This document shows positions 1-64,000 of a DNA stretch of 64,000 bases, one piece after another. Numbering within the stretch: the first letter of the stretch is position 1; each line of letters begins with the position of its first letter. A program made the position numbers and the translations under genes. The stretch spans positions 231,489 through 295,488 of the forward strand of contig CAZMHV010000002.1 in the NCBI GenBank assembly GCA_964566225.1, read 5' to 3'. Origin of the DNA: an uncultured Gammaproteobacteria bacterium (GTDB lineage: Bacteria > Patescibacteriota > Patescibacteriia > Magasanikbacterales > UBA922). The notes below the pieces were generated by a model, which was not told the DNA's origin, ran no database searches, and saw nothing but the letters and a program-made list of their open reading frames with translations.

Positions 1-1
1 A

Positions 2-829
2 ACTTGGAATTCTGCAGAACTGATTGCTCAGCAAATTGAATCAGTAGTTTCTGGTTGCAAAAAAATTTCATGTGAAGAAATTATTGTAGATAATGCCTCA
101 AAGGATAATACCGTTGCTTTGGTACAGTCGGAGTATCCATTGGTACAAGTGATTTCAAATTCAGAAAACAAAGGATTTGCGGCTGCCAATAACCAGGCTT
201 TGGCTTTGGCAACGGGTGAGTTTTTGCTTTTTTTGAATCCAGACATGCGTGTACAAGAGGGAAGCCTTGACACCATGTATGAATGGATGAAAGCCCACCC
301 TGATGTAGGAATTGCAAGTTGTAAATTGGTTGATGAAAATGGAAGTATCAATGAGGATGCGCAGCCTCGTCGATTTCCACGACTGCTTGATCAGCTGTGC
401 ATTCTTTTGAAATTGCCACATGTATTTCCATCGTTGCTTCACAGTTACCTCATGAAAGGATTTGATGCAAATATGGAACAAGATGTAGATTCTGTGCGAG
501 GTTCATTTATGATGATTCGTCGTGATGTGGTGACTAAACTCGGATTTGCTTTTGATCCACGGTACTATATTTGGTTTGAAGACGTGGATATTTGTCGTGA
601 AGCCAAACGTCTTGGGTATCGAGTGGTGCATACACCAGTCATTTCATGTGTGGATTATATTGGTCAAAGTTTCAAAAAACGTGACAGTGTGTGGAAGCAA
701 AAAAATTTCACTCGTAGTATGCTCACGTATTTTCAAAAATGGGAGCCATGGTATGTGTGGATGTGGATTGCTCTGTTTCGACCGCTTGGAATTGGTATGG
801 CTTCTTTGAATGAAAAATTTAAAAAATAA
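2..829 (+). CDS. Glycosyltransferase family 2 (5' end truncated by window edge)
   Basis: Reading frame is open from nt 2 through the Met annotated at 119. The upstream translation contains IIVDNASKDNT, a classic GT2 signature. Downstream motifs LFLNPDM and WFEDVDICREA fit GT2. Confidence 0.7.
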   Translation, partial: TWNSAELIAQQIESVVSGCKKISCEEIIVDNASKDNTVALVQSEYPLVQVISNSENKGFAAANNQALALATGEFLLFLNPDMRVQEGSLDTMYEWMKAHPDVGIASCKLVDENGSINEDAQPRRFPRLLDQLCILLKLPHVFPSLLHSYLMKGFDANMEQDVDSVRGSFMMIRRDVVTKLGFAFDPRYYIWFEDVDICREAKRLGYRVVHTPVISCVDYIGQSFKKRDSVWKQKNFTRSMLTYFQKWEPWYVWMWIALFRPLGIGMASLNEKFKK

Positions 830-1883
830 TATGCCAAAACTTTCTGTCCATCTCGTTACCTGGAACGGTGCAAAATATGTACCCGCTCTTTTTGATTCAC
901 TCAAAAAACAGACGTTTCAAGATTGGAAATTATATATTTGGGACAATGGTTCGAGTGATGACATGGTGCAAAAAATGAAACAAGAGATTTTACATTTTCC
1001 CGTTTCGGTAGAGTGTATTGAAAACAAAGAAAATCTTGGCTTTGCAGGTGGACACAACAAACTCTTTCAAAAAACAGATGCAGAATATTTTTTGTGTCTC
1101 AATCAAGACATGGTACTTGCGGAAGATTGTTTTTCAAAACTGGTATCTTTTTTGGATACGCATAAAGATGTGGCAGTGGTTTCTCCTCGGCTCATGAAAT
1201 GGGATTTTGGAGAGCAAAAATTTACTGATTTCATTGACACCTTGGGACTCAAAGTATTTCGCAGTCGCAGAGTTGTTGAAAAATATGCTGGAAAAACATG
1301 GAGTGAATTGGAGTCAAAAATGAAACTTTCGTTTCGAGCAGAAAGGTTTCGGGGACAAACAGCTCTGGAAGTTTTTGGTGTGTCAGGAGCCTTGCCAATG
1401 TTTCGCACCAATGCTATGAAAACTATTGCCTTTGCTGACGGAACATTTTTTGATGAATCCTATCATTCGTACAAAGAAGATGTGGATGTGGCCTTTCGTT
1501 TGCGTTCAGCAGGATTTGCTGCGTATACACTCCTTGATGCCGTGGCCCATCACGATCGCAGTGCGGCAGGCCCTGCAGAAATGAGTGATGCTTCTGCCGT
1601 AAAAAATAAAAAAACGCAATCGAACTTTGTAAAATACCACAGTTACAAAAATCATCTCATGACTTTGTACAAAAACGAATATGCCAAAAACGTGACCCTT
1701 GATTTTCCATTCATTTTGTGGTATGAATTGAAGAAGTTTCTTTACTATTGTTTGTTTGATAGGGGAGTCCTCAAAGGATGGAACGATATTTGGAACATGA
1801 GAAAAGAGTTGAAAGAAAAAAGAAGATATATTACAAATAAAAGGGAAGTATCTTCTGAAGATATAAGAAAATGGTGGAAATAA
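810..1883 (+). CDS. Glycosyltransferase family 2
   Basis: Motifs LSVHLVTWNGAKYV, IWDNGSSDD, NLGFAGGHN and CLNQDMV. Overlaps the upstream gene by 20 nt, consistent with one operon. Confidence 0.7.
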   Translation: MKNLKNNMPKLSVHLVTWNGAKYVPALFDSLKKQTFQDWKLYIWDNGSSDDMVQKMKQEILHFPVSVECIENKENLGFAGGHNKLFQKTDAEYFLCLNQDMVLAEDCFSKLVSFLDTHKDVAVVSPRLMKWDFGEQKFTDFIDTLGLKVFRSRRVVEKYAGKTWSELESKMKLSFRAERFRGQTALEVFGVSGALPMFRTNAMKTIAFADGTFFDESYHSYKEDVDVAFRLRSAGFAAYTLLDAVAHHDRSAAGPAEMSDASAVKNKKTQSNFVKYHSYKNHLMTLYKNEYAKNVTLDFPFILWYELKKFLYYCLFDRGVLKGWNDIWNMRKELKEKRRYITNKREVSSEDIRKWWK

Positions 1884-1905
1884 CTGAGTATATACCCAAC
1901 CTTCC

Positions 1906-2751
1906 ATGAAAGACATCAATATCACATTTGTAAATTATCTGTGTAAAAACGATATTGCTGACGCACTTGATTCGATTTTTTTGGATATTCAAAATTGTCC
2001 GTATAGTGTTCAAGTGACCGTTGCAGATAATTCTCAAAATCAAGATGGAATCCAAGAAATGCTGAAAGAAAAATACCCCGAGGTTGTGTATGTGAATTCT
2101 GGAGGCAATGTAGGTTTTGGCAAAGGCAATACCGTAGGATTTCAAACAGGCAAAGCGCGGTATTATTTTGCACTCAATCGTGATACTATTATTCCAGAAA
2201 ATTCCAAAACCGTTGAACGATTGATTCGTTTTATGGATGAACATCCAAAAATTGGTTGTATTGGTCCCAAACTGCTCAATATGGACGATACGTTGCAGTA
2301 TTCTTGCTATCGATTTGATCTTCCTTCAATACTTATTAAACCACTCAAACAAATTAACTTTGATAAAAAATCAAAGTTTGTAAAAAAATGGACTGATCGA
2401 CTCCTCATGATGGATTTTGATCACCACACCACAAGGCCCGTTGATTGGGTGCTCGGCGCGGCAATGGTGGTTCGCCAAGAAGTGGTGGATGCTATTGGCT
2501 GGTTTGACGAAAGATATTTTATGTATCTTGAAGATGCAGATTGGTGTCACCGAATGTGGGAAGCTGGTTGGCCTGTGTACTATGTACATGATATTACCAT
2601 CCGTCACCGATACGCACGTGATTCTGCCAAAGTCCCTGGTGTTTTCAAAGCTTTATTTAAAAATAAACTTGCTCGCATTCACTTTGTGAGTTGGATAAAA
2701 TATATTTGGAAGTGGCGAGAAAATCATAAATACTATGCAAAATTATCCTAA
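1906..2751 (+). CDS. Glycosyltransferase family 2
   Basis: Motifs VTVADNSQNQDG, GFGKGN and ALNRDTII, with a C-terminal region like rhamnosyl/GalNAc-transferase GT2s. Confidence 0.65.
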   Translation: MKDINITFVNYLCKNDIADALDSIFLDIQNCPYSVQVTVADNSQNQDGIQEMLKEKYPEVVYVNSGGNVGFGKGNTVGFQTGKARYYFALNRDTIIPENSKTVERLIRFMDEHPKIGCIGPKLLNMDDTLQYSCYRFDLPSILIKPLKQINFDKKSKFVKKWTDRLLMMDFDHHTTRPVDWVLGAAMVVRQEVVDAIGWFDERYFMYLEDADWCHRMWEAGWPVYYVHDITIRHRYARDSAKVPGVFKALFKNKLARIHFVSWIKYIWKWRENHKYYAKLS

Positions 2752-3835
2752 AATCGCTATTGTCTACTTGTCATTTCACTGTGAGCCATATATTGATGAT
2801 GTGGTTTCTTCACTCAAAAAACTTACGTATCCCAAAGACCGTATTGAGTTTATTGTTGTTGATAATCCTCACCCACAGTATGGTTCTTCAGTTCAATTTT
2901 TGGAAGAAAATGTCATGCCGCTCTCGGCCAAAGAAATTCCTCATACAACCTTACTTATACAAAAAGAAAACTTAGGTTTTGCTGGTGGCAATAACGTAGG
3001 GGTGGAGTGGGCAATTGCCAATAATTTTGATTACGTGTATTTTCATAATAACGACGGCTTCATGGCTGCCAACTGTTTGGAACCTCTTGTCGAAACCATG
3101 GAAAATGATAAAACCATTGGTGCTGCCCAGTCACTCATGCTTTTGCATCCAGAAACCGATTTGATCAATAGTACGGGTAATGCTTTTCACTATTTAGGAT
3201 TTGGTTTTTGCAATGAATATCGCATGAAAATAAAAGATGTATCACTGCCACCGGTCAAAGAAATTTGTTATGCCAGTGGTGCTGCTTTTATGATTTCGGT
3301 GGAGATGATAAAAAAATATGGTTCCTGGGATAAAGATTTTTTTCTCTACCATGAGGATTTGGAGTGGTCTTTGAGACTTCGTATGGTGGGGTATAAAATT
3401 GTGATGGTCAGTAACTCTGTTTTTTATCACAAGTACCAGTTTGCTCGAAGCATTACAAAATTTTTTTGGATGGAACGAAATCGTTATGGTGTGATGCTTA
3501 TGTTTTTGAAGCTTCCAACCTTATTACTCTTGCTTCCTATTGGTATCCCACTCGAACTGGGACTCTGGCTCTTTGCGTTCAAAGGTGGTTGGGCACAAGA
3601 AAAAGTAAAAGTATATAAGTATTGGATGAATCCCAAAAATTGGGGTCTCTGGCTCCAAAAAAGAAAGTATATTCAGCATATACGAAAAATTTCTGACAGA
3701 ACTCTTTTGAAACAGGCAGTTTCAAAGATTGAATTTCAAGATGCCTCAACTGATAATCCTTTGGTCCATTATGTGGCCAATCCGATTATGACCGTGTATT
3801 ATAAAATTGTTGTGAGGGGATTTATCTGGTGGTAA
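2735..3835 (+). CDS. Glycosyltransferase family 2 (with C-terminal membrane segment)
   Basis: Motifs IVVDNPHP, NLGFAGGNNVG and FHNNDGF. A hydrophobic stretch LPTLLLLLPIGIPLELGLWLFAF follows. Overlaps the upstream gene by 17 nt. Confidence 0.7.
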   Translation: MQNYPKIAIVYLSFHCEPYIDDVVSSLKKLTYPKDRIEFIVVDNPHPQYGSSVQFLEENVMPLSAKEIPHTTLLIQKENLGFAGGNNVGVEWAIANNFDYVYFHNNDGFMAANCLEPLVETMENDKTIGAAQSLMLLHPETDLINSTGNAFHYLGFGFCNEYRMKIKDVSLPPVKEICYASGAAFMISVEMIKKYGSWDKDFFLYHEDLEWSLRLRMVGYKIVMVSNSVFYHKYQFARSITKFFWMERNRYGVMLMFLKLPTLLLLLPIGIPLELGLWLFAFKGGWAQEKVKVYKYWMNPKNWGLWLQKRKYIQHIRKISDRTLLKQAVSKIEFQDASTDNPLVHYVANPIMTVYYKIVVRGFIWW

Positions 3836-3839
3836 TAAT

Positions 3840-4925
3840 ATGAAAATACGAAAAGCAATTTTGACTGGTGGAGGACGTGCGACACGTTTGCATCCAGTGA
3901 CTACAACTATAAATAAGCATTTGCTTCCACTGGCTAACAAGCCAATGATTTTTCATGCTATTGAAAAAGCCGTAGAAGCCGGAGTAAAAGAAATTTTTAT
4001 TAACCTCAACCCAGGTGAAACAGAACTTCAAAAATATATTGGAGATGGGGGACACTGGGATATAAAAATTGAATTTTACGAACAGACTGGTGGACCTCAG
4101 GGAATTGCACATGTGGTAAATGAAGCACGTAAGTTTATTGGAAACGAACCATTCATGTTTTACCTGTCTGACAATATTTTGTTAGGCTCTCTGAGTGAAA
4201 TGTTTGAAGAGTTTCAAAATGGAAGTTACGATTGTATGTTGGCACTTTCACAGGTCAAAGATCCTGAGCGATTTGGTGTGCCAGTGTTTGATACCACTCA
4301 AAAATTGATCGATGTTCTTGAAAAACCACAAAATCCACCAAATAATTTTGCGGTCACCGGTATTTATTTGTATGGTCCAAAAATATTTTTTGAAGCATTT
4401 GATCGTATTGAAAGAAGTCCTCGCGGAGAATACGAAATTTCAAGTATTCACTCTCATTTTTTGAAAAATAACAAAAAAGTTGGATACAAAGAAATAACAG
4501 GATGGTGGAAAGATACTGGTCAGTGTGAAGATTTACTCTTGGCCAACAAATTGTTGTTGGATACTATGAGTGAAAATGATTTTTCACATCATGGAGTTTC
4601 TCTCCCACCGACATCCGGTAAGGTACATATTGGTATTGGTTCACAAATAAAAAATAATGTTACGCTGCGTGAACCGGTGATTGTTGCCGAAAACTGTATT
4701 TTGGAAAACTGTACGGTGGGACCCTATGTAACCGTTGGTCAGGGAACGGAAATATACAATGCCACTCTAGAAAACTCAATTGTTCTTGATAATGCCAAAG
4801 TTGATGCACCTATTAAGATCGTCGACAGTCTCATTGGTAAAAAAGCTCAAATTATTCAACGAAAAGATTCAAGTATTATTGGTCACAAAATGATTTTGGG
4901 TGACAAAACCATCGTTGAAATGTAG
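3840..4925 (+). CDS. Sugar-1-phosphate nucleotidyltransferase (RmlA/glucose-1-P thymidylyltransferase-like) with C-terminal hexapeptide-repeat region
   Basis: N-terminal Gly-rich NTP-transferase motif LTGGGRATRLHP followed by LLPLANKPMI. The C-terminus is isoleucine-rich with beta-helix-like repeats (VIVAENCILENCTVGPYVTVGQGTEIYNATLENSIVLDNAKVDAPIKIVDSLIG). Confidence 0.6.
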   Translation: MKIRKAILTGGGRATRLHPVTTTINKHLLPLANKPMIFHAIEKAVEAGVKEIFINLNPGETELQKYIGDGGHWDIKIEFYEQTGGPQGIAHVVNEARKFIGNEPFMFYLSDNILLGSLSEMFEEFQNGSYDCMLALSQVKDPERFGVPVFDTTQKLIDVLEKPQNPPNNFAVTGIYLYGPKIFFEAFDRIERSPRGEYEISSIHSHFLKNNKKVGYKEITGWWKDTGQCEDLLLANKLLLDTMSENDFSHHGVSLPPTSGKVHIGIGSQIKNNVTLREPVIVAENCILENCTVGPYVTVGQGTEIYNATLENSIVLDNAKVDAPIKIVDSLIGKKAQIIQRKDSSIIGHKMILGDKTIVEM

Positions 4926-6411
4926 TATGGTTACTTCTCTTGTTCAATCAAAAAGCAAAACGTTTCTCGCGTTTTGTTTTTGTTTTCTCTTGGGTGTTGC
5001 TACCTTTTCTTTTGGCACACAGAGGCTTTCAAGTACTTGGGTATTTGGTGTTTTTTTTCTTGTGCTGTTTTGTGTCCCCTTATTTTTTCACCATAAAAGA
5101 GTTCGTTTTTTTCTGTTGAGTTTTTTGTTTTTTTGGTCTGGAATAGCTCGTGTTTCATTTGCGCTTCCTGTACACAATGCCGAGACACTTGCTTTTTATA
5201 ATGGTCAAAAAAGAACCTTTGAAGCACAAATTGCCGAAGAACCTGACGTTCGTACCGGAGAAGTGCGTTATATTGCCCAGGTAACCAACTTTTATTCTCA
5301 TACAAAAGTACATGGACGAGTATCAATCAAAGCTCCTTTGTATCCACGATATCACTATGGAGATACGATTGAACTTACCTGTCAGCTTCAAACTCCAGAA
5401 CCAATTGAAGGTTTTCGTTACGATAAATATTTGGCTACGTTTCGAGTGTATTCGGTCTGTACACGTCCATTGGTAACACTCAAACAGTCGCAGCAAGGAA
5501 ATTATTTTTTTACCAAAATTCTTTTGGCAAAAGATGCTTTGGCTCAAAAAATAAATACCTTGTGGCATGAGCCCTATGCAAGTTTTGTAGGTGGTATTCT
5601 CTATGGGTATCGTGGAGGCCTTGGAAATTTGCAAAATGACTTTAATCGTACCGGAGTTACCCATATTGTGGCGGTTTCAGGATTCAATATTACTCTTATT
5701 GCCAATATATTTGCATCGTTGCTACTCTCCCTCACCATTCCACGTAAAAAAGCGTTTTGGGTGACGGTGAGTGCTATTGGTATATTTGTTTTGTTTACGG
5801 GTGCCAGTGCTTCAGTGGTACGTGCTGGACTCATGGGTATCATTGCACTGACGGCTCGTCAGTTGGGACGACCCTCACGAGCCACCAATGCGGTTGTTTT
5901 TGCTTCGGTACTCATGTGTGTCCACAACCCATGGGTACTGTTATTTGATGCTGGTTTTCAGCTTTCGGTGCTTTCTACTTTGGGGCTCATGTATTTTTCT
6001 AATTTTTTTGCTACAAAATTTGCTCGTGTTCCTCAATTTTTGGGTCTGCGTGAGTCGCTTTCATCTACGTGTGCTGCTATTTTGGCTACTCTGCCCCTCA
6101 TTCTTTTTCAGTTTGGGCGTCTTTCTTTGGTTGCACCACTGGTCAATATTCTTATCTTGCCAGCCATTCCAGTAGCTATGGCGCTTTCTTTTGGCGCTAC
6201 GACTTTAGGTTTTCTTTATCTTCCGTGTGCTACAATAGTCTCATACCTTGCTTTTTTTGTGTTGAAGTACGTGGTTACCGTAGTACAGTGGTTTTCAGCA
6301 CTAAGTTTTGCTTCTGTCGAAGTGCAGATTTCGTGGTGGACAATGATTTTGCTCTATGCAATGCTTTTGTGGTGGGGAATGCGTATTCACAAAAATAATA
6401 CATCTTTATGA
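4900..6411 (+). CDS. comEC: ComEC/Rec2 competence channel, membrane (N-terminal) part
   Basis: Multi-TM protein carrying the ComEC competence-domain signature THIVAVSGFNITLIANIF. An alternative non-overlapping start exists at 4927 (MVTSLVQ...). The stop overlaps the next ORF as ATGA. Confidence 0.75.
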   Translation: MTKPSLKCSMVTSLVQSKSKTFLAFCFCFLLGVATFSFGTQRLSSTWVFGVFFLVLFCVPLFFHHKRVRFFLLSFLFFWSGIARVSFALPVHNAETLAFYNGQKRTFEAQIAEEPDVRTGEVRYIAQVTNFYSHTKVHGRVSIKAPLYPRYHYGDTIELTCQLQTPEPIEGFRYDKYLATFRVYSVCTRPLVTLKQSQQGNYFFTKILLAKDALAQKINTLWHEPYASFVGGILYGYRGGLGNLQNDFNRTGVTHIVAVSGFNITLIANIFASLLLSLTIPRKKAFWVTVSAIGIFVLFTGASASVVRAGLMGIIALTARQLGRPSRATNAVVFASVLMCVHNPWVLLFDAGFQLSVLSTLGLMYFSNFFATKFARVPQFLGLRESLSSTCAAILATLPLILFQFGRLSLVAPLVNILILPAIPVAMALSFGATTLGFLYLPCATIVSYLAFFVLKYVVTVVQWFSALSFASVEVQISWWTMILLYAMLLWWGMRIHKNNTSL

Positions 6412-7355
6412 AAAAACGTTTGTTTGCGATTCTCGGAGTTCTTTTGATCATTTTTTGTGTTATTTTGTATTTTGCCAAAAATGATATAAAAAAAATTTTT
6501 CATGAAAAAATTAACTCGAATTACATTCGTATACCTTTTGTTTCGCCGGCTCCCACAGATCACGTAGACTTGCACTTTTTGGACATTGGTCAGGGCGATG
6601 CAACACTTATTATCTTTCCAAATGGTGAAAAGATGTTGGTAGACTGTTCTCTCGATAGTCGAATTTTAGAAGCCTTGGGGCGGGTGATGTCGTATCAAGA
6701 TCATACTATTGATTATCTTTTGGCTACTCATCCTGACCAGGATCACTATGGTGGATGCGTGGATGTGTTAGAGCGATATGAAGTGAAACATATTTTTTTC
6801 ACTGGCATGAAAAAAGAAAGGAGCCAATATTTACCAGTATTTTTGGAGTCTATACAGCGTGAAAAAACAGCAGATTATACCGAAGTAAATCGTGAATCTA
6901 CGATCACTATTTCAAGTACAACCCTGCATATTTTGTATCCTGATGATACTATTGAAAAATTGGAACCACTCAAAAAACTTCCGGTAGAAAAGGCTTCCAA
7001 TAATACCTCTATTGTTTTTTTGTTGCAGTACGGTACACAAAAAGCACTTTTTACTGGAGATGCTGAATTTGAAACTGAGTCATACTTGGTCAAAAAGTAT
7101 GGAGTAACTCTCGATAGTGATATTTTGAAGGTTGGGCACCATGGCAGCAAAAATTCTTCGAGTGATATGTTTTTGCAGTATGTGACTCCAGATATTGCTA
7201 CCATTTCTTCGGGCAAAGGAAATTCGTATGGCCATCCTACCACTCGAGCCCTGAGACGCCTGCAGCGGGTTCATGCAAATATTTGGCGAACTGATGAGAA
7301 AGGTGATATACTAATACAAATGTATCCTGATCATGTCTATGTTCAAAATAAATAA
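6408..7355 (+). CDS. ComEC C-terminal metallo-beta-lactamase domain protein (separate ORF)
   Basis: MBL motifs LHFLDIGQGDATLI, HPDQDHYGG and VGHHGSKNSSS, with an N-terminal TM helix. Its start codon overlaps the stop of the ComEC membrane ORF. Confidence 0.75.
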   Translation: MKKRLFAILGVLLIIFCVILYFAKNDIKKIFHEKINSNYIRIPFVSPAPTDHVDLHFLDIGQGDATLIIFPNGEKMLVDCSLDSRILEALGRVMSYQDHTIDYLLATHPDQDHYGGCVDVLERYEVKHIFFTGMKKERSQYLPVFLESIQREKTADYTEVNRESTITISSTTLHILYPDDTIEKLEPLKKLPVEKASNNTSIVFLLQYGTQKALFTGDAEFETESYLVKKYGVTLDSDILKVGHHGSKNSSSDMFLQYVTPDIATISSGKGNSYGHPTTRALRRLQRVHANIWRTDEKGDILIQMYPDHVYVQNK

Positions 7356-8607
7356 AACGTTGGCAGTGCTTGGAGCAGGCCTTGTTTTGTTTCCAACTCA
7401 AACGGGAGCTGCTTTTAACTTTGTAGTGAATCAAGGACTATGGCTTACACCAGGAAAGTGGTTTGCCACAGATTCTGTAAAAGTATATACCGTTGTAATT
7501 AATAATAATTTTGAAAAACTCTCAGGAGATGTTCAGTTTTTTTCCAATGGAAGAAATATTGGAACAATTTCTGTGGTGAATCTCCCATTTGAAGATGCCA
7601 AGCAGGTAGGGGTAGAGCTCGCACTTTCAGCTGGTGTAAATAAACTCGAAGCAAAATTGAGTAATGTGGTTGTCCAAGAAAAAAGTGGTAAAATCACTAG
7701 CCTTACTCCTGATCAAATTTCAGGTCTCGAAGTCCAAAGAGAGTTTACCATTGATGTTGATACTGACAAAGATGACCTCGGTGACAGCGAAGATTCTGAT
7801 GATGATAATGATTTGCTTAGTGATGACCAAGAAAAACTTTTGGGTACTGATACTAAAAAAGTAGACAGTGATGGTGATACTCTGACTGACAAACAAGAAG
7901 TTGACAAAAAAATGAATCCTTTGCAGGCTGATACTGATGGTGATGGTCTGACTGATGGAGAAGAAGTAAACAAATATGGTACTGATCCGAACTCAAGTGA
8001 TACTGATGGTGATGGTATTCCCGATAAAAAAGAAATTAGTTTATCTATGAATCCCAAAGAAAAAGACACTGATGGTGATGGACTTGGAGATAAAGAAGAA
8101 CTTGATAAGGGAACAAATCCACTCAAAATGGATAGTGACGGTGATGGTATCAAAGATATTGATGAAATTAAAAAAGGTACCAATCCGATTGATGCGGATG
8201 CTGACAAAGATGGAGTCAAAGATGGTATTGATGCATTTCCTCTCGATAAAAATGAATCAAAAGATGTTGATAGCAATGGTATTGGTGATAATGCCGATGC
8301 ACAACGTCTTGCTGCGGCTACGGCTGAGCAAAAAAGGCTTTTGGCTGAGCAAGCAGCAGCGGCACAGGCTGCTGCAGAAGCTGCTGTGGCCTCAACGACT
8401 TCAGGTACGTTTCCAGCTCCTCTGGTGACAGAGACTGAACACTCAGGTGAGTCACAATCTGAAACGAGTGAGACAACGGTTTCTCCTGATGTTCAAATCG
8501 AACGAAAATGGCTTTTGGGTGGTGCGGTGGCTTCTTTTATAGGATTTTTACTTTTCTCGGCCTTGTATGCAGCCAAAAAACGACAGAGTGATGAAAATTG
8601 GGAGTAA
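7333..8607 (+). CDS. Secreted, C-terminally membrane-anchored protein with thrombospondin type-3 (calcium-binding) repeats
   Basis: Signal peptide MSMFKINKTLAVLGAGLVLFPTQTGAA. Eight or more repeats of the DTDGDGLTDGEEV / DSDGDGIKD type. Ala/Gln-rich linker. C-terminal TM helix plus KKRQSDENWE. Confidence 0.6.
   Translation: MSMFKINKTLAVLGAGLVLFPTQTGAAFNFVVNQGLWLTPGKWFATDSVKVYTVVINNNFEKLSGDVQFFSNGRNIGTISVVNLPFEDAKQVGVELALSAGVNKLEAKLSNVVVQEKSGKITSLTPDQISGLEVQREFTIDVDTDKDDLGDSEDSDDDNDLLSDDQEKLLGTDTKKVDSDGDTLTDKQEVDKKMNPLQADTDGDGLTDGEEVNKYGTDPNSSDTDGDGIPDKKEISLSMNPKEKDTDGDGLGDKEELDKGTNPLKMDSDGDGIKDIDEIKKGTNPIDADADKDGVKDGIDAFPLDKNESKDVDSNGIGDNADAQRLAAATAEQKRLLAEQAAAAQAAAEAAVASTTSGTFPAPLVTETEHSGESQSETSETTVSPDVQIERKWLLGGAVASFIGFLLFSALYAAKKRQSDENWE
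7750..8300 (+). repeat. Degenerate tandem coding repeats (TSP3 D-x-D-x-D-G units)
   Basis: Recurring gatactgatggtgatgg / gatagtgacggtgatgg units inside CDS 7333..8607. Confidence 0.5.
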
Positions 8608-9361
8608 TCGTTTTCTTTTTATACTCTTTTTTGGGTTAGTTTTTTTTCCATCTTCTTTGTGGGCTGTTACTGATAGCGACGCAGATGGACTTGTTGATGA
8701 ACAAGAAATTTTATTTGGAACCAATGTGCAGCTTGGGGATACAGACAACGATGGGTTTACTGATTTTGAAGAAATAAAAAATGGATTTTCACCACTTGAA
8801 GCCAATGGCAAAACGTTTGATGTCATTGATACTGATACTGATGGGCTGCTGGATTGGCAAGAACTGTGGTTTCATACGAGCAAAGAGATTGTGGATACTG
8901 ATGGCGATGGATTTTCTGACTACGAAGAAGTAATGTTTGGTTTTTCACCCACAGATATTGTTCGTTCTCCTGTGTTGGAGAGAAGTATTCTTGTGGATAA
9001 AACCAAACAGCATTTGTACTACCTGGTAGATGGTATTGCCCTAAAAAACTTTCCAGTTTCCACAGGGCTTCCCGCAACACAGACTCCGACAGGAAAGTTT
9101 TCAATTTTGAAAAAAGTTCCGGTCATGCGTTATACAGGGGTAGGCTATGATTTCAAAGGTGTAAAGTGGAATCTGCAATTTTTACCTCGGTATTATCTAC
9201 ATACTGCTTACTGGCACAATGATTTTGGTAAACGGGTCCGTTCTCATGGTTGTGTCAACATGCGTGAATCTGATGTCGGAGAACTCTACAAATATGTGAA
9301 TGTGGGAATGAGTGTAAATATTATTGGGGAGACGCCCAAAAAATTGTATGTTGGGAAGTAA
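8591..9361 (+). CDS. L,D-transpeptidase (YkuD family) with N-terminal TSP3-like repeats
   Basis: Signal peptide MKIGSNRFLFILFFGLVFFPSSLWA. Repeats DSDADGLVDEQE, DTDNDGFTDFEE, DTDTDGLLDWQE and DTDGDGFSDYEE. The YkuD catalytic region RSHGCVNM is preceded by conserved HTAYWH. The ORF track starts it at 8567. Confidence 0.7.
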   Translation: MKIGSNRFLFILFFGLVFFPSSLWAVTDSDADGLVDEQEILFGTNVQLGDTDNDGFTDFEEIKNGFSPLEANGKTFDVIDTDTDGLLDWQELWFHTSKEIVDTDGDGFSDYEEVMFGFSPTDIVRSPVLERSILVDKTKQHLYYLVDGIALKNFPVSTGLPATQTPTGKFSILKKVPVMRYTGVGYDFKGVKWNLQFLPRYYLHTAYWHNDFGKRVRSHGCVNMRESDVGELYKYVNVGMSVNIIGETPKKLYVGK

Positions 9362-9384
9362 ACTCACTTGAAAAATTTTGTCAA

Positions 9385-9421
9385 AAAAATAAAAAGTACC
9401 CAGTATATTGGGTACTTTTTT
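9385..9421. terminator. Bidirectional intrinsic terminator
   Basis: Hairpin GTACCCAGTATATTGGGTAC with an A-tract before and a T-tract after. Lies between the L,D-transpeptidase gene (+) and tRNA-Ser (-). Confidence 0.5.
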
Positions 9422-9423
9422 GT

Positions 9424-9513
9424 TGGCGGAGAGGGCGAGATTCGAACTCGCGGAGGACTTGCATCCTCAACAGTTTTCAAGACTGCCGCCTTAAACCGCT
9501 CAGCCACCTCTCC
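9424..9513 (-). tRNA. tRNA-Ser (anticodon UGA)
   Basis: Reverse complement GGAGAGGTGGCTGAGCGGTTTAAGGCGGCAGTCTTGAAAACTGTTGAGGATGCAAGTCCTCCGCGAGTTCGAATCTCGCCCTCTCCGCCA. Long variable arm, anticodon loop CTTGAAA, T-loop GTTCGAATC and an encoded CCA. Confidence 0.85.
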
Positions 9514-9548
9514 ATGGATACAATCAATCAATAACTCTAGAGTATTAA

Positions 9549-9623
9549 GCGGGCTGGACGGGGGTCGAACCCGCAACTTCTGCCGTGACAGGGCAGTGCT
9601 CTAACCAGTTGAACTACCAGCCC
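9549..9623 (-). tRNA. tRNA-Asp (anticodon GUC)
   Basis: Reverse complement GGGCTGGTAGTTCAACTGGTTAGAGCACTGCCCTGTCACGGCAGAAGTTGCGGGTTCGACCCCCGTCCAGCCCGC. Anticodon loop CTGTCAC and T-loop GGTTCGACC. Confidence 0.85.
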
Positions 9624-9664
9624 ACTTAGTACTCTAGGTACCTGAAAGATTATATGCTGAAAAA

Positions 9665-9781
9665 TTACGCTGCTTTTGCTGCTGCTTTGATAGCACGTTT
9701 CAGCTTGTTTTTATCGCGTTTTACTTTTTCAATTTTTCGATCCGCTTTCCATTTTGTGCGGATTTTCTTTCGCATTCCCAT
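9665..9781 (-). CDS. Small, very basic 38-aa protein (MGMRKKIRTKWKADRKIEKVKRDKNKLKRAIKAAAKAA), unassigned
   Basis: Not in the ORF track because it is under 60 aa. Lies directly upstream of the tRNA-Asp/Ser pair on the same strand. A consensus TTGACA-17-TATTAT promoter (9810..9838, minus) sits about 20 nt upstream of the ATG. Composition is ribosomal-protein-like, but I could not match it to L34, L36, S21 or similar. Confidence 0.3.
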   Translation of the reverse strand: MGMRKKIRTKWKADRKIEKVKRDKNKLKRAIKAAAKAA

Positions 9782-9809
9782 ATGGGGATATTTAGAAGTA
9801 ACAGGGAAT

Positions 9810-9838
9810 ATAATACCCGAATTCAATATATTTGTCAA
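9810..9838 (-). promoter_or_regulatory. Sigma70-like promoter (TTGACA-17-TATTAT) for the small basic ORF and tRNA operon
   Basis: Minus-strand read: TTGACAaatatattgaattcgggTATTAT. Confidence 0.35.
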
Positions 9839-9948
9839 CAAAAAAGACCCACAAGGTGATCAACGCGAGCATTGGGAGCAAAGGAGGGGGTGCCCCCGCT
9901 CAAACGTCGATCACTTTATGGGCCATTTGAATTTTGCTACGATGTCTA

Positions 9949-9977
9949 ACTATACCACATTTTGACGGTTTTGTCAA
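9949..9977 (-). promoter_or_regulatory. Strong extended -10 promoter (TTGACAA-N14-TGG-TATAGT)
   Basis: Minus-strand read: TTGACAaaaccgtcaaaatgTGGTATAGT. Lies downstream of the GC-rich ORF and upstream of the small ORF/tRNA block. Confidence 0.35.
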
Positions 9978-10116
9978 GGTAGGTTTTTCACCACTGCTTT
10001 TTGGCCCTATATATAAGGCACAAAAGCAGGGGAGAGCCAGGGGTTTGTTGGACCACTGGCTCATGCGTTCGTTCCGAGAAGCTCTCGGTACATACTTTCC
10101 CCCCTGGGCAGGCCGT

Positions 10117-10485
10117 TCAGGCCGCTTTGGCGAGGCTCGGCGTGCTGTCCTGCGCGCCGAGGCCGTTCTGTTCGGAGGTGGTGGTGGGCGAACCCAGTGC
10201 CACCTCCAGCAGGGTGCTGAGGTCGTCGTCGCCGGCCAGGCCAAGCAAGAGCTCCTGCCTGGCGGCGGTGATGACCGAGATCTGACGGCCCCCGACTTGG
10301 CAGCTCCGGAAGTCCCGGAGCTGCACCTCGAGCAGCTTGGCCTGCTCGGTGTACCACGCCACGTCGGGCACGGCGGGGTAGGGAATCGAGATTTCGGCCA
10401 TGGTCTGCGTGGGCTTGCCTTCGGCCTGGTACGTGACCAGGACGATGATGCCCGCTCCGGTGAGTTGACTGTCGACTTCGTACAT
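10117..10485 (-). CDS. Hypothetical 122-aa protein in a GC-rich islet (compositionally foreign)
   Basis: Protein-like translation MYEVDSQLTGAGIIVLVTYQAEGKPTQTMAEISIPYPAVPDVAWYTEQAKLLEVQ..., rich in G/C at third positions. Alternative frames in the islet translate to Arg/Gly/Pro-rich junk. Host-like promoter TTGACA-17-TAGTGT lies upstream (minus). No family recognised. Confidence 0.45.
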   Translation of the reverse strand: MYEVDSQLTGAGIIVLVTYQAEGKPTQTMAEISIPYPAVPDVAWYTEQAKLLEVQLRDFRSCQVGGRQISVITAARQELLLGLAGDDDLSTLLEVALGSPTTTSEQNGLGAQDSTPSLAKAA

Positions 10486-10592
10486 CGGTGGGTGCTCCTA
10501 ACGAGGGTGGAAAAGTATGTTGAAAAACGAACCTCTCTTTGGGCCCGTCTCCAACACAGTGGTGGAAGTGGATACACAAAAGAGAACCAGGG

Positions 10593-10621
10593 ACACTATC
10601 ACAAATTTTTGGCTCTGTCAA
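10593..10621 (-). promoter_or_regulatory. Sigma70-like promoter (TTGACA-17-TAGTGT) upstream of the GC-rich ORF
   Basis: Minus-strand read: TTGACAgagccaaaaatttgtgaTAGTGT. Same -10 variant as the promoter at 22701..22729. Confidence 0.3.
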
Positions 10622-10663
10622 GGGTAGTTGTCCACTGTTTTTGGCCAAACATAGTCACAGAGC

Positions 10664-10693
10664 ATAAAAAAAGACCCTCGAATGAGGGTCTTT
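10664..10693 (-). terminator. Intrinsic terminator of the infC-rpmI-rplT operon
   Basis: Minus-strand hairpin AAGACCCTCattcGAGGGTCTT followed by TTTTTTTAT, just downstream of the rplT stop. Confidence 0.55.
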
Positions 10694-10709
10694 GAAAGTT
10701 TTGATCGGT

Positions 10710-11057
10710 TTACGCTTGTACCGTCTCAGTAATTTTTTTGAAAACTTCTGGGTACTGTGCTGCAATGTCGGCCAGAGATTTACGGTTGAGGTGAATGCCT
10801 TTGACTTTCACTGCTCCCATAAATTTACTGTAACTCATGCCCAGTGGGCGAAGAGCTGCATTGAGGCGGAGTTGCCAGTTGGCGCGAGCCAAACGCTTTT
10901 TGATCTTGCGATCTTTGTAGGCGTAGACACCAGCTTTGGTAATGGCAACTTTGGCAAGTTTCAAATGTGATTTGCGTCCGGCTTCAAAACCAGAGGCTTT
11001 TTCCAAAATATTTTTGCGGCGCTTGGAATGCATCATGCCGCGTTTCACTCTCGACAT
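10710..11057 (-). CDS. rplT: 50S ribosomal protein L20
   Basis: MSRVKRGMMHSKRRKNILEKASGFEAGRKSHLKLAKVA... matches the canonical L20 N-terminus and length. Confidence 0.9.
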   Translation of the reverse strand: MSRVKRGMMHSKRRKNILEKASGFEAGRKSHLKLAKVAITKAGVYAYKDRKIKKRLARANWQLRLNAALRPLGMSYSKFMGAVKVKGIHLNRKSLADIAAQYPEVFKKITETVQA

Positions 11058-11068
11058 AAGGGTTAATA

Positions 11069-11290
11069 TTATTTTGCGTAAGGAATAGCCCGGGTAATGG
11101 TTCTTTTGAAACCTTCGTGGACTGTATGGTCAACACGTTTGTTGCGACCAACTTTTCCTGATTCGTGTGAGTTAAAATGGTCTTGTCCATCTGTGCGTTT
11201 GAAGACCTTGACGATACTCTTACCGTTTTTCTTGGTCTTTTTCACTGCAAATCGTTTGGCATAGGCGCCAATTGTCTTCATTTTTGGCAT
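11069..11290 (-). CDS. rpmI: 50S ribosomal protein L35
   Basis: MPKMKTIGAYAKRFAVKKTKKNGK... matches the L35 signature MPKMKT...KRF. Basic protein of 73 aa. Confidence 0.9.
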   Translation of the reverse strand: MPKMKTIGAYAKRFAVKKTKKNGKSIVKVFKRTDGQDHFNSHESGKVGRNKRVDHTVHEGFKRTITRAIPYAK

Positions 11291-11377
11291 AAAATGTATT
11301 AGTTACGGGGCGGCAGTAGTATATAGAAAAAAAAAGAAGTTGTCAAGGGAGTTTTTGGGTATTTCTCCCCAGGCAAC

Positions 11378-11926
11378 TTATTTGCGGACAATGGTGGCCG
11401 TTACCTTATTGCCTTGAATAGATGCTTCTTGTTCGTATTTGACTGGGATAACCGCATTGAGGAGGTTAAAGTATTCGGTAATCACCTCAAATGCCATGTG
11501 ACGTTTGGCTCTTTCGGCTCCGCGGAGGATAATTTCTACCTTCACTTTGTCTCCACGTTCCAAAAATTTTTCACCCTGTTCTTTGCGGATAAGAAGGTCA
11601 TGTTCACCAATGCGGATAGAAAGGCGAATACCTTTAACTTCACTTACATGGGCATGGGCTTTTTGCTTACGGGCTTCTTTTTCTTTTTGGTACTTAAAGT
11701 GGCTAAATTCAACAATTTGTACCACAGGTGGTTCTGCTTTGGGGTTGATTTCTACCAAGTCACTTTCGTGTTCGGCTGCCAGCTGCAAAGCTTCGGCAAT
11801 CGTAAGAACACCGATGTTTTTGCCTTCGGCGTCAATCACACGTACTTCTGGTGAAGCAATACCTGTGTTCAAGCGGAACTGTGGTATAAGTGGTTTATCT
11901 GGTCGTTTTTTGCGGGATATACGCAT
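11378..11926 (-). CDS. infC: Translation initiation factor IF-3
   Basis: EVRVIDAEGKNIGVLTIAEALQLAAEHESDLVEINPKAEPPVVQIVEF and a C-terminal IRIGEHDL...KVKVEIILRGAE domain. Conserved infC-rpmI-rplT order. Confidence 0.9.
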   Translation of the reverse strand: MRISRKKRPDKPLIPQFRLNTGIASPEVRVIDAEGKNIGVLTIAEALQLAAEHESDLVEINPKAEPPVVQIVEFSHFKYQKEKEARKQKAHAHVSEVKGIRLSIRIGEHDLLIRKEQGEKFLERGDKVKVEIILRGAERAKRHMAFEVITEYFNLLNAVIPVKYEQEASIQGNKVTATIVRK

Positions 11927-11934
11927 AGATATAT

Positions 11935-12333
11935 ATGGTGGAGATGTCCGGATTTGAACCGGAGTCTAAACGGGTTACGGGTAAAGTCCTCATGCGAGTC
12001 GTTTTGGTGATGTCACACGTGAATAAAAAAGCGACAAAAACCCACGTGTTGAAGCTCCAGTAGGAACTTCGAGCATGTGCATGGAGCACGCAGCGTGCTC
12101 TACACTCGAAAGGGTTGACACCGGTGACTCTCTATCGAGTATTGAGAGACCAATGGCTCAGGTTATTAGGCGAGAGCAGGAGCAAATGAAAGACGAGCAA
12201 ATGCGTTAGCAAATGTGTTTTTCACCGCTTGGGCAAGATTTGCATCTAGCGTTTGCCTTGGTTTAACGAGGAAAGGCGACCTCGACATGCCTCTACCGAT
12301 AACTAGGTCCGTCTATCGAAACCTGTCATCCCC
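11935..12333 (-). ncRNA. ssrA: tmRNA (ssrA)
   Basis: The 5' end is GGGGATGACAGGTTTCGATAGACGG. The 3' tRNA-like end is CTCCGGTTCAAATCCGGACATCTCCACCA. An internal tag-like reading frame ends ...ANAFARLSFAPALA before a TAATAA stop. Lies immediately downstream of smpB on the same strand. Confidence 0.8.
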
Positions 12334-12340
12334 ATAAATT

Positions 12341-12793
12341 TTAATGTTCTTTGAGTTTTTTGGCTATTTCTCGCTCTTGTTCTCGTTTTTTGACGGATTC
12401 TCGCTTATCAAATGTCTTCTTTCCACGTCCAAGACCAATAGCAATTTTGATTTTATTTCCTGTAGTATATACGGAAAGAGGGATAATTGTCAAGCCTTTC
12501 TCACTCAATTTTCCTCTTAAATAACTGATTTCTTTTTGTTTGAGCAAGAGTCTGCGGGTGTGAGTGGGGTCATATTCTTCATTGGTTGCAAATTTGTACG
12601 GAGAAATATGTGCATTGAGCAGTGTGGCACTGGTGTCATGAAAGGTTACATAGGCCCCCGTGAGTTTGATATTGCCACTGCGAACAGATTTTACCTCTGC
12701 CCCAGTCAAAACCAAACCAGCCTCAAATTTTTCGAGGATTTCGTATTCAAAAGTGGCTTTTTTGTTGACGGCGTAGGTTGGCATAGTCTGCAT
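12341..12793 (-). CDS. smpB: SsrA-binding protein SmpB
   Basis: AVNKKATFEYEILEKFEAGLVLTGAEVKSVRSGNIKL... with a basic C-terminal tail. The start is chosen at internal Met (MQTMPTY) by alignment to the SmpB N-terminus. The longest ORF starts at 12847. Confidence 0.85.
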   Translation of the reverse strand: MQTMPTYAVNKKATFEYEILEKFEAGLVLTGAEVKSVRSGNIKLTGAYVTFHDTSATLLNAHISPYKFATNEEYDPTHTRRLLLKQKEISYLRGKLSEKGLTIIPLSVYTTGNKIKIAIGLGRGKKTFDKRESVKKREQEREIAKKLKEH

Positions 12794-12875
12794 TGAAGAA
12801 CTTTGACCCCTAGTGTATACTAAGTTTACTGGAATTTCAATGGCCAAGGCGTATACCAGTAATAGTTTTTTGGGT

Positions 12876-13889
12876 ATGCAAGAACATACTATTCATATAA
12901 GTCCCAAAAGTTTATTGTGGATTTCGTTTTTTCTTTTGGCAGGGTATATGCTCTCGCTTCTTTGGCATACTTTACTTTTGGTTTTTATTGCACTTATTTT
13001 TTCAACACTGATTGATCCGTTTGCCAAGGCCTTGCACAAAAGGCATATTCCACGGGGTGTGGCCGTACTTATTGTTTACGCGTGTCTTTTTGGAGTTGTG
13101 GGTGTATCTGTGGCGGCCCTCACGCCTGTAGTCTTGAGGGACATGCCAAAGCTTTTTCAAAATGGGACTGCTTATATTACCACACTTCAAAATCACCAGT
13201 TAGTACAAAAACTTTTTGGCACTGAAATAACTTCACAAGGGGGTCTGTTTTTTTTGCCGAGTACCAGTGTGAGCAATTTTTCTGGAGTATTTTCAAGTAT
13301 CAGTGCTGTGTTTGGGGGATTGGTTTCATTTTTTGTAGTCATGGTGATTACGTTTTATTTGGTAATTCAAGAAGATCCCTTGCGAAAAATGTTGCAGTCA
13401 TTGGTAAGTGAAAAGTCTTTGCCATTTACGTTGCAGGTAATTGACAAAGTGAGAGAAAAATTGGGTGCTTGGATGCGAGGACAATTGCTCCTCAGTGGTA
13501 TTATGGGTGTATTGGTTTTTATTGTTCTTACACTTTTGGGTGTGAAATATGCTGCGGTGATTGCTCTTTTGGCAGGACTACTTGAATTTGTTCCCTATGT
13601 AGGTCCTATTCTTTCTGCTTTTCCTGCTTTATTTTTTTCTTTTATTGAAGGTGGTCCGGTCAAATTTTTGGTGGTATTTATCTGTCTTGTCTTGGTGCAA
13701 CAATTTGAAAGTCATGTTATCATCCCAAAGGTCATGCAAAAAGCAGTGGGGTTGAATCCTGTATTTAGTATTCTTTCGCTCCTTATTGGCTTACAGCTGG
13801 GAGGAATTATTGGTGGTGTGCTTGCTATTCCTGTGGCCACAACATTGCAAGTAGTTATACAAGAAATTCTTTCTTCAAAAAAACGTTAA
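12876..13889 (+). CDS. AI-2E family transporter (PerM/UPF0118-like) membrane protein
   Basis: About 8 predicted TM helices. The C-terminal motifs LLEFVPYVGPILSAFPAL and VIIPKVMQKAVGLNPV fit the AI-2E family. Start chosen at MQEHTIHI to avoid overlapping smpB. The ORF track starts it at 12813. Confidence 0.5.
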   Translation: MQEHTIHISPKSLLWISFFLLAGYMLSLLWHTLLLVFIALIFSTLIDPFAKALHKRHIPRGVAVLIVYACLFGVVGVSVAALTPVVLRDMPKLFQNGTAYITTLQNHQLVQKLFGTEITSQGGLFFLPSTSVSNFSGVFSSISAVFGGLVSFFVVMVITFYLVIQEDPLRKMLQSLVSEKSLPFTLQVIDKVREKLGAWMRGQLLLSGIMGVLVFIVLTLLGVKYAAVIALLAGLLEFVPYVGPILSAFPALFFSFIEGGPVKFLVVFICLVLVQQFESHVIIPKVMQKAVGLNPVFSILSLLIGLQLGGIIGGVLAIPVATTLQVVIQEILSSKKR

Positions 13890-13893
13890 TTCT

Positions 13894-14691
13894 ATGAAGT
13901 ATATAAAACATTTTGTGTTTGGTGGCATTATGTCCCTGTTTGTCATGGGAAGTTTGTTTTTGATTACACGCTATCCGAGTTCATGGATACTCTTTATACT
14001 ATCCTTTGCTACTCCCATGTTTTTGTTGTTGAGTTTTTATTTTTTTGTCAAAAAAACTCGCAAGTGGAAAGAACCAATTGGATTTTTGACTCCACTGTTA
14101 TTTATTTCACAGATGTTGTTGGTAGAAATTATTGATGTTCAAAGTCCCAAAGATTTGTTGGTTCAACGGTTTGTTATTTTGTTTGCAGGACTTTTGTTTG
14201 GAATTTTGTATGGTGCTGGTGTTTCGAGTGGTGAAATACTCAGTAGTTTACAAAAACCATATCGTCGTTTTGTGATGGCAGCTTGGGTGTATACAGTGTA
14301 TGGATTTTGTTCATTTATTTTTGCGTTGCCATTTTTTTTGACACTTTCTCCTTTGTTTTTTGTGATATTACTCCTCTTGGGTGGTGGACTCCTCGGAGGT
14401 GTCTCGTCGTTTGTGTGGCAAATGTATTTTGCCAAACCCAAAAAAGTTTTTTTTCTCTGGATGATTTTGGTAGGATTTTTGGGAATGCAACTTTTGTGGG
14501 CATTACATTTTTTGCCACTGGGGTATTTGAACTTGGGACTTTTTATGACATGGATTTGGTATCTACTTATATTGCTTGCTCGTTTTCATTGGGATGAAAA
14601 TGGTGTTGAGTGGAAAAAACAATTTCGATTTCTTTTGACAAATACACTTCTTTTGATTATAATTATAGTATATTTTGTCCGTTGGATATAG
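13894..14691 (+). CDS. Hypothetical polytopic membrane protein
   Basis: Six to seven hydrophobic helices. No recognisable catalytic motif. Confidence 0.4.
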   Translation: MKYIKHFVFGGIMSLFVMGSLFLITRYPSSWILFILSFATPMFLLLSFYFFVKKTRKWKEPIGFLTPLLFISQMLLVEIIDVQSPKDLLVQRFVILFAGLLFGILYGAGVSSGEILSSLQKPYRRFVMAAWVYTVYGFCSFIFALPFFLTLSPLFFVILLLLGGGLLGGVSSFVWQMYFAKPKKVFFLWMILVGFLGMQLLWALHFLPLGYLNLGLFMTWIWYLLILLARFHWDENGVEWKKQFRFLLTNTLLLIIIIVYFVRWI

Positions 14692-15763
14692 TTTTTTTCT
14701 CGAATTCATGTCACAAGCACCTCACTTACCACCACGACCACATCAGCAAGAGCGCAAACTCAAGGAGTTTGTTGTTTTTGTTTTATTTGTTGTCTTACTT
14801 GCTTCTGCTGCTGGTATTGCTGCAGCGGCTGTTTCTATCACCTGGCTTATTCCTGCCGTACCAGCATCACGTTCTATTTTTACGTATTTTCAAAATACAA
14901 AATCAAATGAAAAAAATACTTCTTTGAGCATGGATGATCAAAAAAATTTCAAAGGAAAAATTGTAAAAATATTTGATAAAAGAAAAAAATTATCTGGAAA
15001 TTTTTATGATGCTTCTGGTTTTGTTGGAAACGCTACACTACTCACTCTGGATGGTTGGGCTGTTTTGTATGTACCAAATGTATCACAAGATATTTCAATG
15101 CTGGAAGCTGTAGATAGTCAAGGACGAACGCATGTAATCAAAAAAATGGTACGCAGTGAAACAGGTGGTCTTAGTTATGTACAGATTGATGGGGAAGGTT
15201 TTTCTGTGGTTTCGCTTTTTTCAGGTGTACCTGCTTCACAAAAAATTGTGTGGAGTTATAAAGATAATGAATTTTTTGAAACAGAACTGTTGTTTCCTCT
15301 TACCAAGACCAAAGAAGTGGCTCGGAGTATTGTTTTGTTTACTCCCAAAATTTCTCCTGTTGCCATGGGTTCAGAATTTGTTGTCAACGAAAAAGCAGAG
15401 CTTATTGGTTTTATTGACAAAAATGGTTCACTTCTTTCAGCCAGTGATATTAACCGTGAATTACGTTTGGTTCAAAAAAATTTGCCACTTGAAAACACCC
15501 TTTTTGCTGTAACAGGATATGTTCTTGAAGGTATTGAAAAAGACGAACACGGTGTACCCCAAACACACTTTGGGTTTTTTGTTACAGAGAGTGGTTTTAG
15601 AGGTAAAACAGGCGTCATGAATGGAGATATTGTTGTCTCCGTACAAAATAAATTATTTGATCCCAAAACAGTTCGTGAAGATATTTTGAATGCTCCTGGT
15701 GAAGTAGTGCTTACTGTACTTCGTCAGGGTAAAACTGTAGAAGTAAAAGTGAAAAAAAGTTAA
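14675..15763 (+). CDS. Membrane-anchored protein with degenerate trypsin-like region and C-terminal PDZ-like domain
   Basis: N-terminal TM helix FVVFVLFVVLLASAAGIAAAAVSITWLI. The segment AMGSEFVVNEKAELIGF resembles the HtrA GNSGGPL...G.VIGI active-site segment without an obvious catalytic triad. C-terminal GDIVVSVQNKLF...VVLTVLRQGKTVEVKV is PDZ-like. Confidence 0.35.
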   Translation: MSVGYSFFLEFMSQAPHLPPRPHQQERKLKEFVVFVLFVVLLASAAGIAAAAVSITWLIPAVPASRSIFTYFQNTKSNEKNTSLSMDDQKNFKGKIVKIFDKRKKLSGNFYDASGFVGNATLLTLDGWAVLYVPNVSQDISMLEAVDSQGRTHVIKKMVRSETGGLSYVQIDGEGFSVVSLFSGVPASQKIVWSYKDNEFFETELLFPLTKTKEVARSIVLFTPKISPVAMGSEFVVNEKAELIGFIDKNGSLLSASDINRELRLVQKNLPLENTLFAVTGYVLEGIEKDEHGVPQTHFGFFVTESGFRGKTGVMNGDIVVSVQNKLFDPKTVREDILNAPGEVVLTVLRQGKTVEVKVKKS

Positions 15764-15767
15764 TTTT

Positions 15768-16415
15768 TTGTCATTTATATACATTTTGTCATTTTGTATG
15801 GACTCTCTTTCTTTGGTACTGGGTCGTTCTACCAGACGCTTGGTACTTGGTGGTTTCATGGGTATATTTCTTGCCCTAGCCCTCAGTTTTATTTCTCCGG
15901 TTCAATACCGCGCTGATGCACAGGTATATATTATTGCCAGGTCAAGATTTGGGGTTGACCCTTATACCGTTGCCAAATCAGCGGAACGTATTGGTGATAA
16001 CTTGGCACAGGTGGTGAAGACCAGTGATTTTTATGACAAGGTCATGGCGAATTCAAATTTTCAACTTGATAGAGATTACTTTGAAAATGTGTCTGAGCGT
16101 ACCAAACGGAAGCACTGGGAAAAAACTGTAGATGCGTCTATTGTATTTGGAACCGGTGTCATGAACGTAAGTGCCTACCATGCTCAGCCAGCTCAGGCCA
16201 AAGCTTATGCCAGTGCTATTATTGATACTTTGGTGACCAAGGGAACTGAGTACGTGGGTGAAGATGTAGAAATGAAAGTGGTCAATCAGCCAGTGGTGAC
16301 CAACTTGCCAGTACGACCAAACTTTTTGGTCAATAGTGTGGTTGGTTTTGTGCTTGGAGTTATGCTTATGAGTATGCTGGTGGTACAAAGACATTTGAAA
16401 AAACGAACCGCGTAA
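15768..16415 (+). CDS. Wzz/CpsC-like polysaccharide chain-length determinant (short form)
   Basis: Two TM helices flank a hydrophilic domain of about 150 aa (…YRADAQVYIIARSRFGVDPYTVAKSAERIGDNLAQVV…). Topology and size resemble Gram-positive CpsC/CapA. Confidence 0.45.
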   Translation: MSFIYILSFCMDSLSLVLGRSTRRLVLGGFMGIFLALALSFISPVQYRADAQVYIIARSRFGVDPYTVAKSAERIGDNLAQVVKTSDFYDKVMANSNFQLDRDYFENVSERTKRKHWEKTVDASIVFGTGVMNVSAYHAQPAQAKAYASAIIDTLVTKGTEYVGEDVEMKVVNQPVVTNLPVRPNFLVNSVVGFVLGVMLMSMLVVQRHLKKRTA

Positions 16416-16489
16416 ATTTTGTCTCAAAAGATCTCTGGTTTTGGCCAGGGGTCTTTTTTGTTTAAAAAAAGTTGTGCACAAAAATATTC

Positions 16490-16518
16490 TTGACAATTGA
16501 GCTATTTTGTGGTATTTT
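16490..16518 (+). promoter_or_regulatory. Sigma70-like promoter TTGACAA-N-TGTGGTATTTT (host-type) upstream of the GC-rich island
   Basis: TTGACAattgagctattttgtggTATTTT. Closely similar to the promoters at 19828 and 9949(-). Confidence 0.4.
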
Positions 16519-16601
16519 CAACTGTCAATATAAAACAATAGGGCGAAATAGGCTTAAATAGGCCAAAAAAATTGATTTGTTCTTTGCAACTCACCTAAAA
16601 A

Positions 16602-16651
16602 CGGTCTTTTCGTACAGAACAGGAAGTATCTTTGGCTGTACGAAAAGACCG
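16602..16651 (+). promoter_or_regulatory. Perfect 16-bp inverted repeat (CGGTCTTTTCGTACAG / CTGTACGAAAAGACCG, 18-nt loop) at the AT/GC composition boundary
   Basis: Read directly from the sequence. Lies between the promoter and the Shine-Dalgarno/ATG of the first GC-rich ORF. Confidence 0.5.
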
Positions 16652-16699
16652 TGTAGTAGGCGGTCATGGAGAGACATTTCACATCCAGAGGAGGCCTCT

Positions 16700-17434
16700 A
16701 TGGCCCTTGCTCGTGGTGGTACGATGCGGGTTGTCGTGGGTAACGACAAGTATTGTGCCAATGCTGAGGAGATGGCAGACAACGGCCAAGTCTGTCAGGC
16801 ACATGATCAGGGGGTTTGGTTCCCCATCCAGTTCAACAGTTGTCCGTTCTGTGGAAAACACCTGAGCATCCTTCCACCCAATCAGCATGTGTCGGACCTG
16901 CTGAAGGAGTTGCCCTCGTTCGGTGCTGGGGCGATTTTCAAGCGGAAGGTCGCCGCGGCCACTGCGGGTCTCAAGGCTGAGGTGAAGAGCCTCACGCGGG
17001 CTTTCATCTTGATCTTGGCCATGCTCATCGTTGTGGTGGTCGGCCTGGTTCACTTGGTGCTCAAGCAGCCCAGCAACACGGGCTACAGCACCTCGGGAAC
17101 TCCTCCGGTGTCCATGACGCAGGGGCAGATCAACGACATGGTCGCCCGGTCGTTCAACGCGAACATGGAGCCGTACCTGCCTGCGTTGGATCAGATCAAG
17201 AAGTTGATCCATGGTGACGATGAGGAGGAGCAGGAGGAACAGACCCCTCCGTCTGCTCCACAGACCAACGGGGAGAAGATCAAGAAACCTGTGGGTGGAA
17301 ATCACCAGACGCTCCCCGTGATCCAGCTCCCTCGCCGGCCTCTCTTCGACCACAAGCACGAGCCACGGCCTGGCAAGCCGAAACGGCCTCGTGCCCCCTC
17401 CACGTCGTCTGGCGACGACAGTGGCCTCTACTAA
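16700..17434 (+). CDS. Zinc-ribbon (CxnC...CxxC) single-pass membrane protein with Pro/Lys-rich C-terminal tail; GC-rich, foreign-looking
   Basis: Strong SD AGGAGG 5 nt before the ATG at 16700. Cys pairs in CANAEEMADNGQVC...CPFC. TM helix AFILILAMLIVVVVGLVHLVL. The ORF track begins at an upstream TTG (16577). Confidence 0.5.
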   Translation: MALARGGTMRVVVGNDKYCANAEEMADNGQVCQAHDQGVWFPIQFNSCPFCGKHLSILPPNQHVSDLLKELPSFGAGAIFKRKVAAATAGLKAEVKSLTRAFILILAMLIVVVVGLVHLVLKQPSNTGYSTSGTPPVSMTQGQINDMVARSFNANMEPYLPALDQIKKLIHGDDEEEQEEQTPPSAPQTNGEKIKKPVGGNHQTLPVIQLPRRPLFDHKHEPRPGKPKRPRAPSTSSGDDSGLY

Positions 17435-17783
17435 AGCTTCGTATTCCTGCCATGGAGGCGGGGAAGCGAGCTTTGACTGGGGTCGCGTTGGCCCGCGTTT
17501 GTCACTGTGACCATCGCGGGTCAACAAGAGAAAATTTGGCTGTAGATGATTGCACTTGTACGAGAGTTCAATCATCGGTAGCCAAAAGCTATCGTGTTCT
17601 TTTAAATATACGTTAACAACGGGGGATTGCCTCTCGTAGTTGACGTTCAGTTCAGGAAAGTTTTTGCTGATTTGAACGTCGATTACGGGGGCAATTCCGC
17701 GCCCTGCGACATGCGGGGCGTGGTGCCCCGTTGGTTTTTGCCCCGTTTTCCGCCGCCCGCTGGGTTGGCATAGGAGTGCGACC

Positions 17784-19625
17784 ATGCGTAACAGCATCGT
17801 CACTTTGTTCGTTGCGGCGATCTTCGCGATCGCCACGTTCTTCAACCCGGCCGCGACCACGGCCATGACCCTGGAGGAGTTCGAGAAGCTCGATACGTCC
17901 ACCAAGGTCAAGGTGGGCGGAGAGTTCTGCGGGAGTGATCGCAATTGCACGGCCGAGGAGCTGGCGCCTGTCAAGCTCAGCTACGGCATGGGCGCACAGG
18001 TCAACGTCGACTTCAACGACCCGGCGCCGGCCAGCGCCCCTGCCACCACGCCCCCGACCGCGCCCGCGTCCCTCACGGACCACGGCGCGAGCGACCAGGA
18101 CGGTGACGACGTCGTCGACGAGGCCGACAACTGCCTCGAGGTGAAGAACTTTGGCCAGTTGGATCGGGACCATGACGGGTCGGGTGACCTGTGCGACAAC
18201 TGCCCCGACACCTCCAACGCCGACCAGCTCGATCGCGATCGTGATGGTTGGGGTGACCGGTGCGACAATTGTCCGGATCTCAACACCTCGGACAACGGTC
18301 TCGACTGCAACGCCAAGCACGTGGCCAAGCTGCCCAAGGCGCCGCCGGGGTCTGACCCCGATGGCGACGGAATCAGCGAAGGCGACGAGTGCTCGCAGGC
18401 GGCCGAGGACGAGGATGGTTTCCAGGATGACGACGGGTGCCCGGATCCGGACAACGACGGAGACGGCGTGCTCGACGTCAACGACCACTGCCCGATGACG
18501 ATCGGCGATGTCCCCAACAACGGGTGCCCGCCGGCCTCGCAGCAGCTGCTCGCCGCGGCACCGCCTCCGCCCGAGGACGTTCCTTCCGCCGTGGTGGAAG
18601 CTTCACCGCTTCCGCCTGCGCCGCCTACCGAGGCGCCGCGTGCTTCCATGGTTTCGGCCGAGGAAGGGCGAACCTTCTGGTTCGTTTCGGCGGACAATGA
18701 GCGGGTCCCTGAAGAAGACCGGCTTGCTGTCAAAGCCCGCGAAGCGGTGGGCATCTGCCCCCATGGCAACGTTGGGGTGATGGGCATCGCCAGCGGCGGC
18801 AAGGAAGACGACAAGCGGAACCCCAAGTTCGCTCTCAACCGGGAGAATGCCGGCGTCGAGGCCGTGAAAAATGCGGGAGGCAACGCCTTCCGTGTTGCCA
18901 TGACCTTGCAGGGTCTCGAGGGCAAGCGTGGGCGTGGCGTCTACCTGTTCTGTACGTCCTCTTCGGGCTTTGGCTCGGAGGGCGGCCAGTTCAACGCCGG
19001 TTCGGGTCGACCGGGGGATGGTGGCAACACCTCTCCGGTCGTCACCGACGACCACATCCGTGAGATTGCCAAGGCGGAGATTCCGAGTTGCTGGGACCTC
19101 AACCGGAACAAGATCAATGATCCGGATGAGGACACCAACAAGGATGGAAAGTTTGACGAGTTGGACTGCCGCCCCAAGCAGCAGGACACCTCGTCGGCGC
19201 CCTCGGGCTTCCACTTCGGTGTCGGCGCGTTCGGCATCCCGTCGTTCTACGATGGGGAGTCGGCCATCGGTGGCCTGTACTTGAGCCTGGGGTGGCGCAT
19301 CGCGGCGCTCAACGGGCCCATGGCACGCCTGTATGGCGGCGTGGGCGGCTCGGACTACAGCTACGGCGGTATGGCCGGGCTCACCGTGGCGTGGGACGTC
19401 ACCGACTGGCTCGATATCGGGCCGGGTCTCGGCGCCAACGCTTCGTGGTTGAACGACCTGTCGCTCACCCCGGAGTATCACTTCGGGCTGATCGGTCAGG
19501 TCGCTGTGCACTACGGACGCGCCCGCTTGGCCTTCGAGCCGGGCTTCGGCATCGAGGTCCAGAAGTACGAGGGCGACTCGTACTGGCGCTTCCGCGGCGC
19601 CGTGCTCGGAGGGGTCGAGTTCTAA
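17784..19625 (+). CDS. Secreted protein with thrombospondin type-3 calcium-binding repeats and C-terminal beta-barrel-like domain ending in Phe; GC-rich, foreign-looking
   Basis: Signal peptide MRNSIVTLFVAAIFAIATFFNPAATTA. TSP3 motifs DQDGDDVVDEADNC, DRDHDGSGDLCDNCPD, DRDRDGWGDRCDNCPD and DPDGDGISEGDEC. The C-terminal alternating-hydrophobic region ends ...GGVEF, an OMP-like C-terminal aromatic. Confidence 0.6.
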   Translation: MRNSIVTLFVAAIFAIATFFNPAATTAMTLEEFEKLDTSTKVKVGGEFCGSDRNCTAEELAPVKLSYGMGAQVNVDFNDPAPASAPATTPPTAPASLTDHGASDQDGDDVVDEADNCLEVKNFGQLDRDHDGSGDLCDNCPDTSNADQLDRDRDGWGDRCDNCPDLNTSDNGLDCNAKHVAKLPKAPPGSDPDGDGISEGDECSQAAEDEDGFQDDDGCPDPDNDGDGVLDVNDHCPMTIGDVPNNGCPPASQQLLAAAPPPPEDVPSAVVEASPLPPAPPTEAPRASMVSAEEGRTFWFVSADNERVPEEDRLAVKAREAVGICPHGNVGVMGIASGGKEDDKRNPKFALNRENAGVEAVKNAGGNAFRVAMTLQGLEGKRGRGVYLFCTSSSGFGSEGGQFNAGSGRPGDGGNTSPVVTDDHIREIAKAEIPSCWDLNRNKINDPDEDTNKDGKFDELDCRPKQQDTSSAPSGFHFGVGAFGIPSFYDGESAIGGLYLSLGWRIAALNGPMARLYGGVGGSDYSYGGMAGLTVAWDVTDWLDIGPGLGANASWLNDLSLTPEYHFGLIGQVAVHYGRARLAFEPGFGIEVQKYEGDSYWRFRGAVLGGVEF

Positions 19626-19827
19626 GCTTGGCAACAAGGCTGTGCCTACAGCCGGGGACTCTTGTGGTGGCGACCACAGGGGATAGGCATCGGCACTGAC
19701 CAGGATGGTCAGTGAAGGAGTGGAATCCATGATGGATTCCTGAGGGGGGAGTGAAGCTACGGCAACACTCCCCAATACCGATATTTCTATAAGTAGATGC
19801 TTGTAGGCATATGGGTGGATAAAAGGC

Positions 19828-19856
19828 TTGACAAAATGGCTAAAATATGGTATTAT
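19828..19856 (+). promoter_or_regulatory. Sigma70-like extended -10 promoter TTGACAA-N-TGG-TATTAT inside the GC island
   Basis: TTGACAaaatggctaaaatatggTATTATtgc, embedded in an AT-rich stretch of about 200 nt between two GC-rich ORFs. Confidence 0.4.
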
Positions 19857-19976
19857 TGCTCGTTAAATTTGAAAAAAGCTAGATTTTTGTGCCTAAAAAG
19901 AGGTATAGAAATGTGATTTTTTTTGGCTTGCACTTTACAAATTAAGCTATATAAAGCAAAAAAATACTTGAGTTGA

Positions 19977-20021
19977 GGTCAGGAAAAGAATTTTTAATGT
20001 TTGAAACTTCTTTTCCTGACC
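19977..20021 (+). promoter_or_regulatory. Perfect 14-bp inverted repeat (GGTCAGGAAAAGAA / TTCTTTTCCTGACC, 17-nt loop) in the leader
   Basis: Read directly from the sequence. About 120 nt downstream of the promoter at 19828. Confidence 0.5.
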
Positions 20022-20396
20022 TGATCCGTTTCCTTCTGCCCGCCCTTTGAGGGGTGCGACAGAGAGGGCGGGTGGACTCAGGTATGGGTCAGGTTTTCCT
20101 CTCGGAGCGTGGTACTGCTACCCACGTTCAAAACAGATGAAGAAGAATTCTTCGTTCGGCTTCTCAGATTGCCAGGGTTTTCCACTATCGTACTGTACGT
20201 ATTGTGGAAACCCCTCTGGGCAGTAAACACCTTCCCTTTTTGGGCAAGACATATGTCTTGGAAATTCAGGTGGATCTGAAAGACTGGCGAAAGAGCTTTG
20301 GAGTTTGTTTGAGGAAATAGATTCGATTTTTTGCGAAGTGTTTCAACAGAATTCTCGCGGAGCAGCGCGAGGATGTCACCACCAACGGAGCACGAG

Positions 20397-22397
20397 ATGA
20401 ACCGCAAGGTCTTCTCCCTCTTCCTCTCCGCGGCCATTGCGATGGCCTGCGGGAACGTCAACCCCCCCGAGGACGGCGCCGACGGAAAGGACGGCGCCAA
20501 GGGTGAACCCGGAGCCCCCGGCTCCATCGGTCCGGCCGGTTCCAACGGCACCAACGGCGGGCCTGGCGCGCCTGGCGCGCCCGGTTCCACCGGTTCCACC
20601 GGCGCCACCGGCGCCGACGGTCAGCCCGGTTTGAACGGTACCAACGGTACCGATGGTGCGCCCGGCCAGGACGGCCGCGACGCCACCTGCGAGCCCGATG
20701 GGAACGACACGAGCTGCCCCCAGGGCCGCGAGTGCAGTCCGGAAGGTCTCTGTGTCATCCCCGACGCCAACAACGGCGGCGCGGGTGGCAGCGGCGGCCA
20801 GGGTGGCAGCGGTGGCGAGATCGTCGGCGGCAGTGGCGGCTTCGGGGGCAACCTCGAGCCCGACCAGGGCCTCACCGGCGGTCAGGGCGGTTTCGGCGGC
20901 GAGATCGTCGGCGGCAACGGCGGGAGCGGCGGCAACGTCACCCCCGATCCGGACGCCGGCCTCCCCCCGGAGTGCCGCGTGAACGGCGACTGCGCCCCCG
21001 GCCAGCAGTGCGTGGCCGGCACCTGCCAGGAGATCGGCAATCCCGACGCCTGCCAGAACAACGCCGACTGCGCGGACGACGAGGTGTGCACCAACGGTCG
21101 GTGCCTCAACGTCACGTGCACGCCCATCAGCGTGTGCGACGACGCCCAGGTGCGGGGGCACGAGTGCCTCCACGCCATCGACCCTACCTGCTGCACCGGC
21201 CCGCGTGACGACGCGCCCTGCCGTATCGCCTGCAACGCGGACCGCGATTGCGGCGCGGATGGTCAGTGCCGGCTCGTTCAGGTGAACAACCAGCAGTTCC
21301 GCTGGTGTTTGCCGCTCCACGCTCCGCACGACAGCCTTCCCGGCTGCGCCACGGTCCCTCCGCCCGCGGGGGAGCCCAGCTCGTGCACGATCTGCCGCGA
21401 CCAGGACCATGACGGTTTCTGCGTTGTCGGTGAGGTCTGCGACCGCTGGGACACCGACGGCGATGCCGTGGTGGACGAGATGTGCGTGGAGTGCTTGAAC
21501 AACGGGGACTGCGCGGTCGGTGAGGTGTGCAACAACGGCACCTGCCAGGCGCCCGCTCCCGTGGACGCGGACGGTGACGGTTTCGCCGAAGGCGTGGACT
21601 GCAACGATCATGACGCCCTGGTTCATCTCGGCGCGGCGGAGCGGTGCAACAACACCGACGACGACTGCGACGGCACCGTGGACGAGGGTTTCACCATCGG
21701 GCAGGCCTGCTCGGTCGGCGTGGGCGCGTGCCTTCGTCAGGGCGTCTTCGCCTGCACCGGCGTCAACGCCAGCATGTGCAACGCGGCCATCATCCAGCCG
21801 TCCGTCGAAGTCTGCGACAACGTGGACAACGACTGCGACGGTCAGACCGACGAGGGCGGCGTGTGCGTGGTGGACGCGGACGGTGACGGTTTCGCCGAAG
21901 GCGAGGACTGCAACGATCACAATCCCGACGTTCACCCCGGCGCGCCGGAGCTCTGCGACCAGGACGACAACGACTGCGACGGCTTCGTCAACGAGGGACA
22001 GGTCTGTGTCCAGGGTCAGTTCGTGGCCAGCTGCCGCGTCCCCCTGGAGAACCCCTTCTTCCTCCCCAGCGACCGCTGCGAGATCCACGTCTTCTACGGC
22101 GTCTTCGATGCCAACGGCGCGCAGATCGGTCGCGACGGGTTCACCCGCGATTCCTCCAGCATCAACATCCCGGCGCAGGACCTGTGCGGGAGCTGGTGGA
22201 GTAGCGGCGTGGAGCTGCAGGTTCGCGTCTTCGGGCGCGCCGACCTCCACGAGGGTGTCTGGGTGGGCGGACAGTACGCCTCGCTCCGCGACCCCGAAGG
22301 GAATCCGGTCTTCACCGAGGAGATCTCCCACCCGTGGACCGACCCCAACAACTACGCCACGGGTCCCACCTCGGGCATCGACTTCTGCGCGCAGTGA
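20397..22397 (+). CDS. Lipoprotein with collagen-like Gly-X-Y tract, Gly-rich tandem repeat, Myxococcus-type Cys-rich repeats and three MopE-like putative metal-binding motifs; GC-rich, foreign-looking
   Basis: Lipoprotein signal MNRKVFSLFLSAAIAMAC-G. About 25 G-X-Y triplets (GKDGAKGEPGAPGSIGPAGSNGTNGGPGAPGAP...). A duplicated unit of about 27 aa (GGQGGSGGEIVGGSGGFGGNLEPD). Cys-rich repeats of the CRVNGDCAPGQQCVAGTC type. Three copies of DxDGDGFAEGxDCNDHxxxVHPGAxExCDxxDNDCDG. The ORF track starts at 20331. Confidence 0.65.
   Translation: MNRKVFSLFLSAAIAMACGNVNPPEDGADGKDGAKGEPGAPGSIGPAGSNGTNGGPGAPGAPGSTGSTGATGADGQPGLNGTNGTDGAPGQDGRDATCEPDGNDTSCPQGRECSPEGLCVIPDANNGGAGGSGGQGGSGGEIVGGSGGFGGNLEPDQGLTGGQGGFGGEIVGGNGGSGGNVTPDPDAGLPPECRVNGDCAPGQQCVAGTCQEIGNPDACQNNADCADDEVCTNGRCLNVTCTPISVCDDAQVRGHECLHAIDPTCCTGPRDDAPCRIACNADRDCGADGQCRLVQVNNQQFRWCLPLHAPHDSLPGCATVPPPAGEPSSCTICRDQDHDGFCVVGEVCDRWDTDGDAVVDEMCVECLNNGDCAVGEVCNNGTCQAPAPVDADGDGFAEGVDCNDHDALVHLGAAERCNNTDDDCDGTVDEGFTIGQACSVGVGACLRQGVFACTGVNASMCNAAIIQPSVEVCDNVDNDCDGQTDEGGVCVVDADGDGFAEGEDCNDHNPDVHPGAPELCDQDDNDCDGFVNEGQVCVQGQFVASCRVPLENPFFLPSDRCEIHVFYGVFDANGAQIGRDGFTRDSSSINIPAQDLCGSWWSSGVELQVRVFGRADLHEGVWVGGQYASLRDPEGNPVFTEEISHPWTDPNNYATGPTSGIDFCAQ
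20480..20700 (+). repeat. Collagen-like (GGN NNN NNN)n coding repeat
   Basis: Direct reading of the sequence: ggcgccaagggtgaacccggagcccccggctccatcggtccggccggttcc... inside CDS 20397..22397. Confidence 0.6.
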
Positions 22398-22628
22398 GCC
22401 GCACCCTCCCCGAATCGTTCGGGGTGAGCTTTCTTCTTCACATCTGGTGAAGGAAGCAAAAAGAGCAATCAAATCCAGATCCCCATGTAGTCAGGGGCAA
22501 GATGACTAGTACGGCTCGGCGCGATTCGCGTCCTGCTGGCAACGACGCTCGGGCTCGCCGGTGATTCAGTTCATCAGCGAGACCCGGGCACGTGCATGTG
22601 ATAAGAAGTACTTCTTGTTAGATGAACC

Positions 22629-22662
22629 CAAAAAAGCACTGTATCAAAGCAGTGTTTTTTTG
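22629..22662. terminator. Intrinsic terminator (AT-rich, host-like)
   Basis: AAAAAAGCACTG-tatcaaag-CAGTGTTTTTTT, with an A-tract upstream and a T-tract downstream. Follows the 20397..22397 CDS. Confidence 0.5.
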
Positions 22663-22700
22663 TATTCAAAAATTTTGTGAGTTATAAACATGTGCTTGCA

Positions 22701-22729
22701 TTGACAAGCATTTGTTTTTCTGATAGTGT
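22701..22729 (+). promoter_or_regulatory. Sigma70-like promoter TTGACA-17-TAGTGT
   Basis: TTGACAagcatttgtttttctgaTAGTGT. A 10-bp palindrome TGAACGTTCA overlaps and follows the -10. Confidence 0.3.
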
Positions 22730-22836
22730 TGAACGTTCACCTGCAAAAGGGTGATCGAGTTTTTTGTATTACAACGCCCGACACATGGTCGTGGCCCCAA
22801 AAGTCTCCAGGGAGGCCTGGAGCAGTATGGTATTTC

Positions 22837-23532
22837 ATGAACCGTTTTTCTCTCATGCTGTCCTGCTTCGTGGCGTTCCTCTTCACCGGCTGCCTCGGCG
22901 AGTCCACCCTGCGCGGGGCCACCTGGCCCGATGATGCGGAGGTGGTCGATGCGTCCACGATGGACGCTTCCACCTTCGAGGTGGGGGTGCTGGACGCGGC
23001 CATCGTGTTGGACGTGCCCGACGGTTCGATCAACTGCGACCTGGGTGGCGAATGCCCCCAGGGGCAGGTGTGCCGTGAGTCGGTCTGCGTGCCCGAACCG
23101 GATGCCGCCGTGCTGGGGCATGACTGCCTGCGCAGTGACCAGTGCACCGCAGCCGAGCACTGCTTCTACGGCAATTGCATTCCGGGAGTGCTCCGGGTCA
23201 AGCCCGGGCACTTCATCATCGGGGTGGTGTCCGAAGAGGTGGACGCCTACGGGCTCCCCCTGGGGACCGAGGTGAACTATGGCGAGGAGCTGCACTTCAT
23301 GCAGAGCCACGCCATCAAGTTCCGGGTCATGAAGCCCGACGGCACCTACCTGGTGGCCTCGGCCTATCCCGATGACCAGGGCCGCAACTGCGGACAGGAG
23401 GGGGCAATCAATATGTTGCCCATCGATCGATTCGTATTCTTGGGACATCGAGTGCCCGAGAATTTCAACATCAACTTGGAGTGTCTGGGGCTTGGTCCTC
23501 CGAGCGCCATGTACTGGACGCTGCATCAGTAG
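22837..23532 (+). CDS. Small Cys-rich lipoprotein; GC-rich, foreign-looking
   Basis: Lipoprotein signal MNRFSLMLSCFVAFLFTGC. Cys-rich repeats CDLGGECPQGQVCRESVC and CLRSDQCTAAEHCFYGNC. The ORF track starts at 22726. Confidence 0.55.
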   Translation: MNRFSLMLSCFVAFLFTGCLGESTLRGATWPDDAEVVDASTMDASTFEVGVLDAAIVLDVPDGSINCDLGGECPQGQVCRESVCVPEPDAAVLGHDCLRSDQCTAAEHCFYGNCIPGVLRVKPGHFIIGVVSEEVDAYGLPLGTEVNYGEELHFMQSHAIKFRVMKPDGTYLVASAYPDDQGRNCGQEGAINMLPIDRFVFLGHRVPENFNINLECLGLGPPSAMYWTLHQ

Positions 23533-23610
23533 TAGCGTCAAACCCGAGGTGGCTTCCGGGTACAGAAGCCACACCAAGGAGTTTCTCCGAGTCGCACTGC
23601 GGCCCGGAGA

Positions 23611-23650
23611 ACAGAGAAAAAAACAAAATATATTTTATTTTTTTCTCTGT
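23611..23650. terminator. AT-rich hairpin terminator (ACAGAGA7...T7CTCTGT)
   Basis: acagagaaaaaaa-caaaatatatttta-tttttttctctgt. Follows the 22837..23532 CDS. Confidence 0.45.
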
Positions 23651-23704
23651 CTGTAAAATGTGAAAAAATTTGCTTCTATGGCTTAATTTTTCCACATTTA
23701 CAAT

Positions 23705-23733
23705 TTGACAGGAATATTTTTTCGTGCTATTAT
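23705..23733 (+). promoter_or_regulatory. Sigma70-like promoter TTGACA-17-(TGC)TATTAT
   Basis: TTGACAggaatattttttcgtgcTATTATtgc. It shares TATTATTGC with the promoter at 19828. Confidence 0.4.
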
Positions 23734-23794
23734 TGCACATCCCATTTTTTTTGGGACATGTTTCAATATTCAAGTTCGTTACAACTGGATTTCT

Positions 23795-23852
23795 CTGCAC
23801 CAAAAATATTTTTTTTCATACTAACATTGAAAAAGAAATATTTTTGGTGCAG
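23795..23852 (+). promoter_or_regulatory. Perfect 17-bp inverted repeat (CTGCACCAAAAATATTT / AAATATTTTTGGTGCAG, 24-nt loop) in the leader
   Basis: Read directly from the sequence. About 60 nt downstream of the promoter at 23705 and about 265 nt upstream of the ATG at 24119. Confidence 0.5.
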
Positions 23853-24118
23853 GTGAAATCCTGTCACACTCAAGTGGGACTGTGTCCCGAATCGCTGCCA
23901 GTGGACTCGCGAGGAACCCTGGTGGCATACCTGCTCGAACCGGTCAACACGAGTAGTGTGTATCATTTTTTGAAGGCAATGGTGCCTTCTGTATTCACGC
24001 ACTCACATCCCACAGAAAGGGGGAGTGAAATGGTGCAAGAGTACAAAAGAAAAATGAGAAACATTGCTTGGTGGAGACTGGCAAGGGCTCAACGTCATGA
24101 CGTGGAGAAATCCTACCG

Positions 24119-26122
24119 ATGCGAAGCATCATTCTCACGAAGGCCCTGGGCATTGCGATGCTCATGGGCACCCTTCTTCCCGCGTGCGGGGAGAAGATCG
24201 ACGGCGCCGACAACGGCGGCAACAACCAGGGCGATCAGCGCGGCCGCGGCCTCTTGGCCGACTGCAACGAGGGCGACCCCAACGTCGGTCCGTGCATGGT
24301 CGGGCTGGAATGCCAGTTCGGCGTCTGCCTCGAGCCCGGCGCCGGCTGCGCGGTGAGCACGGACTGCGTCAACGCGCAGGACATGTGCAATCCGCAGAAC
24401 CATCAGTGCCAGCCCTCGGGCTGCGAGGACCAGAACGGCGCGCTGGGCTGGTGCGACCAGCTCACGAACGACCAGGACCTCAACCAGTGCGTGTCCCTCA
24501 ACGAGCAGCCCGCCGGTACCCTCGGCTGTTGCGACGAGAACGCGGACTGCGCGCTCGGCGTCTGCAACATGGACACCCACGAGTGCGCCGGCTGCCTGGG
24601 CGACGTGGACTGCGCCGCGGACATGCGGTGCGACATGGTCAACATGGTCTGCCGGCCCGAGCCGTGCGACCAGCAGCCCGACTGGTGTCTGCAGCCCGTG
24701 CGCGACGAGGTCACGCACGCCTGCAGCCAGGTGCAGATCCCCAACTGCTGCAACGCCGGCGACGACGCGGCCTGTCAGATGCCGTGCAACGACGACGCGG
24801 ACTGCGCCGAGGGCATGCACTGCCCGATCCGCCCCGACGGCCACTTCTACTGCGTGCCCAACGGCTCGGAGCAGATCCGCGGCTGCCAGGTCAACGCCGT
24901 CGAGGGCCAGCCCAACCAGTGCGCCTGGGGCGACGATCCCGACAATGACGGCTCGTGTCAGCCGAACGAGGTCTGCGGCGACGGCGCGGACAACAACTGC
25001 AACGCCTTGACCGACGAGAACTGCCCCCAGCAGTGCGCGCCGGCCATGGAGGTCTGCAACGGCATCGATGACGACTGCGACGGCAACGTCGACAACGTCT
25101 TCGGCTTGAACGATCCCATCACCATGGGCTGCGGCACGGACGAGGGCGAGTGCGTCATGGGCGTCAGCACCTGCATGAACGCCCAGTGGGGCGCCTGCAA
25201 CGGTGAGGTCACTCCGGTGGCCGAGGCCTGTGACGGCATGGACAACGACTGCGACGGCATGACCGACGAGGACGCCATGAACGCCAACCCCCTCACCATG
25301 GCCTGCTACAGCGGGCCCGAGGGCACCGAGGGCGTCGGCCTCTGCCAGGGCGGTTGGAGCTCCTGCATGATGGCCCAGTGGGGGCCGTGCATGGGCGAGG
25401 TCGTCCCCGCGGACGACACCTGCGACGGCGCGGACAACAACTGCAACGGCGCGACGGACGAGGGCTTCGGCCTGGGTCAGGTCTGTTCGCTCGGTCTCGG
25501 CGACTGCATGGCCATGGGCGTCACGGTCTGTGACGGCCCGAACGCCACCATGTGCAACGCCGTCCCGGGTCAGCCGGGCGTCGAGGTCTGCGACGCGGGC
25601 CACCTCCACGACGAGGACTGCGACGGGCAGACCGACCCCCTGGCGCTCTGCGACTCGGACAACGACACGGTCCGCATGCCCGAGGACAACTGCCCCAACT
25701 GGCCGAACCCCGGCCAGGAGAACGGCAACGACTCGCGGGCCGACCGTGGTGACGCCTGCTTCGCGGACATCGTGATCGACGCCAACACCGACCCGGACAA
25801 CGTGCGCGTGCACCTGTTCTACTCCGGCGCGCCGGCGAACATCGGCGACACGGACGGTGGTCCCATCGGCCGCGGGCACTACTCGCTCACCGAAGAGGAG
25901 GCTTGCACCTTCGACCACGTCGAGTTCAGCCTCGAGCGCGGTGAGAGCGGCGAGTACCTGGGCTGCAATCAGAATCAGCCCGCCTTCGCCGCGGACACGT
26001 GGATCAACGGGGTCTTGACCCCGTTCGCCATGATCGTCCACCCGTGGGTGTGCGGTGGCCAGGGCCTCGGCAACGGCTACTTCACGGACGACCAGCTCGG
26101 CTGCTTCCCGCAGCCCAACTGA
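24119..26122 (+). CDS. Large lipoprotein with Myxococcus-type Cys-rich repeats, MopE-like metal-binding motifs and one TSP3-like motif; GC-rich, foreign-looking
   Basis: Lipoprotein signal MRSIILTKALGIAMLMGTLLPAC. Cys-rich repeat modules of the C..G.C....C type. Motifs CDGMDNDCDGMTDED, CDGADNNCNGATDEG and CDAGHLHDEDCDGQTD. TSP3-like DSDNDTVRMPEDNCPNWPNPGQENGNDSRADRGDAC. SD GGAGAAA 8 nt upstream of the ATG. Confidence 0.65.
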   Translation: MRSIILTKALGIAMLMGTLLPACGEKIDGADNGGNNQGDQRGRGLLADCNEGDPNVGPCMVGLECQFGVCLEPGAGCAVSTDCVNAQDMCNPQNHQCQPSGCEDQNGALGWCDQLTNDQDLNQCVSLNEQPAGTLGCCDENADCALGVCNMDTHECAGCLGDVDCAADMRCDMVNMVCRPEPCDQQPDWCLQPVRDEVTHACSQVQIPNCCNAGDDAACQMPCNDDADCAEGMHCPIRPDGHFYCVPNGSEQIRGCQVNAVEGQPNQCAWGDDPDNDGSCQPNEVCGDGADNNCNALTDENCPQQCAPAMEVCNGIDDDCDGNVDNVFGLNDPITMGCGTDEGECVMGVSTCMNAQWGACNGEVTPVAEACDGMDNDCDGMTDEDAMNANPLTMACYSGPEGTEGVGLCQGGWSSCMMAQWGPCMGEVVPADDTCDGADNNCNGATDEGFGLGQVCSLGLGDCMAMGVTVCDGPNATMCNAVPGQPGVEVCDAGHLHDEDCDGQTDPLALCDSDNDTVRMPEDNCPNWPNPGQENGNDSRADRGDACFADIVIDANTDPDNVRVHLFYSGAPANIGDTDGGPIGRGHYSLTEEEACTFDHVEFSLERGESGEYLGCNQNQPAFAADTWINGVLTPFAMIVHPWVCGGQGLGNGYFTDDQLGCFPQPN

Positions 26123-26282
26123 GGATTCACCACCCTCAACCAGTGAGAAGTTCCTGGATCTGAACTTCTGGTGAATGTCACGACCAGCGACTGTGACAAA
26201 GGAGGAACCCCGGGGGAGTGCAACAGCACACCCCCGGTCAGTTCGTTTGATTCTCTTTCTCAAAAGGGAACAAAACGATAAC

Positions 26283-26319
26283 AAAAAAGCCTTTGATTTT
26301 TTCAGAGGCTTTTTTGTTT
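26283..26319. terminator. Bidirectional intrinsic terminator at the right GC/AT boundary
   Basis: AAAAAAGCCTttgattttttcagAGGCTTTTTTGTTT. Serves the minus-strand gene ending at 26336 and the plus-strand island gene ending at 26122. Confidence 0.55.
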
Positions 26320-26335
26320 CAAATTATTTCAACTT

Positions 26336-28171
26336 TCACTCTCTCACGGTCACACCCTTTATCTTTCCAATCGTATCATTTGGAAGCGACGTATCAAGAT
26401 CACGAAACGTAGCGCTCACATTTTGTTCTGTAAAACTATCTGTTCCACTGACGGCAATATTTTTGAGAACAAGTGGAGTGGTACCCACTTGTGAAGCATC
26501 GGGAGTCAAAGAGAGTTCCAAAAAGAGCGTGGCCACAGAATGTGGGGCCAGGGCAGAGGTGGTCCAACTTACGGTATTACTCGTTGCATCAAATGAAGGT
26601 TCTTTGCCTTGTGAGCTACTGCGCCTTCCAGTCCAGTGAATGTGTGACGGCAGTGTGGCGGTAAAACGAACGTTCTTCACTTCACTCGTGGTATTGCCAA
26701 TGCGAACAATGGCTGCATACTTGGTTTCTTTGCCAACTCGTGGTGGCAGGGGACCACGACCCAATTGGTCACCTTCTAATGTATAGTACCGAATACTGGT
26801 GTCCATGGAGAGTCTGGTAGCAATTTTTATTTTGGGTGTAAATGCAGTGCTCGTAAATGTGCCTTCAATGTTTTGGAGGGTTCCTTGAAGTGTTGGGTGT
26901 ATGTCCCAAAATACATCGGTTCCTTCAAGATTGGTTTTGACGGGAATCTCTACAGGAATATTGAGCGTGGCGCCTGGTGCAATTTCTGTAAGGCCGGCAA
27001 TAAATTTACTTGAAATATGAAAACCAGTTTTATCCAAAGTTCCTCGGTTCAGTGCCTGGAGTTGTTTGCCATCAAGAGTATTTCCTACGGGTAGAGTAAT
27101 AACTGCATTGTTCAAAGCAATGTTGCCATTATTTGTGAGAGTAAAGTTCACTGTCAGATTTTTTCCTGGCACAACATACAACGGTGTGTTTTCAAGTTGT
27201 GCTCCAAATTGAATATGTGGAGTAACAACGTTCCATACATGTTCATTTTTTCTATCGAGCACAAAGGTTTTGTCTGCTATTTGAATATGTGGAGTGATAA
27301 CCAAAGAAGTCGTGGCTGTCTCAAGGGTCTCTGGTTTGAAATCAAAGGTAAGAATTGTAGTACTCCCTGGTTCTAGTACAGCGGGGAGTACCCAGGTTTT
27401 TGCTCCCGAGAGTGGAATGCTTGTGTGTTGAATTTCTCCTTTTGGAAGTGAAAGATCGAACTGTACCTGTGTGAGGGGTTTTGTACCGGTGTTTTTTACT
27501 TGTATGGTAACTTCACTCGTACTTCCACTCACCAAATTTTCACCAGCTTCAATGTTTGTTTGCAAAACTGATCCGCGAGGAATAGTAAAGAGGGGCGTTA
27601 CTTTTTCTTCAAGTATATTTTTGCCATCTTGTCTATATGAGAAGTGTGATGCCACCAAAGCTTTTTCGTCACTGTTACCAAAAAAGTAGCCACCAAGAGT
27701 AATATTTCCACTCGCGCCGGGTGGAAGTGGTGGAAGAGAAAATGTTTTGGTGCGAGTATCAAAAAGTTCGAGTGGTGTGGTGGTATCAAGTACAAAACCT
27801 GGTGGAAGTGTAAACGAAACCGTAGGTTCTGTAAGTTTTTGTTTGCTGTTGTTTTGGTAGGTAAAAGTATACTCAATGTGTTCTCCATTTTTTATTTTGT
27901 CTGCAGAGGCACTGAGTGAAGTGGTAATATGTTTGGTAATGGTTGGATCGTAAAAATGAATGAATGCATACGAACCTATGAGTACGACAATACAAGCAAG
28001 CAGTGCCATGTCAAACAAAAACAACTTTCGCGCATGCGCAAATTGCAGGTGATAATTTTTTTGGTAGTGCACTTCGGCAGCATGAATAGGGGAGAGCAGT
28101 AATGCCAAAAACCACCGGTGTGGGGCATGCAAAAGGTGGTGCTTGGTAAAATGCTCAGTAACAAATTTCAT
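26336..28171 (-). CDS. Membrane-anchored surface protein with repeated beta-sandwich (DUF11-like) modules
   Basis: His-rich N-terminus and a TM helix LFDMALLACIVVLIGSYAFIHF. A long Thr/Ser/Asn/Val-rich extracellular region follows, with recurring NxT/LxVxN beta-strand patterns. AT-rich host composition. Confidence 0.45.
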   Translation of the reverse strand: MKFVTEHFTKHHLLHAPHRWFLALLLSPIHAAEVHYQKNYHLQFAHARKLFLFDMALLACIVVLIGSYAFIHFYDPTITKHITTSLSASADKIKNGEHIEYTFTYQNNSKQKLTEPTVSFTLPPGFVLDTTTPLELFDTRTKTFSLPPLPPGASGNITLGGYFFGNSDEKALVASHFSYRQDGKNILEEKVTPLFTIPRGSVLQTNIEAGENLVSGSTSEVTIQVKNTGTKPLTQVQFDLSLPKGEIQHTSIPLSGAKTWVLPAVLEPGSTTILTFDFKPETLETATTSLVITPHIQIADKTFVLDRKNEHVWNVVTPHIQFGAQLENTPLYVVPGKNLTVNFTLTNNGNIALNNAVITLPVGNTLDGKQLQALNRGTLDKTGFHISSKFIAGLTEIAPGATLNIPVEIPVKTNLEGTDVFWDIHPTLQGTLQNIEGTFTSTAFTPKIKIATRLSMDTSIRYYTLEGDQLGRGPLPPRVGKETKYAAIVRIGNTTSEVKNVRFTATLPSHIHWTGRRSSSQGKEPSFDATSNTVSWTTSALAPHSVATLFLELSLTPDASQVGTTPLVLKNIAVSGTDSFTEQNVSATFRDLDTSLPNDTIGKIKGVTVRE

Positions 28172-28176
28172 AGCTT

Positions 28177-28509
28177 TTAATATTCCATTTCATCTACTTC
28201 AGTTTGGATTTCATCGTCTTTGTTTATACTTTTGACACTGGGCGAGTAGAGGGTGTTGGTAATTTTCCACTGATCTACATATTGGCCAATGCCGAGGGTA
28301 TTACTTTTGTTGCGAACCGTGGTTTTGCTTTGAGACCATTTGAGGAGGGACTCAAAGTTAATTTTGTATCGACCAGCCACCACCACATAGGTGATTTCAC
28401 GGTCTTTGATGGCTCGGCGGATGGTTTGGGCACTCACACCAAAGAGTCTGGCTGCCTCAGAAATAGACAGGCGGATGATTTCTTTGGTATCGAAGGTTTG
28501 TTCAGGCAT
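28177..28509 (-). CDS. Helix-turn-helix (excisionase/MerR-like HTH_17) DNA-binding protein
   Basis: LSISEAARLFGVSAQTIRRAIKDREI is a canonical HTH_17 motif. 110 aa. Divergent from the ECF sigma gene. Confidence 0.6.
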   Translation of the reverse strand: MPEQTFDTKEIIRLSISEAARLFGVSAQTIRRAIKDREITYVVVAGRYKINFESLLKWSQSKTTVRNKSNTLGIGQYVDQWKITNTLYSPSVKSINKDDEIQTEVDEMEY

Positions 28510-28604
28510 ATGTATATTTGTTTAGGATTGTGTATACAAAGTATAGCATTTTTGATATTTTCAAGCAAAAATGTCAAAAATTTGCCTAAAATAGGCCAAG
28601 ACCT

Positions 28605-28632
28605 TGCTTTTTTGGGCAATTTCTGGTATACT
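28605..28632 (+). promoter_or_regulatory. Candidate promoter (TTGCTT-16-TATACT) for the ECF sigma gene
   Basis: TTGCTTttttgggcaatttctggTATACT, about 100 nt upstream of the ATG at 28733. Confidence 0.3.
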
Positions 28633-28732
28633 GAGCCTGCCCCTTTTACAGGGTTCTATTTTATTTAGATTTGATAAAAAATAGTTAAAGTAGATAAAAG
28701 TGTAACATTTTCGTGATTTTTGCGTCTTCTAT

Positions 28733-29320
28733 ATGCAGCCCCTCAAAGAGAAGATCCTTCTCTACAATATTATTACCAAACGAGATACAGAAAGTTACGG
28801 GCAGCTGTATGATCTTTATATTGAAAGAATTTATCGTTTTGTCTATTTTAAGGTACAAACCAAAGAAGACGCCGAAGATGTGACCAGTGAAGTCTTTCTC
28901 AAGGCTTGGCAGTATATTATTGAAAAATCACCGACTGCTATTGAAAGTGTGAGTGGACTCTTGTTCTCTATTGCTCGAAATTCTATTATTGATTGGTATA
29001 GACAAAAAGCCAAAAAACCAGTGGTATCACTTGAAGTCATTACAGAAATGGCATCAGAAAAAAATGAGCAAGAAGCCTTGGCTTCGCTCCAAGAGGTAGA
29101 ACAAATGCTTGAACTCATGAAAAAGTTAAAGCAAGACTACCAAGAAGTCTTAATTCTCAAATATATTGAAGGACTTAAAATGTCTGAAATTGCCAAAGTG
29201 CTTGGCAAAAGTGGAGTGAGTGTTCGTGTGCTCTTGCATCGCGCGACCAAAAAACTCAAAGATCTGAGCGAAATACAAGAAACTTCACGTCTTGAAAAAC
29301 AGAAAGCACATAAATCATAA
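28733..29320 (+). CDS. RNA polymerase sigma factor, ECF (sigma-70 family group 4)
   Basis: Region 2 (YGQLYDLYIERIYRFVYFKV, EVFLKAWQYI) and region 4 HTH (YQEVLILKYIEGLKMSEIAKVLGKSGVSVRVLLHRATKKLKD). Confidence 0.8.
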   Translation: MQPLKEKILLYNIITKRDTESYGQLYDLYIERIYRFVYFKVQTKEDAEDVTSEVFLKAWQYIIEKSPTAIESVSGLLFSIARNSIIDWYRQKAKKPVVSLEVITEMASEKNEQEALASLQEVEQMLELMKKLKQDYQEVLILKYIEGLKMSEIAKVLGKSGVSVRVLLHRATKKLKDLSEIQETSRLEKQKAHKS

Positions 29321-29322
29321 GT

Positions 29323-30564
29323 ATGTCACAAGAATTTAAGAAACAATTTGATGCACTCAGTAAAATGAGTCACTATATCCGTCCTGACCAGGAATGGATT
29401 GCTTCCAATAAACAAAAATTGTTTCAACAAATTCAAAATAGTACAGCATTTGAAAAAAAACAAACCAACCTTTTGGAATTTGCTCAGTACTGGATGCCTC
29501 GTCAAAAAGTATTACTTCCTTTGCGTTTTGCACTTATTTTGTTTATTATTGTAGGCATGACTGCAGGTTCTTGGATTGCTGGAGTGAGTGCTTCAAGTGA
29601 TAGTTTACCTGGTGAAGTTTTGTATAAAGTAAAATTGGCGGCAGAAAATACCCAGCTCGCAGTAACTTCTGCACTTTCAAATTCAGGAGAAAAAGCCTCC
29701 AAAAAAGCAAATTTGCAAATGCAATTTGCGCAGCGTCGTTCAAGTGAAGTAAAACAACTGATTGCCCAAAACACCCCAGAGGCAAACATTCATGTTCCGG
29801 AGACTATTCAAAAATTGAAAGACACCTTGAAAGAAGCACAAGACACTGTACAACAAGCCAAAAAAGAAGATTCTACTCATGTTATTACTTTGGCAAAAAC
29901 AGTGAGTGAAAGAACTTCACTTATTGCTCTGGATTTAAAACAAGTGACTGGGCAAACAGCTCCACTTGATGTGAGTATTGTGAAAGAGGCGGTCGAAGCT
30001 ACAAAACTTGTAAATGATACAGGTCTCAAAGCTATTGAAGCCGTACTTGATGATAAAAAAGTAGTAGAAACTTCAAGTGTTCAAGAAATTAAAAATTTGG
30101 TTCAAGAAAAAGTAAATATCTTGGTACAAAATATCCAAGATAATAAAAATGCGGTTGAAGAAGTAAAACAACTTTCGGCTATTCCGACTTCATCTACCGT
30201 GGAATCTTTGGCCTCTATGAGTACGAGCTCTGCCCTCTTGGCCTTGCCTCTTACTACAACTTCAACTTTGACTACGACTTCAACCGTGACTATTACTACC
30301 AAAGAAGATGTCAAAAAAGTAGGTGAAGATATCAAGAAAGCAGATCAGGTAGTCGGTGAAGTACAACAGCTTTTGCAAGGAAATCAAGTAAAAGAAGCTT
30401 TGCAAAAAGCCAAAACACTCAACGACTTAACGGTTGAAACACAACAAAATATTGCCGATACCAAAAGTAAAGTAACTACTTCTCTCCTTCCTCTTGTAAC
30501 ACCAACGGTGGCAACACCTGATGTAAAAACAGAGGTAAAAGAAGAAGTAAAAACAGAGAAATAA
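29323..30564 (+). CDS. Putative anti-sigma factor / DUF5667-type membrane protein with Thr/Ser-rich C-terminal region
   Basis: Immediately downstream of the ECF sigma gene. Single TM helix LLPLRFALILFIIVGMTAGSWIAG. The extracytoplasmic region DSLPGEVLYKVKLAAENTQLAV... is typical of DUF5667. Followed by TSSTVESLASMSTSSALLALPLTTTSTLTTTSTVTITT. Confidence 0.5.
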   Translation: MSQEFKKQFDALSKMSHYIRPDQEWIASNKQKLFQQIQNSTAFEKKQTNLLEFAQYWMPRQKVLLPLRFALILFIIVGMTAGSWIAGVSASSDSLPGEVLYKVKLAAENTQLAVTSALSNSGEKASKKANLQMQFAQRRSSEVKQLIAQNTPEANIHVPETIQKLKDTLKEAQDTVQQAKKEDSTHVITLAKTVSERTSLIALDLKQVTGQTAPLDVSIVKEAVEATKLVNDTGLKAIEAVLDDKKVVETSSVQEIKNLVQEKVNILVQNIQDNKNAVEEVKQLSAIPTSSTVESLASMSTSSALLALPLTTTSTLTTTSTVTITTKEDVKKVGEDIKKADQVVGEVQQLLQGNQVKEALQKAKTLNDLTVETQQNIADTKSKVTTSLLPLVTPTVATPDVKTEVKEEVKTEK

Positions 30565-30569
30565 TTCTT

Positions 30570-30760
30570 CCTCACTTTGCTGTACGGCGCACTCTCTTCA
30601 ATATGTTGAACAGAGTGCGCCATACAGCAATGGCTAATCTCCTTTTAATAACAAGGGGATGGGGAGCACGAGGCCCTCAAAGGTCGAGGTTGCGCAAGCA
30701 GCTGCCAAGTGCAAAGCCCGCGAAAGCGGGAGCCCGTAAGGGCTTAATACTGTCTTCTCT
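30570..30760 (+). other. GC-rich structured non-coding segment (candidate small RNA or 5' leader element)
   Basis: A 16-bp inverted repeat with one mismatch (CTGTACGGCGCACTCT ... AGAGTGCGCCATACAG). Two adjacent GNRA-loop hairpins (CCCGC-GAAA-GCGGG and AGCCC-GTAA-GGGCT). Locally GC-rich in an AT-rich intergenic context. Identity unknown. Confidence 0.25.
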
Positions 30761-30816
30761 ATTGACATTTTTCACTTAAGAAAAATTGCGCTGTAGAAAG
30801 ACTCTTACTATTTATT

Positions 30817-33800
30817 ATGACCGACGTATTACGTTTTAGTAAAAAAGCGTTTACTTGGACCGTTGTTGCTTTGACAATCCTTTGGAGTGTTGGAGCATCT
30901 GCTCTTGTTGCTAACGCAGCAGTAGTAGTACCTTCTGCAACATGTTCTTCACTGGAACGTGGTGATCTTTTCAAGATCATGAACGCCCCAGCGACTTACC
31001 TCGTTGTTGAAGTAAATGGAGCTCTTAAACGTTTACCATTTTTTCACAAAAGTCACTTTGACACTCTCTACCAAGATTTTAGTAGTGTAGTAAACTGTGA
31101 TTCAAGTGCAGCGAATTTATATCCTGCTGTTGACTCACTTCCTATCACTGTTAACTTCCGTTCAGGAGAACTCTGGAAAGTACAAGAAGAAGCTGCTGTA
31201 TACATGGTACAAGGCCGTGCTGCAGGAGACCTCGACCCACGCTCTCCAGTATGTCAACTTGCTAGTGAACAACAAGCAAAAGATTGGGGATTCAACTTGA
31301 AAAAAGATGTAGTTGATGTTCCAACTTACCTCAAAGGTAACTTCCGCAACACTGGAATGTGTTCAATGCCAAATGGCTTGCTCGTTTCAAACCCAGGAAG
31401 TAATGATGTTTACTATGTAAGTGAAGGACAACTTGTAAAAGTTGATGGTTCACTTCCAGCATTTCTTGCAAAAGAAGTACATGCTGTTGCTACTGGTCTT
31501 CCAGTTGCAAGTGGTACTGTTACCCCAGCAACCATTGTTGAAAAATCTCTTCCTCTTGCAGGAGCTACTTCTGTAACTCCTCCATCAGCAGCAGGAAGTC
31601 TCTCAGTAAGTTTGGCTGCAGATACACCAGCAGCTGCGAGTGTTGTAACTGACAACACTGGAAACACTGGCGCTCAAGCTATGATTCCAGTATTGAAAGT
31701 AAACCTCATGGCAAATGGTGGCGCTGTGAAAGTAACTTCTTTGAAGTTCCTCCGCGGTGGTATCTCTGCTGACACTGAAATCAACAACGCTCATCTCTAC
31801 GTAGATGGCAACTGGGTTGCAAGTAACCCAAGTATTTCTAGTGGTGTTTTGACATTCTCAAACGCTTCTGGACTTTTCACTGCTACTGGATCACATTCAG
31901 CAGTATTGAAAATGGATCTTAAAAACAACTCAAGTGGTGGAAAATCTCTCAACTTCGCTTTGACTGATGTTGGAGTAGCTGGCGGCGCTGTTGCTGGTCT
32001 TCCTCTTGCAGCTGGTCAAACCTTTACAACTGTTGCTGTAGACGATATTGGTAAATTGGCTTTTAGTTCAATTTCACCTTCTGCTGCTGCTACTGTTGAT
32101 CCAGGTCTTGTTGGATATGAAGTTTGGAGATTCCAAGCTGTATCCAGTGATCAAGATATGCAATTCCGCAGACTTGCTCTTACTGTTGTTGGTTCTGTGA
32201 ACCCAGGCGACCTTAAGAACTTCAGTCTTTGGAACGGCGCAACTCAAATCGGCGCAACTGTTGCTGAAATGAGTTCAGACAAACGCGTTGTGTTTGATCT
32301 TTCTGCTGCACCATTTGTTGTATCAAAAGGACAAACAAAAATCTTCAGTGTAAAAGCTGATGTAGTGAGTGGAACCAACCGTACTTTCCGCGTTTCTGTT
32401 CAAAACGATCGCGATCTTGAAGTGTACGACACTCAATACAAAGTTTGGGTAAAACCAAACGGAACTGACAGTTTTAGTATCGTTGAACCAAATTCATCAG
32501 GTACTGCTGTTAACTACACCATCAACACTGGATCTTTGACCCAGACTGTTGCAACTACCACCCCAACTGGAAACATCGCTGACGGAGCTACTAACGTAAC
32601 TCTTGCAGACTTCCTCTGGAGTGCAAATGGTGAAGATGTTAAAGTAACAAGTCTCGTTGCTTCTACAACTGGAAGTGACCAAACTGACATCTTGGCAAAC
32701 ATGCGTTTGCTCGTGAACGGATCACAAGTTGGTACTACTGATGCTTCAGTAACTGCTAACGGTGGTTCAAGTGCTGCAGGTCAAGCTGACTTCGGCAGTT
32801 TTGGAAGTAGCTTTATCATCAAAGCTGGAACTTCTGTTCATGTTAAAGTAGTTGCTGATCTTACAGATTCTTCTGTTGCTTCAGGAGCAACCTTCTTGGT
32901 TGGTCTTGCTGCTGGATCAAGTAACGCACAAGGCGTAACTTCTCTCACTTCAATTAGTAGTGTTCGCCAAGCTGCAAGTACACTCACTGTTCAAGCAGGA
33001 ACTGTAACTGTAGTAAAGAACGCTTCATTTGGTGACCGCAGTTCTGGTAACCCAACTGGACCAGTAAATGCAAGTCAAGTGAAAGTAGCTTCATTCACCA
33101 TTGTTGGTGGAGCTGGAGAAGACGTTGAAGTTTCACAGGTTACTCTTCAGGAAGACAACACCGGTACTTGTATCGGAACTTACTTCCAGAATTTAACATT
33201 GATGAATGCATCTGGAGCACAAATTGCTACCACCTATGCAAACCCATCAACTTCATGTACTAGTAAAAATTCATACACCTTCAACATCTCACCAGCCGTG
33301 ACTGTTGCTTCAGGTGGTCAATATGTTGTTGATGTATATGCTGACCTCAAAGCAGGTTACACTGCAGCTGCTTCAATTTTTGAAGTAGAAGCTGTGACTG
33401 CGAGTGGTAAAAATACTGGTACTTCTGCTTCTACTCCAGCAGGTCAAAACCTTTCACTCCAGAACCAATACATCTCAAGTGTTGGAACCGTTACTGTAGC
33501 GGTTGACGCAGATACTGCTCTTGCAACGAACTTGCTCATGGGTGCTGTTGATCAATCTCTTGGTAAATTCAAACTTACTGCAAGTAACGCAGAACCTCTT
33601 AACTTCACTGAACTCGTAGTGAGTGTGAACGTAAGTTCTGCAGCTACTGGTACCCTCCGCAACGTTAAACTCGTTGACGAAGCTGGTAACCAAATTGGTA
33701 GTACTATTGCAAGTTTGAGTAGTGGTACAACCTCAACTTATGCGAACGCTAAGTTCTCTGGTTTGTCACTCGTTGTTCCAAAAGGTTCAACTCGTATTGT

Positions 33801-34641
33801 AAACGTAAAAGCTGACATCACTCCTTACGAAGCAGGTGGATTCTCAACAACTGGTCAAGCTGTTCAAGCGGCAATCTTGTCAATGGACACTGACTCAGGA
33901 GTTTCAGGAACACAACTTGCTCTCACTGGTACTGGTGCTCTTTCAGGAACTGCTCTCAGTTCAAGTGAAATGACATTTACTGCTAACGAAGGAACTGCTC
34001 CTCTCACAACTGTAAGTAATGGTTCTACTACTCAGCTCCGTGCAAACAATGCACATGTTCGTGCAAACGAATTTGTTCTCTACCGTACTAAGCTTACTGT
34101 AGCTTGGGCTGGAGATGCACCTTCTGGTGTTGCAGGTCCTGCAGCGGCTCAAACCATTGCTAAATTTGTTGTAAGTAACCAAGCAAATGTTGGTAACTAC
34201 TCATCGACTGTAAGTTATGTTAACTTTAGTCTTTCTGGAACTATCTCCAACACTACTCCAAGTGCTACTCGCGCATTGAATGTCTACAAAGACTCACTCG
34301 CGACTACAGCTCTTTGGACTACAACATTTAACTATGGTGTTAGTACACAGAACTCATTTGATAACACTGGAAACGATGATACCAACTCAGCATTCGCATT
34401 TACTGACGTTGAAGTATCTTCTGGTGCTACCAAGACATTCTACGTAACCCTCGATACTACTGATGCGGCTAGTACAAAGACTCTCTCTGTAACTATCCCA
34501 AGTAATCATGCTGGTAAATATGCACAAGGCCGCAACTCTGCTGGTACTGTATATGGTCTCGTATGGACTGATGGTGTTACCTCTGGTATCGCTGCTCATG
34601 ACAATGTATTGCCTCTTGGCTACAAGACCTTTACCTACTAA
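30817..34641 (+). CDS. Giant (1274 aa) secreted cell-surface protein (S-layer/adhesin-like), beta-strand-rich and Thr/Ser/Ala/Val/Gly-biased
   Basis: Signal peptide MTDVLRFSKKAFTWTVVALTILWSVGASALVANA. Low-complexity repetitive beta-strand modules. No anchor motif. A strong terminator lies downstream. Confidence 0.6.
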   Translation: MTDVLRFSKKAFTWTVVALTILWSVGASALVANAAVVVPSATCSSLERGDLFKIMNAPATYLVVEVNGALKRLPFFHKSHFDTLYQDFSSVVNCDSSAANLYPAVDSLPITVNFRSGELWKVQEEAAVYMVQGRAAGDLDPRSPVCQLASEQQAKDWGFNLKKDVVDVPTYLKGNFRNTGMCSMPNGLLVSNPGSNDVYYVSEGQLVKVDGSLPAFLAKEVHAVATGLPVASGTVTPATIVEKSLPLAGATSVTPPSAAGSLSVSLAADTPAAASVVTDNTGNTGAQAMIPVLKVNLMANGGAVKVTSLKFLRGGISADTEINNAHLYVDGNWVASNPSISSGVLTFSNASGLFTATGSHSAVLKMDLKNNSSGGKSLNFALTDVGVAGGAVAGLPLAAGQTFTTVAVDDIGKLAFSSISPSAAATVDPGLVGYEVWRFQAVSSDQDMQFRRLALTVVGSVNPGDLKNFSLWNGATQIGATVAEMSSDKRVVFDLSAAPFVVSKGQTKIFSVKADVVSGTNRTFRVSVQNDRDLEVYDTQYKVWVKPNGTDSFSIVEPNSSGTAVNYTINTGSLTQTVATTTPTGNIADGATNVTLADFLWSANGEDVKVTSLVASTTGSDQTDILANMRLLVNGSQVGTTDASVTANGGSSAAGQADFGSFGSSFIIKAGTSVHVKVVADLTDSSVASGATFLVGLAAGSSNAQGVTSLTSISSVRQAASTLTVQAGTVTVVKNASFGDRSSGNPTGPVNASQVKVASFTIVGGAGEDVEVSQVTLQEDNTGTCIGTYFQNLTLMNASGAQIATTYANPSTSCTSKNSYTFNISPAVTVASGGQYVVDVYADLKAGYTAAASIFEVEAVTASGKNTGTSASTPAGQNLSLQNQYISSVGTVTVAVDADTALATNLLMGAVDQSLGKFKLTASNAEPLNFTELVVSVNVSSAATGTLRNVKLVDEAGNQIGSTIASLSSGTTSTYANAKFSGLSLVVPKGSTRIVNVKADITPYEAGGFSTTGQAVQAAILSMDTDSGVSGTQLALTGTGALSGTALSSSEMTFTANEGTAPLTTVSNGSTTQLRANNAHVRANEFVLYRTKLTVAWAGDAPSGVAGPAAAQTIAKFVVSNQANVGNYSSTVSYVNFSLSGTISNTTPSATRALNVYKDSLATTALWTTTFNYGVSTQNSFDNTGNDDTNSAFAFTDVEVSSGATKTFYVTLDTTDAASTKTLSVTIPSNHAGKYAQGRNSAGTVYGLVWTDGVTSGIAAHDNVLPLGYKTFTY

Positions 34642-34684
34642 TATTTAGTAGTCTAACGGTTGTCATTGTCTTGACAAAAACATT

Positions 34685-34717
34685 CCCCCCGCGGTTTCGC
34701 GGGGGGTTGTTTTTTTT
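34685..34717 (+). terminator. Strong intrinsic terminator
   Basis: CCCCCCGCGgtttCGCGGGGGG followed by TTGTTTTTTTTT. Confidence 0.7.
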
Positions 34718-34770
34718 AAAAGGTATGTTACAATAGCCAGGTCATCCCACTGTCTGGGATATTTTCTTCT

Positions 34771-36969
34771 ATGCAAAAATTCTCTAAAATAACACTCTTT
34801 TTTTCATTTTTTTGTTTGGCTTTGCCTCTGCTGTTTACACCTGCCACCATGTTTCCGTGGTTGTTTGGTAAAACCATTGTTTTTCAAATGGTTCTTGAAA
34901 TTTTGACTCTTTGTTTTTTTCTGTTGGCCCTAAAAGAAAAAAATTTTACGATCAAAAAGTTGTCTTTGCTTGACGCAATAGTCTACTTGTTTTTGGCAGT
35001 CATGACTCTAACCGCACTGCTGGGAATTGATGTTGGGCAAAGTTTTTGGCCAACTCAAATGCGAAGTTTGGGAGTTTTTACGTGGCTTCATTTTGGTGTG
35101 TGGTATTTTTTCTTAACACAGTGTATTGAAACAGAAAGTCACTGGAAAAAGTTGTTGTCTTGGAGTGTGCAGGTGGCGGTGGTAGTTGGGCTTAGTGGTG
35201 TATTTCAGAGTTTTCTCCCGACTGTGTGGAGAGGGGATGCTGGTGGAGAAAGATTTTCTGGAATTTTGGGTAATCCGGCTTTTTTTGCCGCCTATATTTT
35301 GATTCATGCGGGCATAGCATTTTTTTTGAGTACAAAATTTTTGGGGAAATGGAAAATATTGTTTATAACTGAGGGAGTGTTTTTTAGTATTTGTGTCTTG
35401 CTCAGTGGTATTCGTGGAGCAGCACTGGGTTTGGCTATGGGTGTTTTGGTTTTTTTGGGTACAAGATTTTTTCAAAAATCTGTTGGAAAAAAAACAAAAA
35501 TCATCAAAGCCGGAATTGTATGTTTGATTGGTCTTTTGTCAATAAGTTTTGTTGTTATCAAAAATAGTCCACTCAAAAGTGAACTGCCTGGTCCTTTGGC
35601 CCGTTTGTTTGACTACTCATTGTCGAGTGGCACGGGGGCTACTCGTATTATGGCATGGAATATTGCGCTCAAGGGGTTTGTGCAAAAGCCACTTTTGGGT
35701 TGGGGATGGGGAAATTTTGAAAGAGTGTTTAATGCCAACTATAATCCTCAATTTTTGCAGTATGGTTTTCAAGAAACCGTGTGGGATAAACCACACAATA
35801 GTGTCCTTGAAATGATGGTCTCCATGGGACTCTTTGGATTTTTGTACGTACTGGTGTTTGTGGTGAGTTTGTTTGCCTTGTGGAAGCACTCTCGAGAAAA
35901 GTCTTCGGATACTTTGGGAGATTCCCTGCTCGCTGCGACATTGCTTGCTTATTTGGGACAGGCACTCTTTTTGTTTGAAACTACAAATGTTTTGTTTCCT
36001 TTGTTTTTGGTGCTAGCTTTTATTTCTGTTGAGTCTCGTCTCAAAAAAGAACAAAATTTCAAAAAATTCTCTGTGCCGGTGGGAGTGTTATTTGTTGGGG
36101 GAGTCTTATGTGTATATCTGATGACTTTCAATGTACAATTTTTGACCACATCACATGTTGTGAAAACTGTGTTTGATGGGCATACGCCACAAAATTTTAG
36201 CTCTGCGGTAGAAAAATCTTTGCACGGAAATAAACATGTGCGTACCGAGAGTGGCATTCTCATTGCTGATCAATTTACCAAACTTGAAAAATCTGGATCT
36301 CTGCAAAAAGAAAATGTTGCCTTGTGGCGTGAGAGTGCTTTGTTGACTGCCGAGACTTTGGAAAAAAGTTTTGAAGATTCTCATCGTCAAAATAGTATTG
36401 CGGCAACCTGGAGTGCTCAAGTGTATATGATTTTGGGACAATTCGAAGATGAAAAGTATTATGATAGGGCAATTGGATTGCTTGAGGCAGCACATGGGAT
36501 TGCCCCTCAAAAACAAGAAATTTTGTTTTTGTTAAATAGAGTGAACTTGCTCAAAAAAGATTTTGTCAAAGCGGCATCGTGGGGACAGCAGGCAGTGGAG
36601 GTGAACCCCAATATTGCTATCAGTTACTGGTTTTTGGGATTAGCCAAAATTGCGGGGGGTGATGTTGCTGCTGGACTGGTTTCCCTGGATGCTGCTTTTG
36701 CTCGTGGGTATTATCCTACGGTGAATGAAAGACTGTATATTATTGATTTGTATACTGATCAAAAGCAATATGATAAAATCGTAGAGCAGTATAAAATATT
36801 GGTTGCGGCTGACGAGACCAATGTAAACTGGTATATTAAATTGGCTACGGCCTATGCTTTGGCTGGTGATAAAAAAAATGCCCTGGAGACGGTGAATCAA
36901 GCAAAGGCTCTGTATCCACCCGTTGCGGCTGATGCTGATGCATTTATTCAACAATATCATTTACAATAA
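34771..36969 (+). CDS. O-antigen ligase/polymerase (Wzy_C) family membrane protein fused to C-terminal TPR repeats
   Basis: About 10 TM helices with GIRGAALGLAMGVLVFLG in the Wzy_C loop region and a WGWGNFE motif. The C-terminal soluble part of about 250 aa has TPR-like Ala/Leu/Tyr periodicity (AISYWFLGLAKIAGGDVAAG..., WYIKLATAYALAGDKKNALE). Confidence 0.6.
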   Translation: MQKFSKITLFFSFFCLALPLLFTPATMFPWLFGKTIVFQMVLEILTLCFFLLALKEKNFTIKKLSLLDAIVYLFLAVMTLTALLGIDVGQSFWPTQMRSLGVFTWLHFGVWYFFLTQCIETESHWKKLLSWSVQVAVVVGLSGVFQSFLPTVWRGDAGGERFSGILGNPAFFAAYILIHAGIAFFLSTKFLGKWKILFITEGVFFSICVLLSGIRGAALGLAMGVLVFLGTRFFQKSVGKKTKIIKAGIVCLIGLLSISFVVIKNSPLKSELPGPLARLFDYSLSSGTGATRIMAWNIALKGFVQKPLLGWGWGNFERVFNANYNPQFLQYGFQETVWDKPHNSVLEMMVSMGLFGFLYVLVFVVSLFALWKHSREKSSDTLGDSLLAATLLAYLGQALFLFETTNVLFPLFLVLAFISVESRLKKEQNFKKFSVPVGVLFVGGVLCVYLMTFNVQFLTTSHVVKTVFDGHTPQNFSSAVEKSLHGNKHVRTESGILIADQFTKLEKSGSLQKENVALWRESALLTAETLEKSFEDSHRQNSIAATWSAQVYMILGQFEDEKYYDRAIGLLEAAHGIAPQKQEILFLLNRVNLLKKDFVKAASWGQQAVEVNPNIAISYWFLGLAKIAGGDVAAGLVSLDAAFARGYYPTVNERLYIIDLYTDQKQYDKIVEQYKILVAADETNVNWYIKLATAYALAGDKKNALETVNQAKALYPPVAADADAFIQQYHLQ

Positions 36970-36998
36970 TTTATTTTGAATTACTTTTTATAAATTAT

Positions 36999-37691
36999 AT
37001 GAAAAAGAAACATGTTTTTGGGTGGGTTGGAGGAGTTATCGTCTTTCTGGTGGTTACTGCGGCTGCTGGGTATTTTCTTTTTCCAGCGCGAGTAGAAAAT
37101 TTTGAAGTAGAAAAAAAATTACAAGGAAATGCAGAACAACTTGGAATCTATCACCAGATTCAAGAATACGAACAAAAAATTAAAAATAAACCTGAAGACG
37201 AAGTTCCACTCTTGGTAAATATTGGTTTTGACTGGAAAAGTTTGGGTGACTTGACCAAAGACAACTTTTTTTATGCGAAAGCGCTCGAAGCATACCAAAA
37301 AGGTATTGATAAGTCAGAAGGCAAAAATGTTGCATTTTACTGGAACGCAGGGAAAGTTGCCGAGCTGATGGGAAATTTTACCTTGGCAGAAAATTATTAT
37401 AAACAAGCAATACAAATTGCTCCATCATATGGTGAAACCTACAATTACTTGGCAGATTTGTATATTCACAGACTGAACAAGTCACAAGATGAAATATTGG
37501 CAGTCTATACCGAGGGTCTCAAAGGAACTGGTGGAGATGCCAATGTATACCTCTCTCAATGTAGTTACCTTAGAAGTGTGAACCGTACCAAAGATGCCTT
37601 GGACTGTTATAAAATTTTGTTGAGTGGATATCCCAAAAATGAAGGGTTCGCTCAAATAGTGAAAGAACTTACTGCTGCACTAAAAAAATAA
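36999..37691 (+). CDS. Membrane-anchored TPR-repeat protein
   Basis: N-terminal TM helix VFGWVGGVIVFLVVTAAAGYFLF, then TPR-like repeats (KALEAYQKGIDKSEG, AENYYKQAIQIAPSYGETYNYLADLYI). Confidence 0.55.
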   Translation: MKKKHVFGWVGGVIVFLVVTAAAGYFLFPARVENFEVEKKLQGNAEQLGIYHQIQEYEQKIKNKPEDEVPLLVNIGFDWKSLGDLTKDNFFYAKALEAYQKGIDKSEGKNVAFYWNAGKVAELMGNFTLAENYYKQAIQIAPSYGETYNYLADLYIHRLNKSQDEILAVYTEGLKGTGGDANVYLSQCSYLRSVNRTKDALDCYKILLSGYPKNEGFAQIVKELTAALKK

Positions 37692-37696
37692 TTTGT

Positions 37697-39745
37697 ATGA
37701 AATCTTTTTTTGAAAAAACAATTCGTTTTCTCATTCCACTCACTTTTGTGGTTCCATTCTTTTTTGGACCATTTGTGTGGAAATCATTTATTTTTCCATT
37801 CATTGTCCCCAAAATAGTTTTGTTTCGAAGTTTGACAATGCTCATGGTAGCGGCCTATGTTTGTTTGCTCGGTATTAACTACCAAAAATATAAGTTGAAA
37901 TTTACTCCTCTGACACTGGCATTGCTCGGATTTTATCTAAGTTTTGCGCTTTCGACGTTTGTAGGGGTAGACTGGTACAAAAGTTTTTGGGACAACCATG
38001 AGCGAATGCTTGGTTTGTTTACGATGACCCACTATGTAGTATATTATATTGTGGTTACAAGCATTGGCTTGACCAAAGAAGAATGGAAAACAAATTTTCG
38101 TTGGATTCTATGGCTTGGAAGTATTGTCATGATCTTGGGCATCGTTCAAAAATTCAGTCCAGACTTCATGCTCAACCAAGGCAATACACGTGTCTCATCA
38201 ACACTCGGAAATCCAATTTATTTTGCAGGATACGGACTTTTTTTGGGTTGTTTGGGTTTGTATTTATATGTTTGTGAAAAAGACCGTACACTTAAAATCA
38301 CCTCACTTTTGTTGGGTTTTCTTGGACTTTCCGCTACTTTTTTGAGTGGGACTCGGGGAACACTGCTTGGAATTGCGGTGGGGGTTGCTGTATCACTGCT
38401 GTTGATTGCCTTTCATCGATCTCTGGCTCAAAAAACAAAATATGTTGTTTTGAGTGTGTTTCTCGGTGCGGTCATTGTGGTGAGTTGTTTGTTTTTGCTT
38501 CGTCACAACACCATCGTAAATCAGATTCCTGCTTTGGGAAAATTATTGAACTCTGCGAGTGAAATTCACGAAAAAAGTCCACGTCTCATGTCATGGGGAA
38601 TTGCGATTGAATCGTGGAAAGAAAAACCAATCTTTGGTTGGGGGCCAAACAATTATTACTATGCATTTAATAAGTACTATCGACCGGAATATCTCAACTT
38701 TGGTTGGGGTGAAACATGGTTTGATAACGCTCATAATGTTGTATTAAATACTCTTGCGGTACAGGGACTTTTGGGGTTGGTGAGTTATTTATCACTTTTT
38801 GCTGTGGGAGTTGTTTACTTGATTAAAAAAGAAAAAGAAGGCACCGTGGATATAAGAGTAATGATATTTGGTGTTGGATTTTTGGTAGCGCATTTTGTCC
38901 ATAATGTTTTTGTGTTTGAAGATCCAACATCACTCTTGTATTTTTATTTCTTTTTAGCCTACATCAATGTTCAACTCTTTGAAACGGTTGCTGAAAAAAA
39001 TAAAGTAAGTGATACAAAATTTTCTGTTTACAAGGCTTCTGCTGTATTTTTTATAATCTTTTTGTTCATTCACCGAACGAATATTGACGTGGCTAAAGCC
39101 AATGTACGAAGTTTTGAGGCGATTCAATCTGTATACACTGGTGTTGATACTTTGAATAAATATAATATTGCAGTGAATACTCCTACTCCACATATTGACG
39201 ATGTGCGTGCCGATATAGCAAGGGCGGTGTATGCGGCACTACCAAACTATGCGCAGGCCAACCGTTTGGAAGGATTTCGACCAATATTTAATGCTTCGTA
39301 TGAGGATTTGAAAAAAGATCATGCTTTGCATCCACTCGATATTCGTATTCATTTGCAAGAGGCGCAGCTCGCACAGGCAGGTGCACAGTATTACCAACGA
39401 CCTGAATTGTATCAAGAAGCTGAAGTTGTGCTCGACGAGGCTCTCACTCACTCACCTAAACGTCAGCAGGTGCAGTACACTTTGGCGATGCTTTCATTTC
39501 AATTACAAAAACCACAAAAAGCCGAAGCATTGCTCGTGGATGCTATCAAAAATACACCAAAATTTGCAGAAGGATGGTGGAGACTGGCCTATGTGTATAT
39601 TTATAGTGGTAGACCTGATCAAGCACAAAAGATTATGCAGCAGGCGCAGCAGTCAGGAGTGGTGTTTGAACCATCACGACTTCAAAATATTGAGACGCTT
39701 ATTCGTCAAGCAACAGTGAGTAGTACAGCTCCAAAGTCGAAGTAA
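37697..39745 (+). CDS. O-antigen ligase/polymerase (Wzy_C) family membrane protein fused to C-terminal TPR repeats (paralogue of 34771..36969)
   Basis: Motifs GTRGTLLGIAVGVAVSLLLIAF and WGPNNYYYAFNKYY. C-terminal TPR-like region (EGWWRLAYVYIYSGRPDQAQKIMQQAQQ). Confidence 0.6.
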   Translation: MKSFFEKTIRFLIPLTFVVPFFFGPFVWKSFIFPFIVPKIVLFRSLTMLMVAAYVCLLGINYQKYKLKFTPLTLALLGFYLSFALSTFVGVDWYKSFWDNHERMLGLFTMTHYVVYYIVVTSIGLTKEEWKTNFRWILWLGSIVMILGIVQKFSPDFMLNQGNTRVSSTLGNPIYFAGYGLFLGCLGLYLYVCEKDRTLKITSLLLGFLGLSATFLSGTRGTLLGIAVGVAVSLLLIAFHRSLAQKTKYVVLSVFLGAVIVVSCLFLLRHNTIVNQIPALGKLLNSASEIHEKSPRLMSWGIAIESWKEKPIFGWGPNNYYYAFNKYYRPEYLNFGWGETWFDNAHNVVLNTLAVQGLLGLVSYLSLFAVGVVYLIKKEKEGTVDIRVMIFGVGFLVAHFVHNVFVFEDPTSLLYFYFFLAYINVQLFETVAEKNKVSDTKFSVYKASAVFFIIFLFIHRTNIDVAKANVRSFEAIQSVYTGVDTLNKYNIAVNTPTPHIDDVRADIARAVYAALPNYAQANRLEGFRPIFNASYEDLKKDHALHPLDIRIHLQEAQLAQAGAQYYQRPELYQEAEVVLDEALTHSPKRQQVQYTLAMLSFQLQKPQKAEALLVDAIKNTPKFAEGWWRLAYVYIYSGRPDQAQKIMQQAQQSGVVFEPSRLQNIETLIRQATVSSTAPKSK

Positions 39746-40997
39746 TCATGCTTTGGAGTGAGTATTGGTTTGCTGTATCTGACGATGCCGGGAGTTGAGG
39801 CGATGAGAGTCTGTTTTGGATAGCCTCGGTGAGGGCTTTGGTATCACCTGGGGGAACTATCTGGGCAGTTGGTACATGTTTGAGTAATGATGGGACACCA
39901 CCTACTGCTGTGGCAACCACAGGAATATGAAAACACAGTGTTTCGAGAAGGGCATAAGGAAGCCCTTCTTTTTTTGAAGGCAAAACAAAAAGATCAAAGG
40001 CGGGCAAGAGTCTCGCGGCCTCTTCAATGTGACCAGTGAGGGTGATGGTGTCTTTGAGTTGATGTTTTTCAATGAGGCTTTCCAAGTAGATTCGTTCTGG
40101 TCCTTCACCTATAATAAAATAGTGAGTAGAGTCTTGCAATTTTTTTTCTTGTGCTATGGCATCAATGAGTGTATCGAGTCCTTTGGTTTTGTAGAGTCCG
40201 GCAATGGTTCCAATCCATTTTTGTGCAGTTATGTTTTGTGTTGTAGATTGAATGAGGTATTCACGAGCCTGAGTCTGTGAGAGTTTTGTTTTTGGAACTT
40301 GTATTCCAAGTGGGATTGTCTGTATTTTGGTTATTGGAATATGGAGAAATTTTTTACCAATTTCGGTTTCTTCGGGTGAAAGTGTTATAAACACGTTTTT
40401 GAAAGGTTGAGTAATTTTTTCAAGCCACAAAAATAATTTTTTGATAGGCAGAGAAAGTGGTTCCAAAAAAATCCAACCATGTACTGTATACACAAGGGGA
40501 ATGTGTGGGGAAAAAAGTTTGGCGAGTGAACCAAGAATACTGGCCTTGGTACTATTGAGATGAATGACATCAGGGTTTACTTGCCTGTAGAGACTCTGGA
40601 GTTCAAAAAGACCAAGCAGATCATGCCATGGAGAAATTGCTCGTTGGAGGTGTTTGAGTTGTACGAAGCGGAGACTTCCAGGTGTTTGGGCAGTGGTGAG
40701 GATTTGAAGTTTTTTTTGTAAGTCAGTGGCCCCCTTTGGTTCACCAATGGCAACCGTGACATGGTGTTTTTGAGAGAGTTCTGTGGTCAAATCAAGGACA
40801 TATCGCTGAGAACCACCCCAGACTCCCTGGGTAATGATGAGAAGAATATTGAGTGGTTCGCGGTCTGAAATAGTGTTTTTGGCCTTGGGAGAATTCACTG
40901 GTAAAACAATATTTTTCGCTCTATAAAGCGAATTTTCTTGTTTTGGTAGTTGGTTGGGGATAGCTTGACTTTTCATATGATTTATAGCATAATACAT
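39699..40997 (-). CDS. Glycosyltransferase family 4 (GT-B fold)
   Basis: N-terminal ILLIITQGVWGGSQRYVLDL. C-terminal donor-binding region GEGPERIYLESL...LFVLPSKKEGLPYALLETLCFHIPVVATAVGGVP with the E-x7-E-like motif. The true start may be the internal Met at 40976. Confidence 0.65.
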   Translation of the reverse strand: MYYAINHMKSQAIPNQLPKQENSLYRAKNIVLPVNSPKAKNTISDREPLNILLIITQGVWGGSQRYVLDLTTELSQKHHVTVAIGEPKGATDLQKKLQILTTAQTPGSLRFVQLKHLQRAISPWHDLLGLFELQSLYRQVNPDVIHLNSTKASILGSLAKLFSPHIPLVYTVHGWIFLEPLSLPIKKLFLWLEKITQPFKNVFITLSPEETEIGKKFLHIPITKIQTIPLGIQVPKTKLSQTQAREYLIQSTTQNITAQKWIGTIAGLYKTKGLDTLIDAIAQEKKLQDSTHYFIIGEGPERIYLESLIEKHQLKDTITLTGHIEEAARLLPAFDLFVLPSKKEGLPYALLETLCFHIPVVATAVGGVPSLLKHVPTAQIVPPGDTKALTEAIQNRLSSPQLPASSDTANQYSLQSMITSTLELYYSLLLDE

Positions 40998-41028
40998 TTT
41001 GACAAAAGATGCAATATTTCTCTTATTT

Positions 41029-42585
41029 ATGCGAATTTTAGTTACTGGTGGCGCCGGGTTTGTCGGCTCACATTTAGTCGATGCTTTACTCAGTCTTGGT
41101 CATGATGTTATCTGCCTGGACAGCTTTTTTAGTGGACGACGAGAAAACGTAGCACATCATTTTGATAATCCTCGATTTCACTTATTTCAGCATGATGTCC
41201 GTTTGCCTATGCCCTGGGGGAGTGAAAAACTTGACCGTATTTATCACCTGGCCTGTCCTGCTTCTCCAGATCAATACCAATTTGATCCGATTTTAACTTT
41301 GGAGACATCAGTCAAAGGAACACAAAATATGTTGGAGTTGGCACGTCGCACCGGTGCACGGATGCTGTTTACTTCCACTTCAGAAATGTATGGTGATCCA
41401 CTGGAACATCCCCAAAAAGAAACGTATTGGGGCAATGTTGACCCGCTTGGAAAGCGTGCTTGTTATGACGAAGGAAAACGTGCCGCTGAAACTTTGTGTA
41501 AAGATTATCATGAACAGTATGGTGTAGATATTCGTATTGTTCGTATTTTCAATACCTATGGTCCACGAATGATGTTTAATGATGGACGAGTTCTTTCAAA
41601 TTTTATTATTCAGGCTCTGCTTGGTGAAGAAATGACTGTGTATGGAGATGGAAAACAGACCCGGAGTTTCATGTATGTGAGTGATTTGGTTGCTGGTTTG
41701 GTAAAAAGAATGGAAGTTGAAAGTGATGATTGGATGCCTGTCAACTTGGGAAATCCAGATGAACGATCAATGATTGACTTGGCATTGCTGGTAAAAGAAC
41801 GTGTTGCTTCGTCAAGTGAGATTGTCCACCTCAGTGAAAAAGAAGTTCCAAATCGAATCGGTGATCCACGACAACGTCAGGCAGATATTTCACGTGCACG
41901 TGAGTTGCTCAAGTGGGAGCCGTTGGTAGGGTTTGATGAAGGACTCACCAAAACAATTAAAGATTTTCAATTTCGTTTGGAACATAAACCACGAGTATTA
42001 GTTTTTGTGCCGACATTTTCATCTGTTGAAGGTCCTGCCGAACAAGCTTTGCGGGAAATAATGGATCGAATGAAAGGTTATGAATTTGATGTGGTGTCTG
42101 CACGAATGGATGCTACACTTCCGGTGGAGTCTGTTATGGGACGAGTACGGGTGTATCGTTTGGGCAGTGGGAGTAAACTGGATAAATACCTCTTGCCAAT
42201 TCGTGGTGCTTGGTTTGCTCGAAAACTTCACAAAAAAAATCAGTATCGAATTGTGTGGGCGGTCATGGCCAGTTATGGAGCTTTGGCTGCAGCCATATTT
42301 TCTCGTTTGTTGAAGCGTCCAGTTCCATTTCTTTTGAGTGTGTACGAAGGTGATATTGATGAAAAAATGCTTTCTCGTGGACGATGGCTCTCTCCACTGT
42401 ACCAGTTTATTTTTCGACGTGCGCATCGTTGGCAGGTGGTTGGTCGTATGAGTGAACAGCAACGAGCTTGGCTTGAAGATGAACGTCATGTTCAAGCTGT
42501 CGTATTTGATAAAAATTGGGATTTGCTGACTAAAAAAACCAAAGAAATGTTTGGGCAAATTGAAATTCTTTCTACTCGTTTGTAA
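41029..42585 (+). CDS. UDP-glucuronate decarboxylase (UDP-xylose synthase)-like SDR fused to a C-terminal GT4 N-terminal half-domain
   Basis: N-terminal 310 aa: ILVTGGAGFVGSHLVDAL, catalytic YDEGKRAAE (YxxxK) and the UXS-like order. The C-terminal 200 aa are clearly homologous to the N-terminal half of the next gene (VLVFVPTFSSVEGPAEQALREIMDRMKGYEFDVVSARMD vs ILIFSTAYFPLVGGAEVALKEIIQGLPEYDFDIVTARMK). The ORF track starts at 40999. Confidence 0.7.
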   Translation: MRILVTGGAGFVGSHLVDALLSLGHDVICLDSFFSGRRENVAHHFDNPRFHLFQHDVRLPMPWGSEKLDRIYHLACPASPDQYQFDPILTLETSVKGTQNMLELARRTGARMLFTSTSEMYGDPLEHPQKETYWGNVDPLGKRACYDEGKRAAETLCKDYHEQYGVDIRIVRIFNTYGPRMMFNDGRVLSNFIIQALLGEEMTVYGDGKQTRSFMYVSDLVAGLVKRMEVESDDWMPVNLGNPDERSMIDLALLVKERVASSSEIVHLSEKEVPNRIGDPRQRQADISRARELLKWEPLVGFDEGLTKTIKDFQFRLEHKPRVLVFVPTFSSVEGPAEQALREIMDRMKGYEFDVVSARMDATLPVESVMGRVRVYRLGSGSKLDKYLLPIRGAWFARKLHKKNQYRIVWAVMASYGALAAAIFSRLLKRPVPFLLSVYEGDIDEKMLSRGRWLSPLYQFIFRRAHRWQVVGRMSEQQRAWLEDERHVQAVVFDKNWDLLTKKTKEMFGQIEILSTRL

Positions 42586-42588
42586 GGT

Positions 42589-43734
42589 ATGAAGAAAAAA
42601 ATTCTTATTTTTTCAACAGCATACTTTCCATTGGTGGGAGGTGCTGAAGTTGCGCTGAAAGAAATTATTCAGGGTTTGCCTGAATATGATTTTGATATTG
42701 TCACGGCACGAATGAAAAAAAATTTATCACGAGTTGAAACAATGGAAACGGGTACGGTATATCGAATGGGAATCGGTGTTCCTTGGTTTGATAAACTTTT
42801 GCTTGCGGTTTGTGGTGGTATGTATGGACAAAGACTTCATACAAAAAATTCGTATGCGGCTGTGTGGAGCATGATGGCGAGTTATGGTGGATTTGCAGCG
42901 TTGTCTCTGAAAAAGAAAACACACCTTCCTTTTTTGCTCACTTTGCAAGAAGGTGATCCGATTGAATATATCTTGCACAAGGTTCGCTTGGTACGTCATC
43001 GATTTAATCAAATCTTTACTCATGCGGATGGTCTCCAAGCTATTAGTACGTATTTGATGAAGTGGGGAGAAAACATGGGCTTTCAAGGCCCAGTGAAAGA
43101 AATTGTGCCAAATGGAGTTGATGTCTCTCGTTTTACGAAAAAATTTTCAAATGAAGAAATTTTGACAGTGCGAAAAAATTTTGGCTTTCGAGAAGATGCG
43201 GTGGTACTGGTTACCGCGTCACGTCTCGTTACCAAAAATGGTGTTGCTGATGTGATTCGTGCACTGACACACTTGCCTCCGCAGATTTGTTTTGTGATTT
43301 GTGGTGTTGGAGAACTTGAGGATTCGTTACATGCATTGGCCAAAGAGTTGCACGTGGATTCACGCGTTGTTTTTTTGGGCAATGTTTCTCACCAAGAACT
43401 TCCCAAGATTTTGCGTGCCTCAGATATTTTTATTCGAGCTTCACTTACTGAGGGGCTGGGCAATTCATTTTTGGAAGCCATGGCTGTAGGACTTCCAACG
43501 ATTGGGACACCGGTTGGTGGAATTCCAGATTTTTTGACTGATGGTGAGACCGGATTTTTTTGTGAACCTCAGAGTCCTGAAAGTATTGCGAAGACTGTGA
43601 CGCGAATTTTGGAGTTAACACCACAAGAAAAAACAATGATCCATGAAAAGGCAATGAAAATTATTTTGGAAAAATATAACTGGCAATATATTTGTGTGCG
43701 CATGCGCTGTATTTTTGATGCACTTACGCAGTAG
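42589..43734 (+). CDS. Glycosyltransferase family 4
   Basis: Full GT-B protein. C-terminal RASLTEGLGNSFLEAMAVGLPTIGTPVGGIPDFL carries the E-x7-E motif. Confidence 0.7.
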   Translation: MKKKILIFSTAYFPLVGGAEVALKEIIQGLPEYDFDIVTARMKKNLSRVETMETGTVYRMGIGVPWFDKLLLAVCGGMYGQRLHTKNSYAAVWSMMASYGGFAALSLKKKTHLPFLLTLQEGDPIEYILHKVRLVRHRFNQIFTHADGLQAISTYLMKWGENMGFQGPVKEIVPNGVDVSRFTKKFSNEEILTVRKNFGFREDAVVLVTASRLVTKNGVADVIRALTHLPPQICFVICGVGELEDSLHALAKELHVDSRVVFLGNVSHQELPKILRASDIFIRASLTEGLGNSFLEAMAVGLPTIGTPVGGIPDFLTDGETGFFCEPQSPESIAKTVTRILELTPQEKTMIHEKAMKIILEKYNWQYICVRMRCIFDALTQ

Positions 43735-43739
43735 TTATT

Positions 43740-45878
43740 TTGAAATGTATGAAATTACTTTTGGCCTCGGATATTTTTCCACCTGATGCAGGTGGCCCTG
43801 CTACCTATGTAGTAGCTTTGGCCAATGATTTGGTGAAACAAGGTGACCAAGTAACCGTGGTCACTTTGAATTCACATCCTGATACAAAGGCAGTGGACTG
43901 CCCCTTATTTTGTGTAACATCCAAAAATAAACTGGTGCGATATGCTCAGTATGTCAAATTGCTCTGGCAACAGAGTAAACAGGCTGATGTTATCTATGCG
44001 ATGGGTCCAGTTAATGCAGGACTTCCTGCCTTGGTGGTAAGTACTCTCAGACGGAAAAAGTTTTTTGTGAAAGTAGTCGGAGACTATGCTTGGGAACAGG
44101 GGACGAGTCGGTATGGTGTGAGTGATATGCTTGATGTATTTCAAAACAAACGGTATGGACTCACCGTAGAATTTTTGCGTGCGACTCAAAAATTTGTTTG
44201 TAAACATGCGGCACGGGTTATTGTGCCTTCACTGTATTTGAAAAAAATTGTTTCTGGCTGGGGAGTGTTGGAGCGCAAAATAGAAACGGTGTATAATGCC
44301 CTTCCCTTTGTGGAAGTACGTGCCGTGCAAAAACCTGCAAACGAAAAGTGGATTGTATCCGTAGCTCGTCTGGTGGCTTGGAAAGGACTCGATACATTGA
44401 TTGATGTTGTTCATGCTATAAGCAAAGATGTCCCTGGAATAAAATTAAAAATTGTTGGTGATGGTCCAGAAATGCAAAAACTTCAATCAAAAATTGTTCA
44501 TTTGGGACTGCAGGATACTGTGGAGTTGGTAGGCAGTGTGTCACACGAAAAAGCCTTGTCATATATTGCTGCGTCAGATGTATTTGTATTGAATAGTGGT
44601 TACGAAGGATTGTCACACGTGTTACTCGAAGCCGTGTACGCGGGAGTGCCTGTTTTGGCGAGTCATGTTGGGGGTAATCCAGAAGTCATCATTGCCTCAG
44701 AACGTGGAGAATTGTTTCAATATAACAATACCGAAGAAATTCGTGAAAAAATACTTCGTGTGCTTCGAGGTCAGGCTCCACTGCACCCTTGGACTGAAAC
44801 ACAAAAATCTGAGTTTTTGGAAATGTTTTCACCTGAGATTATGATAGGTCGGACGAAGCGAATCCTCAGTATTGCTCGGGTGCTTATGATGAGTCTTGAT
44901 CCACATTTGTTTGATGAAAATTCCAGTGTGGCTACAAGAATTTTGGCTACACAAATAAATGCTGAACTTTTTGTGCTTGTGCCAGGAGAACAAGATGAAT
45001 TTTTGCGTCCACATCCACGTATGTTTTTGTTTAAACGTGGCAAAAGTAAAATACGACAGTTTTTTGCTTTGCTTGCTTTGGGGCGAAAACTCAATGCGCA
45101 AGAACAGTTTGCTTTTATCACAGCACAAGATCCTTTCTTTACTGGATTGCTCGGAGTATTGATCAAAAAAAGAAAGCAGCAATTGGTGGTGCAGCTCCAT
45201 GGTGATTTTATGGGAACTGAGTATTACAAAAAAAGTGGACTGGGAAATTTGATTCGTTATTATCTCAGTTTTTTTGTGCTGTGGAGAGCCTCGACCATTC
45301 GTGCGGTGGGTGAGCGGGTGCGACTGAGTTTATTGAAGCGTGGTATTCGAGAGACAAAAATACATATTCAACCAGTAAAAGTAGAAACAGAAAAAATAGG
45401 AGAGTATGTACCTCAGTTTGATGTGCACCGCAAATATATGGGACGTGAAAAAATATTTTTATTTTTGGGGCGTCTTGATGCGGTCAAAAATTTATCTTGG
45501 CTCATTGATGTCTTTGCAGATGTGGTAAAGCTGCATCCAGAGTACTTGTTGTTAATAGTTGGAAGTGGTACTGAATTAGCCGTGCTCAAAGAAAAAGTTA
45601 GTAGATTGCATTTGGAGCATTCGATTATTTTTGAACAGTGGACCAGTGATCCTTTGAGTTTTTTGAAAACCGTAGATGGATTGCTTTTTCCAAGTTTATC
45701 AGAAGGCTATGGTATGGTGGTGATGGAAGCAGTGGCAGCAGGGTGTCCTGTGATTATGAATGATGTGGGTGTGGCTGGGTATGAAGTGCAGCAAAGTGAA
45801 AGTGTCAAAATTATTCCAGTGGAAAAGCGAGATGAATGGGTGAAAGCGATTTGTGAACTTGGTGAAAAAGTAAAATAA
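43740..45878 (+). CDS. Tandem double glycosyltransferase family 4 (two complete GT-B modules in one 712-aa ORF)
   Basis: Module 1 (about 1-370): ASDIFPPDAGGPATYV ... NSGYEGLSHVLLEAVYAGVPVLASHVGG. Module 2 (about 380-712): LVVQLHGDF ... PSLSEGYGMVVMEAVAAGCPVIMNDVG. Confidence 0.6.
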   Translation: MKCMKLLLASDIFPPDAGGPATYVVALANDLVKQGDQVTVVTLNSHPDTKAVDCPLFCVTSKNKLVRYAQYVKLLWQQSKQADVIYAMGPVNAGLPALVVSTLRRKKFFVKVVGDYAWEQGTSRYGVSDMLDVFQNKRYGLTVEFLRATQKFVCKHAARVIVPSLYLKKIVSGWGVLERKIETVYNALPFVEVRAVQKPANEKWIVSVARLVAWKGLDTLIDVVHAISKDVPGIKLKIVGDGPEMQKLQSKIVHLGLQDTVELVGSVSHEKALSYIAASDVFVLNSGYEGLSHVLLEAVYAGVPVLASHVGGNPEVIIASERGELFQYNNTEEIREKILRVLRGQAPLHPWTETQKSEFLEMFSPEIMIGRTKRILSIARVLMMSLDPHLFDENSSVATRILATQINAELFVLVPGEQDEFLRPHPRMFLFKRGKSKIRQFFALLALGRKLNAQEQFAFITAQDPFFTGLLGVLIKKRKQQLVVQLHGDFMGTEYYKKSGLGNLIRYYLSFFVLWRASTIRAVGERVRLSLLKRGIRETKIHIQPVKVETEKIGEYVPQFDVHRKYMGREKIFLFLGRLDAVKNLSWLIDVFADVVKLHPEYLLLIVGSGTELAVLKEKVSRLHLEHSIIFEQWTSDPLSFLKTVDGLLFPSLSEGYGMVVMEAVAAGCPVIMNDVGVAGYEVQQSESVKIIPVEKRDEWVKAICELGEKVK

Positions 45879-45893
45879 AATTTTTGTATACTC

Positions 45894-46934
45894 ATGTATA
45901 AGTGTCTCTGTATGTCAAAAGGATGTCGTATTTTGTTTATCACCCAAAAAATTCATGAAAAAGATGACGATCTTGCTTTTGTGACTCTGTGGCTCAACGA
46001 ATTTGTTCGTCAGGGTATGGAGGTACAGGTAATTTGTCTTGAAAAACAAGAGTATACTGGCAATATTCCGGTGTATTCACTTGGTAAAGAAAAAGGCAAA
46101 GGAAAGTTGGTACGCACACTTCGATTTTTGAAACTCATCATGACACTGCGCTACAACCGCGTGTTTGTCCACATGAATCCAGAGTACTTTACGGTTGGTG
46201 GATGGTATTGGTTTTTGACTCGTAGGCCAATGTATTTGTGGTATACCCACTATACCATGCATATACATATGCGCATTGCTGGTTGGCTCAGCACACGAAT
46301 GTTTGCTGCCACCAAACAAAGTTTGCCTCAGTACGAAGGCAGTCCCAAAAAAGTAATTACAGGTCATGGAATTGATGTAAATTTTTGGCTCTCGCAAGCA
46401 TCTCCTGCAAAAAATATGCAGATGGAAAATCGTCTGGTTTCGATTCATCGTATTTGTCGATCCAAACGTTTGGATCGTGCGATTTTGGCTTTGAAATTTT
46501 TACCAGAAAACTATTCGCTCGATGTGTACGGACGTGATGTTGAAAAAGATTACTATGCTGAACTTTTGGAATTGGTCAAAAAAGAAAAACTTGAGTCTCG
46601 TGTTACCTTCAAAGGACCTGTGCCCATGGCTGAACTCAAAGGTATTTATCCACAGTATCGTCTCATGGTAAATATGGCGTCAGAAACTATTGATAAAACC
46701 ATGCTCGAGGCTATGCTGTTTGGCGTATTTCCTGTGACTACACGAGGGAACTCTGAGGCGATTGGGCTCCCGGTCTCTCCAGAAAATGACGAGCCTCAGA
46801 CCCTTGCTAAATTTATTTTCAAAGGCTCTTGGAAAGAGTATAATAAAACAAGTTTACAAAATATTGTGAAAGAAAAGCATAGTTTGCAGAGTCTAATTGG
46901 TAAAATGGCAGAATATATCAAGAAAGGGGAGTAA
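45894..46934 (+). CDS. Glycosyltransferase (GT4/GT1-like)
   Basis: N-terminus CRILFITQKIHEKDDDLAFVT. C-terminal region VSIHRICRSKRLDRAILAL...MVNMASETIDKTMLEAMLFGVFPV is typical of a GT-B donor domain. Confidence 0.5.
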   Translation: MYKCLCMSKGCRILFITQKIHEKDDDLAFVTLWLNEFVRQGMEVQVICLEKQEYTGNIPVYSLGKEKGKGKLVRTLRFLKLIMTLRYNRVFVHMNPEYFTVGGWYWFLTRRPMYLWYTHYTMHIHMRIAGWLSTRMFAATKQSLPQYEGSPKKVITGHGIDVNFWLSQASPAKNMQMENRLVSIHRICRSKRLDRAILALKFLPENYSLDVYGRDVEKDYYAELLELVKKEKLESRVTFKGPVPMAELKGIYPQYRLMVNMASETIDKTMLEAMLFGVFPVTTRGNSEAIGLPVSPENDEPQTLAKFIFKGSWKEYNKTSLQNIVKEKHSLQSLIGKMAEYIKKGE

Positions 46935-46940
46935 TGTAAT

Positions 46941-47993
46941 ATGAAAAAAATTGCTATCATTGCAGGTGCTCGGCCAAATTTTATGAAAATTGTGCCACTC
47001 GTATTTGCGTTACAACGGGAATCTCTTCCTTATTTTGTAGTAAATACTGGTCAACATTTTGACCAAAATATGGCCAAAGTTTTCTTTGATGAGTTTGGCG
47101 TACAGCCAGATTTTTCTCTCCAGCCTTCTACAACTTCTGTCACGAGTCAGTTTACTGATATCATGCTCGGACTTGAAAAAATATTTGTGGACAATGTTCC
47201 TTCGCTCGTGGTTGTTGTGGGGGATGTTAATTCAACTCTTGCTGCGGCCCTCGTCGCGAACAAAATGAATATACCCGTTGCCCATGTGGAGGCAGGTCTT
47301 CGCTCACACAACAAAAAAATGCCAGAAGAAACGAATCGTATTTTGACAGATCATATTTCTGACGTATTATTTGTGACCATGGAAGAAGGCACGGAAAATT
47401 TGAAAAAAGAAAATGTCACGGGTGAAATTTTTGAAGTGGGAAATATTATGATTGATACGCTCGCACACAACGTGAGTGATATCAGACACACAGACGAAAA
47501 ATTTTATTTTTGTACATTGCACCGAGCCGAAAATGTCGATGATAAAAAAATATTTGGTGAGATTCTCGATGCTCTTGAGAGTATTGGTAAAGATGCTCTC
47601 GTGTATTTGCCACTGCACCCACGAACCAAAAAACAAGCCGAGCAGTTTGGCTTCATGCCGAGAATAGAAAAAATATTTCATTTGCTTCCACCACTCTCAT
47701 ACACAGAATCTTTGTATTATCAAAAAAACGCTGCTTTGGTTTTGACTGACTCTGGTGGAGTTCAAGAAGAAACCAGTTTCCTCGGAACACCTTGTTTAAC
47801 ATTGCGTACGGAGACAGAACGACCCGTTACAGTGACGCAAGGGACAAATACGATTGCGGGGGTAACGACAGAAAGTATTTTGAAAGCATATAAAGTCAAA
47901 AGTTTAGAAAAACAAAATATTCAAATTCCAAATTGGGATGGAAAAACAGGAGAGAGAATTGTAACAATACTCAAAAAATATTTAAATAAATAA
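46941..47993 (+). CDS. wecB: UDP-N-acetylglucosamine 2-epimerase (non-hydrolysing)
   Basis: MKKIAIIAGARPNFMKIVPL, GDVNSTLAAALVANKMNIPVAHVEAGLRS and TDSGGVQEE are hallmark WecB/MnaA motifs. Confidence 0.8.
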   Translation: MKKIAIIAGARPNFMKIVPLVFALQRESLPYFVVNTGQHFDQNMAKVFFDEFGVQPDFSLQPSTTSVTSQFTDIMLGLEKIFVDNVPSLVVVVGDVNSTLAAALVANKMNIPVAHVEAGLRSHNKKMPEETNRILTDHISDVLFVTMEEGTENLKKENVTGEIFEVGNIMIDTLAHNVSDIRHTDEKFYFCTLHRAENVDDKKIFGEILDALESIGKDALVYLPLHPRTKKQAEQFGFMPRIEKIFHLLPPLSYTESLYYQKNAALVLTDSGGVQEETSFLGTPCLTLRTETERPVTVTQGTNTIAGVTTESILKAYKVKSLEKQNIQIPNWDGKTGERIVTILKKYLNK

Positions 47994-48050
47994 AATTTTG
48001 CATTACCGTGTTTTAACTTTTAAAAGATTTTGCAAACACACACAACCTGT

Positions 48051-49931
48051 ATGTGCGGCATCAATGGTTTCAATTTCGTTGACCAACTCAAAATAGAACG
48101 CATGAATGAACGTACGAAACATCGTGGTCCTGATGATGGTGGTTTTTTGATTACTGAAAAGTGGTCATTTGGGCACAATAGACTTTCTATTATTGATCTT
48201 TCTCCACTCGGTCACCAACCCATGATTACTCCAGACGAAAAGTTTGCGATTGTTTTTAATGGTGAAATCTATAATTATCAAGAACTCAAACAAGAACTCA
48301 CTGCCAAAGGGTATCAGTTCAAATCCAAAAGTGACACTGAAGTTTTGCTCTCTGCGTTTCAAGAATGGGGGACAGAAATATTTCCACGCTTAAATGGAAT
48401 TTTTGCTTGTGCCGTTATTAACTTGAAAACAGAGCAGGTCTGGATTGCCCGAGACCACATGGGAGTGAAACCGTTGTACTATTACTATAAAGATGGAATT
48501 TTTATTTTTTCTTCGGAAGTAAAAGCCATACTGGAACACCAGGTTGATACTTCACTCAGTACTGACGCACTCAATATTTATTTTCGTTTTTTGTATGTGC
48601 CAGCGCCACTTACTCTGTGGCAAAATATTTATAAACTTCCTGCGGCGCACTATGCTACCATCAAAGATGGTCACATGAGTATTGAAAAGTATTGGCAAAT
48701 CAAGGAAACTCCTGTGATTGAAGATAAACCAATGTTGGAGCGAGAAATTCAAAGACTGTTAAAAGATTCTGTTCAAAAACAACTCGTCGCGGATCGACCC
48801 GTAGGTATTTTTTTGAGCGGGGGCATTGATTCTACGATCATTGCAGGTCTTGCGAGTGAAACAAGTCCACATATCAATACTTTTAGTGTTGGCTTTGAAG
48901 ATACGGAAGAAACCGAAAAATATAATAATGACGCACGTATTGCCAAGCAAACGGCAGCGCATTTTGGAACTACCCATCATGAGTTTATCCTTACTGCAGA
49001 AGATATTAAAAATAACTTGGAAAAGACAATTTATCACATGGATGAACCGATTTCGAATCATGTACAAACAGTGAACATGCTCCTTGCGAAGCATGCCTCC
49101 AAAATTGCTACTGTCGTTTTGGGGGGTGATGGAGGAGATGAGCTTTTTGGTGGATACGAACGATATTACTATAGTAGTCTCATTGATCGTTACCAAAAAC
49201 TTCCCCCTGCATTACGAAAAAGTAAATTGACAGAGGTGCTGTTCAAAGTTTCTGGCAAAAAAGATATTGTCTCCAAGTTGAACTGTCCTCGAGGTTTGGA
49301 GCGTTATTTTTCTTTTTTTTCACAAAAAGAAGAACACATTAAAAAATTTTTATTGCCACAGTATAATGACCCAGAGACTGCACGAGAATACTTTGGTGAA
49401 AAATTTTTTTCACATGTTCCATCCAAAGATTTTACTCGTGAGTTTATGCGAGTGGATTTGCAAACGTGGCTTCCCGACGAATCACTCGCGCGTTCGGACA
49501 AAATGACTATGGCAGCAGGACTCGAAGAGCGTGTACCATTTTTGGATTATCGTTTGGTGGAATTGGCTGACCGCATTCCGGTGGAATATAAACTCGGGCA
49601 CAAAGGGCTCAGTTTGTTGCAACGTGGCAAAGGCTACACAGGAAAAAAGATTTTAAAATCAGCCATGAAATCATACATTCCAGATTTTGTAGTAAAGCAG
49701 CCAAAGTGGGGATGGTTTTCTCCTGCGGCGAAGTGGATTCGTGGACCCCTGCACCCACTGATGCAAGAGACACTGTCGGCAGAATATAATCAGGGGACAG
49801 CCGATATGTTTGATTTTTCTGCCCTTCAGACTATGCTTGAAGACCATGTAAGTAAAAAACAGTATAACCTCAATATACTCTGGGCAGTGATGACTTTTCA
49901 ACTGTGGTATAGACAGTTTATGAAGGATTAG
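48051..49931 (+). CDS. asnB: Asparagine synthetase B-like glutamine amidotransferase (AsnB family, common in glycan clusters)
   Basis: MCGI N-terminus (Cys2 nucleophile). Class II glutamine amidotransferase domain, then an ATP pyrophosphatase SGGIDS motif (VGIFLSGGIDSTIIAG). The ORF track starts at 48030, but the MCG start is required for the catalytic Cys. Confidence 0.8.
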   Translation: MCGINGFNFVDQLKIERMNERTKHRGPDDGGFLITEKWSFGHNRLSIIDLSPLGHQPMITPDEKFAIVFNGEIYNYQELKQELTAKGYQFKSKSDTEVLLSAFQEWGTEIFPRLNGIFACAVINLKTEQVWIARDHMGVKPLYYYYKDGIFIFSSEVKAILEHQVDTSLSTDALNIYFRFLYVPAPLTLWQNIYKLPAAHYATIKDGHMSIEKYWQIKETPVIEDKPMLEREIQRLLKDSVQKQLVADRPVGIFLSGGIDSTIIAGLASETSPHINTFSVGFEDTEETEKYNNDARIAKQTAAHFGTTHHEFILTAEDIKNNLEKTIYHMDEPISNHVQTVNMLLAKHASKIATVVLGGDGGDELFGGYERYYYSSLIDRYQKLPPALRKSKLTEVLFKVSGKKDIVSKLNCPRGLERYFSFFSQKEEHIKKFLLPQYNDPETAREYFGEKFFSHVPSKDFTREFMRVDLQTWLPDESLARSDKMTMAAGLEERVPFLDYRLVELADRIPVEYKLGHKGLSLLQRGKGYTGKKILKSAMKSYIPDFVVKQPKWGWFSPAAKWIRGPLHPLMQETLSAEYNQGTADMFDFSALQTMLEDHVSKKQYNLNILWAVMTFQLWYRQFMKD

Positions 49932-49970
49932 GGTATAATTCTCCAACCTCTTTACCTTTTACTTTTTTCT

Positions 49971-50615
49971 ATGAAGGGAAACGATATTTCGTGGTTTAGC
50001 TATATTAAATTTGGTATTATCAAATACACTCGTCGCACAGTGATGGCTACCATGTGCAAATTGATCCTCATGTGTTTACCAGTATGGAAAGATATTCAAA
50101 ATTACAAAAAAGAAGCCAAAAAAATTCCGCATTTTACCAAAGGCTATCGTCAATATTACAAGTTTCTGTCTATTTATCATAATATTCGCAAGTACAAACC
50201 GCAGTATGTCCTTGAATGTGGCAGCGGCCTAAGTACGATTATCATTTTGCGGGCGCTTAAAGAAAATGGCAGTGGCAAACTTATTTCAGTGGACGAGGAT
50301 GAGAAATTTGGCAACTATGTTTCCAAAATTGCTGGTGGAGACTTCAAGGTAAACATTTCACCATCACGTCCTGGAAATTATAAAGGGATTTCCGGAGATC
50401 AATACACTGCTATTCCAGAGTACCCTTATGATTTTCTGTTTATTGACGGTCCACAAACCAAAGAAGTAGACCTTGATACTTTTTATGTGCTCGAAAAAAA
50501 TCCCAATGCCCGTATGCTCATTGACTGTCGTATCAAAACCATTGACGCTATGCGTAAATTCTACCCAACCAAGTATAGTTATTTGACTAACATGGGATAT
50601 ATTAATTTTAAATAG
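49971..50615 (+). CDS. Class I SAM-dependent methyltransferase (CmcI/TylF-like, Methyltransf_24-type)
   Basis: VLECGSGLSTIIILRAL...GKLISVDEDEK and DFLFIDGPQTK. Confidence 0.5.
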   Translation: MKGNDISWFSYIKFGIIKYTRRTVMATMCKLILMCLPVWKDIQNYKKEAKKIPHFTKGYRQYYKFLSIYHNIRKYKPQYVLECGSGLSTIIILRALKENGSGKLISVDEDEKFGNYVSKIAGGDFKVNISPSRPGNYKGISGDQYTAIPEYPYDFLFIDGPQTKEVDLDTFYVLEKNPNARMLIDCRIKTIDAMRKFYPTKYSYLTNMGYINFK

Positions 50616-50626
50616 GCTTTGACTGT

Positions 50627-51490
50627 ATGAAATTTTTCAAAGAAAAAACTAGTGAAGAACTGACCAGTAAAGTACAAAAATGGTGGAACGACAATCCGTT
50701 TACCTATCTCATGGATAATAAAAATATTACTCCAGACTGGGCATTCTTCCGAAACATTGATAGAAAAATTATTAAGTGGATGCCTTGGGCGCAAAAGGGG
50801 TACCCACTTCTTTCTACGGTTATTGATTATAGTAAACTCAAAGGCAAAAAAGTGCTTGACATTGGTATTGGAACGGGCTGGACCACAGAACAGCTTGTCC
50901 GCGCTGGTGCCGAAGTATATGCCATTGATCTTACTCCACAGGCAGTAGAACTTGCCAAAAAGCGGATGGAAATTAATCACCTCACTGGTGCCAACATTCA
51001 AGCGGCCGATGCTCAAAATCTTCCTTTTCCTGATGGCACGTTTGATTATGTTCTTGCTTTTGGTACTCTCATGCACATGCCCAATACAGAAAAAGCCGTG
51101 AGTGAAATATATCGCGTACTCAAACCAGGTGGTCAGGCTGCGGCCATGATGTATTACAAACATTCTCTGCACTGGTGGTATTATATTTTCTTTGCCAAAG
51201 GAATTGTACGCGGAAAACTTTTGAAAATGTCTCCGCAAGAACTCTCGAACCGTTACACTGACGGTGCGTACGAAGAAGGGAATCAGCTCACCAAATTTTA
51301 TAGTAAAAAAGAAATTCAAAAATTGTTTGGTGCGTTTAAAGAAGTAAAAATAATGGTTGATGACACAACCACTCCTGTAGATACATTTCCACATCGCTAT
51401 GTCCCACTGGGAAGTTTTTTGCCAGAACGACTCAAGAAATGGTTGGTGAAAAAGGTGGGGCAGACTTTGTGGATTGATGTGGTGAAATAA
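50627..51490 (+). CDS. Class I SAM-dependent methyltransferase
   Basis: VLDIGIGTGWTTEQLVRAGAEVYAIDLTPQAV (motif I). FDYVLAFGTLMHMPN...YRVLKPGG (motifs II/III). Confidence 0.7.
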   Translation: MKFFKEKTSEELTSKVQKWWNDNPFTYLMDNKNITPDWAFFRNIDRKIIKWMPWAQKGYPLLSTVIDYSKLKGKKVLDIGIGTGWTTEQLVRAGAEVYAIDLTPQAVELAKKRMEINHLTGANIQAADAQNLPFPDGTFDYVLAFGTLMHMPNTEKAVSEIYRVLKPGGQAAAMMYYKHSLHWWYYIFFAKGIVRGKLLKMSPQELSNRYTDGAYEEGNQLTKFYSKKEIQKLFGAFKEVKIMVDDTTTPVDTFPHRYVPLGSFLPERLKKWLVKKVGQTLWIDVVK

Positions 51491-51534
51491 AGTGAAGTTT
51501 GTAAGCGATAAGTTATAAGTTTATAAGTAGTTTG

Positions 51535-51562
51535 AAACCCGGCAGTGTGCTGGGTTTTTTGT
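51535..51562 (+). terminator. Candidate intrinsic terminator
   Basis: AACCCGGCAGtgtgCTGGGTTTTTTGTT, imperfect stem with a bulge. Confidence 0.35.
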
Positions 51563-51641
51563 TCCCCCTTTTCCATATATTGAACAATCGATATCTGACG
51601 GAGGAGAAGGGAATGGTGTGTTTTTTTGTATACAAAATTAT

Positions 51642-52460
51642 TTACTTTTTCCGGCACAGCACATAATGCATCTCACCCGCCCCTGGCACCAGCGATGCAA
51701 TCGACATAATTACTGCCCGCAGATTTTTTCGCCAATTCCGCCACCCCTTAAATTTGGTCAACAAATTTTTATTATATTTTTCCACTACTTCAAATCCACT
51801 TTTTTCACACATGTACACCAATTCTTTCATGGTATACTCTCGCCAATGCCCTGTAAAATTTTCTCCCGTTTCAAAAAATTCGTCGACTGGCCAGTTGGGT
51901 GACCGGCCAAGTAAGAAGCGGAGACGTTTTAACAGCGTTGCAGAATTTGGAGTGGTAAGAAGTAAATATCCACCTGGTTTCAAAAGTTGCTGTGCTGCAG
52001 TAAAAAATTTTTTTGGATCTTTGAGGTGTTCAATCATGGCTTCACTGATAATGACATCTACTGGTTGTAAATCAGGAGGAAGTTCAGCGTTATAAATATT
52101 ACTGTTATATACTTTTACATTATTTTCACTCCAAATTTTTTGTAAAGTATCAATTTCTGAAATACCAAACATTTTGTTGTCTGATTCGGGAAAAATAAAA
52201 TAATCAAGTCCACTCACATCAACACCAAGATTGTGGAGTGCGAGTGGCATAATTCCAATACCGGTTCCAATATCTAAAAATGTTTTTTTCTCAAAGTCGG
52301 GGAGTGACTGGAGGAGTTCCAAAGAAAATAAATAGCGTTCAAAATCGACCCCATACTTTTTGGAAGAAGGGAAAAGGGCGTGATAGGCTTGGCCAAGGGC
52401 TTTATGGGTATTCATAGTAGACCTAGTATAGACAAAGCTCTGAAATTTTTCAATGCCCAT
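51642..52460 (-). CDS. Class I SAM-dependent methyltransferase
   Basis: FLDIGTGIGIMPLALHNLGVDVSGLD and VDVIISEAMIEHLKDPKKFFTAAQQLLKPGGYLLLTTPN. Confidence 0.7.
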   Translation of the reverse strand: MGIEKFQSFVYTRSTMNTHKALGQAYHALFPSSKKYGVDFERYLFSLELLQSLPDFEKKTFLDIGTGIGIMPLALHNLGVDVSGLDYFIFPESDNKMFGISEIDTLQKIWSENNVKVYNSNIYNAELPPDLQPVDVIISEAMIEHLKDPKKFFTAAQQLLKPGGYLLLTTPNSATLLKRLRFLLGRSPNWPVDEFFETGENFTGHWREYTMKELVYMCEKSGFEVVEKYNKNLLTKFKGWRNWRKNLRAVIMSIASLVPGAGEMHYVLCRKK

Positions 52461-52539
52461 TGGCCATCTTTCAAGATTTTCTCACCTTGCTTTGCCTGCC
52501 ACCTTTTGGTACACTGGGTGCAGATTAGACTCCTCAAAT

Positions 52540-53346
52540 ATGGAAAAAATCCCCTGTACTGTAGAAATACTCACTCTCAATAATGAAAAGACAATTGAAA
52601 AGGCACTTGAAAGTGTCAAAGATTTTGCTGAGATTCTTTTGATTGATGGCAATAGTAGTGATCACACTTTGGAGATTGCCAAAAAATTTGGTGCACGAAT
52701 TATTCCACAACAAGATATCACAGAAAAAAATATTCGTATTAGCGATTATAGTGCTGTGCGTAACAAGGGACTCCAGCAAGCAACTTACCCATGGTTTTTG
52801 TTTATTGACAGTGACGAATACTTGTCGCCAGAAGCCGTGGAAGAAATTCGTACGATTATTGCACACATTCCACCACGTCCACGTGTCTATCGTTTGCCAA
52901 GAAAGTTTGTGGTAGATGGAAATATTATTGAACGCGCCTCTGTGTATCCCAATTATCAGATCAGACTTTTTCATCGTGACTGTGTGACACAATTTATCAA
53001 ATCTATTCACGAAACCATTGAAGTAAAACCAGAGTGCGTCATTCATAAATTGCGTTCACCCGAATACGTTCCCATGCCTGCACTACCCGTGATTCGAAAA
53101 AAGTGGAGTCACTACCTTGATATGCAGCAAGAAGCTTTGAAAGATTTGACTACCAAACGGTGGCTGCAAGGCCTCAAAGCCAATACCAAAAAGTTTTGTG
53201 CCTATACTGTTAAATATGTACTCACCTTTGTGCGCGGGAGTGGCAAACGTATGCCATTTTGGTATGAATTTTATAATGCAACGTACCATCTGCGTTTAAT
53301 GGGAAGAATTACTATAAATTGTTTTCGAAAAATTTTTAAAAAATAA
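52540..53346 (+). CDS. Glycosyltransferase family 2
   Basis: CTVEILTLNNEKTIEKALESV, LIDGNSSDHT and FIDSDEYLSPEA (DxD). The ORF track starts at 52453, but MEKIPC at 52540 fits the GT2 N-terminus. Confidence 0.65.
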   Translation: MEKIPCTVEILTLNNEKTIEKALESVKDFAEILLIDGNSSDHTLEIAKKFGARIIPQQDITEKNIRISDYSAVRNKGLQQATYPWFLFIDSDEYLSPEAVEEIRTIIAHIPPRPRVYRLPRKFVVDGNIIERASVYPNYQIRLFHRDCVTQFIKSIHETIEVKPECVIHKLRSPEYVPMPALPVIRKKWSHYLDMQQEALKDLTTKRWLQGLKANTKKFCAYTVKYVLTFVRGSGKRMPFWYEFYNATYHLRLMGRITINCFRKIFKK

Positions 53347-53347
53347 T

Positions 53348-53962
53348 ATGACACCTTGGGACAATTTTTTTAAAGAAAAAATTACAAAAATCTTTACAGA
53401 TAAAAAACTCATCATCGACATTGGTGGGGGACTGCGAGTGCTCAAAGGCAAAGGAAATCGTTATGATGCTACGCGTGAATGGGTGGTGCCATACCTGCAA
53501 AATGTGCAATACAAAATTCTTGACCCAGTGCCAGACTATGATCCAGATATTGTAGGCGACATTCACAAGCTTCCACTTGAAGATAATTCTGTCGATGCCA
53601 TTATTTGTATTGCAGTGCTTGAACATGTTGAAGATCCATTTCAGGCCATGCGTGAAATATATCGTGTTCTCAAACCTGGTGGTTATTGTTTTCTCTATGT
53701 TCCATTTTTGTTTTACTACCATGCCGAAGTGGGATATTATAAAGATTTTTGGCGCTATACCGAAGATGGTGTGAAGCAACTCTGCAAGGCCTTTCCGACC
53801 GTTGAATATCAGAGTGTGCGCGGAGCTACGGGTACCTGGCTGCACCTGTCGCCACTCGGTCGTTTGAAGATGGTAAAATGGCTGGGTGCCAAACTCGATA
53901 TTCTTCTCAAAAAGCAAACCAGTAAGCAGGTGAGTGGATTTAATATTTTTTTGGTAAAATAG
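53348..53962 (+). CDS. Class I SAM-dependent methyltransferase
   Basis: IIDIGGGLRV and SVDAIICIAVLEHVEDPFQAMREIYRVLKPGGYCFLYVP. Confidence 0.7.
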   Translation: MTPWDNFFKEKITKIFTDKKLIIDIGGGLRVLKGKGNRYDATREWVVPYLQNVQYKILDPVPDYDPDIVGDIHKLPLEDNSVDAIICIAVLEHVEDPFQAMREIYRVLKPGGYCFLYVPFLFYYHAEVGYYKDFWRYTEDGVKQLCKAFPTVEYQSVRGATGTWLHLSPLGRLKMVKWLGAKLDILLKKQTSKQVSGFNIFLVK

Positions 53963-54068
53963 TCTAAAAAATACGCTAGGTAAAGGTAAAAATTTACTAT
54001 TTGAACTTTCTTGACACCTTTTGACACTTTATGGTACTATTGATCCACTGATCTTGGTACCATTTTTT

Positions 54069-54317
54069 ATGCTAGAAGAAATTAAAGAAAATGCAGTCTA
54101 TACCACCACCGAAGCCCAGTCTCTCCTCAAAGTGAGTGAGAGTACTATGAAGCGTCTTCTCAAAAAAGGCATTCTTCGGGCCAATAAGGTAGGGGGTCAG
54201 TACCGTATTTTAGGCAAAGAACTACTCCGCTTGATTTCTCCAGAACTTGAGCAAAAATCTATCAAGGCATATTTGAAAGTCAAAAAACGAGCTGTAGATG
54301 TAATTAACAAATGGTAA
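54069..54317 (+). CDS. Helix-turn-helix (HTH_17/excisionase-family) DNA-binding protein
   Basis: AVYTTTEAQSLLKVSESTMKRLLKKGILRANKVGGQYRI. A second copy of this regulator type (see 28177..28509). Confidence 0.5.
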   Translation: MLEEIKENAVYTTTEAQSLLKVSESTMKRLLKKGILRANKVGGQYRILGKELLRLISPELEQKSIKAYLKVKKRAVDVINKW

Positions 54318-54318
54318 T

Positions 54319-55449
54319 ATGAAAATACTCTACATTGCTAACTCACGCATGCCTACCGAAAAAGCCCATGGGCTTCAGATTGTAAAAACTATGGAAGCAT
54401 TTTTGCTGCAGGGGGCTGAGGTAGAATTGGTGTTACCCAGACGAAGAAATCATATAGAGCAAAGTATTCAAGAATTTTATCAGGTACAAGGTGTGCCTAC
54501 AATTCATTGGATAGGAAATTATTTTGGATGGCTTGAAACTCTCTGGCATCAAGGATATTTTTCTCTCCAAAGAATGGGTTTTGGGGTGATGGCGTTTTGG
54601 TATGCTCTTTGCAAGAGGGGGTATATCATCTATTCCCGTGAAATTACGCTTTGTTTTTTCTTGTCTCTCTGTGGAAAGAAGGTTGTATTTGAGGACCATG
54701 AACCAAAAAAAAGTTTTGGTTTTGTGTATGATTTTTTTCTGCGCTGTATTCCAAAGAAAGTAATTGTAGCTGAGCTGTTGCAAGAAAGATATGCTGCTGC
54801 AGGAGTAAAAGAAAAGAGTTTTGTGCTCGCTCCCAATGGAGTTGACTTGAAAGAATTTCAAAATGGCACTCAGAGAGAAATCTGGCAAAATGTTTTTTCT
54901 TTGCAACGAAGTGAAAAAATTGTTTTGTATGTAGGGCACTTTTATCCGTGGAAAGGTGTGTATACACTGCTCGACGCTGCTGCACACATTGATGGGATAG
55001 TGGTTCTCGTTGGTGGTATTGAACAAGATAGAAAAAAAGTAGAACAGTATATTGCTCAAAAAAATATTCGTAATGTGGTGGTGCATCCATTTTTGCCACA
55101 CCATGAAGTGGTTCCCTTTATTCAGTCAGCCGATGTGGTAGTATTACCCAATACTAGTCAAGAAGAACGTTCTCAAAAATATACTACTCCTATTAAACTT
55201 TTTGAATACTTGGCAAGTGGCGTGCCACTGGTTGCCAGTCGTTTGCCCAGTTTTCAAAAATATTTGCACCATGAAAAAAATTGTTTGTTGGTGAATCCAG
55301 ATGAACCCCAGGCTTTGGCAAATGTAGTCAATATTTTATTACATGATGCAACCGTAGGTCGTATTTTGGTCTCACAAGCCAAACAAGATGTGCAGCAGTG
55401 GACCTGGAATTCCAGAGCACAAAAAATTCTTTCCTTTCTTCAAACATAG
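54319..55449 (+). CDS. Glycosyltransferase family 4
   Basis: MKILYIANSRMPTEKAHGLQIV. C-terminal QEERSQKYTTPIKLFEYLASGVPLVASRLPSF. Confidence 0.7.
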   Translation: MKILYIANSRMPTEKAHGLQIVKTMEAFLLQGAEVELVLPRRRNHIEQSIQEFYQVQGVPTIHWIGNYFGWLETLWHQGYFSLQRMGFGVMAFWYALCKRGYIIYSREITLCFFLSLCGKKVVFEDHEPKKSFGFVYDFFLRCIPKKVIVAELLQERYAAAGVKEKSFVLAPNGVDLKEFQNGTQREIWQNVFSLQRSEKIVLYVGHFYPWKGVYTLLDAAAHIDGIVVLVGGIEQDRKKVEQYIAQKNIRNVVVHPFLPHHEVVPFIQSADVVVLPNTSQEERSQKYTTPIKLFEYLASGVPLVASRLPSFQKYLHHEKNCLLVNPDEPQALANVVNILLHDATVGRILVSQAKQDVQQWTWNSRAQKILSFLQT

Positions 55450-55451
55450 CT

Positions 55452-56816
55452 ATGTCTTCAAATCGAAAAAAAATTCTGGAAGGCTTATTTCTCTACTCAT
55501 TTAGTCGCACTGGCGTGAAAGTTTTTGCATTTCTTTCATTTTTGTTTATTACCAAAGGGTTATCACTGTCAGAGTATGGTCAGCTGCAACTTTTTTTTGC
55601 GGTGCTTGCTCCAGCCAGTGCTTTGATCTCACTGAATCTTGATAAATTGGTGGTAGCTGATGCTGCGGCACTTCGCGGACAGAATTCCACTCACAAAGCT
55701 CAACGACTTTTTAAACAATATTTTTCTTTAAGTAGCATACTTTTCGTGCTCGTACTCGGTCTAGGTTTTGCTGCCCACAATTTTCTTTCGAACTATTTCA
55801 AAGTTGATTTGTCACTCTATTTTTGGCCTGTGGCCGCTTTGATTATTGGACAACTGGTAATGAATTTTGCCTCAATGGTTTTTACAGCGTTTGAACATTT
55901 TCGTGGTGTAGCCATTCTCCAAATTGGTGAAGCTGTTGCACGCTTACTATTTGTTCTTTTGTTCTTTTTTACTGATCAGATCACGGTTCTGACTATTTTG
56001 TGGGCATATGTTGGTTCTAAGTTTGTAGTACCTGTTCTTACTTTTCCTTGGGTGCTGCGTCTCCTGAAAGCTCCTGTCGGAACCGAGAGTAAAGAAAATT
56101 TGCTTGGTGCTATTTTAAAGCGTCATGGTAAATGGGAAGTAAGTAATGGTATGGTTGATACCCTGGTAGGCAATCTCTGGCCTTGGATACTTAACTTTTT
56201 TGGTGGCACAGTGGCTGTGGGGGTGTATGGCTTTGCAGAAAAAATCATTAGTTTTATCAATGCTGGGTTGCCAGTTGACGCTGTTCTCTTTCCTATTATT
56301 AGTCGAAGTGTTAAAGAAAAAAAAGAAGTGGCCAAGCTTATTATTATCAAAGCCAAAAAATATACTTTTTTCTTGCTCTTGTTCACTTTTATTTTAGGTT
56401 CACTTTTGGTAAAGCCTGTGATAGAATTTTTTGTGCCTCAATACGTGGGCGCGGTTCCTTATATTATTGTACTCATGTTTAACCTGTGTCTGGGTGTATT
56501 TGCTATTGGTCAGTCAGCCGTGCTCTATGCATACCAACAACAAAAAGTTATGTTTGGCGCGCGTGGTATTATTTTAACGGCTCGACTGGTGCTTCAAATC
56601 GTGTTGGTTTCCCTTTTTGGTATTTGGGGATTAGTATTTTCTGTGATCTGTATGGACTTTTTAACTTCAGCTATACGTGAGTATATTTTACGTAAACGAC
56701 TCAACTTTTCACTCTGGGAATGGGAGCCTTTCTTTACCTTTGACCAGTATGATAGAATAGTGCTGCAATCTTTGCGCGAAAAAGCATTAAAAATTTTCCG
56801 TCGATCTCAATCTTAA
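55452..56816 (+). CDS. Wzx-like polysaccharide flippase (MOP/oligosaccharide flippase family)
   Basis: Twelve or more TM helices and a size of about 455 aa. Placed inside the glycan cluster. The ORF track starts at 55398, overlapping the upstream stop. Confidence 0.55.
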   Translation: MSSNRKKILEGLFLYSFSRTGVKVFAFLSFLFITKGLSLSEYGQLQLFFAVLAPASALISLNLDKLVVADAAALRGQNSTHKAQRLFKQYFSLSSILFVLVLGLGFAAHNFLSNYFKVDLSLYFWPVAALIIGQLVMNFASMVFTAFEHFRGVAILQIGEAVARLLFVLLFFFTDQITVLTILWAYVGSKFVVPVLTFPWVLRLLKAPVGTESKENLLGAILKRHGKWEVSNGMVDTLVGNLWPWILNFFGGTVAVGVYGFAEKIISFINAGLPVDAVLFPIISRSVKEKKEVAKLIIIKAKKYTFFLLLFTFILGSLLVKPVIEFFVPQYVGAVPYIIVLMFNLCLGVFAIGQSAVLYAYQQQKVMFGARGIILTARLVLQIVLVSLFGIWGLVFSVICMDFLTSAIREYILRKRLNFSLWEWEPFFTFDQYDRIVLQSLREKALKIFRRSQS

Positions 56817-56833
56817 TTTTTATTGGTACCTGT

Positions 56834-57745
56834 ATGAAGTTTCCCTTCAAAAAACAGATTATCAGTCTGCAAGACAAATGGAGATTTTTTTGGACTTCAG
56901 CCAAAATACGCCTGGCCTACCGTATTGGGCAACGTCGATTTCCTCAATTAAGAAAAAAAGGCATACCCCATGCAATTCATTTGGGGGTAGTTGGTATTAG
57001 TGGAAATGAAAAATCGGGTATTATTTTGCCACCAAATTATTTGCAAATTGTTGAAGAATTTTACCAAGATGCTAAACAGCGTTTTGCACAGACAAAAAAC
57101 TGTCGTCTTCGTTCTGCGAGTGATGATGTAAATAAAAAGATTGCACTCGGTAACCTTCCAGAAAAGCTTGACGATGTGGAAGAAATACAGAAAGGGCTTA
57201 TCAGTACTGTTCGATTGGCTTACACTCTTGATTTAAAAAATCTGCAGGAAATTTGTAATATTTTACTCCCTCAAGTTGAAGAAAATATTTATCATTCACC
57301 AATTATTGTAGAAAAAGTCACTGTATATCGTCATCTCACTTCTGCATTGCCAGAATATGCCTCTATATTGTGGCATGCTGACAACCATTTTGAAGAAGTG
57401 ACCAAGATTATGATTTACCTCAGTGATGTTGGTGAAAAACAAGCTCCTTTTGAATATCTTCGACACAAAGAAACAGGTGGTGTTATCCACATTCAGCCGG
57501 CTATGCCGCAAAAATATCCGAGTGGAAGAATTCCAAAAGAGGTAATTGATAATGCCTTGCAAAATGGTTATGAGTCTTATAAAGTACTGGGACCAAAAGG
57601 AACAACCATGATATTTGACGATAAAATTATTCACAAGGGGAACTATGCCAAAGAGGGGTATAGAGATGTGCTCGTATTGCAGCTTCGTCCGGTAGCCAAG
57701 GCTTACCCTCGTTATCTTGATCCAGCTTGGACCACTTCATTTTAA
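56834..57745 (+). CDS. Hypothetical protein, possibly PhyH-like Fe(II)/2-oxoglutarate oxygenase
   Basis: WHADNH (H-x-D) and distal IIHKGNY could form a 2-His-1-carboxylate facial triad. This is a weak inference. Confidence 0.3.
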   Translation: MKFPFKKQIISLQDKWRFFWTSAKIRLAYRIGQRRFPQLRKKGIPHAIHLGVVGISGNEKSGIILPPNYLQIVEEFYQDAKQRFAQTKNCRLRSASDDVNKKIALGNLPEKLDDVEEIQKGLISTVRLAYTLDLKNLQEICNILLPQVEENIYHSPIIVEKVTVYRHLTSALPEYASILWHADNHFEEVTKIMIYLSDVGEKQAPFEYLRHKETGGVIHIQPAMPQKYPSGRIPKEVIDNALQNGYESYKVLGPKGTTMIFDDKIIHKGNYAKEGYRDVLVLQLRPVAKAYPRYLDPAWTTSF

Positions 57746-57762
57746 TTTTTATTGTTTAGGAT

Positions 57763-58515
57763 ATGGAAAAGATTCCTTCTGTGCGAGAACTTCGTGGTTT
57801 GTGCCAATCAACCGCACCAAATCCAGCACGTGAAAGTTTTACTGGAAAGTTTTCTCGTAAATTTTCTATTTTGTTTACCTGGCTTTTGCTCCACACCAAT
57901 ATTACCCCAAATCAGATTACAGTTTTGAGTGTGCTCGTGTTTTTTGCGGGCACTACCATGTTTTTGAAAAATGACTTTTGGTGGAATATTGGTGGATCAT
58001 TGGTTATCTTTTTTTCTATTATTCTGGATGGGTGTGATGGTGAAGTGGCTCGCTTTCGTAAACGTCCGAGTTTGGTTGGTACCAATTATGTAGAACCAGT
58101 AAGTCATGATATCCAATATGGATTTATGTTTCCTCTCTTAGGATTTGGTTTGTACTACTTTCAAGGCTTTTCATTTTTGTATGTGCTTCTTGGAGTTATT
58201 GCTGGGATGACCAAAATGCAGTATCGATTTTTGGAAATTCGTTTTTGGCTCCTGCAAAATGCCAAAGAAACTATTACCGATGCAAAGATTGAACAAATGA
58301 AAGAAAACTATAAAAAACAACCCGCCTCTGTACGTTTATTGTACTGGGTAAATAAAAATTTTTTTAGTTCTACTGGAGTGTTTTTACTTATCTTTATTTG
58401 TTCTGTTATCAATCGTATTGACTTGTATTTGTGGATTTTTGCTGTTGCTTATACAAGTCTCTGGTTATTATTGTTTGCCAAACAAGTCTATAAAATTTCT
58501 ACTGAAAAAATATGA
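57763..58515 (+). CDS. CDP-alcohol phosphatidyltransferase-like membrane protein
   Basis: Six to seven TM helices. LDGCDGEVARFRKRPSLVG matches the D-x2-D-G-x2-A-R-x8-G start of the CDP-OH transferase motif. The downstream Asp spacing is atypical. Confidence 0.35.
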   Translation: MEKIPSVRELRGLCQSTAPNPARESFTGKFSRKFSILFTWLLLHTNITPNQITVLSVLVFFAGTTMFLKNDFWWNIGGSLVIFFSIILDGCDGEVARFRKRPSLVGTNYVEPVSHDIQYGFMFPLLGFGLYYFQGFSFLYVLLGVIAGMTKMQYRFLEIRFWLLQNAKETITDAKIEQMKENYKKQPASVRLLYWVNKNFFSSTGVFLLIFICSVINRIDLYLWIFAVAYTSLWLLLFAKQVYKISTEKI

Positions 58516-60425
58516 TAACAAAAATTGGTGTTATTCTTTCGGCTGGTGAAGGAGTACGACTTGATCACCCAAATAGTCCAAAGCCGCTTGTGAAAGTGGG
58601 GAGTAAACCTCTCATTCTTTGGAATATTGAACAAATGCAGCAGGCAGGCCTCGAAAAGATTTACATTGTAGTCGGACACCGAGCTGAGGAAATTCAAAAA
58701 GAGTTAGTAGGTAATCCGGCTATTACGGCATCTATTGAATATATTCATCAGACAGATGCTTCCAAAGAAGGGATGTTATCGTCGATTTTGGCCCTTCAGT
58801 CAGTCATTGATGGACCATTTTTTCTGGGCATGGCTGATTTGATTATAGGAGAAAATCCGTATGAGCTCATGCAAAAGCAAGTACCAAGTTTGAGTGAAGA
58901 TGGAATTTTAAGTTTAATTGGAACCAATTTATCGTATTCAGTTCGTTCAGGTGCATTGTCTCGAGTCAAAATGCAAGGCTCATTGATTACGACTCTTGGG
59001 CGAGAATTAGAATCATACGATGGTTTCGAAGTAGGTATTTATTACTTTGCTGATAAGTCATTGGCTTTATTAAATGAACTTGCAGAGCCATTACCTCAGC
59101 CACGACGTTTTGACGAAGTACTCCAAAAAGTAGCTTCGTATAAAAAATTGCAGGTGGTTCCTCTTGAAGAGTCTGAATGGTTTGATGTAAATACTCCGGC
59201 TATTCTTATCCGTGCGAATATTTTTTTTCGTAGTCATGATCAAAAAAATACTCAAGTAGTACGTGATAAAGGACTTCATGAACCAGTACTTTTTTCTCAA
59301 TTCAGTCGTGGTAAAGTCATGACTTCTCAAATTTGTATTGAAAAAGGAATGGTGAAAAAATTGGATGCCTTTCGTATTATTCCTGCATCATCGTTCGCTT
59401 CACCACATGTGCTGCTTACTGATTCTCTGGTTGATCCACATTATGGGGATAAAGTACTTGAGGGGTTGCGCTTTGGTGGACTTAATATAAGAAAAATTGT
59501 AGTCGAGGCAGGCGAATCAACCAAAAATATTACGGAATATTCTCGCATTGCAGATGAAATCTTTGCTGGGGGTATTGATAAACGATCATACCTTATCAGT
59601 CTTGGTGGAGGAGTCATAAATAATATTGCTGGATTTTTAGCATCTACGCTCTATCGGGGCATTGGTCTTATCCATATTCCTACATCCATGATGGCGCAGG
59701 TAGATGCAGCTATTGATTTTAAGCAAGCAGTAAACTCCTCTCATGGAAAAAATTTGTTTGGAAGTTATTATCCCGCTCGTTCAATTCTTATTGACCCAGA
59801 AGTGTTGTCTACGCTTGATCGTCGTCATGTGGTGAATGGTATTTCTGAATCTATTAAACATGCGTTGGTGCAAGATCATGAATTTTTTGACTACCTTATG
59901 AAATATCAAGGAGATTTGCATGATATCAATTTTCTTGATTATGTGGTGCGTCATTCGATTGAACTTAAAGTACCACTTTTGAATGGGAGTGTTGACGACG
60001 ATTATAATGAAATGCTGCCGCAGTATGGTCACAGTATTGGTCATGCTATTGAACATCTGTCTGCATACGAATTTTTGCACGGTGAATCTATTGCTATTGG
60101 TATGTGTATTAGTGCGGAGATTGCTCACATTTTGGGAATTTGTAATAAAGATGTGGTGGATGCTCACTATGCGGTGTTTCAAAAATATGAATTGCCAACC
60201 GTGGTACCTACGGAAATGTCAGTTGAAGATATTGTGGCGACCATCCGTTATGACAAGCACTATATGCTTGGAAATCCAGAAATGGCACTACCACAAGAAA
60301 TTGGTATTCCGTGGCAAGAAAAAGGTGTGTATGGAATTCCAATTGATTATGAAATTTTGGAACGTGGTATTAAAAAAAATAAAGTGCGAAATGGAAACGG
60401 GCAAAATGAAACAACACTTATATAA
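58512..60425 (+). CDS. Bifunctional fusion: N-terminal sugar/alcohol-phosphate nucleotidyltransferase + C-terminal dehydroquinate-synthase-like sugar-phosphate cyclase (NAD/metal-dependent)
   Basis: N-terminus IGVILSAGEGVRLDHPNSPKPLVKVGSKPLILWNIEQ (MobA/IspD-like NTP transferase). C-terminus LISLGGGVINNIAGFLASTLYRGIGLIHIPTSMMAQVDAAIDFK...HGKNLFGSYYPARSILIDPEVLSTL...SIKHALVQDHEFF...HGESIAIGM aligns motif-by-motif with AroB/DHQS (GGGVxxDxxGFxA, PTTLLAQVD, GKNxxGxFxQP, HGExVAIGM). Confidence 0.7.
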   Translation: MITKIGVILSAGEGVRLDHPNSPKPLVKVGSKPLILWNIEQMQQAGLEKIYIVVGHRAEEIQKELVGNPAITASIEYIHQTDASKEGMLSSILALQSVIDGPFFLGMADLIIGENPYELMQKQVPSLSEDGILSLIGTNLSYSVRSGALSRVKMQGSLITTLGRELESYDGFEVGIYYFADKSLALLNELAEPLPQPRRFDEVLQKVASYKKLQVVPLEESEWFDVNTPAILIRANIFFRSHDQKNTQVVRDKGLHEPVLFSQFSRGKVMTSQICIEKGMVKKLDAFRIIPASSFASPHVLLTDSLVDPHYGDKVLEGLRFGGLNIRKIVVEAGESTKNITEYSRIADEIFAGGIDKRSYLISLGGGVINNIAGFLASTLYRGIGLIHIPTSMMAQVDAAIDFKQAVNSSHGKNLFGSYYPARSILIDPEVLSTLDRRHVVNGISESIKHALVQDHEFFDYLMKYQGDLHDINFLDYVVRHSIELKVPLLNGSVDDDYNEMLPQYGHSIGHAIEHLSAYEFLHGESIAIGMCISAEIAHILGICNKDVVDAHYAVFQKYELPTVVPTEMSVEDIVATIRYDKHYMLGNPEMALPQEIGIPWQEKGVYGIPIDYEILERGIKKNKVRNGNGQNETTLI

Positions 60426-60428
60426 TAT

Positions 60429-61175
60429 ATGAAGAAAAAAATTCTTGTTACTGGCGCGAGCCGTGGCATTGGCAAAGCAATTACCGAAGTGCTCTTAAAA
60501 AAAGGGTATGCCGTGCATATGGTGGCAAAAGATGAGCCTGAGTTGAAACAAGCCTGTGAATATATGTCTACTTTTGGTGATTGCTCTTTTACTGCGGTTG
60601 ATTTGGGAAGTTGTGAAGCTATTGCGCAATTTGTTGGTGATTGGGAAGAATTGTTGTATGGCATTGTAAACAATGCGGGTATTTGTAAAACTGAACGACT
60701 TGATGAAGAAAAAAATGTGTGGGACGAAGTGTTGGCCGTCAACTTGAATGGGCCTTATTTACTTACCAAAGGACTAATGAGTAGGCTTGAAAATAATGGT
60801 CGCATTGTAAATATCTCTTCACAGCTTGGCAAAGAAGGGCGTGCCGGATACAGTGCCTACTGTGCTTCCAAGTTTGGCTTGATTGGACTCACAAAATGTT
60901 GGGCCAAGGAGCTTGGTGACAAAGGAATTACTGTGAATGCCGTGTGCCCAGGTTGGGTAGCGACTGATATGGCCATGAAAGATATGGAACGTTTGGCACA
61001 GGAGAAAGGAATTTCAATCGAAGAGTATTATAAAGAAATTTGTGCGCCACTTGAACTCAAGCGATTTACCACACCTGAAGAAGTCGCATACCTGGTGGCC
61101 TTTTTGGTGTCAGAAGAGGCAAGTGGAATAACGGGCAGAGACATGCTTATGAATACCATTTGGAATCAGGAATAA
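60429..61175 (+). CDS. Short-chain dehydrogenase/reductase (SDR)
   Basis: ILVTGASRGIGKAI, NAGI and YSAYCASKFGLIGLTK (YxxxK). Confidence 0.8.
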   Translation: MKKKILVTGASRGIGKAITEVLLKKGYAVHMVAKDEPELKQACEYMSTFGDCSFTAVDLGSCEAIAQFVGDWEELLYGIVNNAGICKTERLDEEKNVWDEVLAVNLNGPYLLTKGLMSRLENNGRIVNISSQLGKEGRAGYSAYCASKFGLIGLTKCWAKELGDKGITVNAVCPGWVATDMAMKDMERLAQEKGISIEEYYKEICAPLELKRFTTPEEVAYLVAFLVSEEASGITGRDMLMNTIWNQE

Positions 61176-61176
61176 T

Positions 61177-62106
61177 ATGGAATCTGTTATTTTACAATAT
61201 ATTACACAGTCATATAATAAGGAAATTATTTCTTGCACTCATATAAAAACAGGTGTCATAAATTCCAATTATTTGTGCCAGACAGCCAGTGGAGAAGAAT
61301 ATATTTTTAAACTCTATAATTTTAAAAATGCAGACGAACTTCAGTTTGAAATTGATATTCTTCTTCACTTGGAACAAAAAAATTTTCCATGTCCACGACT
61401 CATTCAAAAAAATGATGAAAAGCTTGTTGGAGAAGTAGAAAATAAACCTTGTGTGCTCTATAAATATATTCCAGGAGAATTACAAAGTACTGTTGACGAA
61501 ACATTTTTGTTTGAAGTAGGAAAAGTATTGGGGCAGTTGCATGTGAGTATGCAAGATTTTACTCCACAGGTGCAAAAAAGTAGTTGGGATCCACACGATA
61601 TTGCTGAACTGGTAGAAAAAAGAGGCAACGAATTGGTGGAACGCAATTTCCTAGAGGCGGCAGAGTTACTTTCATTTGTGCGTGTAGAGCTCCAAAAGTA
61701 TTCTTTTCCTGATCTCCCAAAAGGCATCACACATCAAGATGTAAAGCTCGAAAATATTGTGGTACAGAATGGAAATATCCAAGCCCTTATTGACTTTGAT
61801 AATAGTTATTATGGCGCACTTATTCACGATCTTACTACGAGTATTATTTGGATGTGTGTAAAGAATGAAAAAATTTCGCCAGTATGGGTAGCCGCACTCC
61901 TCAAAGGCTATGAAAGTATACGTCCGCTCACTCTCACAGAAAAAGAAGTACTGCATCAAGCCATTGCTTGGAGACTGGTACGAGAGATTTTTGTTGGGCC
62001 ATTGGTGACATTGAATTATCCAGATATTGTAAAACAACGTTCAGATTCATTTAAAAAAATATATTTACATTTTATTCATTCAGAATCAAAAACCTATGGC
62101 ATCTAA
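61177..62106 (+). CDS. Small-molecule kinase of the APH / choline-ethanolamine kinase (LicA-like) fold
   Basis: Brenner motif HQDVKLENIVV and IDFDNSYYG (DFD). Confidence 0.65.
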   Translation: MESVILQYITQSYNKEIISCTHIKTGVINSNYLCQTASGEEYIFKLYNFKNADELQFEIDILLHLEQKNFPCPRLIQKNDEKLVGEVENKPCVLYKYIPGELQSTVDETFLFEVGKVLGQLHVSMQDFTPQVQKSSWDPHDIAELVEKRGNELVERNFLEAAELLSFVRVELQKYSFPDLPKGITHQDVKLENIVVQNGNIQALIDFDNSYYGALIHDLTTSIIWMCVKNEKISPVWVAALLKGYESIRPLTLTEKEVLHQAIAWRLVREIFVGPLVTLNYPDIVKQRSDSFKKIYLHFIHSESKTYGI

Positions 62107-62818
62107 AACAGGAATGATCCTCGCTGCAGGTATGGGTAAACGACTCGGAGCAATTTCACAAGAAACTCCAAAACCACTTTTGCCTGTGGCAGGTAAGACA
62201 CTCATTGAATACATGATTGACTTTGTCAAAGGTCTTGGCTGTGACCGTGTTATTGTGGTAGGTGGTTACATGTATGAAAAAGTAGAAGCCGTAGTAAAAA
62301 AGTATGATTCAAGTGTAGAAATGGTTAACAATCCACGTTTTGATTTACAAAATCTCGTGAGTTTCAAAGCTGGTCTTGATATGGTAGAGAGTGGAGATTT
62401 ATTTGTGTGTAATGCAGACTATATTTTCCGTCAAGGAACCATAGATGCGGTCAAAGCCAGTATGGAAAAAATGGGAGTGTACTGCAGTTATGATCTCAGT
62501 GGCAATGCGGATGATGTGATGAAAGTACAAACTGATGAAGACAGAAACCTTATTGAAATGTCCAAGCAACTCACTGAATTTAATTCTATTTATACTGGCA
62601 TGTTCTTCTTTCCTGAGGATACCGTTGCTTCGGTAAAATCAACTACCGAAGAACTTTTGGAAACTGTTGACCAAGTAAAAGCGACTGTAGAATACCTTTT
62701 TCCAGCCCTGATGCAAAAAGGACACAACATTCAAGTGGCAGATTGCGGCAAGGCTGATTGGTTTGAGATTGACAATGAAGAAGAGTGGATGATTGCTCGC
62801 AAAGCCCTTGAACAATAA
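62096..62818 (+). CDS. Nucleotidyltransferase (LicC/CTP:phospho-alcohol cytidylyltransferase-like)
   Basis: GMILAAGMGKRLG...KPLLPVAGKTLIEYMIDFV. 240 aa. Overlaps the kinase gene by 11 nt, suggesting translational coupling. Confidence 0.65.
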   Translation: MASKTGMILAAGMGKRLGAISQETPKPLLPVAGKTLIEYMIDFVKGLGCDRVIVVGGYMYEKVEAVVKKYDSSVEMVNNPRFDLQNLVSFKAGLDMVESGDLFVCNADYIFRQGTIDAVKASMEKMGVYCSYDLSGNADDVMKVQTDEDRNLIEMSKQLTEFNSIYTGMFFFPEDTVASVKSTTEELLETVDQVKATVEYLFPALMQKGHNIQVADCGKADWFEIDNEEEWMIARKALEQ

Positions 62819-62838
62819 ACATTTTTATTCTTACTTCT

Positions 62839-63723
62839 ATGGAACATATTTCGTGCAACCTCTGTGGTGAAACACAAGATACGCAGCTGTACCAAACCAA
62901 GGACTACCGAGTCGTCCTGTGTTTGAATTGTTCACTGTCTTACCTCAATCCACGCATGACGGCACAGGAATACGAACAACACTATCGTAGTCAGTATCAG
63001 ATTGCTCGGCACCAGATTTCCGAAAAAGAAGCGGCTATTGAAAGACTTCTCAAGAAAAAAGCCTACGAACAAAAAAAACAGCGGGTTTCTTTTTTTGAAG
63101 GTGTGGTCACTCCAGATTCAAAAGTGCTCGAAGTCGGTGCTGGCTGGGGAACTTTTTTGAAAGTGTTTCAAGATACCTTTCACTGCTCGGTAGAAGGAAT
63201 TGAAATTTCTGCCTTGGCAGCAGAGGTGGCTCGTGAATACTATGGGCTTTCCATTGTAGAAAAGCCGTTTGAAGTGTATGTCCAAGAAAATAGTGATCAA
63301 AAACAGTTTGACCTTATTTTAATTCATCATGTATTGGAACATTTTCTTGATCCGAGTAAAGTGTTAAAAAATTTGCACGGACTTTTGTCACCAAACGGAT
63401 CAGTCTATATTGCGGTTCCCAATGTAGCCAATCCCGATGAACTCCTGCCACAATTTTTTCGTATTGAACATACCTATTATTTTACACCCAGGACGCTTAT
63501 CAAAATGATAGAAAAAAATGGATTTGAAGTTGCAAAATTGGTAGTAGGGGAGAATGATATAAAAATTATTATCAAAAAAGGAAACAAAATATATGATGGT
63601 GCTGAAATAGAGATAACCGCTGCACAAATTCAGCGAACTTTACGCTTACGAAAGTATACTGAAGCTGTTAAAAATATTATTCGACCATTATATTATAAGA
63701 TTAAAAATACCATACATCATTAA
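62839..63723 (+). CDS. Class I SAM-dependent methyltransferase with N-terminal Cys4 zinc ribbon
   Basis: CNLCGE...CLNCSL. VLEVGAGWGTFLKVF. LILIHHVLEHFLDPSKVLKNLHGLLSPNGSVYIAVPN. Confidence 0.65.
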   Translation: MEHISCNLCGETQDTQLYQTKDYRVVLCLNCSLSYLNPRMTAQEYEQHYRSQYQIARHQISEKEAAIERLLKKKAYEQKKQRVSFFEGVVTPDSKVLEVGAGWGTFLKVFQDTFHCSVEGIEISALAAEVAREYYGLSIVEKPFEVYVQENSDQKQFDLILIHHVLEHFLDPSKVLKNLHGLLSPNGSVYIAVPNVANPDELLPQFFRIEHTYYFTPRTLIKMIEKNGFEVAKLVVGENDIKIIIKKGNKIYDGAEIEITAAQIQRTLRLRKYTEAVKNIIRPLYYKIKNTIHH

Positions 63724-63724
63724 T

Positions 63725-64000
63725 ATGAAAACTGTTTTTATTGTAGTGACAAGAGGGTTCATTATTCGTAATATGCTACGCAGTGGTGTTTTGGCACATT
63801 TACAAAAAGCAGGGGTGCGAGTAGTTATCTTTTTTGCCAATGTAAGAAATAAATCTTTGCCTGAATCTTTGAGACAAGAATTTGAAAATGACTCTACTTT
63901 TGTAGAAGTGCTTTCACCAGATACTGATACAAATACTTTGAAAGAAAAATTATATAGTCTTTTTAAAAATATTGCTCCGTATTTTGTTTACTCGGGTTCA
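63725..64000 (+). CDS. Hypothetical protein (3' end beyond window)
   Basis: ATG at 63725 opens a frame (MKTVFIVVTRGFIIRNMLRSGVLAHLQKAGVRVVIFFANV...) that runs to the window edge. Confidence 0.3.
   Translation, partial: MKTVFIVVTRGFIIRNMLRSGVLAHLQKAGVRVVIFFANVRNKSLPESLRQEFENDSTFVEVLSPDTDTNTLKEKLYSLFKNIAPYFVYSGS

What the first reader, a model, noticed from the sequence alone, without database searches (positions are those of the whole stretch)
57763..63723. Candidate novel NDP-cyclitol / alcohol-phosphate decoration pathway built around a nucleotidyltransferase-DHQS-like cyclase fusion
The consecutive genes are a CDP-alcohol-phosphatidyltransferase-like membrane protein, a fusion of an NTP-transferase with a dehydroquinate-synthase-family sugar-phosphate cyclase (motif-level match to AroB/EEVS-type enzymes), an SDR, an APH/LicA-fold kinase, a LicC-like cytidylyltransferase and a Zn-ribbon SAM methyltransferase. 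The kinase plus cytidylyltransferase pair is the established logic for CDP-choline-type activation (LicA/LicC). DHQS-like cyclases make carbocyclic cyclitols from sugar phosphates. Together they suggest synthesis of a possibly methylated cyclitol or keto-sugar that is phosphorylated, CDP-activated and transferred onto a glycan or lipid. I am not aware of the NTase-DHQS fusion being characterised.
Basis: partly seen in the sequence, partly recalled or inferred. Interest (0 to 1): 0.7.

Follow-up and report, generated by a model that had tools for sequence, protein, structure and literature searches.

The report
Activated-cyclitol pathway with fused cyclase
A tightly packed operon in a candidate-phyla-radiation bacterium most likely makes a ring-shaped sugar alcohol (a cyclitol), phosphorylates it, couples it to a nucleotide and attaches the cyclitol-phosphate to a membrane or surface-glycan acceptor, using an uncharacterised fused enzyme that recurs in dozens of genomes from two unrelated bacterial phyla.

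Summary
Six co-directional, abutting or overlapping ORFs (57763-63723) encode a CDP-alcohol-phosphotransferase-fold membrane protein, a 637-aa nucleotidyltransferase/DHQS-family cyclase fusion, an SDR, an APH-fold kinase, a second LicC/IPCT-like nucleotidyltransferase and a Zn-ribbon methyltransferase.

The cyclase is not G1PDH-like, and the fusion is not an artefact: about 75 protein clusters carry it, in Patescibacteria and Myxococcota.

The cyclase belongs to a separate clade, sister to DOIS-type enzymes. It has an invariant Gln where DHQS has Asn, DOIS Glu and an S7P cyclase Asp, and it lacks the DHQS carboxylate-binding Arg.

Comparative genomics links the steps:
- The reductase is an SDR, an MDR-ADH or a Gfo/Idh/MocA enzyme.
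- The kinase is APH in Patescibacteria and PfkB in Myxococcota.
- Fusions tie NTase-cyclase to the SDR, and the kinase to the membrane transferase.

The most likely function is a Kennedy/DIP-like "CDP-cyclitol" route that uses a phosphate-eliminating cyclase instead of inositol-phosphate synthase.

The substrate, the nucleotide, the acceptor and the reason for two nucleotidyltransferases remain unknown. No description was found in the searchable literature. I rate it a new variant of a known kind, interest about 0.66.

The parts
57763..58515 (+). Six-helix-type membrane protein of the CDP-alcohol phosphotransferase fold. Proposed to transfer cyclitol-phosphate from a CDP-cyclitol to an alcohol acceptor. 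It belongs to a divergent, Patescibacteria-restricted subfamily.
   Evidence: Pfam PF01066, 30.8 bits. The best NCBIfam hits are archaetidylinositol-P synthase, IPCT/DIPPS and PIP synthase, all far below their cutoffs. AF2 model pLDDT 90; the top 19 Foldseek PDB hits are all CDP-alcohol phosphotransferases (AF2299 E 8.8e-6, TM 0.63). Invariant motif D89xxD92GExAR97-x8-G106-xxYxE111PxSH115D116. 126 clusters, all about 250 aa. Always found next to the fusion.
58512..59240 (+). N-terminal nucleotidyltransferase domain of the fusion (residues ~1-243). Proposed cyclitol-phosphate nucleotidylyl (probably cytidylyl) transferase.
   Evidence: Pfam NTP_transferase, residues 6-238. The best solved relatives are CTP:inositol-1-phosphate cytidylyltransferases 2xme and 4mnd, matched over the full length. 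G12, G14, R16, K24, D109, W223 and D225 are conserved across 24 diverse family members.
59296..60425 (+). C-terminal DHQS-superfamily sugar-phosphate cyclase domain of the fusion (residues ~262-637). Proposed NAD+/metal-dependent, phosphate-eliminating carbocyclisation of a sugar phosphate to a keto-cyclitol (inosose).
   Evidence: DHQ_synthase + DHQS_C. TIGR01357 scores 262 bits, below the 305 cutoff. Foldseek TM about 0.9 to DHQS, 0.87 to DOIS and 0.85 to ValA. The metal, phosphate and NAD residues are conserved. Q504 is invariant at the DHQS-N268 / BtrC-E243 position, and E500 stands in place of the DHQS Arg. The domain falls in a separate clade sister to DOIS-annotated enzymes.
60429..61175 (+). 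Classical SDR. Proposed ketoreductase that converts the keto-cyclitol into the cyclitol.
   Evidence: adh_short, 161 bits. TGxxxGxG, NNAG and YxxxK are intact. It is fused to the C-terminus of the NTase-cyclase in P0009, P0010 and P0012. It follows the fusion directly in Myxococcota and in part of the Patescibacteria loci. Where absent, it is replaced by an MDR Zn-ADH or a Gfo/Idh/MocA enzyme. It is 57-62% identical to the SDRs next to standalone cyclases.
61177..62106 (+). APH/ChoK-fold small-molecule kinase. Proposed cyclitol kinase that restores the phosphate lost in cyclisation.
   Evidence: Pfam APH, 114 bits. The best solved relative is type II homoserine kinase 2ppq. HQDVKLEN and DFD are intact. 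It is conserved next to the fusion in Patescibacteria and functionally replaced by a PfkB kinase in 37 Myxococcota loci. In L070 it is fused to the membrane transferase.
62096..62818 (+). Second, standalone nucleotidyltransferase of the LicC/IPCT type (NT2). It is a core member of the Patescibacteria version, but its precise substrate is unresolved.
   Evidence: NTP_transf_3, 69.5 bits. The best solved relatives are LicC 1jyk and 4jd0, followed by PntC 6pd1 and IPCT 2xme. It is only 23% identical to the fused NTase. It is present in 14 of 20 Patescibacteria loci, usually directly after the kinase, and absent from Myxococcota loci.
62839..63723 (+). SAM-dependent methyltransferase with an N-terminal Zn ribbon. 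A variable tailoring enzyme (O-methylation of the cyclitol or the glycan), not part of the conserved core.
   Evidence: Methyltransf_23, 85 bits. CxxC at residues 6 and 28, and SAM motif I at 96. There are 1-4 paralogues in 11 of 20 Patescibacteria loci. In L004 the position is taken by a carbamoyltransferase, and Myxococcota loci have none.
54021..57745 (+). Upstream genes of the same co-directional operon, given as context. They are an HTH_17-like small protein (54021-54317), a GT1 glycosyltransferase (54319-55449), a 472-aa polytopic membrane protein (55398-56816) and a 303-aa protein of unknown family (56834-57745).
   Evidence: GT1 by Pfam; the other two have no family hit. The order HTH-GT1-(membrane protein)-(303 aa)-CDP-OH transferase recurs in L004, L005, L006, L011, L034 and L041.

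Best explanation
The block encodes a de novo route to a nucleotide-activated cyclitol phosphate and its transfer as a phosphodiester.

Proposed steps:
1. The DHQS-superfamily domain of the fusion cyclises a sugar phosphate into a keto-cyclitol and releases phosphate. The substrate is most likely a hexose 6-phosphate, given the DOIS-like features.
2. The SDR reduces the ketone to give an inositol-like (possibly deoxy-inositol) cyclitol.
3. The APH-fold kinase re-phosphorylates it.
4. An IPCT/LicC-type nucleotidyltransferase converts cyclitol-phosphate plus NTP (probably CTP) to NDP-cyclitol. The fused domain is the candidate present in both phyla.
5. In Patescibacteria, the divergent CDP-alcohol phosphotransferase moves cyclitol-phosphate onto a membrane-associated alcohol, either a lipid or a lipid-linked surface glycan. 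Methyltransferases provide optional tailoring.

In effect this is a Kennedy/DIP-type 'CDP-inositol' pathway in which inositol-phosphate synthase is replaced by a phosphate-eliminating cyclase, a reductase and a kinase.

Shown: the domain identities, the intact catalytic residues, and the strict genomic coupling of the parts. Inferred: the order of steps, the substrate, the nucleotide and the acceptor. The need for a second nucleotidyltransferase in the Patescibacteria version is not explained.
For: Domain identities.

The cyclase keeps the full catalytic apparatus. Window residues and their DHQS equivalents are:
- GGG365-367.
- R382, K404, N414, H511 and K582: phosphate pocket.
- D398 and K449.
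- E446, H507 and H523: metal ligands.
It lacks the DAHP carboxylate Arg. E. coli AroB reads LRALLNLGH, while the window protein reads NEMLPQYGH.

It shares N371, KQ404-405 and YYP with DOIS and is sister to the DOIS-annotated enzymes in an NJ tree.

Coupling of the steps:
- Fusion-SDR-PfkB in 37 Myxococcota loci.
- CDP-OH transferase-fusion-reductase-APH-NT2 in 21 Patescibacteria loci.
- The reductase is an SDR in 7 loci and an MDR-ADH in 8, never both, and a Gfo/Idh/MocA enzyme in L026 and L091.
- The kinase is APH or PfkB, two unrelated folds in the same position.
- Fusions: NTase-cyclase-SDR (P0009, P0010, P0012) and APH-CDP-OH transferase (L070).
- 3 of 3 membrane-transferase homologues chosen independently sit beside the fusion.
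- An inositol-monophosphatase-family gene abuts the fusion in L092 and L009.

Both NTases have phospho-alcohol cytidylyltransferases (IPCT, LicC, PntC) as their nearest solved relatives, not sugar-1-phosphate enzymes. The membrane protein's nearest models and structures all handle inositol phosphate.

The logic has precedent in the IPCT/DIPPS route and in the proposed MIPS-NTP transferase-CDP-alcohol transferase cluster of B. vulgatus and Prevotella (PMC9246714).
Against: - There is no biochemical datum for any member.
- All family-model scores are far below equivalog cutoffs, so specificities are guesses.
- The second half of the CDP-alcohol transferase signature (Gx3Dx3D) is replaced by Gx4Ex3HD, so the chemistry could differ.
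- Two active-looking NTases but only one kinase in the Patescibacteria version is not accounted for by a linear pathway.
- Myxococcota loci and the standalone-cyclase loci have no adjacent transferase. The fate of the product there is unknown and could be glycosyl-type rather than phosphodiester transfer.
- The Gln at the DOIS catalytic Glu position may signal a different substrate or a different reaction course.
Confidence: 0.55

Rival explanations
1. The pathway makes an NDP-carbasugar (pseudo-sugar donor), as in validamycin and acarbose biosynthesis (GDP-valienol). The carbasugar would then be built into the surface polysaccharide, or into a small glycoside, by glycosyl- or pseudoglycosyltransferases. 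Under this reading the membrane protein has another role.
For: The order cyclase, tailoring, kinase, NTase is exactly that of the C7N-aminocyclitol pathways (PMC9200736, listed). The block is embedded among many GT1, GT2 and GT4 genes. Myxococcota loci and standalone-cyclase loci have no CDP-alcohol transferase, and the standalone ones are flanked by GT4 genes.
Against: The fingerprint positions differ from an S7P cyclase: Q versus D at 504, H versus P at 511, K versus M at 486. Both NTases are nearest to IPCT, LicC and PntC rather than to GlgC- or RmlA-type sugar-1-phosphate enzymes. The CDP-alcohol transferase co-occurs strictly with the fusion in Patescibacteria and is fused to the kinase in L070.
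Confidence: 0.15
2. The product is a soluble di-cyclitol phosphate or related phosphodiester osmolyte, analogous to di-myo-inositol phosphate. CDP-cyclitol would condense with cyclitol-phosphate, followed by dephosphorylation.
For: The best family and structure matches of the NTases and the membrane protein are IPCT and IPCT-DIPPS. An IMPase-family gene lies next to the fusion in L092 and L009. Many Myxococcota carriers (Bradymonadales, Lujinxingia, Persicimonas) come from saline habitats according to their record titles.
Against: In Patescibacteria the block is always inside a surface-glycan operon with a Wzx/Wzy-like protein, GTs and methyltransferases. Myxococcota loci lack any DIPPS-like gene nearby. 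The IMPase gene is present in only one sub-lineage.
Confidence: 0.12
3. The kinase, NT2 and the membrane transferase form a LicA/LicC/choline-phosphotransferase-type module for an unrelated amino-alcohol (choline, ethanolamine or a homoserine-like compound). The fusion plus reductase would make something else, and the two modules are merely neighbours.
For: NT2's best solved relative is LicC. The kinase resembles type II homoserine kinase, and the L005 orthologue also hits Choline_kinase. This reading would explain why there are two NTases.
Against: It leaves the fused NTase without a kinase in Patescibacteria, although a kinase always accompanies it in Myxococcota. The membrane-transferase family was never seen without the fusion. 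No LicB or LicD-type genes were found. The order of the kinase and NT2 around the fusion is shuffled in L013, L026, L034, L070 and L091, yet they always stay within the block.
Confidence: 0.1
4. The fusion is an ordinary shikimate-pathway 3-dehydroquinate synthase, or a glycerol-1-phosphate dehydrogenase, that happens to be fused to a sugar nucleotidyltransferase.
For: The highest sequence and fold scores are to DHQS entries, and several sources label homologues '3-dehydroquinate synthase'.
Against: The protein scores below the aroB cutoff, 262 versus 305. The DHQS Arg and Asn are replaced by E/A/G and by an invariant Q. No other aro genes were seen in the surveyed parts of the window or in the related loci. 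G1PDH scores 25.7 bits against a cutoff of 413.
Confidence: 0.03

Closest known systems
IPCT/DIPPS route to di-myo-inositol phosphate, and the proposed Kennedy-like CDP-inositol route to inositol lipids in Bacteroides vulgatus and Prevotella (MIPS + NTP transferase + CDP-alcohol phosphatidyltransferase; PMC9246714)
   Same: An IPCT/LicC-type nucleotidyltransferase is paired with a CDP-alcohol phosphotransferase-fold membrane enzyme. The best solved relatives are IPCT (2xme) and IPCT-DIPPS/AF2299. An IMPase-family gene is present in some loci.
   Different: The cyclitol does not come from myo-inositol-1-phosphate synthase. It comes from a phosphate-eliminating DHQS-superfamily cyclase, so a reductase and a kinase are needed. 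The NTase is fused to the cyclase rather than to the transferase. The transferase has an altered second half of the signature motif. There are two NTases.
2-deoxy-scyllo-inosose synthase (BtrC/NeoC type; PDB 2d2x, 2gru)
   Same: Same fold (TM 0.87-0.88). Shares KQAVN, GKNLxGxYYP and Asn at the GGGxxxN position. It is the nearest clade in the tree.
   Different: Only 25-29% identity. The DOIS Glu243 position is an invariant Gln. No DOI aminotransferase is conserved nearby. The context is envelope glycan, not aminoglycoside biosynthesis. The domain is fused to an NTase.
C7-cyclitol pathways of validamycin and acarbose (EEVS, cyclitol kinases, ValB/AcbR nucleotidyltransferase, pseudoglycosyltransferase; PMC9200736)
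   Same: The overall logic is the same: sugar-phosphate cyclase, then redox tailoring, a kinase and an NDP-cyclitol donor.
   Different: The cyclase fingerprint is not that of an S7P cyclase. The NTases belong to the phospho-alcohol cytidylyltransferase group. The transfer enzyme is a CDP-alcohol phosphotransferase. The carriers are Patescibacteria and Myxococcota, in what look like primary envelope loci rather than antibiotic clusters.
LicA/LicC (+ CDP-choline:DAG phosphotransferase) CDP-choline pathway of bacteria
   Same: An APH/ChoK-fold kinase is followed by a LicC-like cytidylyltransferase and a PF01066 enzyme. LicC (1jyk) is the best solved relative of NT2.
   Different: No choline transporter or LicD. 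The module is invariably tied to a cyclase and a reductase that make the alcohol de novo.
3-dehydroquinate synthase AroB
   Same: Same Pfam domains and the highest raw sequence and fold scores.
   Different: Scores below the equivalog cutoff. Lacks the substrate carboxylate-binding Arg and the Asn of the RxxxN-x-GH motif. No shikimate-pathway context.

Membership tests
Sugar phosphate cyclase (DHQS) superfamily | DHQ_synthase + DHQS_C domains and the DHQS fold | tested here: met
   Pfam 116 and 97 bits. Foldseek TM(target) 0.85-0.91 to DHQS, DOIS and ValA.
Sugar phosphate cyclase (DHQS) superfamily | NAD-binding GGG loop, three metal ligands (Glu, His, His) and the phosphate-pocket Arg, Lys, Asn and His | tested here: met
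   G365-367, E446, H507, H523, R382, K404, N414 and H511 are invariant in 24 diverse members and align with the same residues of E. coli AroB.
3-dehydroquinate synthase (AroB, TIGR01357) | Score at or above the curated equivalog cutoff | tested here: not met
   262 bits against a cutoff of 305.
3-dehydroquinate synthase (AroB, TIGR01357) | Arg and Asn of the R-x-x-L-N-x-G-H motif (DAHP carboxylate and phosphate contacts; A. nidulans R264 and N268, numbering from memory) | tested here: not met
   E. coli AroB reads L-R-A-L-L-N-L-G-H. The window protein reads N-E-M-L-P-Q-Y-G-H. Across the family the Arg position is E, A or G and the Asn position is an invariant Q.
2-deoxy-scyllo-inosose synthase | Glu at BtrC position 243 in the E-Y-G-H motif | tested here: not met
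   Chain residue 243 of 2d2x aligns with Q504. Two DOIS-annotated enzymes have E there, and all family members have Q.
2-deoxy-scyllo-inosose synthase | Other DOIS-type positions (GGGxxxN, K-Q after the catalytic Asp loop, YYP) | tested here: met
   N371, K404-Q405 and Y419-Y420-P are shared with BtrC (match line) and with the DOIS-annotated sequences. AroB and the S7P cyclase have D and K-T instead.
Sedoheptulose-7-phosphate cyclases (EEVS/EVS/DDGS) | Fingerprint residues, taken from one PGAP-annotated S7P cyclase that sits next to a ROK kinase: Asp at the 504 position, Pro at the 511 position, non-Lys at 486 and at 582-583 | tested here: not met
   The window protein has Q, H, K and K-H. The R. 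rhizogenes S7P cyclase has D, P, M and A-L. The published 14-residue fingerprint (Kean 2014) could not be read.
Glycerol-1-phosphate dehydrogenase / AraM | Significant match to G1PDH models | tested here: not met
   NF002022 scores 25.7 bits against a cutoff of 413, with no passing stretch.
CDP-alcohol phosphotransferase (PF01066) | Pfam gathering score and the transmembrane fold of AF2299, DIPPS and PIPS | tested here: met
   30.8 bits against a cutoff of 22. Model pLDDT 90. The top 19 PDB matches are all family members, the best at E 8.8e-6 and TM 0.63-0.67.
CDP-alcohol phosphotransferase (PF01066) | Signature D-x2-D-G-x2-A-R...G-x3-D-x3-D | tested here: inconclusive
   The first half is invariant (D89, D92, G93, A96, R97, then x8 and G106). 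The second half reads G-x2-Y-x-E111-P-x-S-H115-D116 in all 31 members, so acidic residues are present but the spacing and identity are changed.
IPCT/LicC-type phospho-alcohol cytidylyltransferases | GxGxR...K signature and the GT-A-like NTase fold, with nearest relatives in this group | tested here: met
   GEGVR and GMGKR followed by PKPL. Best PDB hits are 2xme and 4mnd for the fused domain, and 1jyk, 4jd0, 6pd1 and 2xme for NT2.
IPCT/LicC-type phospho-alcohol cytidylyltransferases | CTP specificity and the identity of the phospho-alcohol | not testable with these tools
   The NF041135 equivalog scores about 70 bits against a cutoff of 580. Specificity needs an enzyme assay.
APH/choline-kinase-fold kinases | Brenner motif HxDxxxxN and the DFD metal-binding motif | tested here: met
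   HQDVKLEN at residue 186 and DFD at 206. Pfam APH, 114 bits.
Lic (phosphocholine decoration) system | LicB choline permease and LicD phosphocholine transferase alongside LicA and LicC | tested here: not met
   No such families appear among the window ORFs from 34 to 64 kb or in the related loci.
Classical SDR | TGxxxGxG, NNAG and the catalytic Ser...YxxxK | tested here: met
   The motifs are at residues 8, 81 and 144. adh_short, 161 bits.

The most novel reading that the evidence does not exclude
The invariant-Gln cyclases are a new functional class of sugar-phosphate cyclase that makes a cyclitol not yet known from bacteria. Patescibacteria and Myxococcota would use it, as a CDP-activated phosphodiester donor, to build a previously unseen cyclitol-phosphate head group or cap on their envelope lipids or surface glycans. 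The standalone relatives in Burkholderiaceae, Bradyrhizobiaceae, Sulfurovum and some protists would feed related carbocyclic units into glycans.
Probability: 0.45. Interest if true: 0.8.

Novelty: new variant of a known kind. Interest (0 to 1): 0.66.

Why it matters
Patescibacteria have tiny genomes and almost no characterised envelope biochemistry. A conserved five-gene module inside their main surface-glycan operon points to a specific molecule that could be searched for: a phosphodiester-linked, possibly methylated cyclitol on the cell surface that mediates their epibiotic lifestyle.

For cyclitol enzymology, the finding adds a well-populated sugar-phosphate cyclase clade. It has its own diagnostic residue and is fused to its pathway's nucleotidyltransferase. 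It occurs in cultured, tractable Myxococcota (Lujinxingia litoralis and L. vulgaris), so the prediction can be tested directly.

The finding also illustrates an inositol-phosphate-synthase-independent way to feed a Kennedy/DIP-type CDP-alcohol pathway.

Tried and rejected
- **Published fingerprint.** I tried to read the 14-residue SPC fingerprint (Kean 2014; Wu 2007), but the papers are not held. I built a fingerprint instead from E. coli AroB and PGAP-annotated plasmid genes. Those DOIS and S7P labels are computational.
- **Misreading.** I first read the HMMER printout as if it showed target sequences. It shows only match and posterior lines. I corrected this, and residue claims now rest and on the match line.
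- **Bradyrhizose/caryose lead.** This concerned the standalone cyclases. One loose literature query was wasted. The bradyrhizose gene-cluster paper mentions no DHQS-like cyclase. The lead is neither supported nor excluded, and it does not concern the window's fusion.
- **Possible triple NTase-NTase-cyclase fusion in L013 and L026.** Rejected: NT2 is a separate upstream ORF.
- **TagF-like gene in the window.** I looked for a TagF-like consumer of a second CDP-alcohol. None lies before the window ends, although 8 of 20 related loci have one.
- **Literature.** Searches for the gene combination found nothing. The library excludes most subscription journals.

Full report
**1. What is in the sequence**

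Intergenic distances are -4, +3, +1, -11 and +20 nt, so this is one operon. It also runs on without a break from an upstream HTH gene (54021), a GT1 gene, a polytopic membrane protein and a 303-aa unknown.

Pfam and NCBIfam give the following:

| ORF | Assignment |
|---|---|
| 57763-58515 | CDP-OH_P_transf, 30.8 bits. Nearest curated models are archaetidylinositol-P synthase, IPCT/DIPPS and PIP synthase, all far below cutoff. |
| 58512-60425 | NTP_transferase (residues 6-238) + DHQ_synthase (329-440) + DHQS_C (443-583). aroB model 262 bits (cutoff 305); G1PDH model 25.7 bits. |
| 60429-61175 | Classical SDR |
| 61177-62106 | APH-fold kinase |
| 62096-62818 | MobA/LicC-like NTase ("NT2") |
| 62839-63723 | Methyltransf_23 with an N-terminal CxxC...CxxC |

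All catalytic motifs are intact.

The block sits at the 3' end of a large surface-glycan cluster. That cluster has two Wzy_C/TPR proteins, several GT4/GT1/GT2 enzymes, a UDP-GlcNAc 2-epimerase, AsnB and at least five methyltransferases. The genome is about 38% GC. Its closest relatives are Patescibacteria MAGs such as Magasanikiibacteriota.

**2. The fusion is real and widespread**

A search of 5.8 billion proteins returned about 75 clusters of 600-640 aa with the same architecture, at 35-77% identity. It also returned four clusters in which an SDR is fused as a third domain. The domain order in those is NTase 1-240, cyclase 272-627 and SDR 663-908 in P0010.

A scan of species-representative genomes returned 80 loci. 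The fusion occurs in two unrelated lineages. One is Patescibacteria: Magasanikiibacteriota, Falkowbacteria, Parcubacteria and MAGs labelled Saccharibacteria. The other is Myxococcota: Lujinxingia (including cultured L. litoralis and L. vulgaris), Bradymonadales, Polyangia, Kofleriaceae, Nannocystaceae and Haliangiales.

The AlphaFold model folds both domains (pLDDT 86.7). No solved structure covers both halves.

**3. What kind of cyclase it is**

Raw sequence and fold scores are highest to DHQS, but the active site says otherwise.

Across 24 diverse members, the conserved residues include:
- the NAD loop;
- the three metal ligands (E446, H507, H523);
- the phosphate pocket (R382, K404, N414, H511, K582);
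- D398, K449 and K486.

A phosphate-eliminating, NAD-dependent cyclisation is therefore expected.

I aligned the family with E. coli AroB, a PGAP-annotated S7P cyclase next to a ROK kinase, and two DOIS-annotated genes. The diagnostic positions are:

| Position | AroB | S7P cyclase | DOIS type | This family |
|---|---|---|---|---|
| 500 (DHQS Arg) | R | E | G/A | E/A/G |
| 504 (DHQS Asn; BtrC residue 243 aligns here) | N | D | E | Q, invariant, fused or not |
| 371 | D | D | N | mostly N |
| 405 | T | T | Q | Q |
| 511 | H | P | H | H |

So the family shares several positions with DOIS but has its own residue at the catalytic Glu position. A neighbour-joining tree places it as a separate clade sister to the DOIS-annotated sequences. 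Identity to every reference is only 26-29%.

I conclude that this is not AroB, not an EEVS/DDGS-type enzyme and not G1PDH. It is a distinct sugar-phosphate cyclase subfamily, most probably acting on a hexose-6-phosphate-like substrate. That last point is an inference.

**4. Comparative genomics links the steps**

tblastn synteny over 85 loci, plus clustering of neighbouring ORFs, shows two architectures.

- **Myxococcota (37 loci):** fusion - SDR - PfkB kinase, with nothing else conserved.
- **Patescibacteria (21 loci):** CDP-OH transferase - fusion - reductase - APH kinase - NT2, often followed by 1-4 Zn-ribbon methyltransferases and preceded by HTH-GT1.

Three kinds of evidence tie the genes into one pathway.

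*(a) Non-orthologous displacement*
- The reductase is an SDR in 7 Patescibacteria loci and an MDR Zn-ADH in 8, never both. It is a Gfo/Idh/MocA (inositol-dehydrogenase family) enzyme in L026 and L091.
- The kinase is APH-fold in one phylum and PfkB-fold in the other.
- From memory, both kinase folds include known cyclitol kinases: aminoglycoside/inosamine kinases, and ribokinase-family myo-inositol kinases.

*(b) Rosetta-stone fusions*
- NTase-cyclase is fused in every member.
- NTase-cyclase-SDR is fused in four clusters.
- The APH kinase is fused to the CDP-OH transferase in one continuous 558-aa ORF in L070.

*(c) Strict co-occurrence*
- The membrane-protein family has 126 clusters, all about 250 aa, with every named member from Patescibacteria.
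- I sampled it independently of the fusion three times, and each time it was found beside the fusion, the APH kinase and NT2.
- One sub-lineage adds an inositol-monophosphatase-family gene next to the fusion (L092, L009).

**5. The transferase and the NTases**

The membrane protein models confidently (pLDDT 90, pTM 0.86). Its 19 best PDB matches are all CDP-alcohol phosphotransferases: AF2299, IPCT-DIPPS and PIP synthases.

The first half of the family signature (DxxDGxxAR-x8-G) is invariant. The second half (x3-D-x3-D) is replaced in every member by xxYxE111-P-x-S-H115-D116 at the start of TM3. Membership by fold is met. Membership by catalytic signature is only partly met.

The fused NTase is nearest to CTP:inositol-1-phosphate cytidylyltransferases (2xme, 4mnd). 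NT2 is nearest to LicC (1jyk) and to 4jd0, followed by PntC and IPCT. Both therefore belong with enzymes that activate phospho-alcohols or phosphonates with CTP, not with sugar-1-phosphate enzymes. The two are only 23% identical, and both keep their catalytic residues.

**6. Most likely mechanism**

sugar phosphate -> (cyclase, minus Pi) -> inosose -> (SDR, MDR or Gfo reductase) -> cyclitol -> (APH or PfkB kinase) -> cyclitol phosphate -> (NTase + CTP) -> CDP-cyclitol -> (CDP-alcohol phosphotransferase) -> acceptor-O-P-cyclitol + CMP, with optional methylation.

The need for a kinase follows directly from the chemistry. DHQS-family cyclases expel the phosphate that inositol-phosphate synthase would keep.

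This is the logic of the IPCT/DIPPS route and of the Kennedy-like CDP-inositol route proposed for B. vulgatus and Prevotella (PMC9246714), but with a different source of the cyclitol.

The domain functions and the linkage between genes are shown. The order of steps, the substrate, the nucleotide and the acceptor are inferred. The operon context in Patescibacteria favours a lipid or a lipid-linked glycan as acceptor. In Myxococcota the consumer is encoded elsewhere.

**7. What does not fit**

The Patescibacteria version has two active-looking NTases but only one kinase. Possible explanations, all untested:
- different nucleotides for two different fates;
- a second phospho-alcohol, taken from central metabolism and used by the TagF-like transferase present in 8 of 20 loci;
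- a hetero-oligomer of the two NTases.

The invariant Gln may also indicate a substrate or stereochemical outcome different from DOIS.

**8. Known or new**

Full-text searches for the gene combination, and for cyclitol, NTase and CDP-alcohol terms, found no description. A 2026 review of cyclitol biosynthesis lists DHQS, aDHQS, DOIS, EEVS, EVS, DDGS and EboD as the known cyclases and mentions no NTase-fused class (PMC12904256). The library lacks most subscription journals, so the apparent absence is not proof.

Public annotations call these proteins "3-dehydroquinate synthase", "NTP transferase domain-containing protein" or "SDR family oxidoreductase".

Each step has a precedent, so I rate this a new variant of a known kind rather than categorically new. 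The cyclase subfamily, the fusions, the altered transferase signature and the envelope context in Patescibacteria are new.

Noticed in passing
window 16000-26300: A block of 52-67% GC in a genome of about 38% GC. ORFs 20331-22397 and 24119-26122 hit collagen triple-helix repeats and the Cu-binding_MopE motif. The many long overlapping ORFs on both strands are probably a by-product of the GC-rich repeats. These are large, repetitive, probably surface proteins.
   Followed up: partly
window 11936-12333 (-), 9427-9513 (-), 9550-9623 (-): A tmRNA gene (104 bits) and two tRNA genes.
   Followed up: no
window 56834-57745 (+): A 303-aa protein with no Pfam or NCBIfam hit, directly upstream of the membrane transferase. 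It occupies the same position in L006 and L011. It contains WHADNH...IIHKGN, an HxD...H pattern reminiscent of Fe(II)/2-oxoglutarate oxygenases. This is untested.
   Followed up: partly
L070 8311-9987: A single 558-aa ORF that fuses an intact APH-fold kinase to the CDP-alcohol-transferase-like membrane domain, in a Magasanikbacteria MAG.
   Followed up: yes
L092 10894-11832 (-), L009 8994-9932 (-): An inositol-monophosphatase-family (PF00459) gene transcribed divergently from the fusion in one Patescibacteria sub-lineage labelled Saccharibacteria. It hints at a phosphorylated intermediate, as in DIP or PI synthesis.
   Followed up: partly
L050, L056, L057, L059, L061, L064, L065; proteins P0082, P0091: Standalone cyclases with the same invariant-Gln fingerprint, 45-51% identical to the window's domain, sit near an SDR that is 57-62% identical to the window's SDR. 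They lie inside GT4 / ABC-transporter O-antigen-like clusters of Burkholderia, Paraburkholderia, Trinickia, Rhodopseudomonas palustris BisB18 and Sulfurovum, with no kinase or NTase nearby. Homologues also exist in the protists Salpingoeca rosetta and Stygamoeba. Burkholderiaceae and Bradyrhizobiaceae make carbocyclic O-antigen sugars (caryose, bradyrhizose). A link is possible but was not supported by the one paper I could read.
   Followed up: partly
window cyclase domain compared with other fused members (tree): The window's cyclase domain and its closest Patescibacteria relatives group with the standalone (including eukaryotic) cyclases rather than with the other fused Patescibacteria and Myxococcota members. 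The NTase fusion was therefore either gained twice or lost in the standalone lineage.
   Followed up: no
L014 13525-16395; L017, L020: Three to four tandem paralogues of the Zn-ribbon Methyltransf_23 gene follow NT2 in some Patescibacteria loci. This suggests multiple methylations of the product or the glycan.
   Followed up: no
window 34771-36969 and 37697-39745: Two adjacent paralogous Wzy_C (O-antigen ligase/polymerase-like) proteins, each with C-terminal TPR repeats, separated by a small TPR protein.
   Followed up: no
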